Origin: a virus
Lineage: Duplodnaviria; Heunggongvirae; Uroviricota; Caudoviricetes
Length of the DNA stretch: 64,000 nucleotides
IMG/VR virus record: IMGVR_UViG_3300011339_000564
Span: 14,318-78,317 of that record
Strand: one strand, 5' to 3'
The number at the start of each line of letters is the position of its first letter. Within the stretch, counting starts at the first letter, position 1. The position numbers were made by a program, and so were the translations under genes. Below, piece by piece: positions 1 to 64,000 of this stretch. Below the pieces are notes generated by a model, which did not search any database, was not told where the DNA came from, and saw only the letters and a list, made by a program, of their open reading frames with translations.

Positions 1-378
1 TTTGGAGCGTCAACGTCTGTCTTTGGAAGCGCACAAAACATTAACCAATCAACCGGAAATCAATCAGTACTCACGGGAGCCGCACCAACAAATGCCGCCA
101 GCGGAGCAGACGTATTAGTAGCAAATGATAACACAGATTGGATTAACAAAAAATGGCGTCCAGTTATGGGTTGGGTGTATATGTTAACTTGCACTATGGA
201 CTTTGTTGTATTCCCTATATTATGGAGTTTACTGCAAGCATTGAGTAAAGGTAGCGTTACTATGCAATGGCAACCATTAACATTACAAGGTGCTGGTCTT
301 TACCATATTGCTATGGGTGCAGTTCTTGGTATTGCGGCTTATGGGCGTACTAAAGAAAAGATTGAAGGTAAATCATAA
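1..378 (+). CDS. Partial CDS (5' end outside window) with a membrane-anchored C-terminus
   Basis: Frame 1 is open from nt 1 to the stop at 376-378; the track lists only the part from the internal ATG at 166. The C-terminus (WINKKWRPVMGWVYMLTCTMDFVVFPILW...) has two hydrophobic helices. Confidence 0.5.
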   Translation, partial: FGASTSVFGSAQNINQSTGNQSVLTGAAPTNAASGADVLVANDNTDWINKKWRPVMGWVYMLTCTMDFVVFPILWSLLQALSKGSVTMQWQPLTLQGAGLYHIAMGAVLGIAAYGRTKEKIEGKS

Positions 379-444
379 GTAACACTATGATAATAGATGA
401 AGTTGACCATTTGCGGTAATGGAACAATTAACTAGAAAACTAGT

Positions 445-473
445 TTGACAATTTTAATTGTATAGTATATAAT
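445..473 (+). promoter_or_regulatory. sigma70-type promoter TTGACA-17-TATAAT; leaderless transcript predicted
   Basis: TTGACA at 445-450 and TATAAT at 468-473. The ATG at 481 lies only 7 nt after the -10 element. Confidence 0.6.
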
Positions 474-480
474 ATATGTT

Positions 481-849
481 ATGCATATTTTGTCAACTCA
501 ATTAAAATTCACCAAAGAACAAATACTTGAATTTGGTAAAATAACCGGAGACTCGGGGCCTATACATAGCATTGATTTAATAGTACAAGGCGGATTAATT
601 ATAAGTTGTTTACCAAAAATTCTAAATGATATTATGACTAGAGATAATATTGATGAAGGTTATACTCATAGTGTTAGTATGATTTTAGAAGCAAAATTTA
701 GAAACAAATTGCCAGCCGATACATTAGTTACTGTTGATTTTATCCGCGAAGATACTACCAAATTAATTTCCAGATTTAGTTGGCGTGTATATAGTGTAGA
801 TACTGAATATTGTTTTGGTAAATGGGTAATTTACAAAGCTAAACGTTGA
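481..849 (+). CDS. MaoC-like hot-dog fold dehydratase/thioesterase domain protein
   Basis: FGKITGDSGPIHS...IVQGGLI matches the MaoC dehydratase pattern (F..sGD.nPiH....ivhG). 122 aa. Confidence 0.5.
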   Translation: MHILSTQLKFTKEQILEFGKITGDSGPIHSIDLIVQGGLIISCLPKILNDIMTRDNIDEGYTHSVSMILEAKFRNKLPADTLVTVDFIREDTTKLISRFSWRVYSVDTEYCFGKWVIYKAKR

Positions 850-857
850 CTTGATTA

Positions 858-1661
858 ATGGATCATTATGTAACTTTAGGGGTAAACAAAAATGCTACCC
901 CGGACGATATTAAAAAAGCATATCGCAAACTGGCAAGTAAACATCATCCCGATAAAGGGGGCGATACCGCAACGTTTCAACAAATTGAAGAAGCATATCG
1001 TATTCTCAGTGATCCACAACAACGTCAACAATATGACAATCCAATGCCACAAGGCTTTGGGCAGAATTTTAATTTTAACGGTGGACCTGATATCTTCCAA
1101 GACTTTATGAGTCAGGTGTTTAGGCAACAACATCAGCAACATCAACACCGCCAGAGACAAAAACCAGTATTTAGAACCACAGTAACTGTAACACTTGAAC
1201 AGTCATACAAAGGTGAAGAGCAAGTTATCAGACTACAAACACCTACACTTACACATGCGGCAAATATTCAAACTCCGAAAGGGGTTCATAATGGTGACCA
1301 AGTTAAATTTGATAATATCATACAAGAGGCAAGTCTTATTGTAGAGTTTAAAATTATACCACATTTAAAATATGATAGAAATGGAAATGACTTGTTATCA
1401 AATCACCCGATATCAATATTAGATTTAATTACAGGGACATCGTTTGAGTTTACTACTATTTCAGGTAAAACATTTGAAGTTACAGTTAAACCTAAAACGC
1501 AACCATTTATACAATTAAAAATTACAGGACAAGGTATGCCCATACATGGAACCAATCAGTTTGGCGACCAAATAATCTTGTTAAAACCCTATATACCTGA
1601 TATAATTGACGAATCAATTATTAACAGCATTCTACAATCTAAAAATAAGGAATCAATATGA
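858..1661 (+). CDS. J-domain co-chaperone (DnaJ/CbpA-like, no zinc finger)
   Basis: J-domain with HPD motif ([15 protein letters not shown]...QQRQQYD) and a DnaJ C-terminal beta-sandwich region. There is no Cys-rich zinc finger. Confidence 0.9.
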
Positions 1662-3919
1662 CAAATTCTCCGGAAATAGAAAACATTATCGAACAATCGA
1701 TTGAGTATGCCAAACAACGTAAACATCAATATGTTACAGTTGAACACTTACTTCTTGCATTAATTAATCATCCATCTTTTACTAAATGCGTAGTTGGCTT
1801 TGGCATAGATGTTGAGTCAATGTCACACGAAATCACTGGTTATTTAGATAGCTTACACGCTATTGTTTATACTGAAACTGAAGTAGTTCCACGCAAAACA
1901 AGTAGTTTAGAACGGGTTATGAATCGTTCTGTCACTCAGGTTCTATTCACCGGACGTAGACAAGTTACTACTATTGATTTGTATCTAAGTATTGCAAGTG
2001 AAGGTAACAGTCACGCACATTATTTCATGCTCAAATACGGTATGCAAAAGAATGAGTTTGTTGCGTACTGGCAAAAACACTATAAGAATGAAGGCGCCGG
2101 CAATCTTACTGAAAATCAAGCAGATGAAATTCTTGAAGAATATACTATTAACCTAAGTGAACTTGCTAGTCAAGGTAAACTTGAACCATTGATTGGTCGT
2201 GCAAAAGAACTTGATGATATTATCAATGTGCTTGCTAAACGATTTAAATCAAATGTATTGATGGTGGGTGATCCGGGTGTAGGTAAAACTGCTATTGCCG
2301 AAGGTCTTGCACAAATGATGCACGACAAACAAGTGCCTGAATTTTTAGAAGGTCATCAACTATATTCATTAGAAGTTGGTTCATTACTTGCCGGCAGCAA
2401 ATATCGCGGGGACTTTGAAGAAAAAGTCAAAGCCATTATCGATGCATTGAATACTAAAAAGAAAGCTATTTTATTCATTGACGAAGCACATACTATGCAA
2501 GGTGCAGGTTCAAGCTCCAATGGTAGTGTTGACTTTGCTAATATGATTAAACCAGCAATTACTAAAGGCACATTGAAAGTTATTGCTAGTACTACTTGGG
2601 AAGAATACTACGAAAGTTTTGAGAAGGATCGTGCATTAATGCGTAGATTCTATCGTGTCTCAATTGATGAACCAAGCAACGAATCTACTGTTCGAATTCT
2701 TTCTGGACTAAGCACACGATTGAATGACTTTCATAGTGTTGAAATTCAAGAAGATGCAATTAAAGCATCAGTTGAAATGTCAACACGATACATTCACGAC
2801 CGAAAAAATCCTGATAAAAGTATTGACTTATTGGATGCGGCTTGTGCTAAACAACGTGTTGCAGGTAATAAAGGTGCACATATTACTAAAGACTTAGTGT
2901 TTGACCAAGTAGAGAAGTTTACGGGAGTTCCTGCAGATAAGATGAAGGGTGATAATTTTGACCTTATCAATAACCTTGAGATTAATATCAAAGGTAAATT
3001 ATATGGTCAAGATGAAACCGTTCAGCAAGTGTTAGAACGTATCTATGTTAACTTTGCTGGTATCGGTAATGATACTAAACCAACAGGTAGTTTCTTGTTT
3101 TTAGGCCCAACAGGTACAGGTAAAACAGAATTGGCTAAGTTGTTAAGTAAGAACCTTGACATGCCATTGCTCAAATATGATATGAGTGAATACGGAGAAA
3201 AACATTCAGTATCTAGTTTGATCGGTCCGCCCCCTGGTTATGTTGGCTTCGGTGACAGTCAAGTCGGTGGTGGCCGTTTAATCAACGACTTAAGTAAGAA
3301 CCCACATGCTATCATGTTGTTTGATGAAGTTGAAAAAGCACACCCTGATATATTTAACATCTTCTTACAGATGTTAGACGAAGGTACTATTACAGGAAGT
3401 AATGGTAAGAAGGTTAACTGTAAGAATGCTATTATCATTATGACTAGTAACTTAGGTAGTGCCGATGGTGAGCGCAATAACATTGGTTTTGGATCACAAG
3501 ACAAGCAAGGAGAAGATGATAAAGCATTGAAAGAATTCTTTAAGCCAGAATTCAGAAATCGTGTTGATTTGATTTGCAAGTTTAACAAACTTGATAGCTT
3601 GGCTATTAAGAAAATTGTTATTAAGTTTACTGAAGATTTGAAAAAATCATTAATTGAAAAACACAATATCAATTTAGTATTGACAGAACCAGTAGTTGAG
3701 TATCTAGCTGAACAAGGGTATGACAAGAAAATGGGTGCTAGACCACTAGCACGTAAGATTGACGAATTGATTCGTGTACCACTGAGTAAAAAAGTATTGT
3801 TTGAACGCATTAAAAATGCTACTATTACTGCCAACATTGTTGGTGACACTATTGATTTTGCAGTGACACACAAATTAACAGCTAAGGTGAATGACGATGG
3901 CATTATTGAGGTCAGTTGA
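1658..3919 (+). CDS. clpA: ClpA-like AAA+ unfoldase
   Basis: Clp N-domain and two AAA+ modules (Walker A GDPGVGKT and GPTGTGKT). 753 aa with no ClpB middle domain. [11 protein letters not shown] aligns with the ClpA IGL ClpP-docking loop. ATGA overlap with the upstream J-domain gene. Confidence 0.85.
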
Positions 3920-4631
3920 AAATATACCCGGTGTTAATTTTTATGAACATCGGGATCAGCTTTATTATAACAAATATGAATATAGAGCTAGATTTTATCT
4001 AGTGGGAGTTCGGTATACATGGTATATCAAAGATAATATTCAGGAACTAGTTGACAAATTAAATGGCCCTGCAATAGGCTACAGCTACAGTTACATAAAT
4101 GGAGAAACCAATAGAGATGAGATTAAAGAAAATATTCCTAAATTAAAGAAATTTTTACACTGGCGTAACGAAATTAAAAAGAAGAAAAATTCTACTATAA
4201 GAGTTGAGCATAATACTGTTGCGGTGTTCAGTAATGATTTACAAGAATTACACGACATTACAAATATTATTCCTGATATTGAAATAGATATCACACAAGC
4301 ACAAACATCTAATTTTGTTGGGGTTAGGTATTTTGTGCGTAAACCAAAACATAGTTATAGAGTTTATTTAAAATCTAGGCGTATTGAGGGTTCATTTGCT
4401 AAGGATTTACATGAATTGTTTAAAAAGAACAAAAAGTTGTATCCATGCAATTCGCTTAAACATTGGGCTAAGGGTAGTGCAAGCAATACTAATATGTGGA
4501 GGTATCGTTTTAGTAGTGCTACTCACTTTATTGACTATGATGATGAGAGCACCTTAAGCTATCTAGCAATATTGCACGGAGATATGCTTGGAAAACGCTA
4601 TAAATTAGAAAAACGTCCTGATCCTATCTAA
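3891..4631 (+). CDS. Hypothetical protein
   Basis: 246-aa ORF in the same-strand operon, overlapping the clpA-like 3' end. No motif recognised. Confidence 0.55.
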   Translation: MTMALLRSVENIPGVNFYEHRDQLYYNKYEYRARFYLVGVRYTWYIKDNIQELVDKLNGPAIGYSYSYINGETNRDEIKENIPKLKKFLHWRNEIKKKKNSTIRVEHNTVAVFSNDLQELHDITNIIPDIEIDITQAQTSNFVGVRYFVRKPKHSYRVYLKSRRIEGSFAKDLHELFKKNKKLYPCNSLKHWAKGSASNTNMWRYRFSSATHFIDYDDESTLSYLAILHGDMLGKRYKLEKRPDPI

Positions 4632-4633
4632 AA

Positions 4634-4642
4634 TGATAAATA
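4634..4642 (+). promoter_or_regulatory. TGATAAATA motif (candidate T4-late-type promoter element)
   Basis: Exact 9-mer in the intergenic region 25 nt upstream of the ATG at 4667. T4 late promoters have the consensus TATAAATA. Confidence 0.3.
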
Positions 4643-4666
4643 CTCTAATAAAATGGAGTATTTACC

Positions 4667-4831
4667 ATGGCAAAGATTGTCGAAGATGTATTAGTCATCA
4701 AATTCAGTAAAATCGTTAAGGACAGCGAAGAAGGTTCTCCTATCGCTGGTTCTGATGTTCAAGCCGCATTAGAGCAAGTAGCACAGGAACTAGTTGGTTC
4801 GGGTGTTGTTGTTGAGGTTGTTCAAGCATGA
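4667..4831 (+). CDS. Small hypothetical protein (54 aa, below the track cutoff)
   Basis: ATG at 4667 preceded by GGAG. Translation MAKIVEDVLVIKFSKIV...VVEVVQA. The stop overlaps the ATG at 4828 (ATGA). Confidence 0.45.
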   Translation: MAKIVEDVLVIKFSKIVKDSEEGSPIAGSDVQAALEQVAQELVGSGVVVEVVQA

Positions 4832-5202
4832 GCCAAACTACAACATTAATACTGTTGCCGCAAACTACATACCAGAATCCAGGTAACGGAGCACCTTACA
4901 CAGTTGTAGGGAACGCTCAACCAGCCGCTGCCTACTATCTAGGTAACAGAGACTTGCAAACAGTTAATCTTAGTTTAACTAACATGACAGGTAATATTGT
5001 AATTCAAGCTACACTATCAAATCCAGCAACACTTGATAGTCAATGGTTTGATGTATATGAATTAGATGCAAATGCTAATTCATCCGGCGATAACTCAAAC
5101 GCACAAACATATACAAATATAACAGGTAACTTTGTTTATATGAGAGCAAAGATTGTAGACTTCCAAGCTGGAGGCGTTAATTTTGTTAAGCTAAGTTATT
5201 AA
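4828..5202 (+). CDS. Hypothetical protein (possible virion protein)
   Basis: 124-aa ORF, translationally coupled. Rich in Asn/Thr/Gln with a beta-rich appearance. Confidence 0.55.
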   Translation: MSQTTTLILLPQTTYQNPGNGAPYTVVGNAQPAAAYYLGNRDLQTVNLSLTNMTGNIVIQATLSNPATLDSQWFDVYELDANANSSGDNSNAQTYTNITGNFVYMRAKIVDFQAGGVNFVKLSY

Positions 5203-5203
5203 T

Positions 5204-6487
5204 ATGAAACAAATTGTCATTATGCCGGGAGGCTTTCATCCATTTCATGCAGGGCACGCCGCACTATATCAAAGTGCAGTGAAAGCATTTCCGAGTGCAG
5301 AAGTATATGTTGCCGCTACCAATGACACAAAAACAAGACCTTTCCCCTTTAATATCAAAGAAAAACTAGCAAAACTTGCTGGCGTAGCTCCTGGACATTT
5401 TGTACAAGTTAAAAGTCCTTTTAAAGCAGAAGAAATCACAAGTCAATATAATCCAGAAGAAGATGTATTAATTTTTGTGCGTAGTGAAAAAGATAGAACA
5501 GAACAACCTAAACCAGGTGGCACAAAGAAAGATGGTACACCTGCTTACTTTCAACCATGGACCGGTAAGAATTTACAGCCATTCAGTAAACATGCTTACA
5601 TTGCTTACTTACCAACTGTAGAGTTTGGACCTGGAATTCAGAGTGCGACTGAGATTCGCAACATGTGGCCTAAACTAAACGATAAGCGCAAGACTGCATT
5701 GGTTATGAGTTTATATCCGATAACACAGACAAATCCTAAACTTGCCGCTAACGTTGTTAAGATGTTAGATATAGGCATGGGTGAACGACAAGGTGTGGCG
5801 GAGGATAAAGAATCCGATCCAGTCACAAGTGCTGTATTAAATTTCTATAAGCCAGTAATAAATGATATCCACAAAGAAAAACTACCAGACTATGTTGACC
5901 AAGCTCGTGGATTGTTACAGAAAACAAATGATCCTGATATTCGTAGTAAATTAGTTGATATCTTTAAAAAGGGTAAAGAAAATCCATATATTCAAGGTGG
6001 CATTGTTACTACCGTTGGTGCAGTATTAGCCGGTGGTATATTAACTACAGCACAGAAGATGGGACTAAGCCCTGCACAAACTAACTTAGCATTACAAGCA
6101 ATATTGAATACAGTTATTCCTACAGTTGTTTCACGTATCAATGGTAAAAACTGGAGTGATACAATTAAGTATACATTAGCAAGTGCAGGTATAGGTACAG
6201 GTATTGCCGGCGCAAGTTTAGTAGAAAACGATCCTTGGGGAGATCAAGGTAACTTTGCAGGTGATCGACACGTTGATATTGGTGGAATTTTTACTAGACC
6301 TAAATTAGGTGTAGGTGATATGGTTAAAGTAAATGCAGGTCATTTCAAAGGCATCGGAGAGATATCAGAAATTAAAGGTGACCGTGCAGAAGTTTGGATG
6401 GACAGCTATGCTAAATCCTTCATGTTTGATTTATCTGACCTAGTAAAGTATATACCCGAATCCATAGATTACTTAGAAGAAAAATAA
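5204..6487 (+). CDS. HxGH nucleotidyltransferase domain fused to a Gly/Ala-rich hydrophobic region and a KOW-like C-terminus
   Basis: N-terminal MPGGFHPFHAGH (cytidylyl/adenylyltransferase HxGH signature), a central QGVAED motif, hydrophobic G/A-rich segments, and C-terminal VGDMVKVNAGHFKGIGEISEIKGDRAEV. Confidence 0.6.
   Translation: MKQIVIMPGGFHPFHAGHAALYQSAVKAFPSAEVYVAATNDTKTRPFPFNIKEKLAKLAGVAPGHFVQVKSPFKAEEITSQYNPEEDVLIFVRSEKDRTEQPKPGGTKKDGTPAYFQPWTGKNLQPFSKHAYIAYLPTVEFGPGIQSATEIRNMWPKLNDKRKTALVMSLYPITQTNPKLAANVVKMLDIGMGERQGVAEDKESDPVTSAVLNFYKPVINDIHKEKLPDYVDQARGLLQKTNDPDIRSKLVDIFKKGKENPYIQGGIVTTVGAVLAGGILTTAQKMGLSPAQTNLALQAILNTVIPTVVSRINGKNWSDTIKYTLASAGIGTGIAGASLVENDPWGDQGNFAGDRHVDIGGIFTRPKLGVGDMVKVNAGHFKGIGEISEIKGDRAEVWMDSYAKSFMFDLSDLVKYIPESIDYLEEK
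5789..5805 (+). repeat. Copy of the dispersed GC-rich motif CAAGGTGTGGCGGA(G/A)G (encodes QGVAE)
   Basis: CAAGGTGTGGCGGAGGA; one of six copies in the window. Confidence 0.8.
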
Positions 6488-6538
6488 TTTGACCCCCTCG
6501 ATAGAGTGTAAATATCTTTATCTTAACAAGAGGACCAA

Positions 6539-7435
6539 ATGGCAACTAAGAAAACCAAAAAAACTGAAGAAAAAACTGTACCCGTAGAAAAGGTACAGGA
6601 AATCGCTGAACAAGCGGCACAAGAACAGCAACAAGCCCCGCAACAGGGTCAAGTTCAAGTTAATGTTGACTTTCTAAAAACTACCCGTGTGCACATTGCT
6701 ATGCCATGTTACGGTGGTATGTTGACAGAATCAACATTTATGTCATTCATCAAGTGGGCTAACACAGCCCGTCAACTTGGTATTGACTGGACATTAGAAA
6801 CAATGGTTAACGAATCATTGATTAGCCGAGCACGTAATACACTAACTGCAAAGTTCTTGGACATGCCAGACGCTACTCACTTGTTCTTTGTTGACGCTGA
6901 CATTGGCTGGGAACCCTGGCATCTATTAGTTCTATTGAACCGTGATGTTGATGTTATTGGTGGACTATATCCAATGAAGACTATGCCTATTAAATGGGTA
7001 GTTAATGGTTTTGAAGGTGCAGAAGAAGGCACTGATGGCCTACAGGAAGTATCTAAAGCAGGTACCGGTTTCTTACTAATGAAGAAGCATGTATTTGACA
7101 AATTGAAGTCTCATCCTGCAGTTAAGCAGTATAAGAACGACATTGGTTTAGATCCAAGATTTGACCAACACTTAAAGACTTACTTTGATACAGCAGTTCG
7201 TCAGAATCGTTACTACAGTGAAGACTGGACATTCTGTGAAAACTGGCGTGATATAGGTGGTAAGATTTGGGTTGACAAGCGTGTACTATTACGTCACAGC
7301 GGCTCATATGTTTTCTGCCAAGAGAACCAAGAACACTTGATGAAGACTATTGGACCCATGTACGTAGACCAATTGACTCAACAAGGTATTAAGCTAGTTG
7401 ACAAAGACGGCAACGAAGCTAAAATCAACAAATAA
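6539..7435 (+). CDS. GT-A fold (GT2-like) glycosyltransferase, putative
   Basis: IAMPCYGG..., SRARN, a FFVDADIGW DxD-like motif, and YSEDWTFCENW...HSG. Confidence 0.5.
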   Translation: MATKKTKKTEEKTVPVEKVQEIAEQAAQEQQQAPQQGQVQVNVDFLKTTRVHIAMPCYGGMLTESTFMSFIKWANTARQLGIDWTLETMVNESLISRARNTLTAKFLDMPDATHLFFVDADIGWEPWHLLVLLNRDVDVIGGLYPMKTMPIKWVVNGFEGAEEGTDGLQEVSKAGTGFLLMKKHVFDKLKSHPAVKQYKNDIGLDPRFDQHLKTYFDTAVRQNRYYSEDWTFCENWRDIGGKIWVDKRVLLRHSGSYVFCQENQEHLMKTIGPMYVDQLTQQGIKLVDKDGNEAKINK

Positions 7436-7438
7436 AAC

Positions 7439-7466
7439 AAAGCCCCGAAAGGGGCTTTTGTTTGAT
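7439..7466 (+). terminator. Rho-independent terminator
   Basis: AAAGCCCC-GAAA-GGGGCTTT hairpin followed by TTTTGTTT, 4 nt after the stop at 7433-7435. Confidence 0.8.
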
Positions 7467-7471
7467 AAATA
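7463..7471 (+). promoter_or_regulatory. TGATAAATA motif (candidate late promoter element)
   Basis: Exact 9-mer just upstream of the ATG at 7476. Confidence 0.3.
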
Positions 7472-7475
7472 CACT

Positions 7476-8792
7476 ATGAATTTAAAAGAACTTGATTCCT
7501 TTCGCATCTCTGACGCTATTAGTTTCCATGACAAATTGAACCCTAAGTTATGGAATAATACACGGTTGCGTCCTGAAGTAAAACAACAACTATTAATAAT
7601 AGCAGAAGATTTTTTAGAAGAATTAGGTATTAGTGGATTAGATGTAATAGACATGACTGTATCTGGTTCTAATGCCGCATTTAGTTATACACCCAACAGC
7701 GACCTAGACTTACACATATTAGTTGATATGAGTAAGTTGCCAAATGATGAAGTTTACAGAGAATTATTTACAGCAAAAAAATCATTATACAATGACAGCC
7801 ACGACATAAAAATACACGGGATACCAGTAGAGTTATATGTACAAGACGCCAGAGAACCAGTCGTAAGTCTAGGTGAGTACAGTCTCACAAATGATAACTG
7901 GCTTAAAATCCCATCAAAACGCAGAGCCAATTTTGACCAAACCGCCACCAAGACGAAATATGAAAAGTTATTAACATTAATAGAGCTAGCCCTCAAATCT
8001 AGAAAATACAGTAAAGTAAGTAACATAGCTAAAACAATTAAAAGATATAGACAATCAGGATTAGATAAGGGTGGCGAGTTTGGTCCTGAAAATCTAGCAT
8101 ACAAAGCATTAAGAGCACAGGGTTACATTACTAAGTTATACGATTTGCGTGACAAGTTACATAGTGAGAAGTTAACTATTGAAACGATGTACCAGCCCAT
8201 AAACGATGACTATGATCCAAATGGTCCTCCTCCAGGTCCCGAGTTTAAACCAACTATGCCTAAAGGTACTGTTAAAGTAGACGTAAGTGATGTATATGAT
8301 TGGTATAAGTTAGGACAACATATTAGTAATCTTAAGGGTCTAGGTAAGCACGACTTTGGTAGTGGACCTCCTAGTACTATTTTTTCATTTGGTGATGAAG
8401 ATACAGAACACCAGTACATTAAAGATTTAGAGAAGACCGGATTAACGACAACTGATATTGATCCAGTTGATCCCAAGCAACCCAAGGGTATGAAGCGTCA
8501 GAAAGTTGATCCTACATATAACGTCAATGAATACAACACTATGCAATTTGCGGCTGAAAAAACACCAGCAACAAACCCATATGGTGGTCTTAAAGATAAT
8601 CAATTTCGAGGAAGTATGTCAGAAGCAAGTGGATATATACCTTCAGAAAAACAAAAAAATGATCCTCGTTTTAGTACAGCATTGACAGTGGATGTTCATC
8701 CTGATTCAATCAAAAAGAACGCAAAAGCATTTGGATGGCTCACTAGCAGAGCCGGAATCCCTCCTACAGCGAAAGCAAACGGCAAAATCTGA
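7476..8792 (+). CDS. Pol-beta superfamily nucleotidyltransferase domain protein with a CTS-like N-terminus and a disordered C-terminal half
   Basis: The start was moved from 7398 to the ATG at 7476 because the longer ORF runs through the terminator. VSGSNAAFSYTPNSDLDLHILVD matches the GS...DxD NTase signature. N-terminus is MNLKELDSF. Confidence 0.55.
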   Translation: MNLKELDSFRISDAISFHDKLNPKLWNNTRLRPEVKQQLLIIAEDFLEELGISGLDVIDMTVSGSNAAFSYTPNSDLDLHILVDMSKLPNDEVYRELFTAKKSLYNDSHDIKIHGIPVELYVQDAREPVVSLGEYSLTNDNWLKIPSKRRANFDQTATKTKYEKLLTLIELALKSRKYSKVSNIAKTIKRYRQSGLDKGGEFGPENLAYKALRAQGYITKLYDLRDKLHSEKLTIETMYQPINDDYDPNGPPPGPEFKPTMPKGTVKVDVSDVYDWYKLGQHISNLKGLGKHDFGSGPPSTIFSFGDEDTEHQYIKDLEKTGLTTTDIDPVDPKQPKGMKRQKVDPTYNVNEYNTMQFAAEKTPATNPYGGLKDNQFRGSMSEASGYIPSEKQKNDPRFSTALTVDVHPDSIKKNAKAFGWLTSRAGIPPTAKANGKI

Positions 8793-8841
8793 TGGTAAAA
8801 AATTCTCTTTTGACTAAATATAAGTATCAAGGGAATTTTCT

Positions 8842-9087
8842 ATGCCAATTGCGAATAGCTATAATAATACACCAAACGTAGTTTTAGGTCCTCCAACTAG
8901 TTCTCCACCTACAGTTGATCCGGGCGCGGCTACAGGAACTAACCCAATAGTTAGAAGACCAACTCCTACAATATCATCTAATACTGAAGTAGCAAGTAAT
9001 GCTATTCCTGAAGCAGTTCCTACTCCGACTGTTAATCTTCCCACCGCAACTAACACAACAATATTGAAGTTGTGGAAAACAGCATAA
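8842..9087 (+). CDS. Hypothetical Pro/Thr-rich protein
   Basis: 81-aa ORF on the + strand with AAGGGA upstream. An antisense ORF (8859-9233) shares the same wobble positions, so the strand is not certain. Confidence 0.35.
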   Translation: MPIANSYNNTPNVVLGPPTSSPPTVDPGAATGTNPIVRRPTPTISSNTEVASNAIPEAVPTPTVNLPTATNTTILKLWKTA

Positions 9088-9130
9088 TAAACTAACAAGT
9101 TTGGTGGAATTCCTTGTCTATATAGATTTT

Positions 9131-9139
9131 TGATAAATA
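9131..9139 (+). promoter_or_regulatory. TGATAAATA motif (candidate late promoter element)
   Basis: Exact 9-mer 23 nt upstream of the ATG at 9163, flanked by two GGAATTCC palindromes (9105-9112 and 9152-9159). Confidence 0.3.
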
Positions 9140-9162
9140 CTATATAATATTGGAATTCCATC

Positions 9163-9942
9163 ATGCGTTTTACAGAAATATCAGAATCTACAACATCAGG
9201 CTCAGTATCTACTGTAGCAATGCCACTAGGCAAAACTCAAACACGTACTCAAGTATCTGGTTTAGAACCCGTGAAAAAAGTAATGGGCGGCACTGCTAAG
9301 AAAAAAGGTCCATATGGAAATAGTCTTACTGAAGGTGCTATGAAGCAACTTTCAATGGATCTTAAAGAGTTAAAAGACGAAGAATTCAAAAAGAAATATA
9401 ATATGACTAAGCAGGAAGCCCGTACTGAATTATCTGCAAAGCCTGAACCCATCAAAGAAGCAGAACTATCTGAAGATGATATCATATTAGTTCCAGGACA
9501 GGGACGCAAAATGAAAACTGGATTTGTACCGCATGGTCAAAGTCGTGTAGACCATGAAGTAGAAATGGCACGTAGTGATTTATTCAGTGCGGCAAAGAAC
9601 GCTAAACAAGTATATGAAATGATTCATAGTGTATCTGAAGATGAGGGTCTTGAGGGCTGGGTACAAGAAAAGATTATCAAAGCCAACGACTACCTAAATA
9701 CAGTACGTGAATACTTAGAAGGTAAACAAATTCAACAAGAAGCTAGTAGTCTTACATATGAAGGTAAGATTGACTTTGCCAAAAAGATACAAAAGAATGT
9801 AGATAAGAGTAACAAAGCAGTAGTAAAGACTAGAAAAGAAGTTGGTGCAAGAATTGCTGATATTGGTGCAGGCGGCAAAGAACACAATGTTAAAACTGAC
9901 AAAGCGTGGGACGATGCACAAAAAGCAAAGAAAGCAAAATAA
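9163..9942 (+). CDS. Hypothetical protein with a CTS-like N-terminus (candidate capsid-internal protein)
   Basis: N-terminus MRFTEISES. Charged and low in complexity. 259 aa. Confidence 0.55.
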   Translation: MRFTEISESTTSGSVSTVAMPLGKTQTRTQVSGLEPVKKVMGGTAKKKGPYGNSLTEGAMKQLSMDLKELKDEEFKKKYNMTKQEARTELSAKPEPIKEAELSEDDIILVPGQGRKMKTGFVPHGQSRVDHEVEMARSDLFSAAKNAKQVYEMIHSVSEDEGLEGWVQEKIIKANDYLNTVREYLEGKQIQQEASSLTYEGKIDFAKKIQKNVDKSNKAVVKTRKEVGARIADIGAGGKEHNVKTDKAWDDAQKAKKAK

Positions 9943-9943
9943 A

Positions 9944-12900
9944 ATGAGCAATATTCTACAAGGCTTAAACGAAACACAAAAACATGACGGTGTATTCTTG
10001 TTAACAGAATCTCGTACATACAAGTTATGGGAGAGTGCTGGACAAAAGATTAGTGAAGCACAACTAACTGCCGATCAGATTAATCAAATCTTTAAACAAG
10101 TTGAACAAGGTGCTACTGCCGCAGGTGGTAATCGTACAATGCTCGGTAAAGGTAAAGACGCAGCCGGCGCAGTAAAGCAAGCATATGATGATTTGGTGAG
10201 TAAAGCACAGAACTCAGGACCTATTAAAGGTGTTGATGCGATGTACGACAAAGCCGCCGAAAAATTAAAACAAGCAACTGGTGGCGATCAGGGTGTAATG
10301 AAATATGTACAGAAATATCGTGACTTTGCTAAAGAACACCCAGTAGCACAAGGTTTAATATATTCAGCATTAATTGCAGCCGCTGGTATCAGTGGTGCAG
10401 GTATTGGTGGTGCAGCCGCACTAGGTTTGTTTAAGATGGTAGACAAATTGTTACAGGGTGAGAAGTTTAGTACTGCTGTAGGTAAAGGCGTAACTACTGG
10501 TGCAATGGCTTATGGTGCAAGTAAAGTTGGTGATCTTTTCAAAGGTTCACCGCAAGGCGCACCTACTACTGCTGGATCAGACGCTACCGCAGGTGCGGCA
10601 CAAGATACATTGTCTGCGACTAGACAAGCAGTGGAAAAAGAAGCTATGGATGCCATTAAGTCTAGAATTGCCAATGGAGAAATAGCACCCGGCGATCAAG
10701 GTGCCATACGATATTTGGCATACAAAATGCTAGCTGGATCATGTATGCCGCCGCCGTCTATAGAAACTTCTGTAGAAAAATTAATAACACGATCTATGGG
10801 TGATGTAGGAACTAGCGCAACTAATACAGTGTCCGGCACATTGTCAGGTGTTACCGGAGAACAGATGGCTAGTCATCCTGCATACCAAGCAATGATTCAA
10901 AAGTTTGGCAATACACCCGGCGCTCGTCAGGCGGCTATGGCTGCTGCCAAGTCAGCAATTCTTAAGGGACAAGTCAATGAAAGTATCAATTTATCAGAAT
11001 CTCAAATCTTTCTATTGATAGGTAAGATTGTTGAACGTCAACGTAAACTTGACGAAGGCATCATGGATACACTTAAAGGCGCCGCAGGTAAAGCCGCCGA
11101 TTGGGCACAAACTAAAGGAACTAATTTAACAACTAAAGTTACTGCTGACAAATTATTACAAGCGTGGAAGAAAGCTGGTAGTCCAACAGATAGTTTAGAT
11201 GTTGCAAGCATTATTCAAAAAGCTGGTGTACCATCTGATTCAATCAAACAAGTATACACTACAATGCAAATACCTTTTGCAGGTGAAAAAGGTGCAGGTG
11301 CGAGTACAAAACGTAATATAGATGTTGATCCATCAAGTGTTGCACCAGCCGCTCCAACAAGTACACCCACTGCTTCTGCACCGTCAGCTACAGCAAATGC
11401 GCCGGCGGCAGATGCATCACAGCCTGCTACGGCCGCAACTGGCTCTTTAGCACAAGCACAAGAACTCATTGCAAAATTAGATCCAGAAACTAAAACAAAA
11501 CTTATATCAACATTGAAACAAGAGTTGAGTGTAGCTGAAAGTCGAATCAATGAATTATCTAATGAAAAATTAGGACAATACAAAAAAGCCGCAAGTGCTG
11601 ACGCTACTGCCGCTGACAAAGCAGGTGACTATAAGCGTGGTGATAAACGTTTCAGTGGTATTGTTCGTGCAACTAACAAACAGTTTGCTAATGATACTAA
11701 AAAACATGGTCAGCAAGGTGTGGCGGAAGGCTTAGAGCAATCATTATCGTCAATGGTAAGACAAGATCAGACTGAGCGGAATGAGTATGCAACCTTTGTA
11801 AAATCACAAGCAGGTGGTGATTGGTCCAAAGGGGCTAAAATGTATGCTCAACTCAAAAAAAGACCCATCGATGATATATTTGGTGATGCAATAAGATTAA
11901 ACCAGTTTATGAAAATGAAGTTTGATTTTGATAAATTTACCAATGAAGATTGGGACAATTATTGGTTGTTAGCACAGCATTGTGATAATAATCGTGACTT
12001 TCAAAAGAATGCTTTATCAATAATTAAAAAATATCAAGGTACAGATCATTCGCACTACAAATATCTATACGATAGAATCAGTATGGGTCTAACTGGTAAA
12101 CAGAAATACGGAACACAGAATATTAAAGAGCAAGGCGTGGCAGAAGGCTTCCCTCATGATGTTGACCATATGCCGGGTCCTGTGATTCGCAATGCTGATA
12201 TGACTACAGATAATGTCAAGACCAAAGACAAAGCAGAATGGGACAGAGCCACTGATAGCATCAACGCACGGGTGTTTGATGATATGAGTGAATTTCGCAC
12301 TGACAACAACGGTGAAACAGTTGTCGGTGATAGCGCAGTTTGGGCCAAGTGGGACAATGCTACACAAACAGGTTGGTTCAATGCCAAAGGTCGCCCATTA
12401 AAGCCTTGGCCTGTTAAAGAGCAAGGTGTGGCGGAAGGTGATGGGCCAAGATATATTGATAACATAATGAACCAGTATAAGGCAGGCTTGCCTGGCCAAA
12501 ACCCGGCGGCCTTATCTAAACCAACTAGAGCAGTTGATGCCAGAGGTCGCACACAAGAACAATGGGCACAATTAGTTAGGAGCAAGTTTCCGGGTGCTAA
12601 AATTACACAGGCTAAAATGATTGACGGGCCTATGCAAGCAACCTTACCTGATGGTAGAAAACTTGGATGGAAAAAAGTTGAACAAATTGATGAAATTATT
12701 GATCCTAGCACAAAGATGGCATGGGCATTACGCCACATCGCCGGGTTCCTTACTAGATTATTTCCTTACGCAGTGGGCGCCGGAACTTTGTGGGCAGCCA
12801 GTGGACTGTTGGCCCCACTAGTGGCTGCATCCGGTGGAGTGGCCGCGGCAATTTCTGCATTAGGCGGTTCAATGGGATCAGCTACAGGCGCGGCTGCAGG

Positions 12901-13795
12901 AGCAGTTGGCGGTGCCAGTATAATGCAAATTATTAAAAACTTATTTGCCGCAGACGAGAATAGTATACAAGCAGGAATTAAAAAGTGGGTAGAAAGACAA
13001 GTAGGTGACGAAGCCGATGTACAAGAATTTTTACTAACTCATGCCAAAGCCGCATATGACGGTAAACCTGGTTTCCGTTGGAGGGCTAAAGAGTGGCCTG
13101 TTAAATTAAGTAAAGATCAAGCAGAAGCATATTTAGAAAAGAAAGATAAATCTTGGCTTGATTATGAAAAGCAAAAAATAATCGATGCTGAAAAAGCGAA
13201 GGCTGAAAAAGATAAAGAAGGTATGATGGAAGAACAACTTGATGAACTAAATTGCTGGTCAGGTTACCATAGAGTTGCCGGCACTAAAGCAGGCTTTCCA
13301 GGTAGTTGTGCTAAAAATAAAACAAATGAATCAGAACATAAATGCCCACATTGCGGTGGCGAGATGGTTAGTGAAGAACTAATGAATGAAAAGAAAGATG
13401 CTTGCTACTATAAAGTAAAGAGCCGTTATAAAGTATGGCCAAGTGCTTATGCTAGTGGTGCGTTAGTTAAGTGCCGTAAGAGTGGTGCTGATAGCTGGGG
13501 CAACGGTGGAAAGAAGAATGAAGGTTCTATACTAGAAGGTATTAACCGAGCAGACGAAAGTTTGCATGATTGGTTTAATAAAGAAAAGTGGGTTCGCATG
13601 GATACTAAAGGAAAGATTAAAGGTCCGTGTGCTAGAGAACCAGGAGAAGGTAAACCTAAATGTTTACCTCAAGCAAAGGCACATAGTTTAGGCAAAAAAG
13701 GTCGTGCAAGCGCGGCTGCTAGAAAACGCAGAGAAGATCCCAATCCAGAACGTAGTGGTAAAGCCATCAATGTTAATACTAAAAAGAAAGACTAA
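9944..13795 (+). CDS. Giant modular protein (1283 aa), candidate virion-internal or ejection polyprotein
   Basis: Start set at the ATG at 9944, 1 nt after the upstream stop (the track start at 9842 overlaps the upstream gene). It has three QGVAEG motifs, an EGMMEEQLDELN motif, G/A-rich hydrophobic segments, an Ala/Pro/Thr low-complexity linker, and a Cys-rich basic C-terminus (CPHCGG...). Confidence 0.7.
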   Translation: MSNILQGLNETQKHDGVFLLTESRTYKLWESAGQKISEAQLTADQINQIFKQVEQGATAAGGNRTMLGKGKDAAGAVKQAYDDLVSKAQNSGPIKGVDAMYDKAAEKLKQATGGDQGVMKYVQKYRDFAKEHPVAQGLIYSALIAAAGISGAGIGGAAALGLFKMVDKLLQGEKFSTAVGKGVTTGAMAYGASKVGDLFKGSPQGAPTTAGSDATAGAAQDTLSATRQAVEKEAMDAIKSRIANGEIAPGDQGAIRYLAYKMLAGSCMPPPSIETSVEKLITRSMGDVGTSATNTVSGTLSGVTGEQMASHPAYQAMIQKFGNTPGARQAAMAAAKSAILKGQVNESINLSESQIFLLIGKIVERQRKLDEGIMDTLKGAAGKAADWAQTKGTNLTTKVTADKLLQAWKKAGSPTDSLDVASIIQKAGVPSDSIKQVYTTMQIPFAGEKGAGASTKRNIDVDPSSVAPAAPTSTPTASAPSATANAPAADASQPATAATGSLAQAQELIAKLDPETKTKLISTLKQELSVAESRINELSNEKLGQYKKAASADATAADKAGDYKRGDKRFSGIVRATNKQFANDTKKHGQQGVAEGLEQSLSSMVRQDQTERNEYATFVKSQAGGDWSKGAKMYAQLKKRPIDDIFGDAIRLNQFMKMKFDFDKFTNEDWDNYWLLAQHCDNNRDFQKNALSIIKKYQGTDHSHYKYLYDRISMGLTGKQKYGTQNIKEQGVAEGFPHDVDHMPGPVIRNADMTTDNVKTKDKAEWDRATDSINARVFDDMSEFRTDNNGETVVGDSAVWAKWDNATQTGWFNAKGRPLKPWPVKEQGVAEGDGPRYIDNIMNQYKAGLPGQNPAALSKPTRAVDARGRTQEQWAQLVRSKFPGAKITQAKMIDGPMQATLPDGRKLGWKKVEQIDEIIDPSTKMAWALRHIAGFLTRLFPYAVGAGTLWAASGLLAPLVAASGGVAAAISALGGSMGSATGAAAGAVGGASIMQIIKNLFAADENSIQAGIKKWVERQVGDEADVQEFLLTHAKAAYDGKPGFRWRAKEWPVKLSKDQAEAYLEKKDKSWLDYEKQKIIDAEKAKAEKDKEGMMEEQLDELNCWSGYHRVAGTKAGFPGSCAKNKTNESEHKCPHCGGEMVSEELMNEKKDACYYKVKSRYKVWPSAYASGALVKCRKSGADSWGNGGKKNEGSILEGINRADESLHDWFNKEKWVRMDTKGKIKGPCAREPGEGKPKCLPQAKAHSLGKKGRASAAARKRREDPNPERSGKAINVNTKKKD
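11714..11731 (+). repeat. Copy of the dispersed motif CAAGGTGTGGCGGAAGGC (QGVAEG)
   Basis: Contains the exact 16-mer core AAGGTGTGGCGGAAGG. Confidence 0.85.
12131..12148 (+). repeat. Copy of the dispersed motif (CAAGGCGTGGCAGAAGGC, QGVAEG)
   Basis: Two synonymous mismatches to the core. Shares the extended TTAAAGAGCAAGG context with the copy at 12422. Confidence 0.8.
12422..12439 (+). repeat. Copy of the dispersed motif CAAGGTGTGGCGGAAGGT (QGVAEG)
   Basis: Contains the exact 16-mer core. Confidence 0.85.
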
Positions 13796-13804
13796 AGGAC
13801 AATA

Positions 13805-14245
13805 ATGTTATCAGATAATCTAAAAGTACTTTTAGCTAGTACACAAAGTTTTGCTATTAAAACACAAAACTTTCATTGGAATGTTGAGGGGAGTAATTTT
13901 CCACAGTATCATGCATTTTTTGATACGTTATACGGTGATGTAAGTGCTACTATCGATCCTATCGCTGAATATATCAGAATATTAGGTGCTTACACACCCG
14001 GCAGTTTACAACGTTATGCTGAACTAAGTATCATTCAAGACCAAATCAAAATCCCACGTGCTCAACTAATGTTTGCTGAATCACTACAAGATTGTGAAAA
14101 AATGAGTGAATTAGTCGTTGCTATGTTTGACGAAGCAACAAACGAACGTCAGCAAGGCATTGCTAATTACATGGCTGAACTACAAGACCTATACGGTAAG
14201 AAAGCATGGTTCATTCGTTCTACATTGAAAACAGAACGTGAGTAA
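13805..14245 (+). CDS. dps: Dps-family ferritin-like DNA-protection protein
   Basis: KTQNFHWNVEGSNFPQYHAFFDTLY...IDPIAEYIRILG matches the Dps signature (fHWnv.G..F...H..f...y...D.iAEri..lG). Confidence 0.8.
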   Translation: MLSDNLKVLLASTQSFAIKTQNFHWNVEGSNFPQYHAFFDTLYGDVSATIDPIAEYIRILGAYTPGSLQRYAELSIIQDQIKIPRAQLMFAESLQDCEKMSELVVAMFDEATNERQQGIANYMAELQDLYGKKAWFIRSTLKTERE

Positions 14246-15515
14246 ATTAGAATTTACCCAGAAAGAATGGGAAAAGATAGAAAATAACGGGACTTATTGT
14301 CCCGGTTTATTTAACAGCAAATACATAGAAACTGACGGTGGACTGAGAGCATGTTGTGTTCAAGATTTAAAAGGTGAACATTATACAAATACAGAATCCT
14401 ATAACACCACTTCGTTAAAACAAGCCAGACAAAATTCATTATCAGGGATTAAAGATTCCAGTTGCGCTAGATGTTGGGAAAATGAATCATTAAACACCAG
14501 ATCATATAGACAAGGTCTAGTAGAGTCTGCTATTCACTGGAAAAGTAAAATCAAAGATAATATAAATGTTGACTATTCCATCACAGAACCCACCATAGAC
14601 TACTTAGACATTAGATTTGATAATATCTGTAATTTAAGATGTAGATATTGCAGTACTATTTTTAGTTCTAGTTGGAGACACGAAACTGAGTTACTAGAAA
14701 AAGAATTACCAATATTTAAATATATAAAAAGAAGATCAGTAGATACAAAAATATTGAATAGTGTAACCGATATTGACACGATATTAGCTGACCTTAGAAC
14801 AGTTAAAAAAATATTTTTTGCGGGTGGCGAGCCATTAGTAAACGATAAACATTATGAAGTGTTAGAATATCTAATAGATAATAATAGAACCAACATTGAA
14901 ATAACGTATAATACTAATTTTACAAACATTAAAAAAGTTATTCCTTATTGGAAAAAGTTTTCAAACATACACGTGGGTGCAAGTTTAGATGCAAATTATA
15001 AAAGAGGAGAATACATTCGTAAAAATCTCGTATGGGACCAGATTGTAGAAAATAGAAAATTAATGATTGCCGAAGTTCCTCATGTTCAATTTGAAATAAA
15101 TGCGTCAATGAGTATATTGAATGCGTATAATGTAGTAGATTTTCATAAAGAATGGATTAATGATAAATTAATTGGACCTTTTGATTTAACTGCATGGAAT
15201 TTTGTATCTAAACCTGAACATTATGATATTAGGAATTTACCTGACCATCATAAGATTAAATTAAAAGAAATATATCAAACTCATATTGATTGGTTAAACT
15301 CCCTCACATCAGGCAATGATATTAAGTTTAAAAGTAAAAATGATTCTAGTTTTGCTATTCAATCATATCAAGGTATAATTAATAGGTTAAATTTAAGTAG
15401 AAATTCATCTTTTGACAAATTTTGGGAATTTGACAAATGGTTAGATAATAATAGAGATGAAAACTTTTTTGATGTGTTTCCTGAGTATGAGGACTTTGCT
15501 AGATATTTTAGCTAA
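14238..15515 (+). CDS. Radical SAM enzyme with an N-terminal Cys-rich (SPASM/twitch-like) segment
   Basis: CNLRCRYC is a CxxxCxxC motif. An N-terminal YCPGLFNSKYIETDGGLRACC...SCARCW resembles a SPASM-type auxiliary cluster motif. GTG start overlapping the dps stop. Confidence 0.7.
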   Translation: MSKLEFTQKEWEKIENNGTYCPGLFNSKYIETDGGLRACCVQDLKGEHYTNTESYNTTSLKQARQNSLSGIKDSSCARCWENESLNTRSYRQGLVESAIHWKSKIKDNINVDYSITEPTIDYLDIRFDNICNLRCRYCSTIFSSSWRHETELLEKELPIFKYIKRRSVDTKILNSVTDIDTILADLRTVKKIFFAGGEPLVNDKHYEVLEYLIDNNRTNIEITYNTNFTNIKKVIPYWKKFSNIHVGASLDANYKRGEYIRKNLVWDQIVENRKLMIAEVPHVQFEINASMSILNAYNVVDFHKEWINDKLIGPFDLTAWNFVSKPEHYDIRNLPDHHKIKLKEIYQTHIDWLNSLTSGNDIKFKSKNDSSFAIQSYQGIINRLNLSRNSSFDKFWEFDKWLDNNRDENFFDVFPEYEDFARYFS

Positions 15516-15544
15516 ATATTATTATAAGAACAATAGAGAGTAAC

Positions 15545-15982
15545 ATGAAAAAAATTATAACAACAATACTATTGGCATTAGCCACTGTAACATATGCACA
15601 GAAAACACCTCAAGGTGTTACATACGATGCAAACATCATTAAAGTAAGTGACGGTGACACTATTGTTATTGCCGCACCTTTTTTACCAGCTCCATTAAAG
15701 CCACAGTTAGCAGTTAGAATATTTGGTGTTGACACCCCTGAAAAAGGATTCAGAGCTAAATGTGAATCAGAAAATCAACGTGGTTTAGCCGCTAGCGAGT
15801 TTACTAAGAAACTCGTAGGTGCTAGTCAGAAGCGTCAAGTGATATTATATGATTGGGATAAGTTTGGCGGCCGTGTCTTGGGTGACATTATATTAGACGG
15901 CAAAAGCCTACGACAACAATTGATTGCTAATGGCTTTGCCCGTGAGTATTTTGGTGAAGCCAAGCAATCTTGGTGTAATTAA
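15545..15982 (+). CDS. Secreted thermonuclease (SNase-like)
   Basis: Signal peptide MKKIITTILLALATVTYAQ. VSDGDTIVI and RIFGVDTPE are staphylococcal-nuclease motifs. Confidence 0.8.
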   Translation: MKKIITTILLALATVTYAQKTPQGVTYDANIIKVSDGDTIVIAAPFLPAPLKPQLAVRIFGVDTPEKGFRAKCESENQRGLAASEFTKKLVGASQKRQVILYDWDKFGGRVLGDIILDGKSLRQQLIANGFAREYFGEAKQSWCN

Positions 15983-16707
15983 TTCTTAGTATAAACAAAG
16001 TATAATCTATCGTTATTGTCTTTCTTAAAGGTATCTAACTTTAGATTGTATTTCTCAGCAAACTCATTTACAACTTCAAAGCTCCAAGGGAAGATTTCTA
16101 CATAAGGTCCATTTTTGTGAGGAATTCCTGGATTGGCTCGTAGATAAAATTTTCCACCTACCTTTAGCAAACTAACACAGTGTTCAAATCGTGTTTCAAT
16201 CTCATCTTTGCTATTGAAGTTAATTGAACCAAGAGCCAGAATTACATCGTGTGATTCTGGTTTTACTTTGTACTCTAATATATCAACTTCATAATCAGCT
16301 TGATTATTGTATGGATCAATGCCAATCAGATTCTGAATGCGACCCTTGAATGGGTGATATCCGCAACCAACATCAAGTACTTTTTCTGGGTTTAGTTTGT
16401 TAACTTCATCAGCTAGTTCCCAACCAGTGTGTTCATAGTCACCTGTGCGTGGTTTCCAAATCTCACTAAAAAAACGTAAGATATAACGTTCACTTAAGTC
16501 ATGTACAATTTCTTTTAATGTACCCACATAGTCGCAGGGTAGACTTAATTCAGCTTCCACCGCGTTTTTAAACTTGCTATATCGTGCAGGAGTCCAGGGT
16601 AAGTCTTGGACAATAGTGTTTTCATCAATAGAAATTTTGGAATACTTAGGTAAATTAAACGCAAGTTCTAAATTTTCCTTGACTAACTTAAAAATTTTTG
16701 TGTTCAT
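15979..16707 (-). CDS. Class I SAM-dependent methyltransferase
   Basis: VLDVGCGYHPF is motif I. Isolated minus-strand gene, convergent with the nuclease gene by a 4-nt overlap. Confidence 0.7.
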   Translation of the reverse strand: MNTKIFKLVKENLELAFNLPKYSKISIDENTIVQDLPWTPARYSKFKNAVEAELSLPCDYVGTLKEIVHDLSERYILRFFSEIWKPRTGDYEHTGWELADEVNKLNPEKVLDVGCGYHPFKGRIQNLIGIDPYNNQADYEVDILEYKVKPESHDVILALGSINFNSKDEIETRFEHCVSLLKVGGKFYLRANPGIPHKNGPYVEIFPWSFEVVNEFAEKYNLKLDTFKKDNNDRLYFVYTKN

Positions 16708-16787
16708 AGTAATTTTTTCTATATTTTGTAAATTTTTATGCCAAATGGAATAAATATATGTTCATCATATTTATTATCGGAGGACAG

Positions 16788-17747
16788 ATGAGAAAACTTT
16801 TAGTATTATTAGCATTTATACCGTTAGTTGCTTTTGCTTGGCAACCAACAAAACCTGTAACAGTTATATTCCCAAATGGCCCGGGAGCAGGAAATGAAAT
16901 ATCATTTCGTATTGTAGCAGAGATTGTAGAAAAACAAACTGGTGCAAAATTTGTACCTGAATATAGGCCGGGAGCTGATGGCAATATAGCTATCAATCAC
17001 TTTGTAACAGTTCCTACTGATGGGCACACTATCAGTGTTCCGGCATGTCAGTCAAATTGGGTCACCCCTGAAGTGTGGTATCCAAAGGTAATCAAGTATA
17101 ACCCAATGGATTTAGAACCCATTGCTAATATTGCACGTAGTCCATTAGCATTCTGGGCGCATCCTAGCAGTAAGATTAATACTCCCGAAGAACTAGTAGC
17201 CGCTATTCGCAAAAAAGAGCGCCCTATTACAATAGCAATAGGTGGCGGCGGTCATAAGTTAGCAGTTGAATATCTTGCTGCCAAACTAAATGTACCGGGC
17301 GGTGATCGAATAGAAACAGCTATGTATAAAGGTCCAGCACAAGCGTTATTAGATGTAATGGGAGGTCACGTTGAATTTGGAGTGACCCCGGTTGCTGTTG
17401 GATACCCTCACGTACAAACAGGAAAACTAAAGTTAATTGGTATTGCTGATACTAGACCATTGCCTGGATTAGAAACAGCACCATTGATGAATAAGGCAGC
17501 ACCTGGATTAAGCATACATGGTTGCTGGAATATAGTTCTACCTCCCAATACCCCGCAGGATATACAAAAATGGTATGCTGAACACTTTGTTCCTGCAATA
17601 CGTAGCGCGGAAGCAGGCGCTAAATTCAAAGAAAACATGATGTACATTACACCCGAAGAACATAGCCCAGCAGGTGTTCGTGCTAGTATGTCGAGACTAC
17701 AGCAAGTTTGGCAACCGATTGCTAGAAGAATAGATCCTAATAAATGA
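16788..17747 (+). CDS. Bug/TctC-family periplasmic solute-binding protein
   Basis: Start set at the ATG at 16788 behind GGAGGA. Signal peptide MRKLLVLLAFIPLVAFA. PTKPVTVIFPNGPGAGNEISFRIVAE...YRPGADGNIA...PTDGHTI matches the tripartite tricarboxylate receptor family pattern. Confidence 0.75.
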   Translation: MRKLLVLLAFIPLVAFAWQPTKPVTVIFPNGPGAGNEISFRIVAEIVEKQTGAKFVPEYRPGADGNIAINHFVTVPTDGHTISVPACQSNWVTPEVWYPKVIKYNPMDLEPIANIARSPLAFWAHPSSKINTPEELVAAIRKKERPITIAIGGGGHKLAVEYLAAKLNVPGGDRIETAMYKGPAQALLDVMGGHVEFGVTPVAVGYPHVQTGKLKLIGIADTRPLPGLETAPLMNKAAPGLSIHGCWNIVLPPNTPQDIQKWYAEHFVPAIRSAEAGAKFKENMMYITPEEHSPAGVRASMSRLQQVWQPIARRIDPNK

Positions 17748-18319
17748 AAATAGGTTTATCAATGGAGATGACCCGCAAGTTGCGTGATACGTGGCATGCG
17801 GCTATCAATTACGAATGGTATGACTTTTTATCAGAGCATGATACTGTTCCTTTATCCTGTCATGGAAAAGTTCCGCAGACAGATGAGTTTGACTTAATCA
17901 TATTGGCAGGTGGTAATGACATGCACGGCATTAAAACATGGCGTGACAATCATTATCCAATACGTGACCACTATGAGCATAGTTTGATTCAACAATGTTT
18001 GTTAACTAACACCCCTGTTGCTGGCATATGCAGAGGAGCTCATTTTATCAATCATGTTATGGGTGGCACACATAAGTTAATGGATCACCCATACGACAAT
18101 GTTAAAGTTCAATTGCCTCAGTTTGAAGTAACTTGCCATCACACAATTCAACTTGATACATTAGCTCCTGGCTTTGAAGTGTTACAACAAGATAAAAATG
18201 GTATTGTTGAATTAGCAGTAAATAAATCACAACGTATGTTAGGTATTGGTTGGCATCCAGAACGTGAAGTTAACAAACATACTAGACAATACATTTTAGA
18301 TTTGATTAAGGACTTATGA
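17744..18319 (+). CDS. Class I glutamine amidotransferase / peptidase C26-like
   Basis: GICRGAHFIN is the nucleophile elbow (GxCxG). GIGWHPE holds the catalytic His. Confidence 0.7.
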   Translation: MKIGLSMEMTRKLRDTWHAAINYEWYDFLSEHDTVPLSCHGKVPQTDEFDLIILAGGNDMHGIKTWRDNHYPIRDHYEHSLIQQCLLTNTPVAGICRGAHFINHVMGGTHKLMDHPYDNVKVQLPQFEVTCHHTIQLDTLAPGFEVLQQDKNGIVELAVNKSQRMLGIGWHPEREVNKHTRQYILDLIKDL

Positions 18320-18936
18320 AATACATATTTGTAGCAGGTGCACCGGGCAGTAAGTGGAGTAGTGTGGTAAAGAACATTTACTATAGCCCTAGTGTTGACC
18401 AATCAGACTATAGTGATGATAGAACATATTATCACGATGCCAGTGGTAAGTTGGAGTTGATGCATCTAGGTGCATACTATGATCCTGGTATGGAGTTTGG
18501 TAAATTGTTTCACAGACTACCTATGTATGACAAAGAAACATTAGAACGTGACTTTGATGAAGCATTTACTGGTGAAGGTGTTCGTATTATTAAGTCACAC
18601 GTGTTTAGTAATCACATTGACTATATCAAAGAAACATGGCCTGAATGTCCATTAGTTCTGGTGCATCGTCCCGATGACGCATGTTTAGGATGGTGGGTGA
18701 AGTGCGGGCATTTCAACATCACATACCCTGACTATAGTGAATATTATCAGAACTTGAAAGTAATGGCTGAAAAGATTAAAGAACAGAATCAGGGTATTAT
18801 CAAAGCAACATATAAGTATCCAGGTCGAGCACCATTAACTAATCACATGCTGTGTAAGATGCTAAATATAGAACTACCACCGAGTGAGTATGAACAAAAT
18901 TACGGTGTATCAAACATAAGGGTAACAGTAATATGA
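18316..18936 (+). CDS. Sulfotransferase-like P-loop protein (tentative)
   Basis: GAPGSKWSS (like the 5'-PSB loop), IIKSHVF (like K-[ST]-H) and LVHRPDDACLGWW (like the 3'-PB RxxxD) resemble sulfotransferase motifs. Confidence 0.35.
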   Translation: MKYIFVAGAPGSKWSSVVKNIYYSPSVDQSDYSDDRTYYHDASGKLELMHLGAYYDPGMEFGKLFHRLPMYDKETLERDFDEAFTGEGVRIIKSHVFSNHIDYIKETWPECPLVLVHRPDDACLGWWVKCGHFNITYPDYSEYYQNLKVMAEKIKEQNQGIIKATYKYPGRAPLTNHMLCKMLNIELPPSEYEQNYGVSNIRVTVI

Positions 18937-19619
18937 TAAGCAGTTGGGAACAAAGTAAGAAAAAAAGTAATTATCATTTTGATAATTTCAAAAATGATTT
19001 ACAAGTTGACAAAGTAACTAAGTTGGGTAAGATAGTTGCAGACTACAGTGAGGATGTTAAACATGCAATAGAATCTTCAAAGCCAGCAACATGGCGTACA
19101 CGTGGTGCAGTGGGTAAAACAAGACCTGAAGAAGAATTAGCCGCAGAAGACTATGATTTGGAACAATTTGGTTATGGTAAAGATTATCAAATCACTCACT
19201 TAAATTGGGAAATAACTCCTAACTTGAAAAAGATTAGTGATTTGTTCGGTCTATCAGATTGCATGGAACGTATACATGTTCAAAAGCCCGGTGAAGTTTG
19301 GAATCTGCATTTAGATAAATTAGAGAAGTGGGCACCCGATTCACCTTGGACAGTCATGCGTGTGCAAGTAGCATTGACTGATTGGGAGCAAGGTCATTTC
19401 TGGAGTTATGGTAATTACAATCATCAGCAATGGCATGCAGGCGATGTGACAACATTTGACTGGCATAATTTACCACATTGTACTGCAAATGCAGGACATA
19501 ACCCTAGAGTCACGTTTCAATTAACTGGTGTTATTACTGAAAAAACTAAAGAGTTTTTAAGTAGATTAAAGAGATTTGATAATTATACCTTGAATTTGTC
19601 AGAGAATTCTTGGTTCTGA
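18933..19619 (+). CDS. Cupin-type Fe(II)/2OG dioxygenase, Asp/Asn beta-hydroxylase (LpxO/AspH)-like (tentative)
   Basis: KPGEVWNLHLD (HxD), W.AGDVTTFDW..LPHCTANAGHNPRVTFQL matches the AspH family pattern. Confidence 0.45.
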   Translation: MISSWEQSKKKSNYHFDNFKNDLQVDKVTKLGKIVADYSEDVKHAIESSKPATWRTRGAVGKTRPEEELAAEDYDLEQFGYGKDYQITHLNWEITPNLKKISDLFGLSDCMERIHVQKPGEVWNLHLDKLEKWAPDSPWTVMRVQVALTDWEQGHFWSYGNYNHQQWHAGDVTTFDWHNLPHCTANAGHNPRVTFQLTGVITEKTKEFLSRLKRFDNYTLNLSENSWF

Positions 19620-19712
19620 ACACACCTTAGGACCGGTACTTGTTACCGCGGTGTAGCCGGCTGCTGGCTTGACGTATGAATTCGCTACTCAGAAGTCTAA
19701 AGTGAGCTTTAA

Positions 19713-19721
19713 TGATAAATA
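19713..19721 (+). promoter_or_regulatory. TGATAAATA motif (candidate late promoter element)
   Basis: Exact 9-mer 20 nt upstream of the ATG at 19742. Confidence 0.3.
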
Positions 19722-19741
19722 GTATACAAAGGACATTTATT

Positions 19742-19981
19742 ATGAAAGAACATATCTACACATCATCCAAAGGAGAGAGTTTTTTATCATGGGATGATTG
19801 GGCACTCCAAACACTAAACGAAAGTGATTTGAGTGTTTATCTTAGCCCCCAAGTAGAAGGTTCAACATTATCTGCTGATAAATTGGCTTTATATGCACGT
19901 TGGGTAGACGAAGAACAAATATTAACACACGTTGTTAAAGAAGATGATGTTATAATACAACAATCAAATGCACTCAAGTAA
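19742..19981 (+). CDS. Hypothetical protein
   Basis: ORF MKEHIYTSSKGESF... The alternative ATG at 19712 lies inside the TGATAAATA motif, so the downstream start is preferred. Confidence 0.5.
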   Translation: MKEHIYTSSKGESFLSWDDWALQTLNESDLSVYLSPQVEGSTLSADKLALYARWVDEEQILTHVVKEDDVIIQQSNALK

Positions 19982-20540
19982 TTTTATTACAGAATCTGCC
20001 GTAGATGAGTTAGCAAAAAAACTACCCTCATTGACTAAACACGACTATGATACCATTGATACATTAATGAGAAGTATTGCCAGTAGACATAGCATGAGTG
20101 GTAATGCATTACATGATTTGTTTGTAAAAAAATATAAAAGAACACCCGATAACTGGATTAAACATAAATTAGACGAAGGTGATGATTCAGATTTGCAACA
20201 AGAAGTTGATAAATTCTGCGATTGGGCATGTAAACGATTGCATATAAAATCTAAACCTGAAATTGAACTCAGTATGGATACTGAAGAAGCACAAAATAAT
20301 CATCATACAGGTGGTCATCAAATGGGCGCTGATAGTATTTGGGTATATGTAAATAATCGTAACCTAGTTGATATACTACGCACAGTATTTCATGAATTGG
20401 TTCATGTGCGCCAAGGTGAATTAGATATGATTAAGCCGGGTGATAGTTACCCAGGTAGCCCAATTGAAGCAATGGCAGATATGCTTGCGGGCAAATACAT
20501 CAAAATTTATGGTGAACAGAACCATCATATCTTTCAATAA
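19968..20540 (+). CDS. HExxH metallopeptidase-like protein with a CTS-like N-terminus
   Basis: The FHELVHVRQ HExxH motif and the N-terminus MHSSNFITES (compare MRAKEFITEG at 41773). Confidence 0.5.
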   Translation: MHSSNFITESAVDELAKKLPSLTKHDYDTIDTLMRSIASRHSMSGNALHDLFVKKYKRTPDNWIKHKLDEGDDSDLQQEVDKFCDWACKRLHIKSKPEIELSMDTEEAQNNHHTGGHQMGADSIWVYVNNRNLVDILRTVFHELVHVRQGELDMIKPGDSYPGSPIEAMADMLAGKYIKIYGEQNHHIFQ

Positions 20541-20560
20541 TTGATTATTTGTGCTATAAT
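20532..20560 (+). promoter_or_regulatory. Extended -10 promoter (TGcTATAAT); leaderless transcript predicted
   Basis: TGCTATAAT at 20552-20560, a weak -35 TTTCAA at 20532-20537, and the ATG at 20567 six nt after the -10. Confidence 0.45.
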
Positions 20561-20566
20561 GCACAG

Positions 20567-21163
20567 ATGATTAAGATTACAGTTCCATTACCCAAACAAA
20601 TTACTGTTGCATGTAGCGGCGGTGTTGATAGTATGGCTGTAGTTGACTTTCTAAGTCGCAAACACGATGTAACTATTGCCCATTTTAATCATAGAACACA
20701 AAACGGTGAACGTGCCGCCCAATTTGTTTCTGGGTATTGTGGTGATAATAATATTCCTATGCTATACGGATCACCTCGCAGTGAACGCGGAACAAAAGAA
20801 TCAATGGAAGAATATTGGCGCAGAGAACGATATGAATTCCTAAGCGAATTAGGACCGGTCATCACTTGTCATCATCTGGATGACTGTGTTGAGACATATG
20901 TTTGGTCTAGTTTACATGGTACAGCCAAAGTTATCCCACTCACTCGCAAAAATGTATTGCGCCCATTTTTAACTACACGTAAGAGTGAATTTGTTCGATG
21001 GTGTGAACAACATAAAGTTCCTTGGATTGAGGACGAATCAAACAAAGATACCAAATACACAAGAAATTACATTCGCAACGAAATGATGCCACATATATTG
21101 AAAGTCAATCCGGGCATTCATACTTTGGTCAAGAAGATTGTAGAAGGTAAGCAAAATACTTGA
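20567..21163 (+). CDS. tilS: TilS-like PP-loop ATPase, catalytic domain only
   Basis: ACSGGVDSMAVV PP-loop, HFNH, RRERYEF, CHHLDDCVETYVW, LRPFL, WIEDESN..TKYTRNYIRNEMMP. Together these match the N-terminal domain of tRNA(Ile)-lysidine synthase. At 198 aa it lacks the C-terminal tRNA-binding domains. Confidence 0.7.
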   Translation: MIKITVPLPKQITVACSGGVDSMAVVDFLSRKHDVTIAHFNHRTQNGERAAQFVSGYCGDNNIPMLYGSPRSERGTKESMEEYWRRERYEFLSELGPVITCHHLDDCVETYVWSSLHGTAKVIPLTRKNVLRPFLTTRKSEFVRWCEQHKVPWIEDESNKDTKYTRNYIRNEMMPHILKVNPGIHTLVKKIVEGKQNT

Positions 21164-21188
21164 CTTCTCTACGCAAGCCAAGTACAAT
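21160..21188 (+). promoter_or_regulatory. sigma70-type promoter TTGACT-17-TACAAT
   Basis: The -35 at 21160-21165 contains the tilS-like stop TGA (21161-21163). The -10 is at 21183-21188. AAGGAG RBS precedes the ATG at 21212. Confidence 0.55.
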
Positions 21189-21211
21189 AACTAATTATTT
21201 AAGGAGAAACT

Positions 21212-21478
21212 ATGTCAGATTATAACAGAACCTTTAACGGTGAGGCAAAAATTAAACTAACTCAACTAGTAAATGAGGGCATGACAGTCCTACATGAGAT
21301 TGATACATTGAATGGTGGATTGAATGACACTATTAAAGCAGTCGCAGAAGAACTTGAAATCAAGGCTTCTACTTTGAAGAAAGCAATTAAAATTGCTCAC
21401 AAAGCAAGTCTCGGTCAGACTAACAAAGACCACGATGAACTCAACACTATCTTGGAAACTGTGGGCAAAACACTTTGA
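21212..21478 (+). CDS. Hypothetical protein
   Basis: 88-aa ORF with a strong AAGGAG RBS, immediately upstream of the polymerase gene. Confidence 0.6.
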   Translation: MSDYNRTFNGEAKIKLTQLVNEGMTVLHEIDTLNGGLNDTIKAVAEELEIKASTLKKAIKIAHKASLGQTNKDHDELNTILETVGKTL

Positions 21479-24183
21479 GTTACGTTGACGCTATTCATAG
21501 TAGGGATGAAGACCGTATCTACGTGGTAGAACGTGATAAGAATGGCGTACGCCAGTATAAAGAATATCCTACTAACTATGTGTTGTATTACCCTGACCAC
21601 AAGGGTAAACATCGTAGTATCTATGGCAATCCAGTTAGTCGTTTCAGTACACGCAAACGCACCGAGTTTGAAAAAGAAAAGCGCATCCACTCAGGTAAAA
21701 CATTGTTTGAATCTGATATCAATGTAGTCTTTCGTTGTCTAAGCGAAAACTATCTTAAAGTTGATGCACCTAACCTTCATACTTGCTTCTTTGACATTGA
21801 AGTGGACTTTGATCCAGTCAAAGGATTCAGTCCTACAAGTGATCCATTCAATCCCGTAACTGCTATCAGTTGTTACTTAGATTGGCTTGACCAATGTATT
21901 ACATTAGTTATTGCTCCTAAGCACATGACCACTGAGACTGCGTGGGAAATAGTTAGAGAGTTTCCTAATTGTTTTCTTTGCAATAACGAAAAGGAAATGT
22001 TTGATACATTCTTTGAATTAATTGAAGATGCTGATGTATTAACTGGCTGGAACTCAGAAGGATACGATATTCCATATATGGTCAATCGTGTTACTAGAGT
22101 AATGAGTAAAGATGATACACGCAAGTTTTGCTTGATGGGTCAGCTTCCTAAACCTCGTGAGTACGAACGATTTGGTAAGAAAGAAATGACTTACGATTTA
22201 GTCGGTAGAATTCACCTTGACTATTTACAACTTTACAAAAAGTATAACTATGAATCTCGACATTCATATAAGTTAGATGCTATCGGTGAGATGGAAGTTG
22301 GTGAAAACAAAACACAATATGAAGGTACTCTTGACCAGTTGTATAACAAAGACTTTAAAAAGTTCATTGAATACAATAGGCAAGATACAATGTTGTTGGT
22401 GAAGATTCACAACAAACTTAAGTTTTTAGAATTAGCTAATCAACTTGCACACGAAAATACAGTACTGCTTCCAACAGTAATGGGTTCAGTGGCAATGATT
22501 GAGATGGCAATTTTTAATGAGGCCCACGAACGTGGGTTAGTTGTCCCAGATAAAAAACGAAAGGTTGAAAATGCAGAAGAAATCCAGCAGGCAGCAGGTG
22601 CCTATGTTGCTACGCCCAAAAGAGGTATGCACGAATGGGTCGGCGCCGTCGACATTAACTCGCTCTATCCCTCGGTTATTCGTGCCGTCAACATGGGAGG
22701 AGAAACGATTGTCGCACAAGTCAGACAAACATTAACCGATCACTACATAAAAGAAAAGGGTCGTAATCTTGCTGAAGGAAAGAAATATTTCAAAGAAGGT
22801 GATGAAGATGTGACTGGTGCTATATTATGGGAGAACTTGTTCGGCTCATTAGAATATACTGCTATTATGAACCAAGAGCGTGGCACAATGCTTACTGTAG
22901 ATTACGAAGATGGTCGTAGTGAAGAAATGAGTGCGGCAGAAGTATGGAAGATGATTTTTGATAGTCACAAACCCTGGATGCTCTCTGCAAACGGAACAAT
23001 CTTCACATATGAAAAAGAAGGTGTTGTTCCTGGTCTACTCACACGCTGGTATACAGAACGTAAAGTAATTCAAAAACAAGCAAAAGAAGCATATGGCACA
23101 GATATGTATGATTATTACGACAAGCGACAACTAGTTCGTAAGATTTTATTGAACTCCGCGTATGGTGCATTGTTGAACGAACATTGTCGTTTCTATGATA
23201 AGCGCATTGGTCAAAGTGTTACATTGAGTGGGCGTCAAATCGTGCGACACATGATGAGTACAATCAATGAATCAGTAACTGGTGATTATAATCACGAAGG
23301 TCCTGCAATTGTTTATGGTGATACTGACTCATGTTATTTCACAGCATATCCTATTCTTAAACAGCAAATTGAGAGTGGCGAACTAACTTGGGATAAAGAA
23401 ACTTGTATCGGATTGTATGATGGCATCGCTGACCAAGCTAATGAATCGTTCCCTGCATTTATGGAACGTGCATTTCATGCACCTCGCAAGAATGGTGAGA
23501 TTATTAAAGCTGGTCGTGAACTGATCGGTGATCGTAGTATCTTTATCACTAAGAAACGTTATGCTATTAACATCTTTGACAAAGAGGGCAAGCGTAAAGA
23601 TAAAGACGGTGCTCTTGGTGATATCAAAGCTATGGGTCTTGACTTGAAACGTGCTGATACACCTAAGTATGTACAAGAATTCTTAATGGATGTGCTTGAG
23701 ATGGTTCTTCAACGAGGTAAAAATCGTGAGGATGTAATTGAACGTGTTAAGGAATTTAAACGTGTTATGGTAGCACAGGACAGCTGGACTAAAGGTTCTC
23801 CTAAATCAGTTAATAATTTAACTAAGCATACACAAATATTTGACAAAACAGGTAAGTGTGGTGTTGGTCACGCACGTGCCGCAATCAATTGGAACTATCT
23901 ACGCAGAATGAATGGGGACAACTACAGTCAACAAATTGTTGATGGTATGAAAATTATTGTATGTAAACTTAAATCTAACCCATTAGGCTTTAATAGTATT
24001 GCTTATCCGGTTGATGAATTACGATTGCCTACATGGTTCAAAGAATTACCATTTGACGATAGTGCAATGGAATCAACATTGGTTGATGAAAAGATTGACA
24101 ACTTGCTTGGTGTTCTTAATTGGGACATTAAGAGTAACATTGATGTTAAATCTACGTTTGATGACTTATTCAGTTTCGGTTAA
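21475..24183 (+). CDS. Family B DNA polymerase (T4 gp43-like)
   Basis: Exo I FFDIEVD. Pol motif A DINSLYPSVI, motif B KILLNSAYGAL, motif C YGDTDS. TTG start overlapping the upstream stop. Confidence 0.95.
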   Translation: MSYVDAIHSRDEDRIYVVERDKNGVRQYKEYPTNYVLYYPDHKGKHRSIYGNPVSRFSTRKRTEFEKEKRIHSGKTLFESDINVVFRCLSENYLKVDAPNLHTCFFDIEVDFDPVKGFSPTSDPFNPVTAISCYLDWLDQCITLVIAPKHMTTETAWEIVREFPNCFLCNNEKEMFDTFFELIEDADVLTGWNSEGYDIPYMVNRVTRVMSKDDTRKFCLMGQLPKPREYERFGKKEMTYDLVGRIHLDYLQLYKKYNYESRHSYKLDAIGEMEVGENKTQYEGTLDQLYNKDFKKFIEYNRQDTMLLVKIHNKLKFLELANQLAHENTVLLPTVMGSVAMIEMAIFNEAHERGLVVPDKKRKVENAEEIQQAAGAYVATPKRGMHEWVGAVDINSLYPSVIRAVNMGGETIVAQVRQTLTDHYIKEKGRNLAEGKKYFKEGDEDVTGAILWENLFGSLEYTAIMNQERGTMLTVDYEDGRSEEMSAAEVWKMIFDSHKPWMLSANGTIFTYEKEGVVPGLLTRWYTERKVIQKQAKEAYGTDMYDYYDKRQLVRKILLNSAYGALLNEHCRFYDKRIGQSVTLSGRQIVRHMMSTINESVTGDYNHEGPAIVYGDTDSCYFTAYPILKQQIESGELTWDKETCIGLYDGIADQANESFPAFMERAFHAPRKNGEIIKAGRELIGDRSIFITKKRYAINIFDKEGKRKDKDGALGDIKAMGLDLKRADTPKYVQEFLMDVLEMVLQRGKNREDVIERVKEFKRVMVAQDSWTKGSPKSVNNLTKHTQIFDKTGKCGVGHARAAINWNYLRRMNGDNYSQQIVDGMKIIVCKLKSNPLGFNSIAYPVDELRLPTWFKELPFDDSAMESTLVDEKIDNLLGVLNWDIKSNIDVKSTFDDLFSFG

Positions 24184-24191
24184 ATTGCTCA

Positions 24192-24220
24192 TTGACATTT
24201 GCAATAAATGCCATTATAAT
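24192..24220 (+). promoter_or_regulatory. sigma70-type promoter TTGACA-17-TATAAT
   Basis: TTGACA at 24192-24197 and TATAAT at 24215-24220, upstream of the ATG at 24265. Confidence 0.6.
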
Positions 24221-24264
24221 ACACAACATAACTACCTAAATAGTACTATACATAAAGGAAAAAC

Positions 24265-24993
24265 ATGAAAGACTATCTTAAAGACTTAATCGACCATACA
24301 CATGGTCTTGGTATTGATTTGATTAAAATCACAGGTACCGACACAGAAACACAATTCAATGCTATTGCAGAAGATAAAAGTGTTATTGTTAGTGGAACAT
24401 TTAAAAACCCAATTCACGATTTCATCGGTGTATTTGGTATGCCTAACTTAAGCAAACTAAAAACAATCGTTGGCTTTGATGAGTATGATGAACATGCTAA
24501 AATCAATGTGTCTAAAACACAACGTGACGGTGAAGATGTTCCCGGAGCAATTCACTTTGAAACAAAGGCAGGTGACTTCATTAATGACTATCGTTTGATG
24601 TATAGAACAGTTGTTGAAGAAAAGATTAAATCTGTTGGCTTTAAAACTCCACCATGGAACGTTAGCTTTGAGCCTACTATTGCTGGCATTCAACGTTTGA
24701 AAAAACAAGCAAGTGCTAATAGCGAAGAAGAACATTTTGTTGCAAAAACTGACGGTGATGACTTGAAATACTATTTTGGTGACCCATCAACACACAGTGG
24801 TAGTTTTGTGTTTCATCCACAAGTAGGTGGTACATTATCTAAGAGTTGGTACTGGCCTGTTAAACAGGTTATTGGCATCATGGATCTAGTCGGTGATAAA
24901 ATTGTTCGTATCAGTGATGCTGGTGCAACAGAAATTATTGTTGATAGTGGTTTAGCTACATATTGCTATAGACTCCCAGCACAAGCAAAATGA
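24265..24993 (+). CDS. Possible sliding clamp (gp45-like); otherwise hypothetical
   Basis: 242 aa, directly downstream of the polymerase gene. Size and beta-rich pattern fit a T4-type clamp, but no decisive motif was seen. Confidence 0.35.
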   Translation: MKDYLKDLIDHTHGLGIDLIKITGTDTETQFNAIAEDKSVIVSGTFKNPIHDFIGVFGMPNLSKLKTIVGFDEYDEHAKINVSKTQRDGEDVPGAIHFETKAGDFINDYRLMYRTVVEEKIKSVGFKTPPWNVSFEPTIAGIQRLKKQASANSEEEHFVAKTDGDDLKYYFGDPSTHSGSFVFHPQVGGTLSKSWYWPVKQVIGIMDLVGDKIVRISDAGATEIIVDSGLATYCYRLPAQAK

Positions 24994-25382
24994 TAGACTA
25001 TATACATGGTGGCGAGTATCTTAATGTTGTTAGTAACAAAGGTGCTCAGCCTTATATCAATATGAGTAGTACTCAGCCCATGATTGGTGCATTGTCTTAT
25101 GACCATAGTAGTCAACATATGAAAGTATATGATGGTAATGGGTGGATGACTATTGGCGGTGGCAGTGCTACTGTCAATCTAGCACCAAATGCTATCAATA
25201 TTTTAAAGTGGGCTGAACAGAAAATGCTAGAAGAAGCCGAGCGCAACAAATTAGCAGAAACAACCCCCGCTATTAGAGATTTGATGGACCAGATAAAAGA
25301 AAAAGAAGAACAGATAAAAATGGTCATGACTTTAATTAAAAGTACTGGTAATGATGCAATTAAACCCTCAATGGTACCCTAA
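24990..25382 (+). CDS. Hypothetical protein
   Basis: 130-aa ORF with ATGA/TAATG coupling on both sides. Confidence 0.55.
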   Translation: MIDYIHGGEYLNVVSNKGAQPYINMSSTQPMIGALSYDHSSQHMKVYDGNGWMTIGGGSATVNLAPNAINILKWAEQKMLEEAERNKLAETTPAIRDLMDQIKEKEEQIKMVMTLIKSTGNDAIKPSMVP

Positions 25383-26935
25383 TGGAACAAGATAATCTAT
25401 CAGCAAAACAAAACCCAGAGTGGGCATTGTTCTTACCCGCAGTTAGTAGTTTTTATATTAGTGGTTTGGGTAAGCAACGTAAAGGTGAGGAGTACTTTGA
25501 TAAGGCTCGTATCCCTACTCAGTTCAACGGTGATGTTGAGAAATTAAATTTCTTAAACAGTAGTGAAGGTCTCTATTATTATAAATGGGGCTTGTACAGT
25601 GCTGGTCACGCTAACTTAGATACTACTAAAGACGATGCTAGTGAATCAATCATTAGAGAACGTGAAGAAGGTACATTTATGTTGGGTGACAGTGGTGGAT
25701 TTCAGATTCTTAAAGGTCAATGGCCAGCAGACTGGAAAGATCCTAACTGCCCACGTGCTATGATTAAGCGTAAAGCTGTGTTGAATTGGATGGATACATA
25801 TATGGATTATGGTATGTGTTTAGATATCCCAAGTCAATCACTAACAACGTTTGGCATGAAAGATAAGAATGGTAATAGTCTGCATGGTATCAGTACTATT
25901 GAAGAAGCTATTACTGCCACTCACATTAACAACGAATACTTTATTAAGAATCGTAATGGGAAATGTAAGTTCTTAAATGTACTTCAAGGTCGTAATCATG
26001 GTCAGTCGGAAGACTGGTACAATGAAATGAAGAAGTACTGTGATCCAAACGTATATCCGGACAATCATTTCAATGGCTGGGCATTCGGTGGTCAGAACAA
26101 GATTGATGTACACTTGATGTTAACACGTATGGTTGATATTATCCATGATGGATTGTTGGTAGAAGGTAAACATGATTTGATTCATTGTTTGGGTACAAGT
26201 ATCTTAGAGTATGCGGTATTGTTTACTGATATTCAAAAAGCTATACGTAAATATCATAACTCAAAACTTCAGATTACATTTGACTGTGCTAGTCCATTTT
26301 ATAGTGCGGCTAAAGGATTAGCATATTTCAATACTAACATTGAGCATAATAAAAAATGGTCATACAGTATGGAAAAGACTGCTGAAAAGAAAAGTTATGC
26401 TAATGATACACGTAAATACCGTGATGCTGTGTTAGCAGAAGGCATCCATAAACTCTTTACAGATAGTCCAGTTACTGATAAACTACTACTTAAGGACATG
26501 TGTTATCGTGGTCAAGGGTTCATAGGACAACATGGTAAAGAAACTAAAACTAGTTGGGATACATTAAGTTACACATTGATTCAAAGTCATAATGTTTGGA
26601 TGCATATGAATGCAGTTCAAGAGGCTAATCGTCAATATGAAACAGGTATTACTCCTAAAATGCTTATTCATAAATTTGAAGGTAGTAAGTTTTTTGGTGA
26701 AATAGTTGATGAAATTTTCTCAAAGAAAACTAAACAAGAAGCTATTGACTTGATTGATTATCATCGTAGTTATTGGATGCAATTTCAATCAGGTAGTCAG
26801 GGTATTAGTGGTAAGCGTACAGTTAATGCTATGACAATGTTTGACCAATTATTTGAAGTAAATACAGATGAACCGGAAGTTGATGAAGTCATTGAGGACA
26901 GTGATGATGAAATTTTCAAAGTACTAGGAGAATAA
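25382..26935 (+). CDS. dpdA: TGT-superfamily transglycosylase, DpdA-like (DNA 7-deazaguanine insertion)
   Basis: GDSGGFQILKG and ITFDCASPF correspond to the two catalytic Asp motifs of tRNA-guanine transglycosylases (DSGGFQ, FDC). No CxCxxC zinc site was seen. 517 aa. Confidence 0.7.
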   Translation: MEQDNLSAKQNPEWALFLPAVSSFYISGLGKQRKGEEYFDKARIPTQFNGDVEKLNFLNSSEGLYYYKWGLYSAGHANLDTTKDDASESIIREREEGTFMLGDSGGFQILKGQWPADWKDPNCPRAMIKRKAVLNWMDTYMDYGMCLDIPSQSLTTFGMKDKNGNSLHGISTIEEAITATHINNEYFIKNRNGKCKFLNVLQGRNHGQSEDWYNEMKKYCDPNVYPDNHFNGWAFGGQNKIDVHLMLTRMVDIIHDGLLVEGKHDLIHCLGTSILEYAVLFTDIQKAIRKYHNSKLQITFDCASPFYSAAKGLAYFNTNIEHNKKWSYSMEKTAEKKSYANDTRKYRDAVLAEGIHKLFTDSPVTDKLLLKDMCYRGQGFIGQHGKETKTSWDTLSYTLIQSHNVWMHMNAVQEANRQYETGITPKMLIHKFEGSKFFGEIVDEIFSKKTKQEAIDLIDYHRSYWMQFQSGSQGISGKRTVNAMTMFDQLFEVNTDEPEVDEVIEDSDDEIFKVLGE

Positions 26936-26936
26936 T

Positions 26937-27146
26937 ATGCCATATAAAAGCCGTATTAAAACATTAGAAGAATCACATAGATTAGTAGAAAATCAACTTT
27001 TTCAATTAGAAAAATCAAATGGTGATCCTGAAAAAATTAAAAAGTTGAGAGAGGCTAAGGAAAAGTATTTCACTGAATTACGTGCAATGAATCGGGCTCA
27101 ATGGGATCATGACCATGAAACTGTAGATTTGAACGATGACCGATGA
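26937..27146 (+). CDS. Small coiled-coil protein (DUF465/YdcH-like, tentative)
   Basis: IKTLEESHRLVENQLFQLEK...IKKLREAKEKYFTELRAM. Confidence 0.4.
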   Translation: MPYKSRIKTLEESHRLVENQLFQLEKSNGDPEKIKKLREAKEKYFTELRAMNRAQWDHDHETVDLNDDR

Positions 27147-27711
27147 TATTAAATTAATTCCCAATATACTAAAACCAGAGGTAGAGTGGGATATTAATAA
27201 ACGAGTTATTGTTATTGATAACGCAATTAGCCCGGATATGTGTGATAGTATTATTAATTTTGCAACTGATAGAGTAGCAAAAGGAGTAAACAAATATCCA
27301 CATGTATTTGGTATTAGTTTTCATTCATGTCTACTTCAGTTAGAACATGAAGTTCATCAATTGTTGCAACCAATATGGCAACAATCAATTAATCAATTGG
27401 GATTTGATATTGATTTCGTTGAACCATATGAAGTTAAAAAGTATACTTCTAAAGATTTCTTTGGTAAACACGTAGATAATTACTACAGTTTGACCAAAGA
27501 CATAGACAGAAAGATAACAATGAGTGTACAATTGACTGACAAATCAGAATATACTGGTGGTGAGCTATTAGTGTTAGGTAGAGACATGGGTGCTAAGTCT
27601 AAAGGTAGCGTCACTGTGTTTCCTAGCATTTTTTCACATGAAGTAAAACCCATTACTTTTGGTACACGATGGTCATTAATAAGTTGGGCTTGGGGCCCTT
27701 ATTGGAAATAA
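27136..27711 (+). CDS. Fe(II)/2-oxoglutarate dioxygenase (prolyl 4-hydroxylase-like)
   Basis: GKHVDNY (HxD), FPSIFSHEV (distal His) and GTRWSLISW (Arg-x-Ser). Confidence 0.65.
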   Translation: MTDDIKLIPNILKPEVEWDINKRVIVIDNAISPDMCDSIINFATDRVAKGVNKYPHVFGISFHSCLLQLEHEVHQLLQPIWQQSINQLGFDIDFVEPYEVKKYTSKDFFGKHVDNYYSLTKDIDRKITMSVQLTDKSEYTGGELLVLGRDMGAKSKGSVTVFPSIFSHEVKPITFGTRWSLISWAWGPYWK

Positions 27712-27712
27712 C

Positions 27713-28165
27713 ATGGAACAACATATTCAAGCAGAAACAGAAAAACGAGTACGCATTAAGCATCATGCAAAGCGTATGATTTTCGTAACATTTCAAAAAG
27801 AGGGTATTCATATGTACCCGGCGGCGGCAACAGATCCAGCACTCGCAACGGGTGATGAATATGATGTTCGCTTTTTAGGAACTCCACATCGTCACATCTT
27901 TCACTTTAACGTGGCGATTGAAGTATTTCACAACGACAGGGATATTGAATTCATTCAATTTAAACGCTGGTTAGAGAATCTCTATAAAGGCGGTACACTT
28001 GAATTGAATTACAAGAGTTGTGAAATGATTAGTGATGACCTCTATGAAGTTATTGCTACTCGCTATCCCGATCGTAACATTGAGATTACCGTCAGTGAAG
28101 ATGGTGAGAACGGTGCTACGATTTATTACAACACAATTAGACCTTATCTTTCAACCGCTATTTAA
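27713..28165 (+). CDS. Hypothetical protein (weak resemblance to the PTPS/QueD T-fold)
   Basis: GTPHRHIFHFNVAIEV...DIEFIQFKRWLENL...LELNYKSCE is loosely reminiscent of the HGH..v.v.v / Df..lk / LdH..LN pattern. Not decisive. Confidence 0.3.
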   Translation: MEQHIQAETEKRVRIKHHAKRMIFVTFQKEGIHMYPAAATDPALATGDEYDVRFLGTPHRHIFHFNVAIEVFHNDRDIEFIQFKRWLENLYKGGTLELNYKSCEMISDDLYEVIATRYPDRNIEITVSEDGENGATIYYNTIRPYLSTAI

Positions 28166-28177
28166 AGGATTATCAAA

Positions 28178-28384
28178 ATGGCAAAACCAACATTTCAAAC
28201 TAACCCACGTGTTCATCAAATATTTGAGGACTTGGAAAAGTATCTTGAATTCTGTCAAGAGTATGGATATAAGTATAATGAGGCAGACCTCTATGACCAA
28301 CGCAGTTATGTGTTTCGTCAGTTTGCAAAATGCATGACAGGTAAGCCTGCAAAAAATCAATGGACAGAACACTCACGTCCATGA
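28178..28384 (+). CDS. Hypothetical protein
   Basis: 68-aa ORF with ATGA overlap to the next gene. Confidence 0.5.
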   Translation: MAKPTFQTNPRVHQIFEDLEKYLEFCQEYGYKYNEADLYDQRSYVFRQFAKCMTGKPAKNQWTEHSRP

Positions 28385-29133
28385 AGATAGTATTAGTAAC
28401 TGGTGGATTTGATCCATTACACAGCGGTCATATTGAATATTTCAAAGCCGCAAAACAACTCGGTGTCAAGTTAGTTGTCGGGGTAAACAGTGATGCATGG
28501 TTGGCTCGTAAAAAGGGCCAACCTTTTATGCCTAGCATTGAGCGTATGTCAATAATTGAAAATTTAAAAATGGTAGATCATTGTGTTATCTTTAATGATG
28601 ATGATGGTTCTAGTATTGAAGCTATCAATAATGTAAAGATGATGTATCCTGATTCTGAAATCATCTTTGCTAATGGAGGGGATAGAACATCAGCCAACAT
28701 TCCAGAAATGATCTTTGATGATGTAGAATTTGTTTTTGGTGTAGGTGGCGAGAATAAAATGAACAGTAGTTCATGGATACTACGTGAATGGAAACAACCT
28801 AAAACATTGCGGCAATGGGGTTATTATCGTATACTACATGATGTGCCCGGGACTAAAGTAAAAGAACTAACAGTAGAATCTGGAAAGAGTTTGAGTTTAC
28901 AACGACACAAACATAGAGCAGAATACTGGCATGTATCAGAGGGAAGATGTGCAGTAGAACAAAGAATGCCTAATGGCTATCAACTACCTACTCTAGAATT
29001 AGATACACTAAGTCAAATAGTTATTCCTATGAATGATTGGCATAGGCTATACAATCCGTTTGATGTCCCATGTAGAATTATTGAAGTTCAATATGGTACT
29101 ATGTGCGAAGAAGAAGATATAGAACGCAAATGA
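28381..29133 (+). CDS. Bifunctional-looking HxGH nucleotidyl(cytidylyl/adenylyl)transferase with a C-terminal cupin (type II mannose-6-P isomerase-like)
   Basis: Start at the ATG at 28381 (ATGA overlap). VTGGFDPLHSGHIEYF. C-terminal WGYYRIL...VKELTVESGKSLSLQRHKHRAEYWHVSEG. Confidence 0.7.
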   Translation: MKIVLVTGGFDPLHSGHIEYFKAAKQLGVKLVVGVNSDAWLARKKGQPFMPSIERMSIIENLKMVDHCVIFNDDDGSSIEAINNVKMMYPDSEIIFANGGDRTSANIPEMIFDDVEFVFGVGGENKMNSSSWILREWKQPKTLRQWGYYRILHDVPGTKVKELTVESGKSLSLQRHKHRAEYWHVSEGRCAVEQRMPNGYQLPTLELDTLSQIVIPMNDWHRLYNPFDVPCRIIEVQYGTMCEEEDIERK

Positions 29134-29858
29134 ATCGTGCTATCTGTGCCCCGTGCGGTGGTTTAATGAATCATGTCAGATGGTTAACATTAATGTCATC
29201 TGAATTTAAACTTCCTTTTAAAGGTAAGTTAGAATTTATGAAGGGTGTTTACGCTACCAACAGATCGCCATTTGTATGGTTAAAAAATGAATATTTTTAT
29301 AGGGAACGACCTTTTATAAAGGATTTGGTATTTGGAACTCATCACATTGAAGACTGCCTAACATTAGAAAGTCCTAGAAAAATTTTAATATTGGTTCCTT
29401 CCCCTGAATTAAGTTTCACCCATTATTTAAAGTTTAATCCATCATTGAATGGATTATTAAAACTACGAATCAATCAGCCCTACCTTACAGTAGAAGATAT
29501 AAAAAATCTGTATTTGCTTGGCATTTCGGATCACAATTACCGTAATAAGTTGCATGATACCTCAACTAATGATATAATTACTTCAAATATTGATAAATTA
29601 TATACTAATAGAGAATTAGATGTGGACACGTATCGTACTATAACTGATTTTTTTGAGATATCAAATGAATACAACTTAGCAAATGAAGTTCACAATATGT
29701 GGTTTGATTTACAAGAACATGGTAAAAAATTAATGCTAACACTCTCAGAAAACGCAAAAGATGTAGAGAATTATTGGAGATTGAATCATATTGAAGCAAT
29801 CAACCAATCTGATTATAATATTGCACTTAAACTTATTAAAGAGACATACGGAGAATAA
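29130..29858 (+). CDS. Hypothetical protein
   Basis: Start at the ATG at 29130 (ATGA overlap). 242 aa with no motif recognised. Confidence 0.5.
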   Translation: MNRAICAPCGGLMNHVRWLTLMSSEFKLPFKGKLEFMKGVYATNRSPFVWLKNEYFYRERPFIKDLVFGTHHIEDCLTLESPRKILILVPSPELSFTHYLKFNPSLNGLLKLRINQPYLTVEDIKNLYLLGISDHNYRNKLHDTSTNDIITSNIDKLYTNRELDVDTYRTITDFFEISNEYNLANEVHNMWFDLQEHGKKLMLTLSENAKDVENYWRLNHIEAINQSDYNIALKLIKETYGE

Positions 29859-31058
29859 ATGAAAACATTATATTATATGGGACTAGAACCCTACAAAGCA
29901 CGTTACACTCTACAGTTACAAGAGTGGAATGAACGGGTCTTTAAACAACGTGGTATTAACTATGTCATTGTACCCGGTGAAACACTAACTAATGACCAAG
30001 CTATTGTAACTGGTCAAGTACTAGATGCACATGGTCGTACATACTTTGGTATGAGTCAACTTATGAATCTAGTTAAGATGATGAAGCAAGGTGAAGTAGG
30101 TGCAGGTGATATCGTATACTTTGAAGATATGTTTCAGCCGGGCATTGAGTCATTGCCATACATTATGAAACAGATTCCGATCACAAGTCGTCCTAAGATT
30201 TTTGTTCGCTGTTTAGCACAAAGTATTGACCCAGATGACTTTGTTCATGTCTGGGGTATGAGTGAATTCATGGGTCACTATGAGAAGATGGTTGATTCGT
30301 TTGTTGATGGTGTGCTTGCTAGTAACGAAGAAATGGTAATGCACATGAAGATTGCGGGTTGGAAAGCTCCTATCTATAATATATCAGGTCTAGCATTTGG
30401 TAAAGATGAAGTTCGTAGTCGTATTAATAATAATATTAAACCCTTTGATGAACGTAAAATGCGTATTGCTTTTAGTGCAAGATGGGACCAAGAGAAACAA
30501 CCTGACTTCTACATGGATGTGATTGAAGAATTCTTTAATCGGTATGGTGAGAAGGATCGTCACGGTATATATCGTGGTGTAGAATTTTGTGTATTCAGTG
30601 GTAGCAAATTAAAAAGCAATAACGATAGTTATATGAAACGCACACACGACTTTCAAGGTCGTGGATTGTTGACAGTTTATGAAGACTTGGACAAGAATGC
30701 ATATTATGAATTATTAAATGATACCAGAGTATTGTTTAATTGTGCATTACAAGATTGGGTAAGTAATACAGTTAGTGAAGCAGATAGTTTGGGTTGTAAT
30801 GTGTTGTATCCAGCATATCGCAGTTTTCCAGAAACGTTTGCAAACGACTATACAAGAATGTATGCGCCCTGGTCAGTTGAAGATGCGGCAATAAAGTTGT
30901 ATAATATGTTACATCAGCCACATATAAATCAAGGAAAGATTAGTGATTGGACTGATGGTACTATTGATAGAATCTGTGATATCTTAGAAGGTAAGGGACA
31001 ACAATGGTTGCGTATGGACAAAGATTATCGCAAACATACTAGAGAAAATAAATACTAA
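29859..31058 (+). CDS. Putative GT-B fold glycosyltransferase (tentative)
   Basis: 399 aa. C-terminal half RIAFSARWDQEKQPDFYMDV...SEADSLGCNVLYP is GT-B-like. Length and the N-terminal pattern (MKTLYYMGLE...) recall T4 alpha-glucosyltransferase, but this is unverified. Confidence 0.35.
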   Translation: MKTLYYMGLEPYKARYTLQLQEWNERVFKQRGINYVIVPGETLTNDQAIVTGQVLDAHGRTYFGMSQLMNLVKMMKQGEVGAGDIVYFEDMFQPGIESLPYIMKQIPITSRPKIFVRCLAQSIDPDDFVHVWGMSEFMGHYEKMVDSFVDGVLASNEEMVMHMKIAGWKAPIYNISGLAFGKDEVRSRINNNIKPFDERKMRIAFSARWDQEKQPDFYMDVIEEFFNRYGEKDRHGIYRGVEFCVFSGSKLKSNNDSYMKRTHDFQGRGLLTVYEDLDKNAYYELLNDTRVLFNCALQDWVSNTVSEADSLGCNVLYPAYRSFPETFANDYTRMYAPWSVEDAAIKLYNMLHQPHINQGKISDWTDGTIDRICDILEGKGQQWLRMDKDYRKHTRENKY

Positions 31059-31070
31059 AAGGAGAAAATT

Positions 31071-31760
31071 ATGTTTGAAACAACTTATACAGATAATGTA
31101 AATTACCGTTCTGCTAGCGAAATTAACTCAGCAATGGGCCGTGTTTATGGTCACATGAGTCTAGCTGTCATTGTATCAATGTTAGTTAGCTATTTTGTAG
31201 GCTCTAGTCCAGAGTTACTACAATTCTTTTTTACAGGTGTATTGAAATGGATTGTGATCTTTGCCCCATTAGCGGCAATATTTGGTGTTGCTATGGTCCT
31301 AGGTAACAACCCTAGTAAGGGCGTAGCACAACTATGTTTACATGGATTTGCCGCACTAATGGGATTAAGTTTTGCTACAATCTTTGCTGTATTCAACATG
31401 GGTAGTATTGTAAGCTCATTTATGGGAGCAGCCATATTGTTTGGCGTTATGAGTGGCTATGGTTATTTTACTAAACAAAGTTTAGACAGTCTTGGCAAGT
31501 TTATGTTTGTTGGATTGATTGCAATAGTTATTGCCAGCATTGTCAATATCTTTATCGGCAGTACCGTAATGCAAATGGTTATCAGTGCGTTGGCTATCAT
31601 TATCTTTTTAGGATTGACTGCTTACGACACACAAAAGATTCGTGAAGAATTAAGTCTAGAAACCAGTGATAGTGCAGAAGTACGCGGTGCATTAACATTG
31701 TACATGGACTTCATTAATTTGTTTATTAACCTCTTACAACTATTTGGTGATAGGAAATAA
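31071..31760 (+). CDS. BAX inhibitor-1/YccA family membrane protein
   Basis: MGRVYGHMSLAVIVSML N-terminal pattern, about 7 hydrophobic helices, and C-terminal LTLYMDFINLFINLLQLFG. Confidence 0.8.
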   Translation: MFETTYTDNVNYRSASEINSAMGRVYGHMSLAVIVSMLVSYFVGSSPELLQFFFTGVLKWIVIFAPLAAIFGVAMVLGNNPSKGVAQLCLHGFAALMGLSFATIFAVFNMGSIVSSFMGAAILFGVMSGYGYFTKQSLDSLGKFMFVGLIAIVIASIVNIFIGSTVMQMVISALAIIIFLGLTAYDTQKIREELSLETSDSAEVRGALTLYMDFINLFINLLQLFGDRK

Positions 31761-31762
31761 TC

Positions 31763-32179
31763 ATGGCAACATGGATATTAAAAACACTGCACAAAAAGAG
31801 TGCATATGAAAGACAGCATTGGTACAAAGATGGTAAAGAAATCATCCGTGAAGAAGGTTACCGTTGGGGCACATTTTACTGTGAAAGTGATGAGAAACCT
31901 GATATTGACCTAACTAATGATGATGGTTATGAAATTGGTCAAGATGAGTATGAGTGGGAGCTTGATAGCCTCGATGACGGTTGTTGGGCTGATTGGGAAT
32001 TCCCCGATGACATGAGTGAAGAAGAACAAGAAGAAATTCAAAATGCTTGGGATGAAAATTATTTTGAAGGCATGGAAGAATTAGGTTGGAGTTGCGATGA
32101 TACAGATTATATCTTGCAAGGTCCGTTAGAATTATCAGATGAAGATGGTAATGTAGTAGGTTCTGGTGATACAGAATAA
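31763..32179 (+). CDS. Highly acidic hypothetical protein (paralog of 32575-33060)
   Basis: Shared blocks with the paralog: L.KKS, YRWG, DWEF.DD..E.EQ.EI, and a Trp/Asp-rich C-terminus. Confidence 0.6.
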   Translation: MATWILKTLHKKSAYERQHWYKDGKEIIREEGYRWGTFYCESDEKPDIDLTNDDGYEIGQDEYEWELDSLDDGCWADWEFPDDMSEEEQEEIQNAWDENYFEGMEELGWSCDDTDYILQGPLELSDEDGNVVGSGDTE

Positions 32180-32202
32180 GTTCATTTCAAATAGGAGAAA
32201 AC

Positions 32203-32397
32203 ATGAGCGCACAAAATGATATCGAAACAAGTTTGGCAGCATACAACGCTGAAAACGATAAGTTTAACAAAGGAAATGCAGCCGCAGGTACACGTGCCCG
32301 CAAAGCATTAGCAGAACTAGCTAAAGCAGTTAAGGCTCGCCGTAACGAAATTACAGCAGAAAAAGCCGCACGTGCTGAAGCAAAGGTAAAGGCTTAA
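32203..32397 (+). CDS. Hc1-like histone H1-type DNA-binding protein
   Basis: KGNAAAGTRARKALAELAKAVKARRNEI parallels the chlamydial Hc1 N-terminal domain (KGNKAAAQRVRTESIKLEKIAKVYRKES). Basic Ala/Lys tail. Confidence 0.55.
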   Translation: MSAQNDIETSLAAYNAENDKFNKGNAAAGTRARKALAELAKAVKARRNEITAEKAARAEAKVKA

Positions 32398-32398
32398 T

Positions 32399-32572
32399 AT
32401 GACCTGCAGAGGCTATGATAGCAGGGCAATTAAATTGCCAAAAGAGATAAAATGCAGAGCGGCAACTATTTTAGATAATCATCAGCGAGGTGAATTTATA
32501 CGTAGTTGGGTAGCAATATATAAAGAGGCCGCACATTCAAGGGGCTCCAATAAAAAACATTCTAAGGATTAA
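32399..32572 (+). CDS. Small hypothetical protein (57 aa, below the track cutoff)
   Basis: The ATG at 32399 is 1 nt after the upstream stop. Translation MTCRGYDSRAIKLPKEIKCRAATILDNHQRGEF... The stop lies 2 nt before the next ATG. Confidence 0.4.
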   Translation: MTCRGYDSRAIKLPKEIKCRAATILDNHQRGEFIRSWVAIYKEAAHSRGSNKKHSKD

Positions 32573-32574
32573 TA

Positions 32575-33060
32575 ATGGCTAATGTCTACTGTATTAAACC
32601 ACTAGAGAAGAAAAGTATTAGCTGGCGGGTAGAAATGTACCGTGAGAATAGTGACGGATCTTTCAGTTGGTTTAATATGGAAGAATTATATCGTTGGGGT
32701 CAGGGTTTTATTGAAGAAGACCTTGATTGCAACCTGCCTTGGAAAGGTTCTAACTCTGCACATTGCAAAACAGATGCAGGTTGGGGATGTGAGTTTGAAG
32801 ATTCTATCAGTATTGACTGGGAATTTTCAGACGATATCACAGAATTGGAACAACAAGAAATTAAAGAATCATACTATGATGGTGGCGCGGCTTGGTTGTT
32901 TGACGGTGAACATGATTGGCAAACTGAAGATGATTATGTCATAGTCTTGGCGCCCTTTAGTGTTGACTATGCTAGTGACAACGGTGATATAATCACTGAG
33001 AACGTAGAATTAAAAGAACGTCCACCATTAGACCCAAATGCGGCATGGCCTTTTTCTTAA
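32575..33060 (+). CDS. Highly acidic hypothetical protein (paralog of 31763-32179)
   Basis: See 31763-32179. ISIDWEFSDDITELEQQEIKESYYDGG. Confidence 0.6.
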   Translation: MANVYCIKPLEKKSISWRVEMYRENSDGSFSWFNMEELYRWGQGFIEEDLDCNLPWKGSNSAHCKTDAGWGCEFEDSISIDWEFSDDITELEQQEIKESYYDGGAAWLFDGEHDWQTEDDYVIVLAPFSVDYASDNGDIITENVELKERPPLDPNAAWPFS

Positions 33061-33144
33061 ACAAACACACACTAAGATAAATAAAGATGTAACACAAAGG
33101 TTACAAAATTTCAAAACAAAAACCATCACAAAGGAAGGTTATCT

Positions 33145-33825
33145 ATGAGTTATAATAAAACAAAAACAGATCCAGAGTTGGGTCAACGAGTACACGAACA
33201 TCTAGTTAAGATGGGTGTTGAAACTCCCACTAATCCAAACAACTATGACCGTAAAGAAAAGATAGATCATATTGAAGCGCATTTTACACACATTATGCGT
33301 ATCTTGGGTCTTGACTTAACAGACGATAGTTTGATTGAAACCCCTAAGCGTGTTGCCAAGATGTATGTCAACGAAATCTTTTGGGGACTTGACTATGACG
33401 CATTCCCTAAATGTACAACAGTTGACAACAAGATGCAATACAACGAAATGGTTGTAGAGCGTAATGTTAACGTTCAATCTAACTGCGAACATCATTTTGT
33501 AGTCATCGATGGACTAGCTACTGTAGCTTATGTCCCTAAACAAAAAGTTCTAGGGCTTAGTAAGATAAACCGTATCGTAGAATATTTTAGCAAAAGGCCT
33601 CAAATCCAAGAGAGGTTAACAGAGCAAATTTTTCACACCTTACAGTTCATCCTTGAAACAGAAGATGTTGCAGTTATGATTGATGCACAACACTATTGTG
33701 TAAAATCACGTGGTGTAGAAGATACGGGATCTAGTACTGTTACTTGTCGTTTAGGTGGCGGTTTCAAATCAGATCCTGCGGCAAGACAAGAGTTTTTACA
33801 GATTGCTAACAAAGGTTGCAAATGA
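33145..33825 (+). CDS. folE: GTP cyclohydrolase I (FolE type 1)
   Basis: SNCEHHFVVIDG and RPQIQERLTEQI match the FolE active-site motifs. 226 aa. Confidence 0.9.
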   Translation: MSYNKTKTDPELGQRVHEHLVKMGVETPTNPNNYDRKEKIDHIEAHFTHIMRILGLDLTDDSLIETPKRVAKMYVNEIFWGLDYDAFPKCTTVDNKMQYNEMVVERNVNVQSNCEHHFVVIDGLATVAYVPKQKVLGLSKINRIVEYFSKRPQIQERLTEQIFHTLQFILETEDVAVMIDAQHYCVKSRGVEDTGSSTVTCRLGGGFKSDPAARQEFLQIANKGCK

Positions 33826-33953
33826 TTATTACAATATTAGTTACAATAGCAGTAATAATAGCTATTGTTATAATGATTGCTACGATGCCAAATGCTAGTA
33901 GATGTAACGGAGACTGCAATCAAGGTCGTAACTGTACTTGTAGGGAGCAATAA
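33822..33953 (+). CDS. Small membrane peptide with a Cys-rich tail (43 aa)
   Basis: ATGA overlap with the folE stop. Translation MIITILVTIAVIIAIVIMIATMPNASRCNGDCNQGRNCTCREQ. Confidence 0.4.
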   Translation: MIITILVTIAVIIAIVIMIATMPNASRCNGDCNQGRNCTCREQ

Positions 33954-34171
33954 TGGCACTGATATATAAAGAAGTAGAAGTTGATATTGATCTGAGCGAT
34001 TTTGATACTGACGAATTAGTTGAAGAATTGGAAAACCGTGGCTCAGGTGTTATGGACTACGATGACGGCAAGGAAGTACTACAGTCGATTTACGAAAAAC
34101 GTAGACTTGGACAAGACTATCAGCAAGAACTAGACCAATTAATTTGGTTAGGATTAGGGAGAGTTGTATGA
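33953..34171 (+). CDS. Hypothetical acidic protein
   Basis: 72-aa ORF, translationally coupled. Confidence 0.5.
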
Positions 34172-34362
34172 TGAAATTTAAATTAGGTGACATGGTTAAA
34201 AAAGTGTCTGGTTCACAATGGCATGGAAAAGTAGTTGGTACATACTCAACTGAGTTAACGCCTGAAGGATATGCAGTTGAGAGTCATACAGAAAAAGGTT
34301 CTGTACAAATATACCCTGCAAAGGCTCTTGAGTTATGGGAGTTGAATAATGGGATTTCGTAA
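34168..34362 (+). CDS. dfrB: Type II (R67/DfrB-like) dihydrofolate reductase
   Basis: Start at the ATG at 34168 (ATGA overlap). [52 protein letters not shown] aligns along its length with R67 DHFR ([52 protein letters not shown]), including the VQIY pore motif. Confidence 0.8.
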
Positions 34363-34585
34363 ACAAATGGACTACAATGCAGTACATCATCAAATCTATA
34401 TGAGTGGTGTAGAATTACATAGTAATTACAATGATGGTTACAATCAGTTTGAAATCAAAAAAGATTTACATCGTATCAAGTGGTTGTTAGATGAGATTAT
34501 GGCTGACAGCCCTACATTTGCAGGGGAAGACGAATTCTTAAAAGAACATGAACAAACTAAGATGTGGAGAACTCTTTCAAAATGA
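34349..34585 (+). CDS. Hypothetical protein
   Basis: 78-aa ORF, overlap-coupled on both sides. Confidence 0.5.
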
Positions 34586-35055
34586 TTTTCAATCACATTA
34601 AAAAACTCAAACAAGATGGAAAGAAGATAGGTATTACTTTTAGTACATTCGACCTACTTCACGCAGGTCATATTGCTATGTTAAGTGAAGCAAAAAATCA
34701 TTGTGATTATCTTATTTGTGGATTACAAACTGACCCCACGATTGATCGACCTGAAACAAAGAATAAACCCATTCAAAGTATCGTAGAACGACAGATTCAA
34801 CTTGCGGCTTGCCGCTATGTCGATGAAGTTGTTGTTTATCAAACTGAACAGGACCTTATTGACTTGTTACTTATTCTACCACTAGATGTTCGCATTTTGG
34901 GTGTAGAGTATGCAGATAAAGACTTTACCGGAAGATATGAAGGTAGTGAGCGTGGCATTGAAATTGTATTCAATGGTCGTGACCACAGTTTCAGCAGTAG
35001 TAGTTTACGAAAACGGGTAGCTGATGCCCAGATTATTAACGTTCTTAATAAATAA
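34582..35055 (+). CDS. HxGH cytidylyltransferase-family protein (TagD/RfaE-domain II-like)
   Basis: Start at the ATG at 34582 (ATGA overlap). GITFSTFDLLHAGHIAMLSEAK...YVDEVVVY. Confidence 0.7.
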   Translation: MIFNHIKKLKQDGKKIGITFSTFDLLHAGHIAMLSEAKNHCDYLICGLQTDPTIDRPETKNKPIQSIVERQIQLAACRYVDEVVVYQTEQDLIDLLLILPLDVRILGVEYADKDFTGRYEGSERGIEIVFNGRDHSFSSSSLRKRVADAQIINVLNK

Positions 35056-35083
35056 CTATAGCGGTCTTTGGACATCATCCCGC

Positions 35084-35112
35084 TTTACAAATTCTGCTGC
35101 CTATGCTATAAT
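35084..35112 (+). promoter_or_regulatory. sigma70-type promoter TTTACA-17-TGcTATAAT
   Basis: TTTACA at 35084-35089 and TATAAT at 35107-35112 with an extended TG. AGGAG RBS before the ATG at 35130. Confidence 0.55.
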
Positions 35113-35129
35113 CAACATAGGAGAAATTC

Positions 35130-35612
35130 ATGGCAAACAAAAAATTCTTTTCAACAAAGACATACAGACAAATAGGTCCTGTCGCTTATCGTCAATGGCG
35201 TGCTGACAGTCATTGTAACTTAATTCATGGCTATGCTATGAGTTTTCACTTTGAGTTTGAGGCTGATACGTTAGACGCACGTAACTGGGTAACTGACTTC
35301 GGTGGATTACGACCTCTCAAAGATAAACTAGAAGAATGGTTTGACCATACATTACTAGTTGCACAAGATGACCCAATGCGTGAACATCTATTAGAACTAG
35401 GTCGTTTAAAGCTAGCTAAAATTACAGAAGTAGAACGTACTGGGTGTGAAGGTATTTCTGACTTTTTATATGAATACATTAACACAATTTTTTTGCCTAA
35501 CTGCGGTAGTGAAGAAGCTAAACGTGTATGGTGCTGTAGAGTAGAAGTCCGCGAGACTGATAGTAACATGGCAGGACGTAGTGGTCATAGGGAAGATAGA
35601 GAGTTTGAATAA
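35130..35612 (+). CDS. queD: 6-carboxy-5,6,7,8-tetrahydropterin synthase (QueD/PTPS family)
   Basis: HCNLIHGYAMSFHFEFE, DFGGLRPLKDKLEEWFDHTLL and the small T-fold size (160 aa). Confidence 0.7.
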   Translation: MANKKFFSTKTYRQIGPVAYRQWRADSHCNLIHGYAMSFHFEFEADTLDARNWVTDFGGLRPLKDKLEEWFDHTLLVAQDDPMREHLLELGRLKLAKITEVERTGCEGISDFLYEYINTIFLPNCGSEEAKRVWCCRVEVRETDSNMAGRSGHREDREFE

Positions 35613-36235
35613 TGTTAGAAACAATTTGCGATACATTAGTTGAAGCATATAAACGCAACTGGATTACCAGTCGTGATGGCAATGTAAGTATTCGTCATCA
35701 TGATCGGGATCATTTTTACATCACACCCAGTGGTGTGCGTAAGCAGACAATGCAACCGGATCAGTTTAAGAAGATTCGTATTGTTGGTAGTATGTTATGG
35801 GAAGAGCAACCATACACTGATATCAGTGCTAATCTTAAACCGTCAGGTGAGCTACCACTACACCTCGGACTACAGCGAAAAATGGGACAGCACAATAATG
35901 ATGTTAGAGTAGTAGTACATTTACATCCCACATACTGTGTTGCCGCTATGCACCGCGGCATTGAGTTGAGTAGTCTGGCTAATGACTTTCCTGAACTCAG
36001 TCGCTATACTAGCGTGGCACCCAATGTGGGTGATGTGCCTCCTATTAGCCAGGAACTTGCAGACCGCTGTCATGAAAATTTGGGACTAGATAAGAATGGT
36101 ACTATTGCTTATGACATTGTAGGTATCAAAGGTCACGGTGTGGTCGCTATAGATACTAGCCCATGGAGGGCTTTTGAACATATTGAACGATTAGAACATA
36201 TTTGTCAAATCGTATTAGCATCAGGGAAATATTAA
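35612..36235 (+). CDS. Class II aldolase/adducin-domain protein (epimerase/aldolase/dehydratase family)
   Basis: SRDGNVSIRH, YITPSGV, and VVVHLHPTY metal-binding His motifs. Confidence 0.7.
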   Translation: MLETICDTLVEAYKRNWITSRDGNVSIRHHDRDHFYITPSGVRKQTMQPDQFKKIRIVGSMLWEEQPYTDISANLKPSGELPLHLGLQRKMGQHNNDVRVVVHLHPTYCVAAMHRGIELSSLANDFPELSRYTSVAPNVGDVPPISQELADRCHENLGLDKNGTIAYDIVGIKGHGVVAIDTSPWRAFEHIERLEHICQIVLASGKY

Positions 36236-36236
36236 A

Positions 36237-36650
36237 ATGTTAGACTGTATAATTATAGGTGATAGCATTGCAGTTGGTACAGCTATGGCTCGTCCAGAGT
36301 GTGTAAGTTATTCAAAAGGCGGCTGGAACAGTTGGCAATGGAACAAGGATTACTTAGCCAAAGCCTCTGCTCAACCTGCTCAAACTATAATCATTAGTCT
36401 TGGAGCCAACGACCACAAGGGTGTTAAGACTGAGCTTGAGTTACGTAAAATGCGAGAAGCAGTTAAGGGCCAGCGTGTGTTTTGGATCGATCCAGGTCAA
36501 GACCGTAAACCTATTCCACACGATGCAATTATTCGCATTGCTAAAGAATATGGTGATACAGTATTGCCTAGGCCAAAGAATCATATGAGTGCTGACGGAG
36601 TACATCCAACTGGTCGAGGTTATAAGATTTTAGGAGAGATGGCAAAATGA
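36237..36650 (+). CDS. SGNH/GDSL-family hydrolase
   Basis: IIIGDSIAVG (block I, GDS), SLGANDH (block III) and DGVHP (block V). Confidence 0.6.
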   Translation: MLDCIIIGDSIAVGTAMARPECVSYSKGGWNSWQWNKDYLAKASAQPAQTIIISLGANDHKGVKTELELRKMREAVKGQRVFWIDPGQDRKPIPHDAIIRIAKEYGDTVLPRPKNHMSADGVHPTGRGYKILGEMAK

Positions 36651-37282
36651 GTTATATTGTAGGATCATTACCTCCTATTAAGTGTTGGATAAAACGTGAA
36701 TTTCTTTACAACTTTGAAAAAGGTCACGGAGAATTAGAACCTGCCATATGGGTAAGTCTTAAAGCATTACGTGGACAAGTGTTTCGTATTGAATCATTAT
36801 TACCCAATTACGGAGCACTCTACGATAAACTGCCCATTCATGCCTATGTATGGCAAGACAACTACACAGGCAATCTACCTATAGATACTTTACAACTCTG
36901 GGACTGCATGGGTTATCGCTTTACTATCATTGAAAAAATAGGTTTACGTAATCTAGGTGTTAAGTTCTTGGGCAAAGATAAAGAATGGCATCACGGAACT
37001 TATTTATTTACAGTAGATTTTTGTGCTGATGGAATGGATGTAGATACAGGTTTTACTGAAGTAGCAGAAGAACACAAGTCGTTTAATTTTATTAGATTAG
37101 AAAATGGACAGTTTGCTTGTCAACCCAATAATCGATGTTTGTGGTACGACCAAAGTTTGATTTCAGGTACAGTGAAATTTCCAGACTTTAAAGCCGCACA
37201 GACCATATTTACAGTAGATGGTACTCGCAAGTGGAGTGCAGGAGATGATTGGTTTTATTCTATTGAGGAAAAAAATGAATAG
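36647..37282 (+). CDS. Hypothetical protein
   Basis: 211-aa ORF with ATGA coupling. Confidence 0.55.
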   Translation: MSYIVGSLPPIKCWIKREFLYNFEKGHGELEPAIWVSLKALRGQVFRIESLLPNYGALYDKLPIHAYVWQDNYTGNLPIDTLQLWDCMGYRFTIIEKIGLRNLGVKFLGKDKEWHHGTYLFTVDFCADGMDVDTGFTEVAEEHKSFNFIRLENGQFACQPNNRCLWYDQSLISGTVKFPDFKAAQTIFTVDGTRKWSAGDDWFYSIEEKNE

Positions 37283-37466
37283 TTTAGAAAAAATATGGGC
37301 TAGAGCAACTGGTCATTTAATGGGTAACACTGATGATGATAGACCCGATGTACCTATTCTTACTTTACGAGAAGCAAGAATTGCATTGTTCCTAAAAACT
37401 TTCTGGATTATACTACATGTGATAACATGTTGTTTCATCATAGCAAATACATTACGTCATTGGTAA
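37275..37466 (+). CDS. Small membrane protein
   Basis: Start at the ATG at 37275. C-terminal TM segment FLKTFWIILHVITCCFIIANTL. Confidence 0.45.
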   Translation: MNSLEKIWARATGHLMGNTDDDRPDVPILTLREARIALFLKTFWIILHVITCCFIIANTLRHW

Positions 37467-37469
37467 AAT

Positions 37470-37667
37470 ATGAACAAAAAAATTACAGAACTATGGGAAC
37501 AGGCCGCTCAACGAGATGACTTACTAGACGAAAAACGGTATGAGCATTTTGCTGAATTATTAATTAGAGATTGTGCAAAACAAGTTAATCATCTGGCTAA
37601 ACAAGGTGGCGGAACTTGGGGCGAAGTCATTCTAGAAAACTACAATATAAGTGTATATAAAAAATGA
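37470..37667 (+). CDS. Member of the small 'FAELIVREC' paralog family
   Basis: MNKKITELWEQAA...HFAELLIRDCAKQV. Divergent C-terminus. Confidence 0.55.
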   Translation: MNKKITELWEQAAQRDDLLDEKRYEHFAELLIRDCAKQVNHLAKQGGGTWGEVILENYNISVYKK

Positions 37668-38512
37668 GTCATTTAAAAGTATCAGAATTATTTTACAGTA
37701 TCCAGGGAGAAGGTCGCTATATGGGAGTGCCAAGTATTTTCCTAAGAACATATGGATGCAATTTTACATGCGGTGGCTTCGGTATGCCTAAGGGAGAAAT
37801 GAGTAATGAGAGAGATGTTATCGCAATTAAAGCAGAAGATTATACAGATTATAAATCCTTACCACTTGTCAGTACTGGATGTGATAGTTACGCATCTTGG
37901 GACCCTCGCTTTAAACATCTTAGTCCTGTTATCTCTACCGATTCTATTGCTGACAGTATTATGGATATACTTCCTCACAAGCGTTGGATGGATGAACATC
38001 TTGTTATTACAGGTGGTGAACCTTTGCTTGGATGGCAAAGAGCGTATCCAGACTTACTTTCAAACGAGAAAATGAGAGCATTGAAAGAGATTACATTTGA
38101 AACTAATGGCACACAAGAACTAAGTAAAGACCTTACTAACTATCTTCATCAATGGAAGATCAGCCGTGAAAATAACGCACTTACATTCAGTGTGAGTCCT
38201 AAACTTAGTATCAGCGGTGAGAAGTGGGAAGAAGCAATATGTCCACAAGTTGTTCGTCAATATGAAAGTGTTGGCTTTGTATATCTTAAATTTGTTATTG
38301 CTACTAAAGAAGATGCGATTGAGGCAGATAAAGCAGTTAAAGAATTTCGTACAGCTGGATTCAGAGGTCCAATATACTTCATGCCATGCGGTGGTGTAGA
38401 AAGTATCTATAATTTAAATGCTAGAAATGTTGCTATTGAAGCAATGAATCGTGGCTATCGCTATAGTGATAGATTACAGGTGCCTCTATTTAAAAATGAA
38501 TGGGGGACATAA
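37664..38512 (+). CDS. queE: 7-carboxy-7-deazaguanine synthase (QueE, radical SAM) with atypical Cys spacing
   Basis: ELFYSIQGEGRYMGVPSIFLRTYGCNFTC is the QueE N-terminal signature. The third Cys of CxxxCxxC is missing locally, and the next Cys (GCDSYASWDP) lies 36 residues later. VITGGEPLL. Confidence 0.75.
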   Translation: MSHLKVSELFYSIQGEGRYMGVPSIFLRTYGCNFTCGGFGMPKGEMSNERDVIAIKAEDYTDYKSLPLVSTGCDSYASWDPRFKHLSPVISTDSIADSIMDILPHKRWMDEHLVITGGEPLLGWQRAYPDLLSNEKMRALKEITFETNGTQELSKDLTNYLHQWKISRENNALTFSVSPKLSISGEKWEEAICPQVVRQYESVGFVYLKFVIATKEDAIEADKAVKEFRTAGFRGPIYFMPCGGVESIYNLNARNVAIEAMNRGYRYSDRLQVPLFKNEWGT

Positions 38513-38715
38513 TGACAGAAACAAAAAAACGCACAGTGGTAAGGATGCTTACCTATAGATTGACAGCATGGTTATTCACAATCTTTTGGACTTATCTGTT
38601 TACAGGTAATCTAGGTAACTCAGCCGGCTTTGCTACTGCATTACATATATTATTAAGTATAGACTATTACATTCACGAACGCATTTGGTTGAGAATCAAA
38701 TGGGGTAAGGAATAA
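38512..38715 (+). CDS. DUF2061-like small membrane protein
   Basis: Start at the ATG at 38512 (TAATG). MLTYRLTAW...TG...DYYIHERIW pattern. Confidence 0.45.
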   Translation: MTETKKRTVVRMLTYRLTAWLFTIFWTYLFTGNLGNSAGFATALHILLSIDYYIHERIWLRIKWGKE

Positions 38716-38716
38716 T

Positions 38717-38941
38717 ATGCCATTAGATCAAGTCCAATCATATGATTACTTTTATGACAAATTGATAGGTACTGAACTTAAGTTTACTTGGCTACCCCAA
38801 ACTTGTGACATATCAGGTAAGCGTATTTGGTTAAAGTATGGGTATAGGATGACTAGGATGATTACTGGACCGGGCACACCTGTCTTTGAGTATAGATGGC
38901 ACGATAAGAATACCCATATTATATGGAAACTAAAAAGGTGA
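38717..38941 (+). CDS. Hypothetical protein
   Basis: 74-aa ORF. Confidence 0.5.
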   Translation: MPLDQVQSYDYFYDKLIGTELKFTWLPQTCDISGKRIWLKYGYRMTRMITGPGTPVFEYRWHDKNTHIIWKLKR

Positions 38942-38945
38942 ATAT

Positions 38946-39125
38946 ATGTATGAATTAAGATATCTTGTCCGAAACGGTTGGGATGGACCTGAACAAGTGT
39001 TACAATATAGAACTCAACATGAAGTAACAGACTATAGTGGCACAGATCCTAAAACAGGTGGATTCATTAGAAAAATAGAATGGACTGAATGGAAGTATGT
39101 CCCCACCGTAGATGAAACAAAATGA
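38946..39125 (+). CDS. Small hypothetical protein (59 aa, below the track cutoff)
   Basis: MYELRYLVRNGWDGPEQVLQYRTQHE... The stop overlaps the ATG at 39122 (ATGA). Confidence 0.45.
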   Translation: MYELRYLVRNGWDGPEQVLQYRTQHEVTDYSGTDPKTGGFIRKIEWTEWKYVPTVDETK

Positions 39126-40471
39126 AATTATACGATAAACGAATTGCTTTTTTGATTAGTGACCAACATTTTATACCGCATGGTGGTATAGGTAGTTTTG
39201 CTAAAGGCTTTACTGAGATGTGTGGTCGTATCGGGTGGAAGGTTGATATTATATTAGACAAAGCACCTACTAATTTATTCAGTGATTTAATTATTAGTCT
39301 AGGTGCTAACATTGTTTACCCTGATGAACCACTACGATACAGTGACCATACTGCTACGTTTGCATTTAGCGATACTATCAACTTTGAAAAGATTATCAAC
39401 TTCCGTAAAGCAATATTAAAAGCATTTGAAACAAATGTATACGACATGATTGTGTGTAATACACAAGAGGCAATGACTGCTAGTTATGCCATGACGGTTA
39501 ACAAGTATATACCTGTTGTATTCTATACTCATTTGCACAGTATGATTTTTCGTGAAAGTCAAGGTAGTGATGTATTTTTAGACAGCTATCACAATTTCTA
39601 TAACAAACATATGGAGTTTACTGATATCATTATAGGCACACAAAGTCAAAAGAACATTGACGAACTAACTAAGTTTGGTGCAACTAACTGTCAGTTATTG
39701 CGTATGCCAATGAGTGAACGTGGTCTATTAGAACGATACAATGGATCTAAGAAGGGTGTACTATTCATTGGACGATGGGAAGAAGGTAAGAACCCTGAAG
39801 CATATATTCGTGTAATGAAAGAATGTAAATTACCATGTAAGGTAATGACAAATAGTAACGGTGCAAAAAAGTTTGAGAAGGCATTCAGTGACGCAGGTAT
39901 TACTGATTATGAAATCAAAGCCGGTATTACTGGACAAGAGAAAGTAGATTTTGTTCGTGGTGCTAATGTATTCTTTATGCCCAGCCTTCGTGAAAACTAT
40001 CCATTTGCATTTTTAGAATGTCTTGGTCATATGCCTTGTGTTGTGCTTGATAATCAAGATTGGTCAGACAACTTTGAGCGAGAATACTATCATCAAGTTT
40101 CAATTGGTTCAGCAGCCGACATGATTAAAACATTGTATGGCACAAATCAATTATCTTCAGTATTAGACTATGTGAAACAATTAGATGATGAGGTAGCTCA
40201 AGGTTGGATTACATTCTTAGATAATTTTGCAGGCAAGCGTAGCAACACAAATGCCGCAAAGATTAATACATATGATACAGTTAAGTATAGTGATTATATC
40301 AAGGATTTAAATCGTACACATTTAGCACGTGAGGACTTTGAAAGCGTACTCGCAAACAAATATAAGTTTTTAAATGTCTGCTACACAGATAGTGACACTT
40401 ACCTAAGCAAAGACCCAACATATAAACCAGTCGAGGAAGAAACAGCATTAAGTCTGTTTGAAGGATTATGA
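39122..40471 (+). CDS. GT-B (GT4-like) glycosyltransferase
   Basis: HGGIGSFAKG N-terminal motif, FIGRWEEGKNP, and RENYPFAFLECLGHMPCVV (the E-x7-E region). Confidence 0.7.
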   Translation: MKLYDKRIAFLISDQHFIPHGGIGSFAKGFTEMCGRIGWKVDIILDKAPTNLFSDLIISLGANIVYPDEPLRYSDHTATFAFSDTINFEKIINFRKAILKAFETNVYDMIVCNTQEAMTASYAMTVNKYIPVVFYTHLHSMIFRESQGSDVFLDSYHNFYNKHMEFTDIIIGTQSQKNIDELTKFGATNCQLLRMPMSERGLLERYNGSKKGVLFIGRWEEGKNPEAYIRVMKECKLPCKVMTNSNGAKKFEKAFSDAGITDYEIKAGITGQEKVDFVRGANVFFMPSLRENYPFAFLECLGHMPCVVLDNQDWSDNFEREYYHQVSIGSAADMIKTLYGTNQLSSVLDYVKQLDDEVAQGWITFLDNFAGKRSNTNAAKINTYDTVKYSDYIKDLNRTHLAREDFESVLANKYKFLNVCYTDSDTYLSKDPTYKPVEEETALSLFEGL

Positions 40472-41298
40472 AAAAAGTTTTAATTACAGGTAACTCAGGT
40501 TACATTGGCAGTCATCTAAGTAAGATGTTAATGGATACAATGAAATATGAAGTTCATGGATTAGATATCCGTGACCCGCAATATGCATTGAATAGATTTT
40601 ATCGTCAAGATATCAATAGACAATTTTCATTAGATGAAGAATTTGATGCAGTCATTCACTTAGCCGCATTAGTTAATGTAGGTGAAAGTGAACAGATACC
40701 CATTCAATATTATATCACTAACTTAAATGGCACAATGAATGTCATTAACAAAGTAAAGACTAAAAACTTTATATTTGCAAGTACGGGTGCCGCAGTTGGT
40801 TGCGAAAGTGCTTATGGTATCAGTAAACGTGCCGCAGAAGATGTAGTCAAAGAATACTGCACACATCACAATAAAAAAGATTATACTATCTTTAGATTTT
40901 ATAATGTGATTGGTACTACCGTTGTTCCACCTACAAATCCAGATGGATTAATGTATAACTTAATGAAAGCACGTGAAACAGGTGAGTTTACTATCTTCGG
41001 TAATGACTATGACGTTAGTGATGACGGTACATGTGTGCGTGATTATGTACATGTGAATGAAATTTGTGACTCATTAGCACAGGCTATCGAAAAGCCTAGT
41101 AACCAAATTGAATCATTGGGTCACGGAGTGGGATGGACAGTTAAAGAGATTGTCGATGAGTTTCAAAAAGTCAATCACGTTGACTTTGAAGTAAAATACG
41201 GCCCAAGAAGAAAGGGTGATCTTGCTAGTTCTGTACTAGAAGATGTTTCACCCTATATGCGTAATCTATATACTATGGATGAGTTGCTTAAGGTTTAA
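40468..41298 (+). CDS. NAD-dependent sugar epimerase/dehydratase (GalE-like SDR)
   Basis: VLITGNSGYIGSHL Rossmann motif and the YGISKRAAE catalytic YxxxK. Confidence 0.8.
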   Translation: MKKVLITGNSGYIGSHLSKMLMDTMKYEVHGLDIRDPQYALNRFYRQDINRQFSLDEEFDAVIHLAALVNVGESEQIPIQYYITNLNGTMNVINKVKTKNFIFASTGAAVGCESAYGISKRAAEDVVKEYCTHHNKKDYTIFRFYNVIGTTVVPPTNPDGLMYNLMKARETGEFTIFGNDYDVSDDGTCVRDYVHVNEICDSLAQAIEKPSNQIESLGHGVGWTVKEIVDEFQKVNHVDFEVKYGPRRKGDLASSVLEDVSPYMRNLYTMDELLKV

Positions 41299-41299
41299 T

Positions 41300-41773
41300 T
41301 TATAGACCAATCTTGGGTGGATACATTGGGCCAGACTTTATTCGTTCACCACCGTCAAAGTAACTAATTTCTACTGGTAATTCTTTCCAGCCTAATCTAT
41401 GTGCAGCCATGATACGATGATTACCTTCGTTTACCCAGGCACTGCCATCATAGGCCACATTGATAAAAGGTTTGTATTCTTCACTAGAGTGTGAATGTAA
41501 TGGTAGCTTGCCGGTGTCCTTCATTATTTTCATAATTGCAATAAGATCACCTTGACGCACATTTTGTTGTTCGTTTCGCATACCGGGTATTTGTCTTAGT
41601 AAGTTAACAGGAATTTCAACTTTTCTGACAGTAGCAGTTGTCTTTCCCATGTAGGGCAAACCATTACGATCAGGACTTTTTTGCTTGGCATACGCAATAG
41701 CATCGTTTAGCCATTCCTCATTAGGCACATCAACACTAAGTGTTCCTTCAGTTATAAATTCTTTTGCTCTCAC
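41300..41773 (-). CDS. ParB/sulfiredoxin-fold domain protein with a CTS-like N-terminus
   Basis: N-terminus MRAKEFITEG. VEIPVNLLRQIPGMR...DGSAWVNEGNHRIMAAHRLGWKELPV matches the ParB N-terminal domain pattern (DG....eGnHR..Aa..lG). Confidence 0.5.
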   Translation of the reverse strand: MRAKEFITEGTLSVDVPNEEWLNDAIAYAKQKSPDRNGLPYMGKTTATVRKVEIPVNLLRQIPGMRNEQQNVRQGDLIAIMKIMKDTGKLPLHSHSSEEYKPFINVAYDGSAWVNEGNHRIMAAHRLGWKELPVEISYFDGGERIKSGPMYPPKIGL

Positions 41774-42444
41774 ATTGATCCTTTAGAATTAACAAACCAG
41801 GGGTCAACTATAACTAATTCTCCATTACTACGTTGCATGACATTTTCGGTGTGCAAGTCCCAACCAAATTTGTTTATTCTACCCGATTGATATAATAGTT
41901 TCATTACACTAAACAAGGTAGCATACGTCTTATAAAAAGTAACACCTTGCTGTGTCATTGCATTATCTATAAGTTTAGCCATTTTAGATGATATTGGGCT
42001 AGAGAAGAATTTCCAAGTTTCAGGATCAGTTAGTGAAGGTAAGATTTGTTGCCAAGTCTCACCTGTAACAGCATAGTCACTTAATATCCAGACCATTGCT
42101 TCTTCAACACTGTTCTTTTTAATAGGCTGAAGATGTTCCATGTCAATTTGTATGTAATCCTCACCGGCAATATCGATTGTATTCATTTCATTAAATATAG
42201 GTAAACAAGAAATCTCAGGATGATTTTCACAGAATTCGTAAAACTTTTTAAATACTTTTTCAGCGTGACCACTAGGATCATCTGGCATTAATATTTTAAT
42301 CACATGACTAGTATCTTTAGCCCATACTCTTGCATCAGCTCCGCTACCAATATGTTTGTAACCTAGTGATTTTAAATGCGCGGCAATTTCTTTGAAGGCT
42401 GGTCCTGTTGCAGCCTCATCTACTGCAAATTCATTGGCTCTCAT
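41770..42444 (-). CDS. Protein kinase-like (APH/choline kinase-like) fold protein with a CTS-like N-terminus
   Basis: N-terminus MRANEFAVDEA. IGSGADARVW (Gly loop), HVIKIL (Lys), DLHTENVM (catalytic loop) and LVIVDPW. Confidence 0.5.
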   Translation of the reverse strand: MRANEFAVDEAATGPAFKEIAAHLKSLGYKHIGSGADARVWAKDTSHVIKILMPDDPSGHAEKVFKKFYEFCENHPEISCLPIFNEMNTIDIAGEDYIQIDMEHLQPIKKNSVEEAMVWILSDYAVTGETWQQILPSLTDPETWKFFSSPISSKMAKLIDNAMTQQGVTFYKTYATLFSVMKLLYQSGRINKFGWDLHTENVMQRSNGELVIVDPWFVNSKGSM

Positions 42445-42623
42445 TTCTTGCGACCCCTAAACCCTACTGGCATCTGCAAATCATTAACGGGAAACATTGC
42501 TTTGAACCACTCATCAGTACCAGGCTTAGCAGTAATTTTGCTACGGTCTATAGGCACAGAAGATGTAGGTTTTCCTCTATGGTCGGTAACTCCTGCAAGT
42601 CTTTTAAGTTGATCTATGTTCAT
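42441..42623 (-). CDS. Small hypothetical protein
   Basis: 60 aa, MNIDQLKRLAGV..., overlap-coupled within the minus-strand operon. Confidence 0.5.
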   Translation of the reverse strand: MNIDQLKRLAGVTDHRGKPTSSVPIDRSKITAKPGTDEWFKAMFPVNDLQMPVGFRGRKK

Positions 42624-43174
42624 AGACTCTTACCCCAGCGTGTGTTAATCACATTCCAGTTGATAATCTTCCACTGTTCAGCCAAATACTTTTTCTTATC
42701 AGCACCGTAGTCTAATATCCACGCATGTTCCCACCAATCAACTAATAACAATATATCATTGCGTACTTCATGGTTCTTAATTGTTTTAATTTTACCATCA
42801 GTTGCTAAATATACCCACCCACTACCTTGTATCTTCATTGCTTCAGTTTCAAACTGTGACTTCATATTATCGTATGAGCCAAAATGTTTGTTAATAAAGC
42901 CCATCATGGGGCCGTTTGGATTGTTTTTATTTCTTACTTCACGGAACTGAGGGAACAATGTATTATGTAAGAATGCACCTGCATAGTTAAATTCTTTATC
43001 TCCGATATCTTTGTTATATCTTTCAGCATAGCCATGTGCTAACTTGCCATAGTGTAAGTCTATAGTGTCTACCGACAAAACCGGACTTAGTTCTTTTGGC
43101 TCAAAATTAAGCTGAATGATTTCTATATCTTGAGGTTTTGACTTATCCTCAAGTAACTGAATTAAATCACGCAT
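42620..43174 (-). CDS. sodB: Fe/Mn superoxide dismutase
   Basis: DTIDLHYGKLAHGY, FLHNTLF, FGSYDNMKSQF, GSGWVYL, LLLVDWWEHAWILDY and INWNVI align with SodB blocks. All four metal ligands are present. Confidence 0.8.
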   Translation of the reverse strand: MRDLIQLLEDKSKPQDIEIIQLNFEPKELSPVLSVDTIDLHYGKLAHGYAERYNKDIGDKEFNYAGAFLHNTLFPQFREVRNKNNPNGPMMGFINKHFGSYDNMKSQFETEAMKIQGSGWVYLATDGKIKTIKNHEVRNDILLLVDWWEHAWILDYGADKKKYLAEQWKIINWNVINTRWGKSL

Positions 43175-44955
43175 CAGTGTTTCAATAATAATGTAGAAAT
43201 GATGTTAGGATCGTTAGCACTGATATCACCTTCACCGGGTGCAACGATAACATTGTACTTCATACCGGCTGGTATTGATTTACGTTTAGCCATGTACTGA
43301 TTATAGTCTAATATAGAGTTGGCACTTAATCCATACTCTTTTGCAAGACGATTCTTTAGTTCAGGTAACTTATCAGGTTGTACTTGCCATTGGCCTTCTG
43401 ACCCCTTAACTAAGTTTTTCTTTTCGTCCTTAACTAATAAATCTTGGAACAAGTCATCTGGAACAATACGACTATTCTTAGTTTTATCTAAGTTAGCATC
43501 ACTTGCCTTAACTTGTTTCTCTTGTGATGTATGAGCACCTTCACTCCAATTGATAATAAAGTTAGGTGGCTTCTGACCTAATGCGGCACCAGCCATCTTT
43601 GTGTAAGCATAGAACTTAGTATCAGGATGCTTTGCAGCCATCTTTAATGCCAAGTCTAAATATTCTGGGCTGAAGAAGTCACCAGCATCATGCCAACGAA
43701 TAGTAGTTTGCCAACCTTTAGGGAATTTCTTATCACCCTTTTGACCAGCTTGTTCTTCTTTGCTAATCTCACTACTTAATTGATTGAAGAACCCGTCTGG
43801 ATCATTCAATAGATATGTTAATATTCTTCCGTCACTTTGCCATGCGTTCTTAAACTGAATTTTTCCGCCCTTCATAGCAAAACAATCTATTTTACATGAG
43901 CCTGCGCCCGGGCATGTATTAACAATGATTAGTTTATTTGTTTGTTCGTCTAGTGCAATACCAGTCAATGCCGCAAAGCCAACGTTGAAGAATTGTTCAA
44001 ACTCTCCGTTACTATGCTTCATCTTTTCGTTTTGCTTTAGTAATGATTTAGGGCGTTGTGACAATGTTTTCTTAACTGCATCCTCATCATATGTTGCACC
44101 ATCTGGACCTAAGTATTCAACTACACTACTACGGTGGATATAAGGCATTTTGTATCTATCTGTTTTTGTTTTACCAGATACATATTTTTCATTACCCTTT
44201 TTATCTACCTTAACATTACCTGCTTTGTCTGTATCAGGAGTACCAACAATACGTTTCATGTAATCTTGGAACTCATCGCCACCAAACTCACGGCTACTTG
44301 CTGGCAGTTTAGTTGCTTCTTCTAAGCCAGATAGTTTGCGAATTCTATCTAAGCCTTCCGCCACACCTTCATTTGCACTTTGACTAGCCAATTTATAAAT
44401 ATACGCAGTACCGTTGGGTAATAGATACGTAGTATAATTTCCTATACCCCTCTCACCCATTTGAGCCTGTTGAATTGTTATCATTTTTGCGCCGCGCGGC
44501 GTTGGGCCATCATTAGGTACCAGCATACCTTTATATTCTTTGCCTCCATGGTGCACAACTATACCAGTGTCGCTTCGTTCTACTTTTTCTGCTGTATCAA
44601 CATTTTGATTTGGCATCTGACCACCAGATTTTTCTGCACTGGCTTGAAATCCTTGTTGAGCCATTTGTTGTGCGGCACTAGGTGACATTTGGCCATCAGC
44701 ACCAAGACTAACTCTTGCGTGTGCAGAGCCAGCTGACCCTAACGCACCCATTGCACCTAATGCCATTGCACCTGTTGCGGCTGCTTTTTTCCAATTAATT
44801 TCGTCAAGTTGCTCTTCCGTCATACCTTCTTCTGATTCTTCATCGGGCATATCACCCGCTTTAGTAACGAATTGCTGAGGTGTCATAATTTGGATGCCAC
44901 TAGGTGCTCCAGGCATTTTTGGCTCTACGCCTTCGAATAGTTCTTTGAAATTCAT
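43174..44955 (-). CDS. Large modular protein with a CTS-like N-terminus, an internal signal-peptide-like segment and a Cys-rich C-terminal domain
   Basis: N-terminus MNFKELFEG. EGMTEEQLDEINWKKAAATGAMALGAMGALGSAGSAHA. One NEGVAEG motif. The C-terminal TCPGAGSCKIDCFAMKG...IRWHDAGDF...YAYTK recalls the phage GP88-type domain (from memory, unverified). Confidence 0.6.
   Translation of the reverse strand: MNFKELFEGVEPKMPGAPSGIQIMTPQQFVTKAGDMPDEESEEGMTEEQLDEINWKKAAATGAMALGAMGALGSAGSAHARVSLGADGQMSPSAAQQMAQQGFQASAEKSGGQMPNQNVDTAEKVERSDTGIVVHHGGKEYKGMLVPNDGPTPRGAKMITIQQAQMGERGIGNYTTYLLPNGTAYIYKLASQSANEGVAEGLDRIRKLSGLEEATKLPASSREFGGDEFQDYMKRIVGTPDTDKAGNVKVDKKGNEKYVSGKTKTDRYKMPYIHRSSVVEYLGPDGATYDEDAVKKTLSQRPKSLLKQNEKMKHSNGEFEQFFNVGFAALTGIALDEQTNKLIIVNTCPGAGSCKIDCFAMKGGKIQFKNAWQSDGRILTYLLNDPDGFFNQLSSEISKEEQAGQKGDKKFPKGWQTTIRWHDAGDFFSPEYLDLALKMAAKHPDTKFYAYTKMAGAALGQKPPNFIINWSEGAHTSQEKQVKASDANLDKTKNSRIVPDDLFQDLLVKDEKKNLVKGSEGQWQVQPDKLPELKNRLAKEYGLSANSILDYNQYMAKRKSIPAGMKYNVIVAPGEGDISANDPNIISTLLLKH
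44353..44370 (-). repeat. Copy of the dispersed motif (reverse complement GAAGGTGTGGCGGAAGGC, EGVAEG)
   Basis: Contains the exact 16-mer core on the minus strand. Confidence 0.85.
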
Positions 44956-45644
44956 TTCTTGTGGTTCCTAATAAATTGTTCTGCTAGCATTACTAATTCT
45001 TGCATTTGCTCAATAGATTCACAATGCCATCTACGTAAACTCTTATTAATATTGCTGTTTGGATCACGTGCTGTTTTAGCACTTGTACGATGTTTCTTCA
45101 TACCGCGCATTCTAGCGCAAAAACTAGCACGGCGCTTTGCGTCCTTGCTACCCTTTTTAATCTTGCTTGGCTTTTTAGTAACTGCTGTTTGAATCTTGCT
45201 ACCAGGATGACTACGGCGATAACTACTTACAGATTTTTTACTCATCCCACCTACACGTTTGTTATTGTGCTTTGACCAATTCTCGCCTTCCGCCACACCT
45301 TGACTTAATAATTTTTTAACAGATATTGGACCTGATTGATTTTCTGCACCGGTTAAAAATTCATTTCCCCATGGGGTTATCCAACCATCAAATTCAATAT
45401 CATTGCCTTGAACCATAATATCATTATTACCATCAAGGTTTTGATATCCATTCAACTCTTTGTACCATTTTCTTAATGATTGTAACTTGTATGGACCTTT
45501 GTAGCCTTGTTTTTTCAAAATAGAAATAATTTCCGGAGTAAATCCAACTGGTTGACCCTCAGATACTTTCTCTTTTTTGCTAATAGCAATAGCGGCTTGT
45601 TGTGCTGGATTTGCGGCTTCTGTTAAAATTTCTGTTATTCTCAT
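44952..45644 (-). CDS. Hypothetical protein with a CTS-like N-terminus and a basic C-terminal domain
   Basis: N-terminus MRITEILTEAA, one SQGVAEG motif, and a basic C-terminus RRASFCARMRGMKKHR...RRWHC. Confidence 0.6.
   Translation of the reverse strand: MRITEILTEAANPAQQAAIAISKKEKVSEGQPVGFTPEIISILKKQGYKGPYKLQSLRKWYKELNGYQNLDGNNDIMVQGNDIEFDGWITPWGNEFLTGAENQSGPISVKKLLSQGVAEGENWSKHNNKRVGGMSKKSVSSYRRSHPGSKIQTAVTKKPSKIKKGSKDAKRRASFCARMRGMKKHRTSAKTARDPNSNINKSLRRWHCESIEQMQELVMLAEQFIRNHKK
45285..45302 (-). repeat. Copy of the dispersed motif (reverse complement CAAGGTGTGGCGGAAGGC, QGVAEG)
   Basis: Contains the exact 16-mer core on the minus strand. Confidence 0.85.
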
Positions 45645-45662
45645 AATGGTATCCGTAAATAG

Positions 45663-45691
45663 TTGACTTTATTGCGTAGTTGTGCTACACT
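45663..45691 (+). promoter_or_regulatory. sigma70-type promoter TTGACT-17-TGcTACACT
   Basis: TTGACT at 45663-45668 and TACACT at 45686-45691 with an extended TG. This argues that the uvdE-like gene starts at the ATG at 45721 rather than at 45682. Confidence 0.5.
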
Positions 45692-45699
45692 GTATATAT

Positions 45700-45708
45700 T
45701 ATTTATCA
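45700..45708 (-). promoter_or_regulatory. TGATAAATA motif on the minus strand (candidate late promoter for the 45644-41300 operon)
   Basis: TATTTATCA on the + strand, 56 nt upstream of the minus-strand ATG at 45644. Confidence 0.3.
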
Positions 45709-45720
45709 CTTTGGGCTTTT

Positions 45721-46749
45721 ATGTACACAAATCAATCAGTCAAACGTATCGGCTTTGCTTGCAAATGGGCAGAAATCAACAAGAAAGGTGAAATTGCTTC
45801 AGCCGAAGGTCTTAACACTGGCGGCACAACTCATGCTTGGGCAAAGCGTAATAGTCGTAATGTAGTAGAAGAAAAGATTATGGATGTTGCAAAACGCAAT
45901 ATTATGAATACACATGCACTAGTTAAACGTGTCGCTACACTAGAACCACAATTACGTATGTTGCGTCTTACTAGCGATATGCTGAGTTTTTACACACTAG
46001 ATGAATATAAAGGCTTTTGGCAAAGTAGTGATGTACAAAACAGCTTGGCTCGATGGTTTGCCCCGATCGGGGAAACAGCACGTGCCAATGATGTTCGTCT
46101 TAGTTTTCACCCTGACCAGTTTGTAGTTTTAGCAAGCGACCGTGAAGAAGTAGTAAATAAGAGTATTGAAGAATTTGAATATCATTGTGACATGGTTCGT
46201 TGGATGGGCTATGGCAAAGAGTTTCAAGACTTCAAAGTAAATGTACATATCTCGGGACGTAAAGGCCCACAAGGCATCAGGGATGTGTACAACAGATTGT
46301 CGCCAGAAGCGAGAAACACACTAACACTAGAGAATGAGGAATACACACATGGACTTACTGACTGCTTATCATTATCTGACCTCGTACCTACGGTCATGGA
46401 CATACATCACAATTGGATTCGTGAGGGAGAATATATTTCCCCCAATGATGACAACGTTAAAAAGGTTATTGATAGTTGGCGCGGTATTAGGCCTACTTTA
46501 CATTACTCCGTCAGCCGTGAAGATGTACTTGTCGGGCATTCCGGATCACAGTTACCCGATCATGGTGCGTTGATTGAATCTGGATACAGTAAGCAAAAAC
46601 TTCGGGCACATAGTGATTACTATTGGAACGAAGCTGTGAACGATTGGGCATTGACATTCATTGATAAATTTGATATGATGTGTGAATCGAAGGCAAAGAA
46701 TCTTGCCAGCTTTAAATTATTAGAGAGATATAAATGTTTGACAAAATAA
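45721..46749 (+). CDS. uvdE: UV damage endonuclease (UvdE family)
   Basis: RIGFACKW, LRLTSDMLSFYT, RLSFHPDQFVVLAS, TLENEE, MDIHHNW and LHYSVSRE match the UvdE TIM-barrel motif series. Confidence 0.7.
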   Translation: MYTNQSVKRIGFACKWAEINKKGEIASAEGLNTGGTTHAWAKRNSRNVVEEKIMDVAKRNIMNTHALVKRVATLEPQLRMLRLTSDMLSFYTLDEYKGFWQSSDVQNSLARWFAPIGETARANDVRLSFHPDQFVVLASDREEVVNKSIEEFEYHCDMVRWMGYGKEFQDFKVNVHISGRKGPQGIRDVYNRLSPEARNTLTLENEEYTHGLTDCLSLSDLVPTVMDIHHNWIREGEYISPNDDNVKKVIDSWRGIRPTLHYSVSREDVLVGHSGSQLPDHGALIESGYSKQKLRAHSDYYWNEAVNDWALTFIDKFDMMCESKAKNLASFKLLERYKCLTK

Positions 46750-47165
46750 AAAACTTATTTAAAAAGCCAGAACCTGTAAAGCCTGTACAGCAAAAGAAAC
46801 CACGACAGCCTAAAAAGAAGAAGGAAGATACACCTCTTTCAGAAAAAGAAAAAGCTACAATGGAAGGCATGCCCTATGTTAATATTCTTAAAATGGAACT
46901 AGATCCATACGATATTAATACAGGTGCATTTGAATTAGATTGGAACGATAAGTTTGTATTGAACTTAATCAAATCTGGATTTAAGATTCGTGAGGATGAT
47001 ACTGATACAATGATTGTTGAACGTTGGTTTCAAACAGTATGCCGCAATGTCGCACTAGAACTCTATGAACAGCAACAAGCTGATCCAGAGAATCGTACAA
47101 TGGCTAGTGAAATGCGTGTGGTCCGTGCTAAAGATTTGGGCGATGGCCGTACTGAGGTAAGCTAA
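46734..47165 (+). CDS. Hypothetical protein with a Lys/Pro-rich N-terminus
   Basis: 143-aa ORF overlapping the uvdE-like 3' end. Confidence 0.5.
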   Translation: MFDKIKNLFKKPEPVKPVQQKKPRQPKKKKEDTPLSEKEKATMEGMPYVNILKMELDPYDINTGAFELDWNDKFVLNLIKSGFKIREDDTDTMIVERWFQTVCRNVALELYEQQQADPENRTMASEMRVVRAKDLGDGRTEVS

Positions 47166-47191
47166 TTTACCCAAAATCTTAACGAATAAAG

Positions 47192-47220
47192 TTGACATAT
47201 ATTCCATTTAACTGTATAAT
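47192..47220 (+). promoter_or_regulatory. sigma70-type promoter TTGACA-17-TGtTATAAT
   Basis: TTGACA at 47192-47197 and TATAAT at 47215-47220. Confidence 0.6.
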
Positions 47221-47255
47221 ACTATTTCTTTCAACAACTCTTAAGGGGTAAACAA

Positions 47256-48440
47256 ATGGCTTATTTCTATAAATGGAAAAACAATAGTCAAAAACGCAAA
47301 CTTGTCCCAATCGACAATAAACTCAAACGTGAGAAGAATACCTTTAAGGTTAAGGATGTTGTTGGATTAGCAAAAGAATTGAATGATCCTTCCAATACAG
47401 GATGGCATGACAACATTGCACACTATACTGCAAACAATATTTATTTTGAACTTAACAAGCGTCCTAAGCATGACCAAATTGAATTGCGTCTGTTACTTAG
47501 TGACGAGGACATTCAACGGTTGTTAGATGGTGGACACTGTGCTGACATTTCGGCCCCGGGAGTATTTGATGAGCGCAGACTTAATCCCATTTTTGCTGTA
47601 AAATTACCTAACGAAGATTATTTTCACGTTACTGATGGCCAACACACTCTTGCAGTTATTGCTGGATTAGCACTAGCAGGTAGATTGAAACTTAATGGTA
47701 AAATCATTGAGTCAAAAGATTGGTTGAGCGTTAAGGTTGATGTGATGTATGTAGAAAGTGATAGCCTAAGTTTTGCACGTAAACACTTCCTATATATCAA
47801 TGGTGAAGGTAAGAAACCAATTGAAGAATATGATACTCATGCAGTTAATACATTATGTGTTCGTTTAGATAGTGATACTGATCCAGATTCTCTCAAAGCA
47901 GAAGAATTGCAGGCTATTGCAGAAGAATATGGTATTACTACATTACCTAAAAATCATTCTCAATCAGAAGAACCAAACGCAGTAACTCACATTAGTGGTA
48001 TGAATAAGATGACTGCTGAGGCATGGCGCTTCTTATGTGCAAATCACGCAAAATATTGGTCAAGCGAGAAAGTTGACAATGCTGAATTTGGTTTGTTTGG
48101 TGGACTGTATGAACATTGTACTAAAACTAAATCTGGAATACGTACTGATACTAAAGCATTCACTGAATTTCTCCGTGATTTTAATGCTACAGTAAAAGAA
48201 GTTTTTGTAAATCCAAATGGATTAAAGGAAGCTACTACTGAAGCATATAAAAAGTATTCACTGCAAACAGTTAAGTATGAAAAAAGTCCTGATAAAACAG
48301 TTGCATTGGCAATCGTACTAAAGATTTACAAAAAAGCAGGTGGCACACATATTGTTCCCGGAGTTATTATGGCTCACGCACAAGATGGGTACGATGTTAC
48401 TGATTTTCTTTCTGATGAAATTAAGGCAAAGTTACCATGA
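47256..48440 (+). CDS. DGQH(R)-motif ParB-like domain protein (DndB/DpdB/DUF262-like)
   Basis: YFHVTDGQHTLAVIAGLALAG resembles the DGQHR (DndB, DpdB) and DGQQR (DUF262) motifs. 394 aa. Confidence 0.45.
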   Translation: MAYFYKWKNNSQKRKLVPIDNKLKREKNTFKVKDVVGLAKELNDPSNTGWHDNIAHYTANNIYFELNKRPKHDQIELRLLLSDEDIQRLLDGGHCADISAPGVFDERRLNPIFAVKLPNEDYFHVTDGQHTLAVIAGLALAGRLKLNGKIIESKDWLSVKVDVMYVESDSLSFARKHFLYINGEGKKPIEEYDTHAVNTLCVRLDSDTDPDSLKAEELQAIAEEYGITTLPKNHSQSEEPNAVTHISGMNKMTAEAWRFLCANHAKYWSSEKVDNAEFGLFGGLYEHCTKTKSGIRTDTKAFTEFLRDFNATVKEVFVNPNGLKEATTEAYKKYSLQTVKYEKSPDKTVALAIVLKIYKKAGGTHIVPGVIMAHAQDGYDVTDFLSDEIKAKLP

Positions 48441-48859
48441 AATGGTTCTATGTTATTAAAACAAGTCACAATGACACACTAGGATTTGGAATTACTATTC
48501 ATTTGTCTAAACGATTAGTTGATGGTTATTGTAATCCTAGTGCGGCAAAACAACAATTTTCAAAATTGTATTATGGAGAAAATCTCCATATCAATCAATT
48601 AGAAAAATATATCAAACAGGTATATAGTAATAAACGATTAAACTTTACTAACACACGTACCCGTAAATTAGAATGGATAGATCCAAAATATGACATTTCA
48701 ATTGAGGATTTGATTGATACTGTTGAGGATCGTATTTTGGGCTACCCATTACCTATCAAACGTATCAGGGATAAATTCTTACCATACACCCTTGATAATC
48801 CGGATATCTTTAAAACAATCAATGAGAATCCTGATTTGTTTTTGGAACAACTCGGTTGA
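48437..48859 (+). CDS. Hypothetical protein (weak GIY-YIG-like N-terminus)
   Basis: WFYVIKTSHNDTLGFGITIHLSKRL is loosely similar to GIY...YIGxT...R. Not decisive. Confidence 0.3.
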   Translation: MKWFYVIKTSHNDTLGFGITIHLSKRLVDGYCNPSAAKQQFSKLYYGENLHINQLEKYIKQVYSNKRLNFTNTRTRKLEWIDPKYDISIEDLIDTVEDRILGYPLPIKRIRDKFLPYTLDNPDIFKTINENPDLFLEQLG

Positions 48860-48884
48860 CAACATCTAAATAGTAGTATATAAT
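48856..48884 (+). promoter_or_regulatory. sigma70-type promoter TTGACA-17-TATAAT; leaderless transcript predicted
   Basis: The -35 at 48856-48861 contains the upstream stop TGA (48857-48859). The -10 is at 48879-48884 and the ATG at 48891 follows 6 nt later. Confidence 0.6.
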
Positions 48885-48890
48885 AGACAC

Positions 48891-49889
48891 ATGAAATACG
48901 CACTCATTGACACAGCAAATACATTCTTCCGTGCCCGTCACATTGCATCACGTAATAGTGATACATGGGAAAAGATCGGCATGGCCCTACACTTGACATT
49001 GGCAAGTACTAATCAAATTGTTCGCAAGTTTGGTGTGGATCACGTTGTGTTTTGTTTAGAGGGTCGTAGCTGGCGCAAAAGTTTCTACGAGCCATACAAG
49101 AAAAATCGCATTGTTGATACACTATCACAAACAGAAGCCGAGATTGAAGAAAATAAAATGTTCTGGGAGACGTATGAAGTATTTACAAATTTTTTACGTG
49201 AGAAAACTAATGTTAGTGTCCTTCGTCATGCTGAGGCTGAGGCTGATGACTTAATTGCACGTTTCATTCACTTGCATCCCGATGATGAACATTTTATTAT
49301 CAGTAGCGATAGCGACTATGTGCAATTGATTACCGAAAATGTAAAACAATATAATGGGGTAGCTAATCAACTGATTACGTTAGATGGTTACTTTGATGAC
49401 AAGGGTAAGATTGTCAAAGATAAGAAAACTAAAGAACCCAAGCTACTAGAAGATCCACAATATTTGCTATTTAAAAAATGTATGCGGGGTGATGGTACTG
49501 ACAATGTGTTTAGTGCTTATCCTGGTGTGCGTGAGAAAGGTAGCAAGAATAAAGTTGGCTTGATGGAAGCATATGCTGATAGAGAAAAACAGGGCTACCA
49601 GTGGAACAATCTACTACTTCAACGCTGGCTAGACCATAATGGAGTAGAACATCGTGTACGTGAGGATTATGAACGTAATCGTATACTAATTGATTTGACT
49701 GCACAACCTCAGGATATCAAAGACAAGGTTGATGCTAGTATCATTGAGGGTGTTCGTACAACTACTACCCCTCAAGTTGGTATTCACTTTATGCGATTCT
49801 GTGGCAAATATGAGTTGACTAAGATTAGTGAACAAGCAGAAACATATGCGAAATGGTTGAATAGTCCTTACATGGGAAGTTTAGTATGA
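48891..49889 (+). CDS. 5'-3' exonuclease / flap endonuclease (T4 RNase H-like)
   Basis: LIDTANTFFRARH, AEAEADDLIA, ISSDSDYVQL, and an H3TH-like GDGTDNV. Confidence 0.8.
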   Translation: MKYALIDTANTFFRARHIASRNSDTWEKIGMALHLTLASTNQIVRKFGVDHVVFCLEGRSWRKSFYEPYKKNRIVDTLSQTEAEIEENKMFWETYEVFTNFLREKTNVSVLRHAEAEADDLIARFIHLHPDDEHFIISSDSDYVQLITENVKQYNGVANQLITLDGYFDDKGKIVKDKKTKEPKLLEDPQYLLFKKCMRGDGTDNVFSAYPGVREKGSKNKVGLMEAYADREKQGYQWNNLLLQRWLDHNGVEHRVREDYERNRILIDLTAQPQDIKDKVDASIIEGVRTTTTPQVGIHFMRFCGKYELTKISEQAETYAKWLNSPYMGSLV

Positions 49890-50092
49890 ATGAAATAATT
49901 AAAGAACTAATGAAACATGCCGGTACTGATACTAGTGGTAAATGGATGGGTGTAGAACACGCTGAAAAGTTCACCGAATTGATTGTGCAGGAATGTGCTG
50001 ATGTTCTATTAAAGTGGAAGGGTGAACCCTTTCCATTTGATGAAGACCTTGCGGCAAGTCTAATTAAAGAACATTTCGGAGTTGGATCGTGA
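49886..50092 (+). CDS. Member of the small 'FAELIVREC...HFGVEE' paralog family
   Basis: MNEIIKELMKHAG...KFTELIVQECADV...KEHFGVGS. Confidence 0.6.
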   Translation: MNEIIKELMKHAGTDTSGKWMGVEHAEKFTELIVQECADVLLKWKGEPFPFDEDLAASLIKEHFGVGS

Positions 50093-50292
50093 ACGAACGA
50101 ATTAAACAGATTGCAGATGACTGCGGATTGTATATTGCCTACGACAATAGAGAAGTGACTAACAAAGAGTTATCATTTTTTGCCGAGACAATCGTGCGAG
50201 AATGTATGGATGTTGTTAGTAAAGCCACTGCCAGTCCAAACGGATATCAGGCTCTTATGAAACATTTCGGAGTTGATAATGTGGGCACGTGA
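50089..50292 (+). CDS. Member of the small 'FAELIVREC...HFGVEE' paralog family
   Basis: GTG start. MNERIKQIADDCG...FFAETIVRECMDV...MKHFGVDN. Confidence 0.6.
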   Translation: MNERIKQIADDCGLYIAYDNREVTNKELSFFAETIVRECMDVVSKATASPNGYQALMKHFGVDNVGT

Positions 50293-50479
50293 ACAAAGTA
50301 TACACTATCTCAAACAGTATATTCATGCCAGGAAAACAACACCATGGGTTGTGAGTATGTGTCCCAATAGTGAAGAACGTGCTAGATGTGCTATACAATA
50401 CTTAGGTGGCATGGCCGGAGATTGGTATGGTAACCGAAATGACTGTCACTACTATTATTCTCAACAGGTAAAAGAATGA
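50279..50479 (+). CDS. Hypothetical protein
   Basis: The ATG at 50279 is preferred over the TTG at 50273. 66 aa. Confidence 0.45.
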   Translation: MWAREQSIHYLKQYIHARKTTPWVVSMCPNSEERARCAIQYLGGMAGDWYGNRNDCHYYYSQQVKE

Positions 50480-50619
50480 AACTATACAAACACAGCAACG
50501 GTAAGTCAAGTCTCTTCCCCGAGCATATCCCTAAGGGTTGGGAAGTTATGTTGAAGCCAACTACATTCGAAATTGTATGGCGTAGAATTAAATCAGGCCT
50601 ACTGCATATCAAGCGTTAA
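50476..50619 (+). CDS. Small hypothetical protein (47 aa, below the track cutoff)
   Basis: ATGA overlap with the upstream stop. Translation MKLYKHSNGKSSLFPEHIPKGWEVMLKPTTFEIVWRRIKSGLLHIKR. Confidence 0.4.
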   Translation: MKLYKHSNGKSSLFPEHIPKGWEVMLKPTTFEIVWRRIKSGLLHIKR

Positions 50620-50645
50620 TGGAACATTGGAGTATTGAAGAATGA
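50619..50645 (+). pseudogene. 8-codon mini-ORF MEHWSIEE resembling the conserved family 3' end (...HFGVEE-ATGA); possible decayed remnant
   Basis: GGAACATTGGAGTATTGAAGAATGAAC versus the family consensus GAACATTTCGGAGTTGAAGAATGAA, with the same ATGA junction to the next gene (50642). Confidence 0.3.
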
Positions 50646-50869
50646 ACTACTCATTCCCTGACAAAATTATCAAAACGATTAGGAAAGATGATCCAGACTT
50701 TCATATTGTTAATGGCATCACTATGGCACCACGTGCAGGGTTTGAGATTAGTAACAAATGTCCGAGTCAATATAAATTTATGATTATAGAAGCTATTAAC
50801 AATGGTTGGCTCAAACCCATAGCATACATGAAAGATTCTGAATATATGTGGGAAAAACTAGGAGAATAA
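50642..50869 (+). CDS. Hypothetical protein
   Basis: 75-aa ORF in the coupled operon. Confidence 0.55.
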   Translation: MNYSFPDKIIKTIRKDDPDFHIVNGITMAPRAGFEISNKCPSQYKFMIIEAINNGWLKPIAYMKDSEYMWEKLGE

Positions 50870-50870
50870 T

Positions 50871-51113
50871 ATGAATGATGAAGGACGAGAATACATTATC
50901 AATGGATTAACCCCAGCAGAAGTTAAAATGCTTGAAATAATGTGGAATATCCAATCGTCTGACGATATGGAAGATTGGTTAATGAGCCTTAGTCGTAAAA
51001 AACGTGTAATGGCGCATCGTCTTAAAATGTTGTTGCTCATTGAAATGATTGATTATGATGCAATAAAAGATTTGTCTATAGCCAAAACTTACTTGAAAAA
51101 GTTTCAATTATGA
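50871..51113 (+). CDS. Hypothetical protein
   Basis: 80-aa ORF starting 1 nt after the upstream stop. Confidence 0.55.
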   Translation: MNDEGREYIINGLTPAEVKMLEIMWNIQSSDDMEDWLMSLSRKKRVMAHRLKMLLLIEMIDYDAIKDLSIAKTYLKKFQL

Positions 51114-51574
51114 AAAAAATATTTTATGAAAAGGTAGGTCGTAGATACGTACCAGTGTACGAATACGACCAAACCATGATGGATGCTTTTCCCAAAGGTA
51201 ATCACATTGTGATGTGCTACCCAGGGGGACAAAGCCGTCGGTACAATATTGATCCCAACTATGCGGCTATGATTGCCGCAGGGCGTGTAGCTGAGGATGC
51301 TATTAGCAGTGCTATTCACAAAGCAAGCGAACTAAGTCCACAACGAACACCACTAACTAAGAGTCAACTTAAGGCTTGGCAGAACTTGGCTAAAGAGTTT
51401 GGTGAAGAGCTTTGCACCTTGCAAGGGGCAAGCACCCGAGACATTGCGGAAGCAGGCGTAAAGGCTATGATGGAAGAGGCTAATAAATTGATGTCAAATC
51501 CAGCCGCTAAAAAAGCATTCGAACATTTTCTTTTAGTGTGTGAATTAACTAAAGAACAACATGAACCTAGCTGA
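51110..51574 (+). CDS. Hypothetical protein
   Basis: 154-aa ORF with ATGA overlap. Confidence 0.55.
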   Translation: MKKIFYEKVGRRYVPVYEYDQTMMDAFPKGNHIVMCYPGGQSRRYNIDPNYAAMIAAGRVAEDAISSAIHKASELSPQRTPLTKSQLKAWQNLAKEFGEELCTLQGASTRDIAEAGVKAMMEEANKLMSNPAAKKAFEHFLLVCELTKEQHEPS

Positions 51575-51839
51575 TTACTTTGATAAACATCGGTACAAGC
51601 CCAAATATGAGTTTATGGCTAGGGTAACCGGAATGCACGGAAAAATCAGATGGATTGGTAGTGTGGGTAATGACACTGTTATAAGTGAACAGCGTGGACC
51701 CGAATTACATATCCATCTAGATTTACCATTAAAGATTGACAATAGATACACAAATGTGTTAGTATGTACACATAAGGGCGTAACAAGATTAACTAATTTT
51801 GATGACGAGCCTTCAACAAAGAAAAGAAAAAAATTATGA
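51561..51839 (+). CDS. Hypothetical protein
   Basis: 92-aa ORF, overlap-coupled. Confidence 0.55.
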   Translation: MNLADYFDKHRYKPKYEFMARVTGMHGKIRWIGSVGNDTVISEQRGPELHIHLDLPLKIDNRYTNVLVCTHKGVTRLTNFDDEPSTKKRKKL

Positions 51840-52297
51840 CTAATAAAATACTAATTGCAAAACCAGTAGTACAGAACCAGTTCTGGATAGTAACAGACGG
51901 AAACGAAAAAGTCGGTAACGTATTAGCTGATGGTTCCGGGTTTGAAGTTAAACTGAATGGTAACAAAACTCATTTTAAAAATACAAATGCTATTGAGAAG
52001 CAAACTAAAATTGAATTCCAGAAGGTTAAGAAAGAAAAAGTTAAAAAAGATATTCCTTTCAGTGAATACCCAACAACTAAAAAGGTATATAATTCTATCT
52101 TAGATATCAAACGTAAGATTCACTTGTTTACAAAGACACCAAAAAGTAAGTGTTATTATGCCGCAGGATGGTATATTGTTAGTCAGGGTAGTGAACCTAC
52201 TATAGAATTTTGCCCTAAATATATCTTTATTCAGCGTTATGACTACGTTGGTCCATTTAAAACAGAAGATGAAGCAAAAGACTTGATAAATATCTAA
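51836..52297 (+). CDS. Hypothetical protein
   Basis: 153-aa ORF with ATGA overlap. Confidence 0.55.
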   Translation: MTNKILIAKPVVQNQFWIVTDGNEKVGNVLADGSGFEVKLNGNKTHFKNTNAIEKQTKIEFQKVKKEKVKKDIPFSEYPTTKKVYNSILDIKRKIHLFTKTPKSKCYYAAGWYIVSQGSEPTIEFCPKYIFIQRYDYVGPFKTEDEAKDLINI

Positions 52298-52494
52298 TGA
52301 TTCAAATTAAGCGGTTTATTGAGAGAGTATCGTTAATTGAGGGGCGCCAAGGTAAGGATGTGGTTATTCCAGTATCTGACGCTAGAGGCCTACGTGATGA
52401 ATTATCTAAGCTATTAGCAGACCACTATGAAATGAAAAAGGATTCCCCGAATGAGGTAATTCAAGTTCAAGTAACCGGGGGAACATTTAAATGA
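52297..52494 (+). CDS. Hypothetical protein
   Basis: 65-aa ORF with TAATG overlap. Confidence 0.5.
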   Translation: MIQIKRFIERVSLIEGRQGKDVVIPVSDARGLRDELSKLLADHYEMKKDSPNEVIQVQVTGGTFK

Positions 52495-52784
52495 GTAGAA
52501 CACAACCAAAAGTCTTACTAGAATTAGTAGATAAAGTAACATACAAGTGCGATCAGATTGTTGAAGCAAGTGGCATCTGGGCTGTATTCTATGATGGACA
52601 ACCAATTAATCTAAAATCACAACATTACTTAGATAACGAGGCTACACCCAAGTATAAGAAGACAAGTTTTAGTAATCCCGGTCACGCAAGAAACTTATGT
52701 AGAAAATTAAACGCACAATTTAAATCTGATAAATTTACTGTCGTGTTTATGAATAATGGTACTATTGTGTACCCCAATGAGTGA
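52491..52784 (+). CDS. Hypothetical protein
   Basis: 97-aa ORF with ATGA overlap. Confidence 0.55.
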   Translation: MSRTQPKVLLELVDKVTYKCDQIVEASGIWAVFYDGQPINLKSQHYLDNEATPKYKKTSFSNPGHARNLCRKLNAQFKSDKFTVVFMNNGTIVYPNE

Positions 52785-53169
52785 TAGCAAATCAAATAAG
52801 CAACGTATCACTGAGGCTGTACTTAAACAGTTGCCGCCCACAGATCAACCTATAGATAAAATAATTAACGAATGGTGGTTCACTAGATCCAGTGAGGGAC
52901 TACGATTATCTGCCATTGGTGATTTAAGTTTTCGTCACGCACAAATAGAATTCTTTAATCTCCCATTAAAAATTACTCAGGACAATTGGCATAAGTTTAT
53001 AGTTGATTGTAGTAAGAAGATTAAATGTCCATATTACTTTGGTGTCAATAAAAATGAATTAAAAGAAAAAGAGGCATACATAAGATTGTATGACAGTAAA
53101 ATTGCTATGATGATACAATTATATGGGGATATACACAGTTATTTAGAATCAGTAAAGGCAAGAAAATGA
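52777..53169 (+). CDS. Hypothetical protein
   Basis: The ATG at 52777 (MSDSKSNKQ...) is preferred over the upstream non-ATG start at 52756. Confidence 0.5.
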   Translation: MSDSKSNKQRITEAVLKQLPPTDQPIDKIINEWWFTRSSEGLRLSAIGDLSFRHAQIEFFNLPLKITQDNWHKFIVDCSKKIKCPYYFGVNKNELKEKEAYIRLYDSKIAMMIQLYGDIHSYLESVKARK

Positions 53170-53333
53170 CAGAAGAAAAGAAAAGTAAAAATCCGTTTAT
53201 TAATTTAGCTAATGCCGCTAAGAAAGATAGTAAGCATCCTGGATTAGGTAAAGCTCCTAAATCACAAGGACCTAAACCAACTAAGGGTAACGGTGGTGCA
53301 ACGGTTGTTCGTAGAAGCGGTCGCGGTGGTTAA
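53166..53333 (+). CDS. Small basic Gly/Lys-rich protein (55 aa, below the track cutoff)
   Basis: ATGA overlap. Translation MTEEKKSKNPFINLANAAKKDSKHPGLGKAPKSQGPKPTKGNGGATVVRRSGRGG. Confidence 0.45.
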   Translation: MTEEKKSKNPFINLANAAKKDSKHPGLGKAPKSQGPKPTKGNGGATVVRRSGRGG

Positions 53334-53818
53334 TACCATCTACCTTCATTACGCATACGTTTAATGAGAGTTAGATAAGTGCTACATACACCATAGCATT
53401 TTAATTGCACAGTACTAAACAAACTACGGTCATCTATTTCGGGAAGAAAGATAATACTAGTATTGTTTATAGCAACAGTACCCGGAGTGATTAGTTTCCC
53501 ACTACTTGTAGTAACTGGGGTACTCTCAGTAGCATCGGGAAACCAAAAGTAATTAGGATATAATTTACTCGGTTGAGTAGTTAACCAAGTTTGCATGTCT
53601 GTATTTCTAGCGTTGATCCAAAAACGTACACCTTGTAGATATTTTTCGGTCACTTCAGTAGTTGGTTCAAAACTACCCAAATATAGTTTTCCATCTACTC
53701 TCCAAACATCTACCATGCAGGAATATCCGGCGTTGAATGCTTTTCCTATTTGTGCTGGGGTATTAGCATCTTCAAAATTTTGGCTATCAAAGATACCCTG
53801 GTAAGATATATATAACAT
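53330..53818 (-). CDS. Hypothetical protein (weak GDPD/PLC-like pattern)
   Basis: 162-aa isolated minus-strand ORF. ANTPAQIGKAFNAGYSCMVDVWRVDGKLYLG loosely recalls ENT..af..A...G...iE.Dv....dg, but the catalytic residues are not evident. Confidence 0.45.
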   Translation of the reverse strand: MLYISYQGIFDSQNFEDANTPAQIGKAFNAGYSCMVDVWRVDGKLYLGSFEPTTEVTEKYLQGVRFWINARNTDMQTWLTTQPSKLYPNYFWFPDATESTPVTTSSGKLITPGTVAINNTSIIFLPEIDDRSLFSTVQLKCYGVCSTYLTLIKRMRNEGRWY

Positions 53819-53916
53819 AATATGTATTTATGTCAACGGAATACATAGCTGCCGCGTTATATATATGTAGACACAAAAAATGTTGTTCTACTTTCATTAA
53901 CATAAAGGAAATCAAA

Positions 53917-54237
53917 ATGAAACAACTTATCGCTCTATTTGCCGCTGTTGCAGTTGGCACCGCTTTTGCTCAAGCTCCTGCTAAAAAGGAAGAAGCCAAG
54001 CCAGCCGCGGCTGCTCCTGCTAAAAAGGAAGAAGCCAAGCCAGCCGCGGCTGCTCCTGCTCCAGCTAAAGCAACAGCGCCGGCTGCACCTGCTAAAGCAG
54101 AAGCACCAAAAGAAGAAATGAAATTAGCTAAGAAGAAAGAAGACAAAAAAGCTGATGCCACTAAAAGTGAAGCAAAGCCTGCTAGTCCAGCGCCAGCAAA
54201 AGCTGACGATAAAAAAGCCGAAGCTCCTAAGAAGTAA
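53917..54237 (+). CDS. Secreted Lys/Ala/Pro-rich repeat protein
   Basis: Start set at the ATG at 53917 behind AAGGAA. Signal peptide MKQLIALFAAVAVGTAFAQ followed by APAKKEEAKPAAA repeats. Confidence 0.6.
   Translation: MKQLIALFAAVAVGTAFAQAPAKKEEAKPAAAAPAKKEEAKPAAAAPAPAKATAPAAPAKAEAPKEEMKLAKKKEDKKADATKSEAKPASPAPAKADDKKAEAPKK
53974..54060 (+). repeat. 39-bp perfect tandem repeat (2 full copies plus a 9-nt partial third) inside the CDS
   Basis: GCTCCTGCTAAAAAGGAAGAAGCCAAGCCAGCCGCGGCT at 53974-54012 and again at 54013-54051. Confidence 0.9.
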
Positions 54238-54520
54238 TCCATATAGGCTCACTGCAATTAGAATCTGGGGTTTCGATCCCAATAAGGTTCTAGTTGATGA
54301 TGAGGATATATTAGTTAATTCCCGTCGTATCATATTAAAGATTAAAACTTCTTTAGATAATGATGTGGAATTAACTGATTATGTCAAGTTAAGATTGTTT
54401 CTGGCCAGAGAAATGGCTATGTCAAAATATAGAGAAATCTATCAGACGGCATAAATATACATGAAGTTATGAGTTCTTCATAAAAACTCAATTTTTAAAC
54501 ACACACATAGGAGATATAAA

Positions 54521-54796
54521 ATGTTTAACACAGCAACTTACGCCTTTATTGACGGCGTTTCAGACTTCAAAAAGAAATTCGTAGAACAAACAGTTCAACA
54601 CGATGGCATCAAAACAGCATTAAACGGTTTTGTTGATGCACAATCAAAATACACAAAAGCAGCCGCAGATGCAGGAATGCAATCTATGATGGCTATGGGT
54701 ATGATTTTTAGTAGCAAAGAATTCTACACACAATTAGCTGACCAGTATAAAGCAATGGTTCCTGCTTTCAACGCTAAAAAAGCTAAGGCTAAGTAA
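54521..54796 (+). CDS. Hypothetical protein
   Basis: 91-aa ORF with a GGAG RBS and an Ala/Lys tail. Confidence 0.55.
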   Translation: MFNTATYAFIDGVSDFKKKFVEQTVQHDGIKTALNGFVDAQSKYTKAAADAGMQSMMAMGMIFSSKEFYTQLADQYKAMVPAFNAKKAKAK

Positions 54797-54798
54797 TT

Positions 54799-54963
54799 AT
54801 GAAACTTTTAGGAATGCTAATAGCGTTCCTAGGTTTCTCTACAGACACCTACGGAACTGAGTTGGAAAAATATATAGTCGGCCGAAATCCACAAGATGTA
54901 GGTGACATTGAACGATTAACATACGAGTTCCATCGCAAACAATCTGATTGGAGATTTCTATGA
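54799..54963 (+). CDS. Small hypothetical protein (54 aa, below the track cutoff)
   Basis: Translation MKLLGMLIAFLGFSTDTYGTELEKYIVGRNPQ..., starting 2 nt after the upstream stop. Confidence 0.35.
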   Translation: MKLLGMLIAFLGFSTDTYGTELEKYIVGRNPQDVGDIERLTYEFHRKQSDWRFL

Positions 54964-55169
54964 ACACACTTAAACAACTTTTTAACAGCCTACTAGAGGC
55001 AATACAATCTATCAAAGACTACAAAGCGAGTAAAATGAAATGAATCAATGGCAACCTATGACTGACGAAGATTGGGAATGGGTTAATCATGGTACATTAC
55101 CAAAACCGGTTGACATCCCAGTCAAAACAAACTATAATTAACACACATACACTTTTTTAAGGAAATAAA

Positions 55170-55445
55170 ATGACAGACTTTACACCAAAATTGCCAGAAG
55201 TTAAATTTAACAAAAATGGCTACGAACTACGTACAGATATTTTAGCTATGGCTAAAGATGTTGTTCAACAAGAATATCAAATGAAATTTCAAGGTTGGGA
55301 ACTAACAGCAAAACGTGATGAGAAAACAGGTCAACTAGTAACAACAGTTGGTATGCCTGAGTTTCCAGGTCTAGATAAGGTCCTTGAAACTGCTGAAAAA
55401 ATGTACGGCTTTGTAAATCAAGGTCAAACACAATCTAAGAAGTAA
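55170..55445 (+). CDS. Hypothetical protein
   Basis: 91-aa ORF with an AAGGAAA RBS. Confidence 0.6.
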   Translation: MTDFTPKLPEVKFNKNGYELRTDILAMAKDVVQQEYQMKFQGWELTAKRDEKTGQLVTTVGMPEFPGLDKVLETAEKMYGFVNQGQTQSKK

Positions 55446-55455
55446 TTCTTAACAT

Positions 55456-55480
55456 GAAGGCTCTTTGTGAGCCTTCCTTT
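55456..55480 (+). terminator. Hairpin terminator candidate
   Basis: GAAGGCTC-TTTGT-GAGCCTTC (8-bp stem) followed by CTTT. The ATG at 55454 used by the track lies inside this stem. Confidence 0.45.
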
Positions 55481-55485
55481 ACGGC

Positions 55486-55493
55486 TATAAATA
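55486..55493 (+). promoter_or_regulatory. TATAAATA (exact T4 late promoter consensus octamer)
   Basis: Located 5 nt upstream of the ATG at 55499. Confidence 0.3.
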
Positions 55494-55498
55494 ATTTT

Positions 55499-56122
55499 AT
55501 GAAATATCATATTTTAGGAAGACCGGGCGGAAGCAGACCACTAGTATCAACTATTTTTAATATGATGGGATACAATTCGTATTACGGCTCTTTAGATAAA
55601 CCCAATGACAATGATACAGCAATATTAATAACATATCAATACGATATGTTCGCATGGGTAATGACCTCTAGATACGTTGAAGATATATTATACAATTATA
55701 ATTTAGGTAATAAAGAAAACTTTAATCATTGGCTTACTCACTATGTGGGTCCAGGCACACCGTCAACCCCAGATGATATCAGCATGAGTGATTGGGCGGC
55801 GCACGTAGTGAACAGTTATAAACACATAGGAATGTTTGCTCCTTTAAACGGTATCTATGAAGATTTAGAATTATATTGTAAAGATTCAAAATGTATGCGA
55901 CACGAATTGCCGTTAGAATTAATTGTAGATAGTCCAAATCAGGCTATAATTAGGATAGAAGAAATTACAGAAAAAGTTATGGATCAACAAATTAAGAATT
56001 TTTTCTTAAAAGAAGTTGAGAAACAAAAAATATTACTTTCTCCATGGATGGATGATTACTATAAAGCAAAAGAAAAATCCACAGACAGTTATCTGTGGCT
56101 TAAAAAGCAATCCTCAATTTGA
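55499..56122 (+). CDS. Hypothetical protein
   Basis: Start moved to the ATG at 55499 (MKYHILGRPGGS...), downstream of the hairpin. Confidence 0.5.
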   Translation: MKYHILGRPGGSRPLVSTIFNMMGYNSYYGSLDKPNDNDTAILITYQYDMFAWVMTSRYVEDILYNYNLGNKENFNHWLTHYVGPGTPSTPDDISMSDWAAHVVNSYKHIGMFAPLNGIYEDLELYCKDSKCMRHELPLELIVDSPNQAIIRIEEITEKVMDQQIKNFFLKEVEKQKILLSPWMDDYYKAKEKSTDSYLWLKKQSSI

Positions 56123-56147
56123 CATAAATTCCAAATAGTGTTACAAT
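56119..56147 (+). promoter_or_regulatory. sigma70-type promoter TTGACA-17-TGtTACAAT; leaderless transcript predicted
   Basis: The -35 at 56119-56124 contains the upstream stop TGA (56120-56122). The -10 is at 56142-56147 and the ATG at 56154 follows 6 nt later. Confidence 0.55.
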
Positions 56148-56153
56148 AAGGGT

Positions 56154-57455
56154 ATGAAAAAATTTATACTCATACTATCTATTGTTCTATCCGGTTGTGG
56201 GGGCGGTGGTGGCACCAGTACTGGCGATAGTTCGCAGGCAGTATCAGTAAAATCAACGTGTACCCTTGCTGTAAATTCAAATACAGTTCCACAATCATAT
56301 TATGGCACTAATTCAATACCCACACCATTATCAAAATTTGATAATACTATTCTAAGAGGTATTGGTCTTAAAGATTATCATCCTAGATTTAATCTGGCAA
56401 ATACAAATTGCACTCAAGATGAACATTCCAGATTACTATATCAAAAAACACTAGACAGATTAAAACTATTAAACGTAGATTATGTTGAAGTATATCAATA
56501 TGGCCCGGTAGTTGATTTTAATGCTACTACTTGGGTAGTAGATAAATCTACATGGCAAATACCAGAAAGTGAATTGATCTGGTTTATTAAAGAGGCTAAT
56601 AGTAGAAACATTAAAGTAAATATTATTTGGCAATTATGGCCAACTGATAGTAAAGGTAATACTATAAATTCAAGTTATGATATGTCAGAAGCGGAAATGT
56701 TAAAAGTATTGCGGGGATGGCATAATATTATTGTAGATTTAGCTAAGTTTGGTGGTAGTAATGGTTTGAATATATTAACCGTACATTGGAATGCATTTCA
56801 TTTTCCAGTAACTAACAAATATAAAGAATCTGCCACCTTAGAATTTTTATCAATCATTAATGATGTGCGACAACATTTTAATGGTAAATTATTTATGGGA
56901 GCATCGCCTGTATTTTTTGATAAGAGAATTGTTGAAAAGGTCGATGGTATTATTATTCCATTAACTCCTAGTAATTGGTCTAGAAATGATGATATTAATA
57001 TATCTGTCAGTTTGTTAAAAAGCCGATATTTAGATAATATATTAGGAAAAGCATTAGAACTTTCTATGGCTACTGGATTAGATTTAAAAAGTATTCCGGT
57101 TATCTGGGATTTTAATATTCAGAGCAGAGATAAAGCATTGAGTGAAGGTTGGGTAGAAGATGGATTTTGTATTAAAGAAGGTGGCGATGGTGCCCCTGTA
57201 AGTTGGGGTAATCCTGAATGTGCCAAACAAATGAATTATATAACCGATTTTAGTATTCAAGCATTAGCTATTGAAGGTGCATTTCAGGCTATTAAAGAAC
57301 AAACATTAATTAAAACATATGGTATTAACTTTAGTACTAGTTATTGGCATACTGATACGTTAGTACCCGGGCAAGAAGGCTTTCCCAACTTGTCGCAATC
57401 TATTCGAGGAAAACCTGCTGAGAATGTAGTCAAACATTGGTTCTCCAAAAATTGA
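56154..57455 (+). CDS. Lipoprotein, possible TIM-barrel glycoside hydrolase-like
   Basis: Lipobox LSGC followed by a GGGGG linker. 433 aa. The enzymatic assignment is not supported by a clear motif. Confidence 0.6.
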   Translation: MKKFILILSIVLSGCGGGGGTSTGDSSQAVSVKSTCTLAVNSNTVPQSYYGTNSIPTPLSKFDNTILRGIGLKDYHPRFNLANTNCTQDEHSRLLYQKTLDRLKLLNVDYVEVYQYGPVVDFNATTWVVDKSTWQIPESELIWFIKEANSRNIKVNIIWQLWPTDSKGNTINSSYDMSEAEMLKVLRGWHNIIVDLAKFGGSNGLNILTVHWNAFHFPVTNKYKESATLEFLSIINDVRQHFNGKLFMGASPVFFDKRIVEKVDGIIIPLTPSNWSRNDDINISVSLLKSRYLDNILGKALELSMATGLDLKSIPVIWDFNIQSRDKALSEGWVEDGFCIKEGGDGAPVSWGNPECAKQMNYITDFSIQALAIEGAFQAIKEQTLIKTYGINFSTSYWHTDTLVPGQEGFPNLSQSIRGKPAENVVKHWFSKN

Positions 57456-57480
57456 CAATAAATGGGTATTGTGCTATAAT
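57452..57480 (+). promoter_or_regulatory. sigma70-type promoter TTGACA-17-TGcTATAAT
   Basis: The -35 at 57452-57457 contains the upstream stop TGA (57453-57455). The -10 is at 57475-57480. Confidence 0.6.
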
Positions 57481-57512
57481 AGAATCTTAAACAGTAAAGA
57501 AAAGGAAACGAA

Positions 57513-57785
57513 ATGTCAGCACTCACAGAATACACATTGGAAATTTACAAAACTGACAAGCGTACCAAAGAAGGTAAGCGTTTGGTTTCAAAGCAAGATT
57601 TTGCACCAGTAACAGTAGACTACATTAATGCCGTTGCAGACGGTAAGCGTAGGTTGGGTTTTGTTGTTGAAGTGTTCGAAACCTTTGTTACCCGCAAAAA
57701 CTTGATGGCAGGTAAGTCATTCCAAGAACGTTATGACACCCCTTACTTTTGTTCACCAAGTTCCGAATCTTACTGGTCAATGTAA
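57513..57785 (+). CDS. Hypothetical small protein (early-gene cassette 1)
   Basis: 90-aa ORF with an AAGGAAA RBS. Confidence 0.6.
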   Translation: MSALTEYTLEIYKTDKRTKEGKRLVSKQDFAPVTVDYINAVADGKRRLGFVVEVFETFVTRKNLMAGKSFQERYDTPYFCSPSSESYWSM

Positions 57786-57788
57786 AGG

Positions 57789-57817
57789 TTGACAGTAATT
57801 GGATTTGGGTATATAAT
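57789..57817 (+). promoter_or_regulatory. sigma70-type promoter TTGACA-17-TATAAT
   Basis: TTGACA at 57789-57794 and TATAAT at 57812-57817. Confidence 0.6.
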
Positions 57818-57848
57818 ACTTGTATTGACTTGATTAAAGGACTACAAA

Positions 57849-58115
57849 ATGGCTAAGAAAATCTCTATCAAAGTGTTTGCAGACCCCGGACATGCTTGGG
57901 CACGTTTTCCCAAAGCAAAATTGGTCAGTCTCGGTATTGCTGACAAAATTAGTACTTATAGTTACATGAATGGTTCCAATGCATTCTTGGAAGAGGACTG
58001 TGATTTGTCTGTATTGCTGGTTGCTCTCCGTAATCGTGGCTATGAGATTAAATTTAACGAAAGTCACACAAACCGTCAAAGCAAAATCCGCAATTATTTT
58101 ACCTACAAGGCTTGA
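57849..58115 (+). CDS. Hypothetical small protein (early-gene cassette 2)
   Basis: 88-aa ORF. Confidence 0.6.
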   Translation: MAKKISIKVFADPGHAWARFPKAKLVSLGIADKISTYSYMNGSNAFLEEDCDLSVLLVALRNRGYEIKFNESHTNRQSKIRNYFTYKA

Positions 58116-58140
58116 CAATAAATCACTTTGGGTATATAAT
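58112..58140 (+). promoter_or_regulatory. sigma70-type promoter TTGACA-17-TATAAT
   Basis: The -35 at 58112-58117 contains the upstream stop TGA (58113-58115). The -10 is at 58135-58140. Confidence 0.6.
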
Positions 58141-58174
58141 AGAGTCTTATTCAGTCAAACAACAGGAGTTAAAA

Positions 58175-58378
58175 ATGGGTCTCGAAAAAGACGTTCTCGC
58201 TAAGGTTGCTAGTGTTATCGGTGATGACAAATCTGCCGCGTTTGAATATGGTACTTTGTTTGTTATGTGTGAAGAAAGTCAGGCCCGTTCAGTGTTTCAC
58301 AAACTGAGCAAAGACTACGGTTTTGGTAAAGTACGTGTTTCTAAAACCCCCTTTGAATATGCTTTTGATTTTGTTTAA
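58175..58378 (+). CDS. Hypothetical small protein (early-gene cassette 3)
   Basis: Start at the ATG at 58175 behind AGGAG. The track start at 58112 lies inside the promoter. Confidence 0.55.
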   Translation: MGLEKDVLAKVASVIGDDKSAAFEYGTLFVMCEESQARSVFHKLSKDYGFGKVRVSKTPFEYAFDFV

Positions 58379-58387
58379 GGAGTAATC

Positions 58388-59041
58388 ATGGCTCGCTATC
58401 AAAAACCCGTTCTCAATATCCCTGCTGAAAACGTCTGGGGTGCGGCATGTCAGGCACAACGCATTAACGGTGCCTATGTTAAACTGAGTGTGTTGACAGA
58501 GGCTGACAAGACAGAGAACAAATTGTCCAATCGTCAACTGGTCGAAAGTTTCATGGTTGACCCTAGCTTGATTACCGAAGAAGATATGGAGCAAGGTAAA
58601 AAAGTTCGTGCATTTTATCAGGCATTCACTTTCAAAATCTTGCAAGGCAAACGATTGAATGAATTTGACAACACCGCAATGTTGCTTGCCAATCGTGATG
58701 TTATTACTGGTAGTTATGATGTTGCGGTTATTGCTAGTTTGCCAAGTTGCTATGAGCGTGGTATGAAACGTCAAACAGCAGACCAACGTGTTAATTTTGC
58801 TAGCGGTGGATTTGTGGGTTCAGTTGGTGATAAAGTTTCAACTACTATTGAAGTATTGAAATCTGTATTCTCAATGAAATGGGGCACACACTATGTTACC
58901 GGCATCACTAGTGATGACCAAGTAGTGTTCTTTGCTTACAAAAGTGAATTACCAATTGGTAAGATATATGATATTTATGGTACTGTTAAAGCACACCGAG
59001 ATAACACTACCCAACTTAATCGTGTAAAGGTTATTGTATGA
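58388..59041 (+). CDS. Hypothetical protein
   Basis: 217-aa ORF with a GGAG RBS. Confidence 0.6.
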   Translation: MARYQKPVLNIPAENVWGAACQAQRINGAYVKLSVLTEADKTENKLSNRQLVESFMVDPSLITEEDMEQGKKVRAFYQAFTFKILQGKRLNEFDNTAMLLANRDVITGSYDVAVIASLPSCYERGMKRQTADQRVNFASGGFVGSVGDKVSTTIEVLKSVFSMKWGTHYVTGITSDDQVVFFAYKSELPIGKIYDIYGTVKAHRDNTTQLNRVKVIV

Positions 59042-59325
59042 ACGAACGAATTCGACAACTGGCTCTACAGGCTGATGAATATGCTGAACAAACTGTTCAT
59101 TATTATATGGGTCAGTTTGATGGATTGACTTGGGAAGGCAAAATCAAACAAACAAGAGATACAAAGTTCGCCGAGTTGATTGTTAGGGAATGTATTGACA
59201 AGATTACAACTTATGATTTGGTTCCAGGTCATTCAGCCAAATGGGAAGATATCTACGATATCCATACTAGGCTGCTACAAGACTTAGGTGAAGAATTGAA
59301 AGAACATTTCGGAGTTGAAGAATGA
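59038..59325 (+). CDS. Member of the small 'FAELIVREC...HFGVEE' paralog family
   Basis: MNERIRQLALQADEY...KFAELIVRECIDK...KEHFGVEE. Confidence 0.65.
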   Translation: MNERIRQLALQADEYAEQTVHYYMGQFDGLTWEGKIKQTRDTKFAELIVRECIDKITTYDLVPGHSAKWEDIYDIHTRLLQDLGEELKEHFGVEE

Positions 59326-59549
59326 ATACAGAATTGATTCAGAAATTGAAGTCACAATGTATCTTCCGTGAAATGCGTGGTACTACTGCGTTTAACAGTT
59401 ATATGGTAGATCGGTTTGATAGTGAAAAGTTTGCAGAACTGATTGTACGAGAGTGTGACCGTTATGCCCGTAGTGTATGGGAACATGGTCCATTGTTAGG
59501 TAAGGATTTGTTAATACATTTTGGAATTGAGGAGATGAGTGATGAGTAA
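59322..59549 (+). CDS. Member of the small 'FAELIVREC...HFGVEE' paralog family
   Basis: MNTELIQKLKSQC...KFAELIVRECDRY...IHFGIEE. Confidence 0.6.
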   Translation: MNTELIQKLKSQCIFREMRGTTAFNSYMVDRFDSEKFAELIVRECDRYARSVWEHGPLLGKDLLIHFGIEEMSDE

Positions 59550-59670
59550 ATTAATTATTGGTTTTATTCTTGGTATTGTTGTATCAACGGTTGGCTTTAG
59601 TGGCATCGCTAGAATGGCTGATAAAGGCGTAGACAAGGTTAAAGAAGTAACCATCGAACAAGCAAAGTGA
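59542..59670 (+). CDS. Small membrane peptide (42 aa)
   Basis: Translation MSKLIIGFILGIVVSTVGFSGIARMADKG..., overlapping the upstream 3' end. Confidence 0.4.
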   Translation: MSKLIIGFILGIVVSTVGFSGIARMADKGVDKVKEVTIEQAK

Positions 59671-59699
59671 AATTTAAACGTAAACAGGTGGAGGATAAA

Positions 59700-60122
59700 A
59701 TGGGACTAGATATGTATGCTTATGTTGCCAGCAGAAAAGGTCAGTATGATGAATTCCATGAAAAGGCTGAATGGGATGAGACTATAAAAGATTTTACCTC
59801 TCCTATCAGTAAGCCATTGGAGATTGCTTATTGGCGTAAGCATCCTAACTTGCATGGTTGGATGGAACAACTATGGGAACGCAAAGGCAAACCCGGTGCA
59901 GGCCCTAAAGAAATATTCAATGGCATTGAATTGGAACTGACATGGGATGATTTGGATGAGCTTGAACGAGCTATTCTCCGTGGTCAACTCCCGGATACTC
60001 AAGGTTTCTTTTTTGGTAAACCAGCAGATAATCGTTATTATGAACAAGACCTAGAGTTTGTAGACAACGCTAAGGCGGAAGTGTTTTTGGGATTGAAAGT
60101 ATTTTACAACAGTAGTTGGTAA
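59700..60122 (+). CDS. Hypothetical protein
   Basis: Start at the ATG at 59700 behind GGTGGAGG (the track GTG at 59667 is less likely). Translation MGLDMYAYVASRKG...YWRKHPNLHGWM. Confidence 0.55.
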   Translation: MGLDMYAYVASRKGQYDEFHEKAEWDETIKDFTSPISKPLEIAYWRKHPNLHGWMEQLWERKGKPGAGPKEIFNGIELELTWDDLDELERAILRGQLPDTQGFFFGKPADNRYYEQDLEFVDNAKAEVFLGLKVFYNSSW

Positions 60123-60229
60123 TGTATATTACAAATAAATATCATTCAATTAAGTTGCCATATAGTGAAGATTTATTAGAATGGCTGATTGAAACATATC
60201 CTAAATCAGAATATAGAGTAGTAAAATGA
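60122..60229 (+). CDS. Very small ORF (35 aa), uncertain
   Basis: TAATG and ATGA overlaps link it to both neighbouring genes. Translation MYITNKYHSIKLPYSEDLLEWLIETYPKSEYRVVK. Confidence 0.3.
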   Translation: MYITNKYHSIKLPYSEDLLEWLIETYPKSEYRVVK

Positions 60230-60564
60230 ACGAAAATATTAAAGCAGGTGGAGACATTCACGCAGGTGATGGTGGTTACTCTATTGGCACCAAAGAAAAA
60301 TATGATGAATTTGTGAAGAATAGGAATCGTATGAACGACCGAATTCGACAACTTATAGAGCAAGCTACGGATACTATAGAAATTGTTAATCCAGATACTG
60401 GAATCACTCATTATCGTGAGTTTTTTGATAAGGAAAAATTTGCCGAGTTGATTGTGTGGGAATGTATGGAACAGGTTTGGTATAGTCGTGAAGATAGTAT
60501 CAACGGCAATGTTTCCGAAGTTATCAAAGACAGGATTAAGAAACATTTCGGAGTTGAAGAATGA
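60226..60564 (+). CDS. Member of the small 'FAELIVREC...HFGVEE' paralog family (N-terminally extended)
   Basis: ...MNDRIRQLIEQATD...KFAELIVWECMEQ...KKHFGVEE. Confidence 0.6.
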   Translation: MNENIKAGGDIHAGDGGYSIGTKEKYDEFVKNRNRMNDRIRQLIEQATDTIEIVNPDTGITHYREFFDKEKFAELIVWECMEQVWYSREDSINGNVSEVIKDRIKKHFGVEE

Positions 60565-60956
60565 ACTTAACAAAATACAGTAAAAACAAAATGTTGCAAA
60601 CATTTGCACGTTGGGAAGTTCCCAAAGAGTTTGTTGAACCTTTCTATAACTATCTAGTCTGGGGATTTAGGCCAGGTAGTTGTTTTGAAGCAATACTGGC
60701 TAATGATTTTGCCAAGGCAATCTCACGTAGTCATCCTAGTAATACTATAGAAGCGTACAAAGCCTTGGTAGGTTGGATTGACAGCACAGTACCGAAAGTA
60801 GCACGTGGCAGTCATAAACAGATTCTGCTTTGGTCTAGTATTGATGAAGAACAACGTAGAAGTATTTTAGAAGAACATCGCTTGATCTTCACCAGCAAGG
60901 AAGAAGTTATGTTGATTCTAAAAGATGAACGTATAGTTGAACCACACTTATATTAA
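60561..60956 (+). CDS. Hypothetical protein
   Basis: 131-aa ORF with ATGA overlap. Confidence 0.55.
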   Translation: MNLTKYSKNKMLQTFARWEVPKEFVEPFYNYLVWGFRPGSCFEAILANDFAKAISRSHPSNTIEAYKALVGWIDSTVPKVARGSHKQILLWSSIDEEQRRSILEEHRLIFTSKEEVMLILKDERIVEPHLY

Positions 60957-60996
60957 GGTAACATAATCACTAACTAAATATGCTACTAGGTGTAGT

Positions 60997-61230
60997 ATGT
61001 TCCACAAATTGTTTAAAGATGTAATTATAATAATATTATCAATATTAGCAATATACTTTTGGTTGGGAAATGAAACAGAATATTATGAATATGATAACTC
61101 CGATGATGTTACCATTGAATATAAATGTAGTGTAATTAAAGAATACCAACATGTTCCAGCCGAAGTTCTTAAGGAATGTAGGAAACGGAAAAACGTACCC
61201 GAAGATATTGACGATAAAACAGCAGTGTGA
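60997..61230 (+). CDS. Small membrane protein
   Basis: N-terminal TM segment VIIIILSILAIYFWLG. 77 aa. Confidence 0.5.
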   Translation: MFHKLFKDVIIIILSILAIYFWLGNETEYYEYDNSDDVTIEYKCSVIKEYQHVPAEVLKECRKRKNVPEDIDDKTAV

Positions 61231-61236
61231 TATAAT
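61208..61236 (+). promoter_or_regulatory. sigma70-type promoter TTGACG-17-TGaTATAAT
   Basis: TTGACG at 61208-61213 and TATAAT at 61231-61236. The upstream stop TGA (61228-61230) sits in the extended -10. Confidence 0.55.
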
Positions 61237-61265
61237 ATAACATATTATTAACTTAAGGAATTTTC

Positions 61266-62603
61266 ATGTCAGCATCGTGGATTCGTAAACTAAATGAATC
61301 AGACAGCCGCCTTCACAAGGAAGACGTAATCAAACAAGCATTAGAGGCAAGTGTCCTTGGTAGCACAAATGCTATTAATTTCCTCTCATTCACTAAAGCC
61401 TGTTATAACCCGTATGTAACATTTGGTGTTCGTCAAATACCAGAACTGGTAGGGATCACTAACGCAGAAAATCCCTGGGAAGAATTTAATGAGTTGATGT
61501 TACAACTTAGTCAACGTAGATTGACTGGTCATGCCGCACGTGATGCTATTCAAAGTATGGCTGAACGTTTTGATAGTGACGAATGGAATACATTCTTAGC
61601 ACCTGTATTGCGTAGAGACTTACGTGCAGGCATTAGCGACAAAACAATCAATAAAATTTGTAAGAAAACAGATTATGAAATTCCAATCTTTGGTTGTCAA
61701 TTAGCGACCAACAGTGAAGGTCGTCCTGAGATGAAAGGCATCAAACGTCTTGAACCTAAGTTAGACGGTGTTCGCATGTTGATGATGGTCATCCCAAGCG
61801 ATTTTGGTGATGTGACTATTATCTGTTTTAGTCGCAATGGCAAACAGTTTGATAACTTCATTGACATTGAAAAACAAGTGCGTGATAATTGGGTCAAGAT
61901 GGTTCGCAAGGCCGCAACGTCAAACTTGAGTATGGGATTTGTACTTGATGGTGAAGTGATTGGTAATAGTTTCCAAGAACTAATGCGACAAGCCCGCCGC
62001 AAGACTGATGTACGAGCAGAAGATAGTGTCTATAATGTGTTTGACATTTTACCTCTAGATGCTTTCCGTGAAGGTCATTGGAATGCTCAACTTGAAAAGC
62101 GCATCAAAATCTTAGATGACATGCGCCCGATCATTGATACTATGCCTAATGTCGAATTGCTTCCGCACATCATGGTTGACCTTGATACGGCCGCAGGTAA
62201 GGATCAACTTGAACGCTATGCCAAAGATAATGTGAACGCAGGGTTTGAGGGCATTATGATTAAAGAATTAGAAGCACCATATATCTGTAAGCGTAGTACA
62301 GATTGGATGAAATGGAAACCTACGATTACAGTAGACTTGGAGGTAGTAGGTGTTGAAGAAGGAACTGGTAGAAATTTGGGAAGACTTGGAGCACTTGTTT
62401 GTCATGGAGTTGACGACGGGAAAGAAATTACAGTCAATGTGGGTAGTGGCTTTAGTGATACTGATAGAGATGACTATTGGACTAACCGTAATTTGGTCAT
62501 TGGTCGTACTGCTGAAGTCCTGTGTGATGTGATTACACAGAACCAAGATGGAACATACAGTTTACGTTTTCCTCGATTTGTTAGATTTAGGGATGACAAA
62601 TGA
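61266..62603 (+). CDS. ATP-dependent DNA ligase
   Basis: Motif I LEPKLDGVRM (KxDG), motif IV FEGIMIK, motif V DWMKWKP, and an OB-domain C-terminus. Confidence 0.85.
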   Translation: MSASWIRKLNESDSRLHKEDVIKQALEASVLGSTNAINFLSFTKACYNPYVTFGVRQIPELVGITNAENPWEEFNELMLQLSQRRLTGHAARDAIQSMAERFDSDEWNTFLAPVLRRDLRAGISDKTINKICKKTDYEIPIFGCQLATNSEGRPEMKGIKRLEPKLDGVRMLMMVIPSDFGDVTIICFSRNGKQFDNFIDIEKQVRDNWVKMVRKAATSNLSMGFVLDGEVIGNSFQELMRQARRKTDVRAEDSVYNVFDILPLDAFREGHWNAQLEKRIKILDDMRPIIDTMPNVELLPHIMVDLDTAAGKDQLERYAKDNVNAGFEGIMIKELEAPYICKRSTDWMKWKPTITVDLEVVGVEEGTGRNLGRLGALVCHGVDDGKEITVNVGSGFSDTDRDDYWTNRNLVIGRTAEVLCDVITQNQDGTYSLRFPRFVRFRDDK

Positions 62604-62776
62604 TTAAAGTAGTATTTGCATTCATTGTTATTTTTGCACTATTCTTTTTGGGCATCAAAACTATCAGAAATATGTCCGGTAAAGATGCATTGGCATTGAC
62701 AAAAATAGTAGGTTATAGTATACTATGTTCACTACTGACGATTGCGATATTAATTTCAATCGTTGTTATTTTTTAA
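62600..62776 (+). CDS. Small two-TM membrane protein (58 aa)
   Basis: ATGA overlap with the ligase stop. Translation MIKVVFAFIVIFALFFLG...ILCSLLTIAILISIVVIF. Confidence 0.45.
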   Translation: MIKVVFAFIVIFALFFLGIKTIRNMSGKDALALTKIVGYSILCSLLTIAILISIVVIF

Positions 62777-62874
62777 GGACTATAATATGTTTCCTGACTT
62801 TCTTATTAGACCTTTGTATTTTATACTTGGGTTTGTTTTTTGTTTTTTTCTTTTTGTAAAAGGTATTATCTAAA

Positions 62875-63672
62875 ATGATTCGCTCTATTAAAATTGGTTT
62901 TGTTCTCACCGCAGTTGCACTGGTTAGTGCATGTACTCGCATTGAGACTGGTGAGGTTGGTGTACGTGTTGGTTTTGATAAACAAGTGCAAAGTGGTGAA
63001 CTCTTACCCGGCTCATTTAATCAAACCTTTATTGGTGACGTTCTTACATTTCCAATCAAAGACGTTAATGTTAAACTGGATGATATGACTCCAGTTGCTA
63101 AAGATAACAGCACCATGAAAGACTTTGATGCTGTGGTTATCTATAACATCAATCAAGCACAGGTTGCTGAATTGTACTCAACTAAGAGTCAAGCATTCCA
63201 CGCTCGGCATAACGGTGATATTTACTTGATGTACAACTATATTGTTCAAGCTACACGTAATGCTATCTACAAAGAAGCACGTAAGTATGAAGCACTGGAT
63301 ATGGCAGACAATCGCCAGGCTATGGAACAGGCAATTAAAGAACAAGTTCAAAAGTCACTAGCTGATGAAAAACTTGACGGTAGTTTAATTATTGGACAGG
63401 TATTGATTCGAAATATTGTACCTGCAGATTCAGTTGTTGCTAGTGCAAATGAGTTGGTTCGTGCTAAGAATGAATTGAAACAAAAAGAAGTTGAAGTTAA
63501 GACAGCAAAGATGGAAGCTGAACGTATGCAAGCATTGAGTAATCAAGGTGCTCAAAGTATTGCTTACATGCAAGCGCAGGCCATGATGAATATTTCTGAA
63601 GGTATTAAGAACGGCAAGGTGCAGACTATTGTTGTTCCAAGTAACTTCAATGCATTGATGATGAGCAGGTAA
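62875..63672 (+). CDS. SPFH/Band 7 (prohibitin/HflKC-like) lipoprotein
   Basis: Lipobox LVSAC, an SPFH-domain pattern, and a C-terminal coiled coil (KNELKQKEVEVKTAKMEAERMQA). Confidence 0.75.
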   Translation: MIRSIKIGFVLTAVALVSACTRIETGEVGVRVGFDKQVQSGELLPGSFNQTFIGDVLTFPIKDVNVKLDDMTPVAKDNSTMKDFDAVVIYNINQAQVAELYSTKSQAFHARHNGDIYLMYNYIVQATRNAIYKEARKYEALDMADNRQAMEQAIKEQVQKSLADEKLDGSLIIGQVLIRNIVPADSVVASANELVRAKNELKQKEVEVKTAKMEAERMQALSNQGAQSIAYMQAQAMMNISEGIKNGKVQTIVVPSNFNALMMSR

Positions 63673-63681
63673 TAAAAATAG

Positions 63682-63716
63682 GGGAGATTCTCTCCCTTAT
63701 TCCTTAATTTTTGAAA
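63682..63716 (+). terminator. Rho-independent terminator candidate
   Basis: GGGAGA-TTC-TCTCCC hairpin followed by a T-rich tract (TTATTCCTTAATTTTT). Confidence 0.55.
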
Positions 63717-63726
63717 GGACCATATT

Positions 63727-64000
63727 ATGGTAACAATCGTTAAACATGAATGGCATCAACATGATAGACAATATGCTATTGAACTTGATGAAGCACTATT
63801 GAGTGAGATTTATCCCGACAAGGAAGAAGATGAGATTAAAGTAATACTAGATGGTATTGCTGATGGCACATATGATTATGAAGATGTTATTAATGATGCC
63901 TATGAGAATGACGTAGAGATTGAATGGGAGTTTCAATATGATGATTGTTGGACTGACCGCAAAGGTGGTTACGATGTTACATACGAACTAGGTGATGAGG
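63727..64000 (+). CDS. Partial CDS (3' end outside window), acidic protein
   Basis: ATG at 63727, open to the window edge. VEIEWEFQYDDCWTD weakly recalls the acidic WEF paralogs at 31763 and 32575. Confidence 0.5.
   Translation, partial: MVTIVKHEWHQHDRQYAIELDEALLSEIYPDKEEDEIKVILDGIADGTYDYEDVINDAYENDVEIEWEFQYDDCWTDRKGGYDVTYELGDE

What the first reader, a model, noticed from the sequence alone, without database searches (positions are those of the whole stretch)
11714..12439. A GC-rich 16-18-mer (AAGGTGTGGCGGAAGG, encoding QGVAEG) recurs six times on both strands with synonymous sites conserved
Seen in the sequence:
- CAAGGTGTGGCGGAAGG(C/T) occurs at 11714-11731 and 12422-12439 on the + strand, and as the reverse complement at 44353-44370 and 45285-45302.
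- Near-copies lie at 12131-12148 (two synonymous changes) and 5789-5805 (GGCGGAGGA).
- Every copy is in frame and encodes (Q/E)-G-V-A-E-(G/D).
- The copies sit in four different proteins: 5204-6487, 9944-13795 (three copies), 43174-44955 and 44952-45644.
- The G-ending codons GTG and GCG are kept in this AT-rich genome, where Val and Ala codons elsewhere mostly appear to end in A or T. This suggests selection at the nucleotide level, or gene conversion, on top of selection on the peptide.

Inference:
- At the peptide level, V-A-E|G fits the (L/I/V)-x-E cleavage rule of T4-type prohead proteases. The motif could therefore mark maturation cleavage sites between protein modules.
- At the nucleotide level, the purine-rich GGCGGA(A/G)GG core is Shine-Dalgarno-like. 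It could act as a translational pause site, a protein- or RNA-binding site, or a recombination module boundary.
Basis: partly seen in the sequence, partly recalled or inferred. Interest (0 to 1): 0.8.

Follow-up and report, generated by a model that had tools for sequence, protein, structure and literature searches.

The report
Cleavable cassette joint in T4-like phages
An 16-18-base coding sequence (…QGVAEG…) recurs, unchanged even at silent codon positions, at the boundaries between unrelated protein modules in this phage and in hundreds of uncultured T4-like phages. It most likely encodes a cutting site for the capsid-maturation protease and also serves as the splice point where modules are swapped between phages.

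Summary
AAGGTGTGGCGGAAGG occurs 4 times exactly and 2-3 times as near-copies in the window (0.27 expected). It is always in frame as (Q/E)GVAE(G/D), with codons that are rare here (GTG 12%, GCG 7.5%; P about 4e-9).

It is not local. The exact 16-mer lies in roughly 360 IMG/VR contig stretches, often 2-5 copies per gene, but hardly occurs in 596 Gb of cellular genomes. These contigs carry T4-type genes: gp43, UvsX, gp17, gp18, gp20, gp23 and a Peptidase_S77/gp21 protease.

Among the fetched loci, 375 DNA alignments start or end at the motif and only 9 cross it. Cassettes bounded by two copies are 98% identical while their flanks are unrelated.

Decayed copies, and an independently sampled orthologous junction, keep only hydrophobic-x-Glu followed by a small residue. 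That is the T4 gp21 cleavage rule. Many host proteins begin with a leader like the T4 capsid-targeting sequence.

Best reading:
- The peptide is a prohead-protease site between cargo modules of packaged proteins (inferred).
- The nucleotide identity is kept up by recurrent in-frame cassette exchange at this joint (breakpoints shown, mechanism inferred).

I rate it a new variant of known kinds.

The parts
11714..11731 (+). Canonical joint CAAGGTGTGGCGGAAGGC (QGVAEG), copy 1 of 3 in the 1283-aa protein
12131..12148 (+). Joint with two synonymous changes (CAAGGCGTGGCAGAAGGC, QGVAEG), copy 2 of 3
12422..12439 (+). Canonical joint (QGVAEG), copy 3 of 3
5789..5806 (+). Variant joint CAAGGTGTGGCGGAGGAT (QGVAED). 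It lies between the N-terminal cytidylyltransferase-like domain and the C-terminal part of the 427-aa protein.
44353..44370 (-). Canonical joint (EGVAEG) immediately upstream of the conserved GP88-type module
45285..45302 (-). Canonical joint (QGVAEG) immediately upstream of the DUF6321 module
44812..44829 (-). Related joint EGMTEE (GAAGGTATGACGGAAGAG). It occupies the place where relatives L085, L025 and L023 have canonical EGVAEG.
   Evidence: (I1)
13217..13234 (+). Second copy of the related joint EGMMEE(QLDE), inside a 51-nt stretch that is 80% similar to 44792-44842
   Evidence: I1
5204..6487 (+). Host gene 1: cytidylyltransferase-like domain + joint + C-terminal module
9944..13795 (+). 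Host gene 2: 1283-aa multi-module protein. Its N-terminus MSNILQGLNE ends in L-x-E. Its C-terminal modules (DUF5872 type) are homologous to a cyanomyovirus protein annotated as a virion structural protein.
11732..12130 (+). Module (133 aa) bounded by two joints
12149..12421 (+). Module (91 aa) bounded by two joints
43174..44955 (-). Host gene 3: leader module + variable cassette + GP88-type enzyme module
44371..44811 (-). Variable cassette (147 aa, with a signal-peptide-like start WKKAAATGAMALGAMGALGSAGSAHA). Unrelated cassettes replace it in orthologues L085, L025, L069, L035 and L081.
44929..44955 (-). N-terminal leader MNFKELFEG (L-F-E|G), resembling a capsid-targeting sequence
   Evidence: T4 CTS
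44317..44325 (-). L-E-E|A site before ATKLPA. It is conserved as (L/V)-x-E|ATKLPA in all orthologues, including minimal forms without cassettes.
44952..45644 (-). Host gene 4: leader MRITEILTE + N-terminal module + joint + DUF6321 module
41300..45644 (-). Run of five consecutive minus-strand genes that all start with a CTS-like leader: MRAKEFITEG, MRANEFAVDE, MRDLIQLLED, MNFKELFEG, MRITEILTE

Best explanation
The motif is a universal in-frame joint between modules of multi-module proteins in a large clade of uncultured T4-superfamily myoviruses. It works at two levels.

**1. Peptide level (inferred).** ...G-V-A-E|G... is a T4-type prohead-protease (gp21/Peptidase_S77) site of the form hydrophobic-x-Glu, cut before a small residue.
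- The host proteins carry an N-terminal leader like the T4 capsid-targeting sequence.
- They would therefore be loaded into the prohead and cut at the leader and at each joint.
- Cutting would release separate cargo modules (enzymes, small domains) that stay in the capsid and are probably ejected with the DNA.

**2. DNA level (breakpoints shown, mechanism inferred).** The same 16-18 nt, always in the same frame, is the only sequence shared by otherwise unrelated cassettes.
- Recombination between co-infecting or related phages therefore crosses over inside it. This would use the T4-type UvsX machinery or annealing at short homology.
- Cassettes are swapped, inserted or deleted without breaking the reading frame or the cleavage site.
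- Each exchange regenerates the canonical sequence. Joints that stop exchanging drift, keeping only the hydrophobic-x-Glu rule.
- This turnover, not a function of the bases themselves, keeps the GC-rich synonymous codons in AT-rich genomes.
For: **Recurrence and codons**
- The window holds 7 copies against 0.27 expected. P = 4.5e-9 for the shared codons.
- In 120 IMG/VR loci there are 168 exact in-frame copies with unrelated flanks.
- Of 283 GVAE peptides, 223 use GGTGTGGCGGAA. GTG is 90% and GCG 89%, against backgrounds of 20% and 11.5%. The final Gly is GGC in 78%. The next codon varies freely.
- About 360 stretches are estimated by recapture.
- The 18-mer has only 56 hits in 596 Gb of cellular genomes, mostly single hits in high-GC genomes.

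**Recombination joint**
- HSP end-points are about 10-fold enriched within 10 nt of the motif.
- 375 HSPs start or end at a motif, while 9 span one.
- Many HSPs are bounded by motifs at both ends. For example, L011/L111 are 97.8% identical over 181 nt, with flanks at 27-29%.
- The P3 family has a conserved leader and a conserved enzyme, with different cassettes between two joints.
- UvsX homologues are present in the loci.

**Protease site**
- T4-type gp17, gp18, gp20, gp21 and gp23 occur in motif loci. Pfam gives Peptidase_S77 at E 3e-26 and Gp23 at E 1e-99 in L038. There the motif-bearing gene follows the head genes.
- A gp43-type polymerase lies next to motif genes in about 40 loci and in the window.
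- Among 187 decayed copies, the least variable bases are the T of GTG and the GA of GAA (2, 5 and 2 changes, against 11-83 elsewhere).
- At an orthologous junction sampled without reference to the motif, about 40 of 45 distinct contexts keep hydrophobic-x-E-(G/S/A/T). Only about a third keep the canonical bases.
- Minimal orthologues join leader and enzyme by EVDE|ATKLPA.
- Leaders such as MRAQEFITE and MRITEILTE resemble T4 MKTYQEFIAE. They are enriched in motif ORFs (odds ratio 4.3, P = 1e-5).
- T4 N-termini Alt MELITELFDE, gp24 MAKINELLRE and gp22 MLKEQLIAE were read from NC_000866.
- Literature: the processing determinants of the CTS are residues 8 and 10; IP cargo is diverse while only the CTS is conserved; and these proteases cut after Glu (PMC9026906, PMC3012670, PMC5694885).
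- The cyanomyovirus homologue of the window's modules is annotated as a structural protein.
Against: - No proteomic or biochemical evidence of cleavage or packaging exists for any member.
- No gp21 homologue lies in the 64-kb window or could be linked to its 77-kb contig.
- Host genes 1 and 2 sit among non-structural genes (DnaJ, ClpB-like, ferritin, polymerase).
- Gene 1 lacks a CTS-like leader.
- Sixteen to eighteen bases is short for classical homologous recombination.
- Cassettes also differ across non-canonical junctions (a crude analysis), so the canonical bases may not be required for exchange.
- In the orthologous set, third positions of the motif are no more conserved than those of the neighbouring conserved codons. 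Direct purifying selection on the bases is therefore neither shown nor excluded.
- The leader test used crude ORF calls.
Confidence: 0.6

Rival explanations
1. The motif is a recombination joint only. GVAEG is a harmless flexible linker, the multi-module proteins act uncut, and the peptide has no proteolytic role. Nucleotide identity is kept up by cassette exchange as in the best explanation.
For: - Breakpoint evidence is as above.
- Mismatches in near-copies are spread over all codon positions. Third positions are only about 2-fold more variable than first and second positions.
- Host genes 1 and 2 lie among non-structural genes.
Against: - Glu and the hydrophobic residue two places before it are by far the most conserved positions in decayed copies.
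- They are kept at about 40 of 45 versions of an orthologous junction, even where every other residue and the silent sites have changed.
- CTS-like leaders and gp21-family proteases are present in the clade.
- Signal-peptide-like and Tat-like segments sit directly after joints, where they would only be N-terminal after cutting.
Confidence: 0.2
2. The 16-18-mer is the recognition or crossover site of a dedicated enzyme, such as a site-specific recombinase, a homing-type endonuclease or a host Chi-like hotspot. That enzyme would actively mobilise in-frame cassettes, in an integron-like or shufflon-like way.
For: - Conservation covers silent positions and extends to about 20 nt (rAG CAA GGT GTG GCG GAA GGC t).
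- Cassettes are bounded by direct copies.
- A GIY-YIG endonuclease gene lies next to the motif-bearing gene in L038, L016 and L061.
Against: - Homologues of T4 Seg/Mob endonucleases or of the L038 GIY-YIG gene occur in at most 5 of 120 motif loci.
- No recombinase family recurred near the motif in the loci examined.
- The orthologous junction works with many non-canonical sequences.
- The motif is not palindromic and has no inverted partner.
Confidence: 0.1
3. The motif acts at RNA level. The purine-rich Shine-Dalgarno-like core would pause ribosomes at domain boundaries, start internal translation, or bind a regulator or RNase.
For: - The core is GC-rich and purine-rich, uses rare codons, and sits exactly between domains.
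Against: - The variant GCG GAG GGC, which would give a better GGAGG, is rare (26 of 283).
- No start codon follows at a fixed distance.
- There is no Rfam family.
- There is no shared or unusually stable fold (z from -1.8 to +0.5).
- The flanks are unrelated.
- Orthologous junctions lose the bases but keep the peptide rule.
Confidence: 0.05
4. The conservation is ordinary peptide conservation plus chance or codon bias, or recent duplication inside this one genome.
For: - The peptide is short, and GGT, GAA and CAA are the preferred codons here.
Against: - P = 4.5e-9 for the shared codons in the window.
- The same bases occur in hundreds of contigs with unrelated flanks.
- The flanks of the window copies share no similarity.
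Confidence: 0.01

Closest known systems
T4 internal proteins and Alt: N-terminal capsid-targeting sequence (MKTYQEFIAE) removed by the gp21 prohead protease at (L/I)-x-E (PMC9026906, PMC3012670, 10.1101/2021.01.19.427310)
   Same: - The short N-terminal leader ends in hydrophobic-x-Glu.
- The cargo is highly diverse behind a conserved targeting and cleavage element.
- The phages are T4-superfamily and have a Peptidase_S77 protease.
- T4 Alt is also an enzyme cargo, and it is cut at both ends.
   Different: - Here the cleavage-type element is also internal and repeated up to 5 or more times per protein, separating cassettes of 45-150 aa.
- It has one dominant sequence (QGVAEG) that is fixed at silent sites across hundreds of contigs.
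- Cleavage and packaging are not demonstrated.
PeSL cassettes of T4-type phages (Arbiol et al. 2010, PMC2839356): conserved promoter plus stem-loop elements flanking ORFans, which mediate modular shuffling by homologous recombination and form mini-circles
   Same: - A short conserved DNA element flanks otherwise unrelated cassettes.
- It marks insertion, deletion and replacement breakpoints.
- It targets exchange to acceptable places.
- The phage superfamily is the same.
   Different: - PeSLs are intergenic regulatory elements that shuffle whole genes.
- This joint is 16-18 nt of coding sequence in a fixed frame and shuffles protein modules inside genes.
- It has no promoter or stem-loop.
Polyvalent proteins of phages and conjugative elements (Iyer et al. 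2017, PMC5512222)
   Same: - These are large proteins stringing together 2-15 unrelated domains. Those seen here include a PARP-like 'YLWHGSR' module, nucleotidyltransferases and small unknown domains.
- They are proposed to travel with the DNA and to be processed into separate units.
   Different: - Processing there is attributed to an in-built metallopeptidase (MPTase) domain.
- No conserved inter-domain joint is described: a search of that paper found no occurrence of 'linker'.
- No MPTase was seen here. Only a sub-threshold Kinase-PolyVal hit was found, at 41770-42444.
Giant-phage head maturation (phiKZ gp175, 201phi2-1, SPN3US gp245): many head and ejection proteins cut after Glu at (S/A/G)-x-E or A-x-E (PMC5694885, PMC9026906)
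   Same: - Cutting is after Glu, with few other determinants.
- There are multiple sites per substrate.
- Long propeptides are thought to target proteins to the prohead.
   Different: - The residue two places before Glu is small in those phages and hydrophobic here.
- No nucleotide-level conservation or cassette exchange is reported there.
Conserved-motif recombination in coding sequence: T-even tail-fibre 'His boxes', Borrelia vls 17-bp repeats, CdiA VENN and Rhs PxxxxDPxGL pre-toxin motifs (from my own knowledge, not checked here)
   Same: A short conserved coding motif demarcates swappable modules and provides the homology for exchange.
   Different: - Those systems swap one variable end or a cassette at a single locus.
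- Here one joint is shared by many different genes and genomes, and it appears to double as a protease site.

Membership tests
T4-type prohead-protease (gp21 / Peptidase_S77) cleavage site | Glu at P1, with an aliphatic or hydrophobic residue at P3 ((L/I)-x-E in T4) | tested here: met
   - The motif is G-V-A-E|G.
- In 187 decayed copies, the T of the Val codon and the GA of the Glu codon are the least variable bases.
- About 40 of 45 versions of an orthologous junction keep hydrophobic-x-E-(G/S/A/T).
T4-type prohead-protease (gp21 / Peptidase_S77) cleavage site | The same phage encodes a gp21-family protease | tested here: inconclusive
   - The protease is found in motif-bearing contigs L016 and L038 (tblastn 36-37% identity; Pfam PF03420 E 2.9e-26).
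- It was not found in the window or reachable in its 77-kb contig.
T4-type prohead-protease (gp21 / Peptidase_S77) cleavage site | The bond is actually cut during head maturation | not testable with these tools
   This needs virion mass spectrometry or an in-vitro protease assay.
T4 CTS-bearing internal or ejected proteins | An N-terminal targeting peptide of about 10 aa ending in (L/I)-x-E | tested here: met
   - Leaders in the window are MRITEILTE (45644-), MNFKELFEG (44955-) and MSNILQGLNE (9944+).
- Many loci carry leaders such as MRAQEFITE, MRAHEFIVE and MKTTDFITE.
- The leader is enriched in motif ORFs (odds ratio 4.3, P = 1e-5).
- Gene 5204-6487 lacks it.
T4 CTS-bearing internal or ejected proteins | The protein is present in the capsid and delivered to the host | not testable with these tools
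   There are only indirect hints. The cyanomyovirus homologue is annotated as a structural protein, and the motif gene follows the head genes in L038, L016 and L061.
T4 superfamily (phage clade) | T4-type core genes: gp43 polymerase, UvsX, gp17, gp18, gp20, gp23 | tested here: met
   - Motif loci carry gp43 in about 40, gp17 in 6, gp18 in 6, UvsX in 5, gp23 in 3, and gp20 and gp41 in 1 each.
- The window itself shows only gp43-like (27% identity, E 6e-53) and gp30-like ligase.
Polyvalent proteins (Iyer 2017) | Multi-domain architecture of unrelated effector domains plus a processing peptidase (MPTase) domain | tested here: inconclusive
   - Multi-module architecture is clear.
- No MPTase was detected in the four window proteins.
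- The loci were not searched systematically.
PeSL-type regulatory cassettes | An intergenic sigma70-like early promoter plus a terminator stem-loop flanking ORFans | tested here: not met
   - The joint is in frame inside ORFs.
- It has no stem-loop.
- Separate promoter-like repeats exist elsewhere in the window (D1/D8/D18).
Described RNA families or structured RNA elements | A match to a covariance model, or a shared stable fold | tested here: not met
   - There are no Rfam hits in the window.
- Folds differ between copies, with z from -1.8 to +0.5.

The most novel reading that the evidence does not exclude
The joint is the crossover site of a dedicated, enzyme-driven in-frame cassette system in large T4-like phages. 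It would be an 'integron for protein modules' that excises and inserts cargo cassettes between a capsid-targeting leader and a protease site. Phages could then rapidly re-assort the set of effectors they inject. On this reading the base sequence itself is under direct selection as a recognition site.
Probability: 0.12. Interest if true: 0.9.

Novelty: new variant of a known kind. Interest (0 to 1): 0.7.

Why it matters
If correct, uncultured T4-like phages, including contigs of 300-520 kb, use one standard connector to build and re-assort strings of cargo proteins that are loaded into the capsid and cut apart there.

- **Annotation.** It would give a simple sequence handle for finding candidate injected effectors in viromes. 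The handle is the joint plus a CTS-like leader. Candidates already seen include PARP-like, nucleotidyltransferase, GP88-type and possibly SOD modules.
- **Genome evolution.** It is a concrete natural example of recombination targeted to protein-domain boundaries. It extends the PeSL idea from genes to domains.
- **Engineering.** It suggests a ready-made design rule for packaging several foreign proteins in T4-type capsids.
- **Method.** It shows that silent-site conservation of a short coding motif can arise from cassette turnover rather than from a nucleic-acid function.

Tried and rejected
1. **blastn of tandem motif copies against cultured phages.** This gave only chance matches (T7-like Klebsiella phages). 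The motif is essentially absent from INPHARED records. tblastn of host gene 3 found no close cultured relative.
2. **Rfam scan and RNA folding of the six copies.** There was no family and no common structure.
3. **Third-position test at an orthologous junction.** This was inconclusive. At 73-98% protein identity the neighbouring conserved codons are also little diverged, so silent-site conservation of the motif does not stand out there.
4. **Turnover rates of canonical versus non-canonical junctions.** The ungapped identity measure was too crude. It showed only that upstream cassettes differ between nearly all loci below 99% identity.
5. **Spanning-HSP test with strict margins.** It found a single case. 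It was redone with looser margins.
6. **Association with homing endonucleases.** There is none: at most 5 of 120 loci carry one.
7. **T4 late-promoter TATAAATA.**
   - It is anecdotal upstream of some motif genes in loci.
   - It is rare in the window (2 found, 8 expected).
   - Only a GATAAATA lies upstream of 45644. This was not pursued.
8. **Walking out of the window to find a gp21 gene.** The contig is only 77 kb, and the missing 13 kb could not be fetched.
9. **Similarity of the motif to the 3' end of 16S rRNA (CAAGGT...CGGAAGG).** I considered this from memory. It is the same sense as the rRNA, not complementary, so I dropped it.
Full report
**1.

The 16-mer AAGGTGTGGCGGAAGG is present exactly at 11715, 12423 (+), 44354 and 45286 (-). 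Two-mismatch copies lie at 5790 and 12132, and a three-mismatch copy lies at 44813 (-). That is 7 matches, against 0.27 expected from shuffles.

All six GVAE peptides in long ORFs of the window are these copies. The DNA on either side of the copies is unrelated.

In the window, GTG is 12.4% of Val codons and GCG is 7.5% of Ala codons. The chance that at least 4 of 6 GVAE peptides use GGT GTG GCG GAA is 4.5e-9.

**2. The motif is not a peculiarity of this genome**

A 24-mer sub-pattern occurs in 15 stretches, 5 of which were among the first 120. This suggests roughly 360 stretches in all.
- Many contigs carry 2-5 copies spaced by multiples of three.
- Of 168 exact copies with enough flank, nearly all are in frame in long ORFs as (K/E/Q)(Q/E/K)GVAEG, with unrelated sequence on both sides.
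- In 596 Gb of bacterial and archaeal genomes the 18-mer has 56 hits. Most are single hits in high-GC actinomycetes. Multi-copy hits occur only on a small MAG contig that looks viral.
- Cultured phages in INPHARED essentially lack it.
- The window comes from a 77-kb JGI metagenome contig.

**3. Silent-site conservation is general**

- In the 120 loci plus the window, 223 of 283 GVAE peptides use GGTGTGGCGGAA. GTG is 90% and GCG 89%, against backgrounds of 20% and 11.5% in the same loci. After removing one ascertained copy per locus, both are still about 83%.
- The conserved block runs from about -4 to +17 (rAG CAA GGT GTG GCG GAA GGC t). The last Gly is GGC in 78%, although GGT is the commonest Gly codon.
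- Conservation stops abruptly. The Ser codon that often follows uses all six synonyms.

**4. The motif is a homology breakpoint and delimits cassettes**

- In an all-against-all blastn of the loci, alignment end-points are about ten times denser within 10 nt of a motif than further away.
- Of the HSPs of at least 100 nt, 375 start or end at a motif and only 9 run across one. Six of those 9 are between near-identical contigs.
- Many HSPs are bounded by motifs at both ends. For example, L011 and L111 share 181 nt at 97.8% identity between two joints, while the 150 nt on either side are 27-29% identical, which is random.
- Motif-bearing ORFs are beads-on-a-string proteins with modules of about 45-150 aa.

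The family of host gene 3 shows the logic best:
- The N-terminal module of about 42 aa is conserved (MNFKELFEG...QFVAKAGDMPGEESE).
- The C-terminal GP88-type enzyme is conserved.
- Between two joints there is a different cassette, or several, in each of the window, L085, L025, L069, L035 and L081.
- In the window this cassette is 44371-44811.

**5. The phages are T4-superfamily and have the gp21-type protease**

- T4 proteins read from NC_000866 find homologues in the motif loci. These are TerL gp17 (6 loci), sheath gp18 (6), portal gp20, MCP gp23 (3), prohead protease gp21 (L016 and L038, 36-37% identity), UvsX (5) and gp41. A gp43-type polymerase lies next to the motif genes in about 40 loci and in the window.
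- Pfam confirms Peptidase_S77 (E 2.9e-26) and Gp23 (E 1e-99) in L038.
- In L038, L016 and L061 the gene order is portal, acidic protein, gp21, scaffold, MCP, a GIY-YIG gene, then the motif-bearing multi-module gene. The MCP N-terminus there reads MSQALLE|G...ALME|G.
- The C-terminal modules of the window's 1283-aa protein are homologous to a cyanomyovirus protein. That protein is encoded beside the small terminase and is annotated as a structural protein. In it the same modules are joined by non-canonical x-E-G joints.

**6. Peptide-level constraint follows the gp21 rule**

- Among 187 copies with 1-3 mismatches, changes fall on every position. The exceptions are the second base of the Val codon (2 changes) and the first two bases of the Glu codon (5 and 2). 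Other positions have 11-83 changes. Val is replaced mostly by Met, Leu or Ile.
- To avoid ascertainment by the motif, I fetched 80 loci through the GP88 module alone (contigs up to 524 kb).
  - Minimal orthologues join leader and enzyme directly by EVDE|ATKLPA.
  - Longer ones carry cassettes.
  - At the orthologous junction before (E/D)HLxRIRKLSGL there are 45 distinct upstream contexts.
  - About 40 of them keep hydrophobic-x-E-(G/S/A/T). Examples are GVAEG, SVAEG, TIAES, DMAEG, GMAES, ILPEA, TFKES, AILEG and GINES.
  - Only about a third have the canonical bases. The divergent ones have also drifted to A/T-ending codons.
- The protein therefore needs only a hydrophobic-x-Glu site here. The canonical nucleotides are dispensable for its function.

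**7. Leaders**

- Motif-bearing ORFs often start M-(K/R/N)-x-x-(E/D/Q/N)-(F/L/I)-(F/L/I)-x-E. Examples are MRAQEFITE, MRAHEFIVE, MRATEFIIE, MKTTDFITE and MKINEIISE.
- The T4 capsid-targeting sequence is MKTYQEFIAE. Its targeting determinants are at residues 4 and 7, and its processing determinants are at residues 8 and 10 (PMC9026906).
- T4 Alt, gp24 and gp22 begin MELITELFDE, MAKINELLRE and MLKEQLIAE.
- A strict form of the leader is in 17 of 93 motif ORFs, against 55 of 1110 other ORFs (odds ratio 4.3, P = 1e-5; crude ORF calls).
- In the window, five consecutive minus-strand genes (41300-45644) all start this way: MRAKEFITEG, MRANEFAVDE, MRDLIQLLED, MNFKELFEG and MRITEILTE. So do 9163 (MRFTEISES), 9944 (MSNILQGLNE) and 19968.
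- T-even internal proteins are described as a diverse set of cargo with only the CTS conserved (PMC3012670).

**8. Best explanation**

*Shown:*
- the recurrence of the motif;
- its fixed frame;
- silent-site conservation across independent junctions;
- its role as the boundary of exchanged cassettes;
- the T4-type context, including a gp21-family protease;
- retention of hydrophobic-x-Glu-small where the bases have decayed.

*Inferred:*
- The host proteins are loaded into proheads through the leader.
- They are cut at the leader and at each joint by the gp21-type protease.
- The 16-18 nt serve as the short homology at which T4-type recombination swaps cassettes in frame.
- Each exchange regenerates the canonical sequence, and quiescent joints drift.
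- This turnover explains GC-ending codons in AT-rich genomes without any function for the bases themselves.

I put 0.6 on the combined statement. The breakpoint role alone I rate at about 0.9 and cleavage at about 0.6.

**9. Rivals**

- *Linker and joint without cleavage (0.2).* This fits the DNA data. It does not explain why exactly Glu and the hydrophobic residue survive decay, nor the leaders.
- *A dedicated enzyme recognising the site (0.1).* This would explain base-level conservation directly. However, no endonuclease or recombinase gene is associated with the motif, the site is not palindromic, and non-canonical junctions function.
- *RNA-level roles (0.05).* These are disfavoured by the rarity of the better-SD GAG variant, the absence of an Rfam hit or common fold, and the dispensability of the bases.
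- *Chance or codon bias.* This is excluded.

**10. Comparison with what is known**

The system works like the T4 CTS/gp21 system for internal proteins and Alt. At the DNA level it works like PeSL-mediated modular shuffling in T4-type phages (PMC2839356). The proteins resemble polyvalent proteins (PMC5512222).

It differs in three ways:
- The element is internal, repeated and in frame.
- One sequence is shared by many genes and genomes.
- The same bases appear to serve both proteolysis (through the peptide) and exchange (through the DNA).

Full-text searches for the peptide and the 16-mer found nothing relevant. The polyvalent-protein and jumbo-phage papers do not describe such a joint. I therefore rate it a new variant of known kinds, with interest 0.7.

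**11. Limits**

- There is no experimental evidence of cleavage, packaging or exchange.
- No protease gene is linked to the window's own contig.
- ORFs were called crudely.
- The IMG/VR sample is capped.
- HSP ends are partly shaped by the motif acting as a perfect seed. The unrelated flanks and the family comparison do not depend on that.

Noticed in passing
window 41300-45644 (- strand): Five consecutive minus-strand genes in a mostly plus-strand region all begin with a T4-CTS-like leader. One of them is an Fe/Mn superoxide dismutase (42620-43174, MRDLIQLLED...), so a packaged SOD is possible. Gene 41770-42444 has a sub-threshold hit to Kinase-PolyVal (E 0.003).
   Followed up: partly
window 13204-13254 (+) and 44792-44842 (-): A second conserved joint, GAAGGTATGA(T/C)GGAAGA(A/G)CAACTTGA(T/C)GAA (EGM(M/T)EEQLDE), is 80% identical over 51 nt in two different genes. 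In orthologues of the second gene the same place holds canonical EGVAEG.
   Followed up: partly
window 47187-47221, 48856-48887, 57447-57481, 57784-57818, 58107-58141: Repeated sigma70-like promoter cassettes (TTGACA-N17-TATAATA) lie in front of small ORFs, reminiscent of the early-promoter cassettes (PeSL) of T4-type hyperplastic regions. Nearby are three paralogous small-gene segments (49881-50108, 59033-59327, 60326-60566).
   Followed up: no
window 53974-54090: A tandem 39-nt repeat has two identical copies and one diverged copy. It encodes APAKKEEAKPAAA-type low-complexity sequence.
   Followed up: no
window 858-3919, 13805-14245, 33145-38512, 45682-46749: The window has an unusual auxiliary gene content:
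- DnaJ plus a 753-aa two-AAA+ ClpB-like protein;
- ferritin-like protein;
- GTP cyclohydrolase and QueE-type radical SAM genes (7-deazaguanine pathway);
- UvdE UV endonuclease.
   Followed up: partly
window, whole: The T4 late-promoter octamer TATAAATA is under-represented (2 found, 8 expected from shuffles). A GATAAATA lies about 55 nt upstream of the minus-strand gene starting at 45644. In several IMG/VR loci (T/C/A)ATAAATA sits 7-10 nt before the ATG of motif-bearing genes.
   Followed up: partly
L179 2440-3504 (S-RIM2) and L180 2047-3636 (S-E7): Cultured cyanomyoviruses encode, beside the small terminase gene, a protein annotated as structural. It is built from the same small modules as the window proteins (DUF5872, 'NCVP' module, DUF6321, 'WVR...PKC' module). 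The modules are joined by VQMEG, EFEG or VQNEG instead of QGVAEG.
   Followed up: partly
L038 7843-8589, L016 3214-3984, L061 1959-2705: A GIY-YIG homing-endonuclease-like gene is inserted between the major capsid protein gene and the motif-bearing gene in three related contigs. No general association with the motif was found.
   Followed up: yes
L067, L110, L115 and window 44371-44811: Signal-peptide-like (WKDVVAGGAMTLGAL, WKKAAATGAMALG...SAHA) and Tat-like (IDRRGFLKGLG) segments occur directly after joints. They would be N-terminal only if the joint is cut.
   Followed up: no
L026, L093, L102, L002, L089: Cassettes with a PARP-like catalytic signature (TYLWHGSRQKI, NYLYHAT) recur after joints. 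This suggests ADP-ribosyltransferase cargo, as with T4 Alt.
   Followed up: no

Follow-up and report, generated by a model that had tools for sequence, protein, structure and literature searches.

The window (the whole 64-kb stretch of DNA analysed here) belongs to an uncultured jumbo phage in the T4 superfamily; its closest PolB matches are in the Phosso, Atu_ph07 and Rak2-like jumbo phages (44-49% identity), and contigs related to it reach 346-524 kb. The gene at 9944-13795 is flanked by chaperone and unknown genes on one side and by Dps, radical SAM and PolB genes on the other. It lies in a frame that is open from 9842 to 13795, in which the ATG at 9944, two bases past the stop codon of ORF 9163-9942 just upstream, yields a protein of 1283 aa, and this MSNIL start is backed by many homologues with MS[NS]IL beginnings. 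The parts of this protein and its companions and neighbours in the window are as follows.

7476..8792, + strand: upstream neighbour, 438 aa, ATG at 7476, leader-like MNLKELDSF
9163..9942, + strand: upstream neighbour, 259 aa, leader MRFTEISE
9944..13795, + strand: full ORF (1283 aa and a stop codon), comprising leader, conserved core and mobile-module array
9944..9973, + strand: leader MSNILQGLNE (10 aa, ending L-N-E), resembling the T4 capsid-targeting sequence (CTS)
9974..11296, + strand: conserved core, aa 11-451 (~450 aa), predicted all-helical, with a Gly/Ala hydrophobic hairpin
10340..10441, + strand: first Gly/Ala hydrophobic segment, aa 133-166, PVAQGLIYSALIAAAGISGAGIGGAAALGLFKMV; many invariant columns in the core alignment
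11297..11458, + strand: Ala/Pro/Thr-rich low-complexity linker, aa 452-505, read from the sequence
11459..11728, + strand: module LSNEKLGQYKK...DKRFSGIVRATNKQFANDTKK, aa 506-595; matches phrog_26930
11714..11731, + strand: joint 1, CAAGGTGTGGCGGAAGGC = QGVAEG
11729..12145, + strand: module X1, aa 596-734; occurs by itself in 49 other proteins (71-91% identity)
12131..12148, + strand: joint 2, CAAGGCGTGGCAGAAGGC = QGVAEG, with two synonymous changes relative to the canonical sequence
12146..12436, + strand: module X2, aa 735-831; alone in 25 other proteins
12422..12439, + strand: joint 3, CAAGGTGTGGCGGAAGGT = QGVAEG
12437..12694, + strand: module X3, aa 832-917, with the joint VEQIDE at its end (EQIDE at 12680-12694)
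12695..13246, + strand: cassette GA2, aa 918-1101, ending in EEQLDE (13229-13246); weak DUF2076 match
13247..13792, + strand: C-terminal basic Cys-containing block, aa 1102-1283; homologous to cyanomyovirus modules beside gp15/gp16
41770..42444, - strand: protein-kinase-like protein, leader MRANEFAVDE; possible packaged effector
43174..44955, - strand: companion protein of 593 aa; leader MNFKELFE, then EEQLDE, a Sec-like signal peptide, NEGVAEG and a GP88 domain
44952..45644, - strand: companion protein, 230 aa; leader MRITEILTE, SQGVAEG, DUF6321 basic module

Comparison with relatives bears out the modular build that had been proposed from the letters of the window (hereafter the sequence-only reading): leader and core are followed by modules with joints at every boundary, and every module boundary is a [V/L/I]-x-E site, either QGVAE/G or EQ(L/I)DE/. 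All the features which that reading described in the 1283-aa protein are present where it placed them, namely two Gly/Ala hydrophobic stretches (aa 133-166 and 939-997, with Kyte-Doolittle peaks of 1.7 and 1.9 in a 19-residue window), the Ala/Pro/Thr linker (aa ~452-505), the three QGVAEG sites, the EEQLDE-type motif (EGMMEEQLDELN), which recurs as EGMTEEQLDEIN in the 593-aa companion and is followed there by the Sec-like signal peptide WKKAAATGAMALGAMGALGSAGSAHA, and a C-terminal tail with CPHCGG and other Cys residues (8 Cys in aa 1102-1283; pI 10.3 for the last 75 aa). Beyond its list, GVAEG is present in the two companion proteins encoded at 43174-44955 and 44952-45644, with the canonical 17-mer at 44353-44369 and 45285-45301 respectively, and the 5204-6487 protein contains a decayed copy, QGVAED.

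The core can be divided into an N-terminal subdomain (aa ~20-200), a variable insert (aa ~200-340), which in some homologues contains a LysM domain, and a C-terminal subdomain (aa ~340-450). It was recovered in 973 metagenome clusters at E<=1e-3, in a family whose lengths range from <300 to 1866 aa; core matches are metagenomic, and neither the core nor X1 was found in cultured relatives. AlphaFold models of the core (pLDDT 54) and the tail (pLDDT 41) were too poor for use. The aa 506-595 module is N-terminal and directly behind a leader in many homologues, and is preceded here by an internal leader-like SVAES-RINEL. In the 49 other proteins with X1, this module always starts directly behind a ...VAE joint or an N-terminal leader. 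GA2 comprises the second Gly/Ala hydrophobic region (nt 12758-12934) and a charged Lys/Glu-rich tail. The C-terminal block runs from CWSGYHRVAG...SCAKNKTNE through a CPHCGG mini-module, a DUF5872-like module and a leader-like SILEGINRADE to a Lys/Arg-rich module with the end AINVNTKKKD. Elsewhere, the partners of these modules include deaminase, GNAT and ParB-like nuclease domains, which are typical of packaged effector proteins (PMC5512222).

The joints are exact recombination breakpoints between close relatives, and QGVAEG is a breakpoint of recent cassette exchange. The homology of both L208 (94% nt identity) and L209 (91%) stops exactly at 11732, at joint 1, and that of L209 resumes at 97.8% inside joint 3, at 12426. 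Taken together, the limits of homology in these two relatives, with flanks of 91-99% nt identity, lie at 11732, 12426, 12694, 13232 and 13330; the first four are within QGVAEG or EQ(I/L)DE joints, and the fifth is the KTNE site, at which L209 carries an inserted cassette bounded by GVAE. GA2 is missing from L209, which has a single EQ(I/L)DE joint at that place.

QGVAEG is also conserved at the nucleotide level. The peptide GVAEG occurs 29 times in the ORFs of the window and 80 related loci, where composition predicts 0.5 occurrences, and the joint 17-mer has 6 matches in the window at <=3 mismatches, where shuffles predict 0.04. QGVAEG is kept codon by codon as one 16-nt sequence, AAGGTGTGGCGGAAGG, rare codons such as GCG (7%) and GTG (18%) included; under local codon usage the probability of GGT GTG GCG GAA GGC given GVAEG is 0.0012. 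Exact joint DNA is found in 16 of the 28 instances detected by peptide, for which the nominal binomial value of 4e-40 assumes independent copies; the same excess would arise if recombination had copied the joint. The exact 17-mer is present in at least 120 IMG/VR stretches, and the 108 copies examined all read xGVAEG, 107 of them in the frame of the longest ORF. This codon-level conservation goes beyond what a protease site alone explains. There is also selection on the joints at the peptide level, as indicated by the synonymous excess among one-mismatch variants of the 15-mer (42/71 versus 29% expected). EQLDE varies freely at synonymous sites.

Joints and leaders are interchangeable, because the modules that sit behind joints here are found elsewhere directly behind N-terminal leaders (MRAxEFIxE): X1 stands behind QGVAE in dozens of proteins but directly behind the leader MRATEFITE in P0160, and GA2 is found directly behind MKIKDLLIE in P0169 and P0170. 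Leader-class sequences are also internal in homologues (e.g. NESSVMKGIVDES), and by an uncounted reading by eye [VILMF]-x-E-[GSAT] lies just ahead of the core in most homologues with upstream modules, whatever the module. A homologue of the 7476-8792 protein in L009 has a C-terminal joint, KQGLAEA. MRAxEF[ILV]xE starts were detected in 56 distinct genes of the related loci, with normal synonymous variation. In the window the T4-CTS-like leaders are MSNILQGLNE, MRFTEISE, MRITEILTE, MRANEFAVDE and MNFKELFE; for comparison, T4 Alt begins MELITELFDE, gp24 begins MAKINELLRE, and the T4 internal proteins (IPs) have the capsid-targeting leader MKTYQEFIAE (PMC8442874). Signal peptides begin 3-8 residues past joints, of the Tat type in L037 and L136 and Sec-like in the 593-aa companion and P0027. 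The suggestion of hydrophobic N-termini behind the joints is supported by individual cases, but such hydrophobic or signal-like starts show no overall enrichment after joints (1.0% versus 1.4% in the background).

In relatives, the orthologous gene is syntenic with head genes. Homologues of gp21 are found in the lineage (phmmer versus T4 gp21, E about 1e-19); a search of the 64-kb window itself, covering ORFs of >=50 aa, gave no match to T4 gp21. In L021, L028, L045, L068, L071 and L082, the region 5-8 kb downstream of the orthologous gene encodes homologues of gp20, gp21 and gp23, in L013 the gp17 terminase gene is directly upstream of it, and in many relatives it is near a portal-scaffold-protease-MCP block, with gp21 a few kb away. 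Further GVAEG-bearing genes adjoin gp23, gp21, gp17 or gp18. As the IP and alt genes of T4 are dispersed too, the non-head position of the gene in the window is weak counter-evidence.

We consider the best explanation, with a probability of roughly 0.6, to be that the 1283-aa protein is a polyprotein of injected cargo, targeted to the capsid and processed by a protease, with joints that double as in-frame recombination sites. The leader would steer the precursor into the prohead scaffold, like the T4 CTS of IPI-III and Alt, where a gp21-type prohead protease would cut behind the Glu of the [V/L/I]-x-E sites. The predicted cuts, after E10, E595, E734, E831, E917 and E1101, and possibly after E532 and E1205, would release about seven pieces, including the helical core of ~60 kDa with its glycine-zipper-like hydrophobic hairpin, the three small modules, another hydrophobic module and the basic Cys-containing tail. 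These pieces would exit the head along with the DNA; the hydrophobic ones, which in some relatives are LysM-bearing, may work at the host envelope and the basic ones on DNA. The QGVAEG and EQ(L/I)DE joints are the points at which related phages have swapped, inserted or lost modules in frame, and, as exchange occurs at the joints, new module combinations would bring their own cut sites. We infer cleavage, packaging, ejection and the function of each piece; the ejection-channel and DNA-binding roles suggested in the sequence-only reading are likewise putative. The prohead-protease-type sites proposed in the sequence-only reading do behave in a T4-like manner by comparison, both as V-A-E/ and as L-D-E/, whereas the cleavage itself is a prediction. 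In T4 the textbook P3 residue is Leu or Ile; the Val at P3 of the joint differs from this and counts against T4-type cleavage.

It is possible, though unlikely, that the protein remains an uncleaved multidomain protein and that QGVAEG and EQLDE are flexible linkers kept as short-homology joints for shuffling with no protease involved. Neither the nucleotide conservation nor the exact breakpoints require a protease, and the joint is Gly/Ala-rich like many linkers. However, [VLI]-x-E is retained in joints with variable DNA (EQLDE, KVSES, NITES, GIVDES) and in N-terminal leaders, synonymous variants of QGVAEG are in excess, the same module may be fronted by a joint or an N-terminal leader, and Tat signal peptides, which work at the N-terminus of a precursor, come after joints.

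We regard it as improbable that the polyprotein is cut in the infected cell by another protease, stays unpackaged and sends its pieces to the membrane or periplasm of the host, where they might serve, for instance, in superinfection exclusion, lysis control or envelope remodelling. Sec/Tat-type signal peptides and hydrophobic Gly/Ala segments directly behind joints, the LysM domain of some homologues and the non-structural genes around the gene in the window would fit such a role, but the leaders match T4 capsid-targeting sequences, orthologues lie within the terminase-portal-protease-MCP block, and scans of the 1283-aa protein and of neighbouring proteins showed no other protease domain.

There is very little to commend the idea that the frozen 16 nt are an RNA or translation signal (a ribosome pause, recoding or peptide release) and neither a recombination site nor merely a protease site. 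A pause via the Shine-Dalgarno-like AAGGUG/GGAAGG and the rare GUG-GCG codons is conceivable; the third positions of the first four codons are far less variable (GGT 0, GTG 8, GCG 5 and GAA 2 variants) than that of the last GGC (27), rare GCG and GTG are retained, and the element is always on the sense strand in one frame. Yet by inspection the motif has no C-rich stretch to pair with its G-rich run, the window has zero Rfam matches, there is no consistently placed downstream start codon, the upstream peptide context is unconserved, in contrast to 2A-type signals, and recombination directly accounts for the exact breakpoints at the element.

A tape-measure protein, an alternative in the sequence-only reading, or some other protein of the tail can be rejected: such proteins are long and helical with hydrophobic Gly/Ala segments and sometimes peptidoglycan-binding domains, in line with the predicted all-helical core, hydrophobic segments and occasional LysM seen here, but family lengths of <300 to 1866 aa are ill-suited to a length ruler, orthologues adjoin terminase, portal and protease rather than tail genes, a T4 gp29 query had no match among the ORFs of the window or related loci, and the N-terminal leader is CTS-like.

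The proposed polyprotein of injected cargo resembles several known systems in part. Like it, T4 IPI/IPII/IPIII and Alt have a ~10-residue N-terminal leader ending in [L/I/V]-x-E, belong to the T4 superfamily in a lineage with a gp21 homologue, comprise diverse cargo with only the leader in common and some basic pieces, and are encoded by fast-evolving genes (PMC8442874, PMC3012670, PMC12373910). However, T4 IPs are products of separate small genes and are cut once, whereas here many modules share one frame, in which the predicted cut site is repeated internally, with up to 7 copies in L037, and conservation of the internal joint extends to its nucleotides. In phiKZ-like giants (SPN3US gp245 protease, A/S/G-x-E sites), many head-internal proteins are cut after Glu by a T4-related protease, and propeptides at times have several sites (PMC5694885, PMC7411985, PMC10052503). 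These phages belong to another lineage and have propeptides of >100 residues, as against the short T4-like leaders and the V/L/I at P3, often in a full QGVAEG, of the present proteins; cassette-type modularity and a nucleotide-frozen joint are undescribed there.

Polyvalent proteins (Iyer et al. 2017) are likewise large phage proteins with many unrelated modules, predicted to be packaged and injected, and share ParB-like nuclease, deaminase, GNAT and PolyVal-type kinase modules as partners (PMC5512222). Unlike them, the present proteins have no Zincin-like MPTase or other in-built peptidase, have a fixed short joint between modules, and consist mostly of modules without a recognisable enzymatic domain. 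PeSL elements and T-even IP loci also have short conserved sequences that flank exchangeable cassettes, with breakpoints between close relatives inside them, and short homology suffices for T4-type recombination (PMC2839356, PMC4122927). PeSLs, however, are intergenic promoter and stem-loop units of about 100 bp that move whole genes, whereas the element described here is 16-18 nt long, lies within coding sequence in constant frame and strand, and moves protein modules.

Finally, the C-terminal basic Cys modules (DUF5872-like, DUF6321 and two others) are also found in cyanomyovirus proteins whose genes lie between gp15 and gp16, within the block of structural genes (P-SSM2 PSSM2_123, S-RIM2 Np111112_101). 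There the order of the modules is shuffled and the junctions are V-x-E-G-like, but these proteins are much shorter (271-349 aa) and lack the core domain and canonical QGVAEG. In one record among the matches listed, a cyanomyovirus homologue is labelled as a virion protein.

The ORF encoding the query protein spans 9842-13795 (+), and its start is placed at the ATG at 9944, two bases past the stop of the ORF 9163-9942, a choice supported by the many homologues that begin MS[NS]IL.... The resulting 1283-aa protein had been described as modular in the sequence-only reading, and every feature listed there was recovered: Gly/Ala-rich hydrophobic stretches (aa 133-166 and 939-997), an Ala/Pro/Thr linker (aa ~452-505), three QGVAEG sites (nt 11714, 12131 and 12422), an EEQLDE motif (13229-13246) with a twin in the 43174-44955 (-) protein, where it is followed by WKKAAATGAMALGAMGALGSAGSAHA, and a basic Cys-bearing tail with 8 Cys within aa 1102-1283 and a pI of 10.3 over the last 75 aa. 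Scans of the query against Pfam gave only sub-threshold matches to DUF2076 and DUF5872, and those against PHROGs only families of unknown function; neither detected a peptidase family, nor a recognised effector domain in its modules. AlphaFold2 models of the core (alignment A1; all-helical, pLDDT 54) and of the C-terminal 182 aa (alignment A2; pLDDT 41) were, at these confidence values, too poor for fold searches, and a core profile matched PDB sequences only at chance level (E >= 0.18).

A database search with the query recovered 399 relatives. When the best 120 are mapped on it, the core (aa ~20-450) is common to ~115, the C-terminal block (aa 1104-1279) is present in ~35 and the middle part (aa 600-1080) in only two or three. 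At the 50% identity level, 973 clusters among 1.84 billion representatives match the core profile with E <= 1e-3, and 470 of them also pass E <= 1e-30; tblastn found no core in 50,697 cultured phage records. The core comprises two conserved halves flanking a variable insert, which in some members is a LysM domain, and the first hydrophobic Gly/Ala segment contains many of the invariant columns of its alignment. A second search, with aa 596-1101, resolved independent modules in the middle part.

Modules of the middle part and their occurrence elsewhere
X1, aa 596-734: alone in 49 other proteins
X2, aa 735-831: alone in 25 other proteins
X3 with GA2, aa 832-1101: together in 24 other proteins
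GA2, the second hydrophobic module, aa 918-1101: alone in 18 other proteins

Elsewhere these modules are found combined with, among others, domains of the cytidine-deaminase type, GNAT, ParB-like nuclease, DUF6321 and GP88; X1 had no tblastn match in cultured phages. The C-terminal block is a series of four small modules, which recur in other orders in P-SSM2 and S-RIM2 within the gp13-gp16 structural block. At least seven modules of the query behave independently. The P-SSM2 (L001, 3983-4798) and S-RIM2 (L002, 3950-4999) genes each encode four small basic modules beside gp15/gp16, with V-x-E-G-like junctions (SVVEEG, FVNEG, KVEEG), and these cyanomyovirus proteins may, from their sequences, be small polyproteins of the same kind. 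A single ORF of the related viral locus L037 (2-2323) carries seven canonical GVAEG joints between modules of 52-80 aa and is devoid of the core domain.

Protein homology with close relatives ends at ...QQGVAE/, ...SVAES/, ...EEQLDEL/, ...VEQIDE/ and ...KNKTNE/ (a slash marking the boundary), and every module boundary is a [V/L/I]-x-E site. In homologues with upstream modules the residues preceding the core are, as judged by eye in an uncounted set with no test against chance, mostly QGVAEG, KGVNEG, KVSES, KVEET, NITES, IGMTEG, DLAEG, KGIVDES or QGLNES. X1 always starts directly after a ...VAE joint or an N-terminal leader, as in the related proteins P0160 (MRATEFITE/X1) and P0142 and P0146 (MRATEFIVEGISE/X1); likewise, GA2 lies directly behind MKIKDLLIE/ in P0169 and P0170, and an internal NESSVMKGIVDES is a copy of the N-terminal leader MSSIMKGIVDEG. 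Joints and leaders are, on these comparisons, interchangeable.

The N-termini of the family fall into few classes, namely MS[NS]IL.G[LI]..E, M[KR]..EF[ILV].E and MI..DLF, with the MRAxEF[ILV]xE start found in 56 distinct genes of the fetched loci. These classes are very similar to T4 capsid-targeting sequences (CTS): the T4 internal-protein leader MKTYQEFIAE (PMC8442874), to which the MRAxEFIxE class is near, and the T4 N-termini MELITELFDE (Alt) and MAKINELLRE (gp24 start). The query leader MSNILQGLNE, which is conserved among homologues, carries L-N-E at residues 8-10 and fits the CTS feature of a short leader (~10-20 aa) ending in (L/I)-x-E. CTS-like leaders occur on seven proteins of the window: the query, both upstream neighbours and all four genes of the block 41770-45644 (-), which holds both other GVAEG-bearing proteins.

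Window genes with leaders, leader-like starts or joints
41770-42444 (-): protein-kinase-like, leader MRANEFAVDE; phrog_15752 (T7 gp0.7 type, 4e-11) and a weak Kinase-PolyVal match
42620-43174 (-): Fe/Mn superoxide dismutase (Sod_Fe_C, 4e-24), leader MRDLIQLLE, inside the leader-bearing block
43174-44955 (-) and 44952-45644 (-): proteins with GVAEG copies that the sequence-only reading had not listed
7476-8792 (+): leader-like MNLKELDSF, weak nucleotidyltransferase match
5204-6487 (+): cytidylyltransferase-like protein with a decayed joint, QGVAED, at 5790-5806 (AAGGTGTGGCGGAGGAT, 3 mismatches)

The kinase-like protein is, on its leader and matches, a candidate for a packaged and injected host-takeover enzyme. 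Homologues of the 7476-8792 protein lie upstream of the core gene also in the related loci L009 (5245-7287) and L010, where they have one more module and a KQGLAEA joint at the C-terminus. The QGVAED of the cytidylyltransferase-like protein suggests assembly at a joint of this kind for an enzyme that does not belong to the cargo set.

The QGVAEG joint is conserved well beyond its peptide. In the window its 17-mer has 6 matches with up to 3 mismatches against 0.04 expected, and GVAEG occurs 29 times in the ORFs of the window and 80 related loci against 0.5 expected. When instances were picked by their peptide sequence only, in the window and in phages with core proteins no more than ~45-60% identical, nearly all proved to be encoded as CAA GGT GTG GCG GAA GGC, in genomes that use GTG for 18% of their Val residues and GCG for 7% of their Ala residues. 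For a given GVAEG, these five codons are expected with a probability of 0.0012, yet they are exact in 16 of 28 distinct instances (nominal binomial 4e-40, with copies taken as independent). The exact 17-mer AAGGTGTGGCGGAAGGC was found in more than 120 IMG/VR stretches among those listed, against an estimated ~7 by chance; in the first 80 loci all 108 copies read xGVAEG, 107 of them in the frame of the longest ORF. One-mismatch variants are synonymous in 42 of 71 cases against 29% expected, and therefore the peptide is also under selection. Third-position changes number 0 in GGT, 8 in GTG, 5 in GCG and 2 in GAA versus 27 in the final GGC, which leaves a stretch of ~16 nt under constraint at the nucleotide level. 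Synonymous variation is ordinary in the EQLDE joint and in the MRAxEFIxE leaders. This conservation of the joint at synonymous sites, and hence at the nucleotide level, is a solid and surprising result, and a literature search found no paper mentioning a QGVAEG/GVAEG motif in a phage context. A CRISPR-like or other non-coding repeat array was rejected, as the element always lies in frame inside long ORFs, as were internal translation starts after an SD-like joint, for which no start codon is consistently placed.

The joints also coincide with breakpoints between closely related genes. The genes of the related proteins P0002 and P0010 were fetched as loci L208 and L209, both of which have the same Dps-like ferritin gene downstream that directly follows the query gene in the window (13805-15515, +); a radical-SAM gene succeeds it in the window and L209, while the L208 contig stops past the ferritin gene. 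L208 is 94% identical to the window over nt 9753-11732, the latter being the last base of joint 1, and is then unrelated until 13343.

Matches of L209 to the window (nucleotide identity)
10994-11732: 91%
12426-12694: 97.8%; starts inside joint 3 and ends at EQIDE
13232-13330: 97%; starts at EQLDE and ends at KTNE, the point at which L209 carries one more cassette, bounded by GVAE
13335-14300: 99%

Compared with L209, the window thus carries different cassettes from joint 1 to joint 3, holds the second hydrophobic module as a 537-bp insertion flanked by two EQ(I/L)DE repeats, and has one cassette fewer. Because the flanks are 97-99% identical, these exchanges are recent. Assembly chimeras at the repeat were set aside as an explanation, since the pattern occurs in more than 100 different viral contigs, although single contigs may still be chimeric; further, 16-18 nt is shorter than the usual assembler k-mers. 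In T4-type recombination short homology suffices, and PeSLs mediate the shuffling of gene cassettes in T4-type genomes (PMC2839356, PMC4122927). By analogy, the 16-nt element would act like a PeSL within the reading frame; it is an analogue only, as a PeSL is an intergenic early promoter with a stem-loop, of ~100 bp, flanking whole ORFs, whereas the query element is 16-18 nt inside the coding frame. This raises the tentative possibility, to which we give somewhat less than even odds, that in-frame cassette exchange is the dedicated role of the joint AAGGTGTGGCGGAAGG, which would be a kind of protein-level integron that shuffles injected-cargo modules of giant T4-related phages and couples recombination and head-protease cleavage signals in the same six codons. 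As the joint would also encode the cut site, every new combination could then be packaged via one leader and released as separate proteins.

When T4 head proteins were matched against every ORF in the related loci, the prohead protease gp21 had homologues in 13 of them (E down to 2e-19; for instance L071 8889-9518), adjoining the portal and major capsid protein genes. A common gene order was observed in six loci (L021, L028, L045, L068, L071 and L082).

Gene order from the core gene to gp23
1: core gene
2: leader-bearing Gly/Ala-rich protein
3: 790-1040-aa protein
4: gp20 portal
5: ~80-aa protein
6: acidic scaffold-like protein
7: gp21 protease (E ~1e-19)
8: gp22-like protein
9: gp23 major capsid protein

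In L028 the proteins of positions 2 and 3 sit upstream of the core gene, and the gp23 match itself is confined to the loci reaching that far (L028, L071, L082). In L013 the gp17 terminase gene lies directly upstream, and other GVAEG-bearing genes adjoin gp23, gp21, gp17 or gp18. The capsid proteins of these loci have L-A-E/A or L-V-E/T ~25 residues before a conserved VIRR segment, and T4 gp23 has its L-T-E/A site in the equivalent region. As far as homology goes, the gp21 matches and the gene order beside portal and capsid genes demonstrate that the lineage has a prohead protease of the T4 type and keeps the gene in a head module, as distinct from this genome, whose head module is outside the window. 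The ~80-aa protein of position 5 (L028 13940-14182, L071 7480-7722, L082 7994-8242 and others), lying between the portal and acidic scaffold-like genes, occupies the position of T4 gp67/gp68 and has a leader-styled N-terminus (M[IL]L.EFIYF). Small ORFs just upstream of the core gene (L021 1493-1927, L045 498-947, L068 9039-9467) show, by eye, a GIY-YIG-like signature (..GFVY.ITN...YIGKK..) and might encode homing endonucleases, which could stimulate recombination nearby.

We favor, with a probability of roughly 60%, the interpretation that the query is a capsid-targeted polyprotein cut by a gp21-type protease, whose pieces travel with the DNA, with QGVAEG doubling as an in-frame recombination site. 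Cleavage and packaging are predictions, built on an anatomy and nucleotide pattern that are themselves solid. The protease would cut after E10, E595, E734, E831, E917 and E1101, and possibly also after E532 and E1205.

Predicted starts of the pieces
T11 (TQKHDGVFLLTESR)
G596 (GLEQSLSSMVR)
G735 (GFPHDVDHMPGPVIR)
G832 (GDGPR)
I918
L1102

The C-terminal pieces are predicted to be basic (pI 8.9-10.3), and the core and two other modules neutral or acidic. Once processed, the pieces would leave with the DNA, the hydrophobic ones, LysM-bearing in some relatives, acting at the envelope and the basic Cys-bearing ones on DNA. In favor of release at the joints, one module of the L037 protein begins GSLEEMNRRGFLKGLAGAGAALAAGGAIA, a Pfam-significant Tat signal five residues past the joint, and L136 is arranged alike; since a Tat signal peptide works at the N-terminus of a precursor, its place here speaks for release at the joint. 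A Sec-type signal also follows QGVAE/ in the related protein P0027, and the one proposed earlier for the 43174-44955 protein, with an AHA end directly after EEQLDE/, was borne out. Hydrophobic or signal-like starts after joints are not enriched overall, and these individual clear cases are hence supportive rather than statistical. Against this interpretation stand the position of the query gene away from any head module within the window, Val at P3, which is atypical for T4, the lack of a gp21 match in ORFs of at least 50 aa across the 64-kb window, and the two unusable structure models.

Less likely, at odds we put at about one in five, is an uncleaved query whose joints serve only as linkers and recombination sites; the breakpoints suit such a protein, and the Tat signals behind joints speak for release. 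It is unlikely that the polyprotein stays out of the head and goes to the membrane after cleavage by a different protease: the Sec- and Tat-type signals are in keeping with it, and the CTS-like leaders and head-gene neighborhood of the family with packaging. An RNA-level role for the frozen 16-mer is very improbable; its constrained third positions would suit such a role, but it has no self-complementarity by inspection, and the breakpoints at it are accounted for by recombination. The tail tape measure, an alternative raised in the sequence-only reading, is rejected on gene position and length variation, as orthologues lie beside terminase, portal and protease genes, the family ranges from <300 to 1866 aa, and T4 gp29 had no match in ORFs of the window or related loci.

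On the favored interpretation, the query system would work like the T4 system of CTS, internal proteins and gp21; ejection proteins that undergo processing in phiKZ-like phages (PMC5694885) offer a second parallel. Polyvalent proteins combine 2-15 distinct conflict-related domains per phage or conjugative polypeptide (Iyer et al. 2017, PMC5512222); the query likewise combines many modules in a probably injected protein, and proteins sharing its modules have deaminase, GNAT and ParB-like nuclease domains, but the Pfam and PHROGs scans of the query gave no counterpart of the in-built Zincin-like MPTase/peptidase frequent in polyvalent proteins. Unlike the T4, phiKZ-like and polyvalent systems, the query cargo is a polyprotein with a fixed six-residue joint, which is interchangeable with N-terminal leaders, kept at synonymous sites and a site of cassette exchange. 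For a role like that of the membrane-inserting ejection proteins (P22 gp7/16/20 and T7 gp14/15/16 type), which leave the virion and insert into or span the host envelope, the hints are indirect: two hydrophobic segments rich in Gly/Ala, and LysM in some homologues. Sequence comparison found no similarity to such proteins, and the structure models none that could be used.

All three T4 internal proteins inhibit restriction systems (PMC12373910), and the proteins that phages inject form an important part of their arms race with the host, one that has been little mapped. If our interpretation is correct, abundant and wholly uncultured giant phages carry dozens of cargo modules recognisable in the bare sequence by leader and six-residue joint, and with this grammar metagenomes can be mined for candidate injected effectors, such as kinase, nucleotidyltransferase-like, deaminase, GNAT and ParB-like nuclease domains and signal-peptide-bearing pieces. 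It could also serve to load foreign proteins into phage heads. The joint is a rare case of a coding sequence constant at synonymous sites that marks exact points of recent module exchange, and it thereby opens the evolution of modular proteins through short-homology recombination to direct tests.

The window belongs to a metagenomic contig of 77-78 kb (Ga0153702_1008), and the phage occurs in JGI 3300011337 and related lake samples. When 25 kb of it were compared with cultured phages by megablast, no relevant match resulted. The window encodes a DnaJ and ClpB-like pair, a Dps-like ferritin, radical-SAM proteins, DNA ligase, superoxide dismutase and a T4-type family-B DNA polymerase, which is nearest to those of Sinorhizobium phage Phosso (49%), Agrobacterium phage Atu_ph07 (46%) and Rak2-like jumbo phages (44%). 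From this kinship and the viral contigs of up to 346 and 524 kb that carry the query gene family, the source phage is judged to be an uncultured jumbo member of the T4 superfamily. A tRNA scan and an Rfam scan of the window detected no tRNA genes and no Rfam families.

Other genes of the window
858-3919 (+): DnaJ-like gene directly 5' of a ClpB/ClpA-like double AAA+ ATPase (phrog_4871, 1e-234), a chaperone pair
37664-38512 (+): QueE-like radical-SAM enzyme (5e-53), a hint of DNA modification with 7-deazaguanine
62875-63672 (+): Band_7/SPFH-family protein
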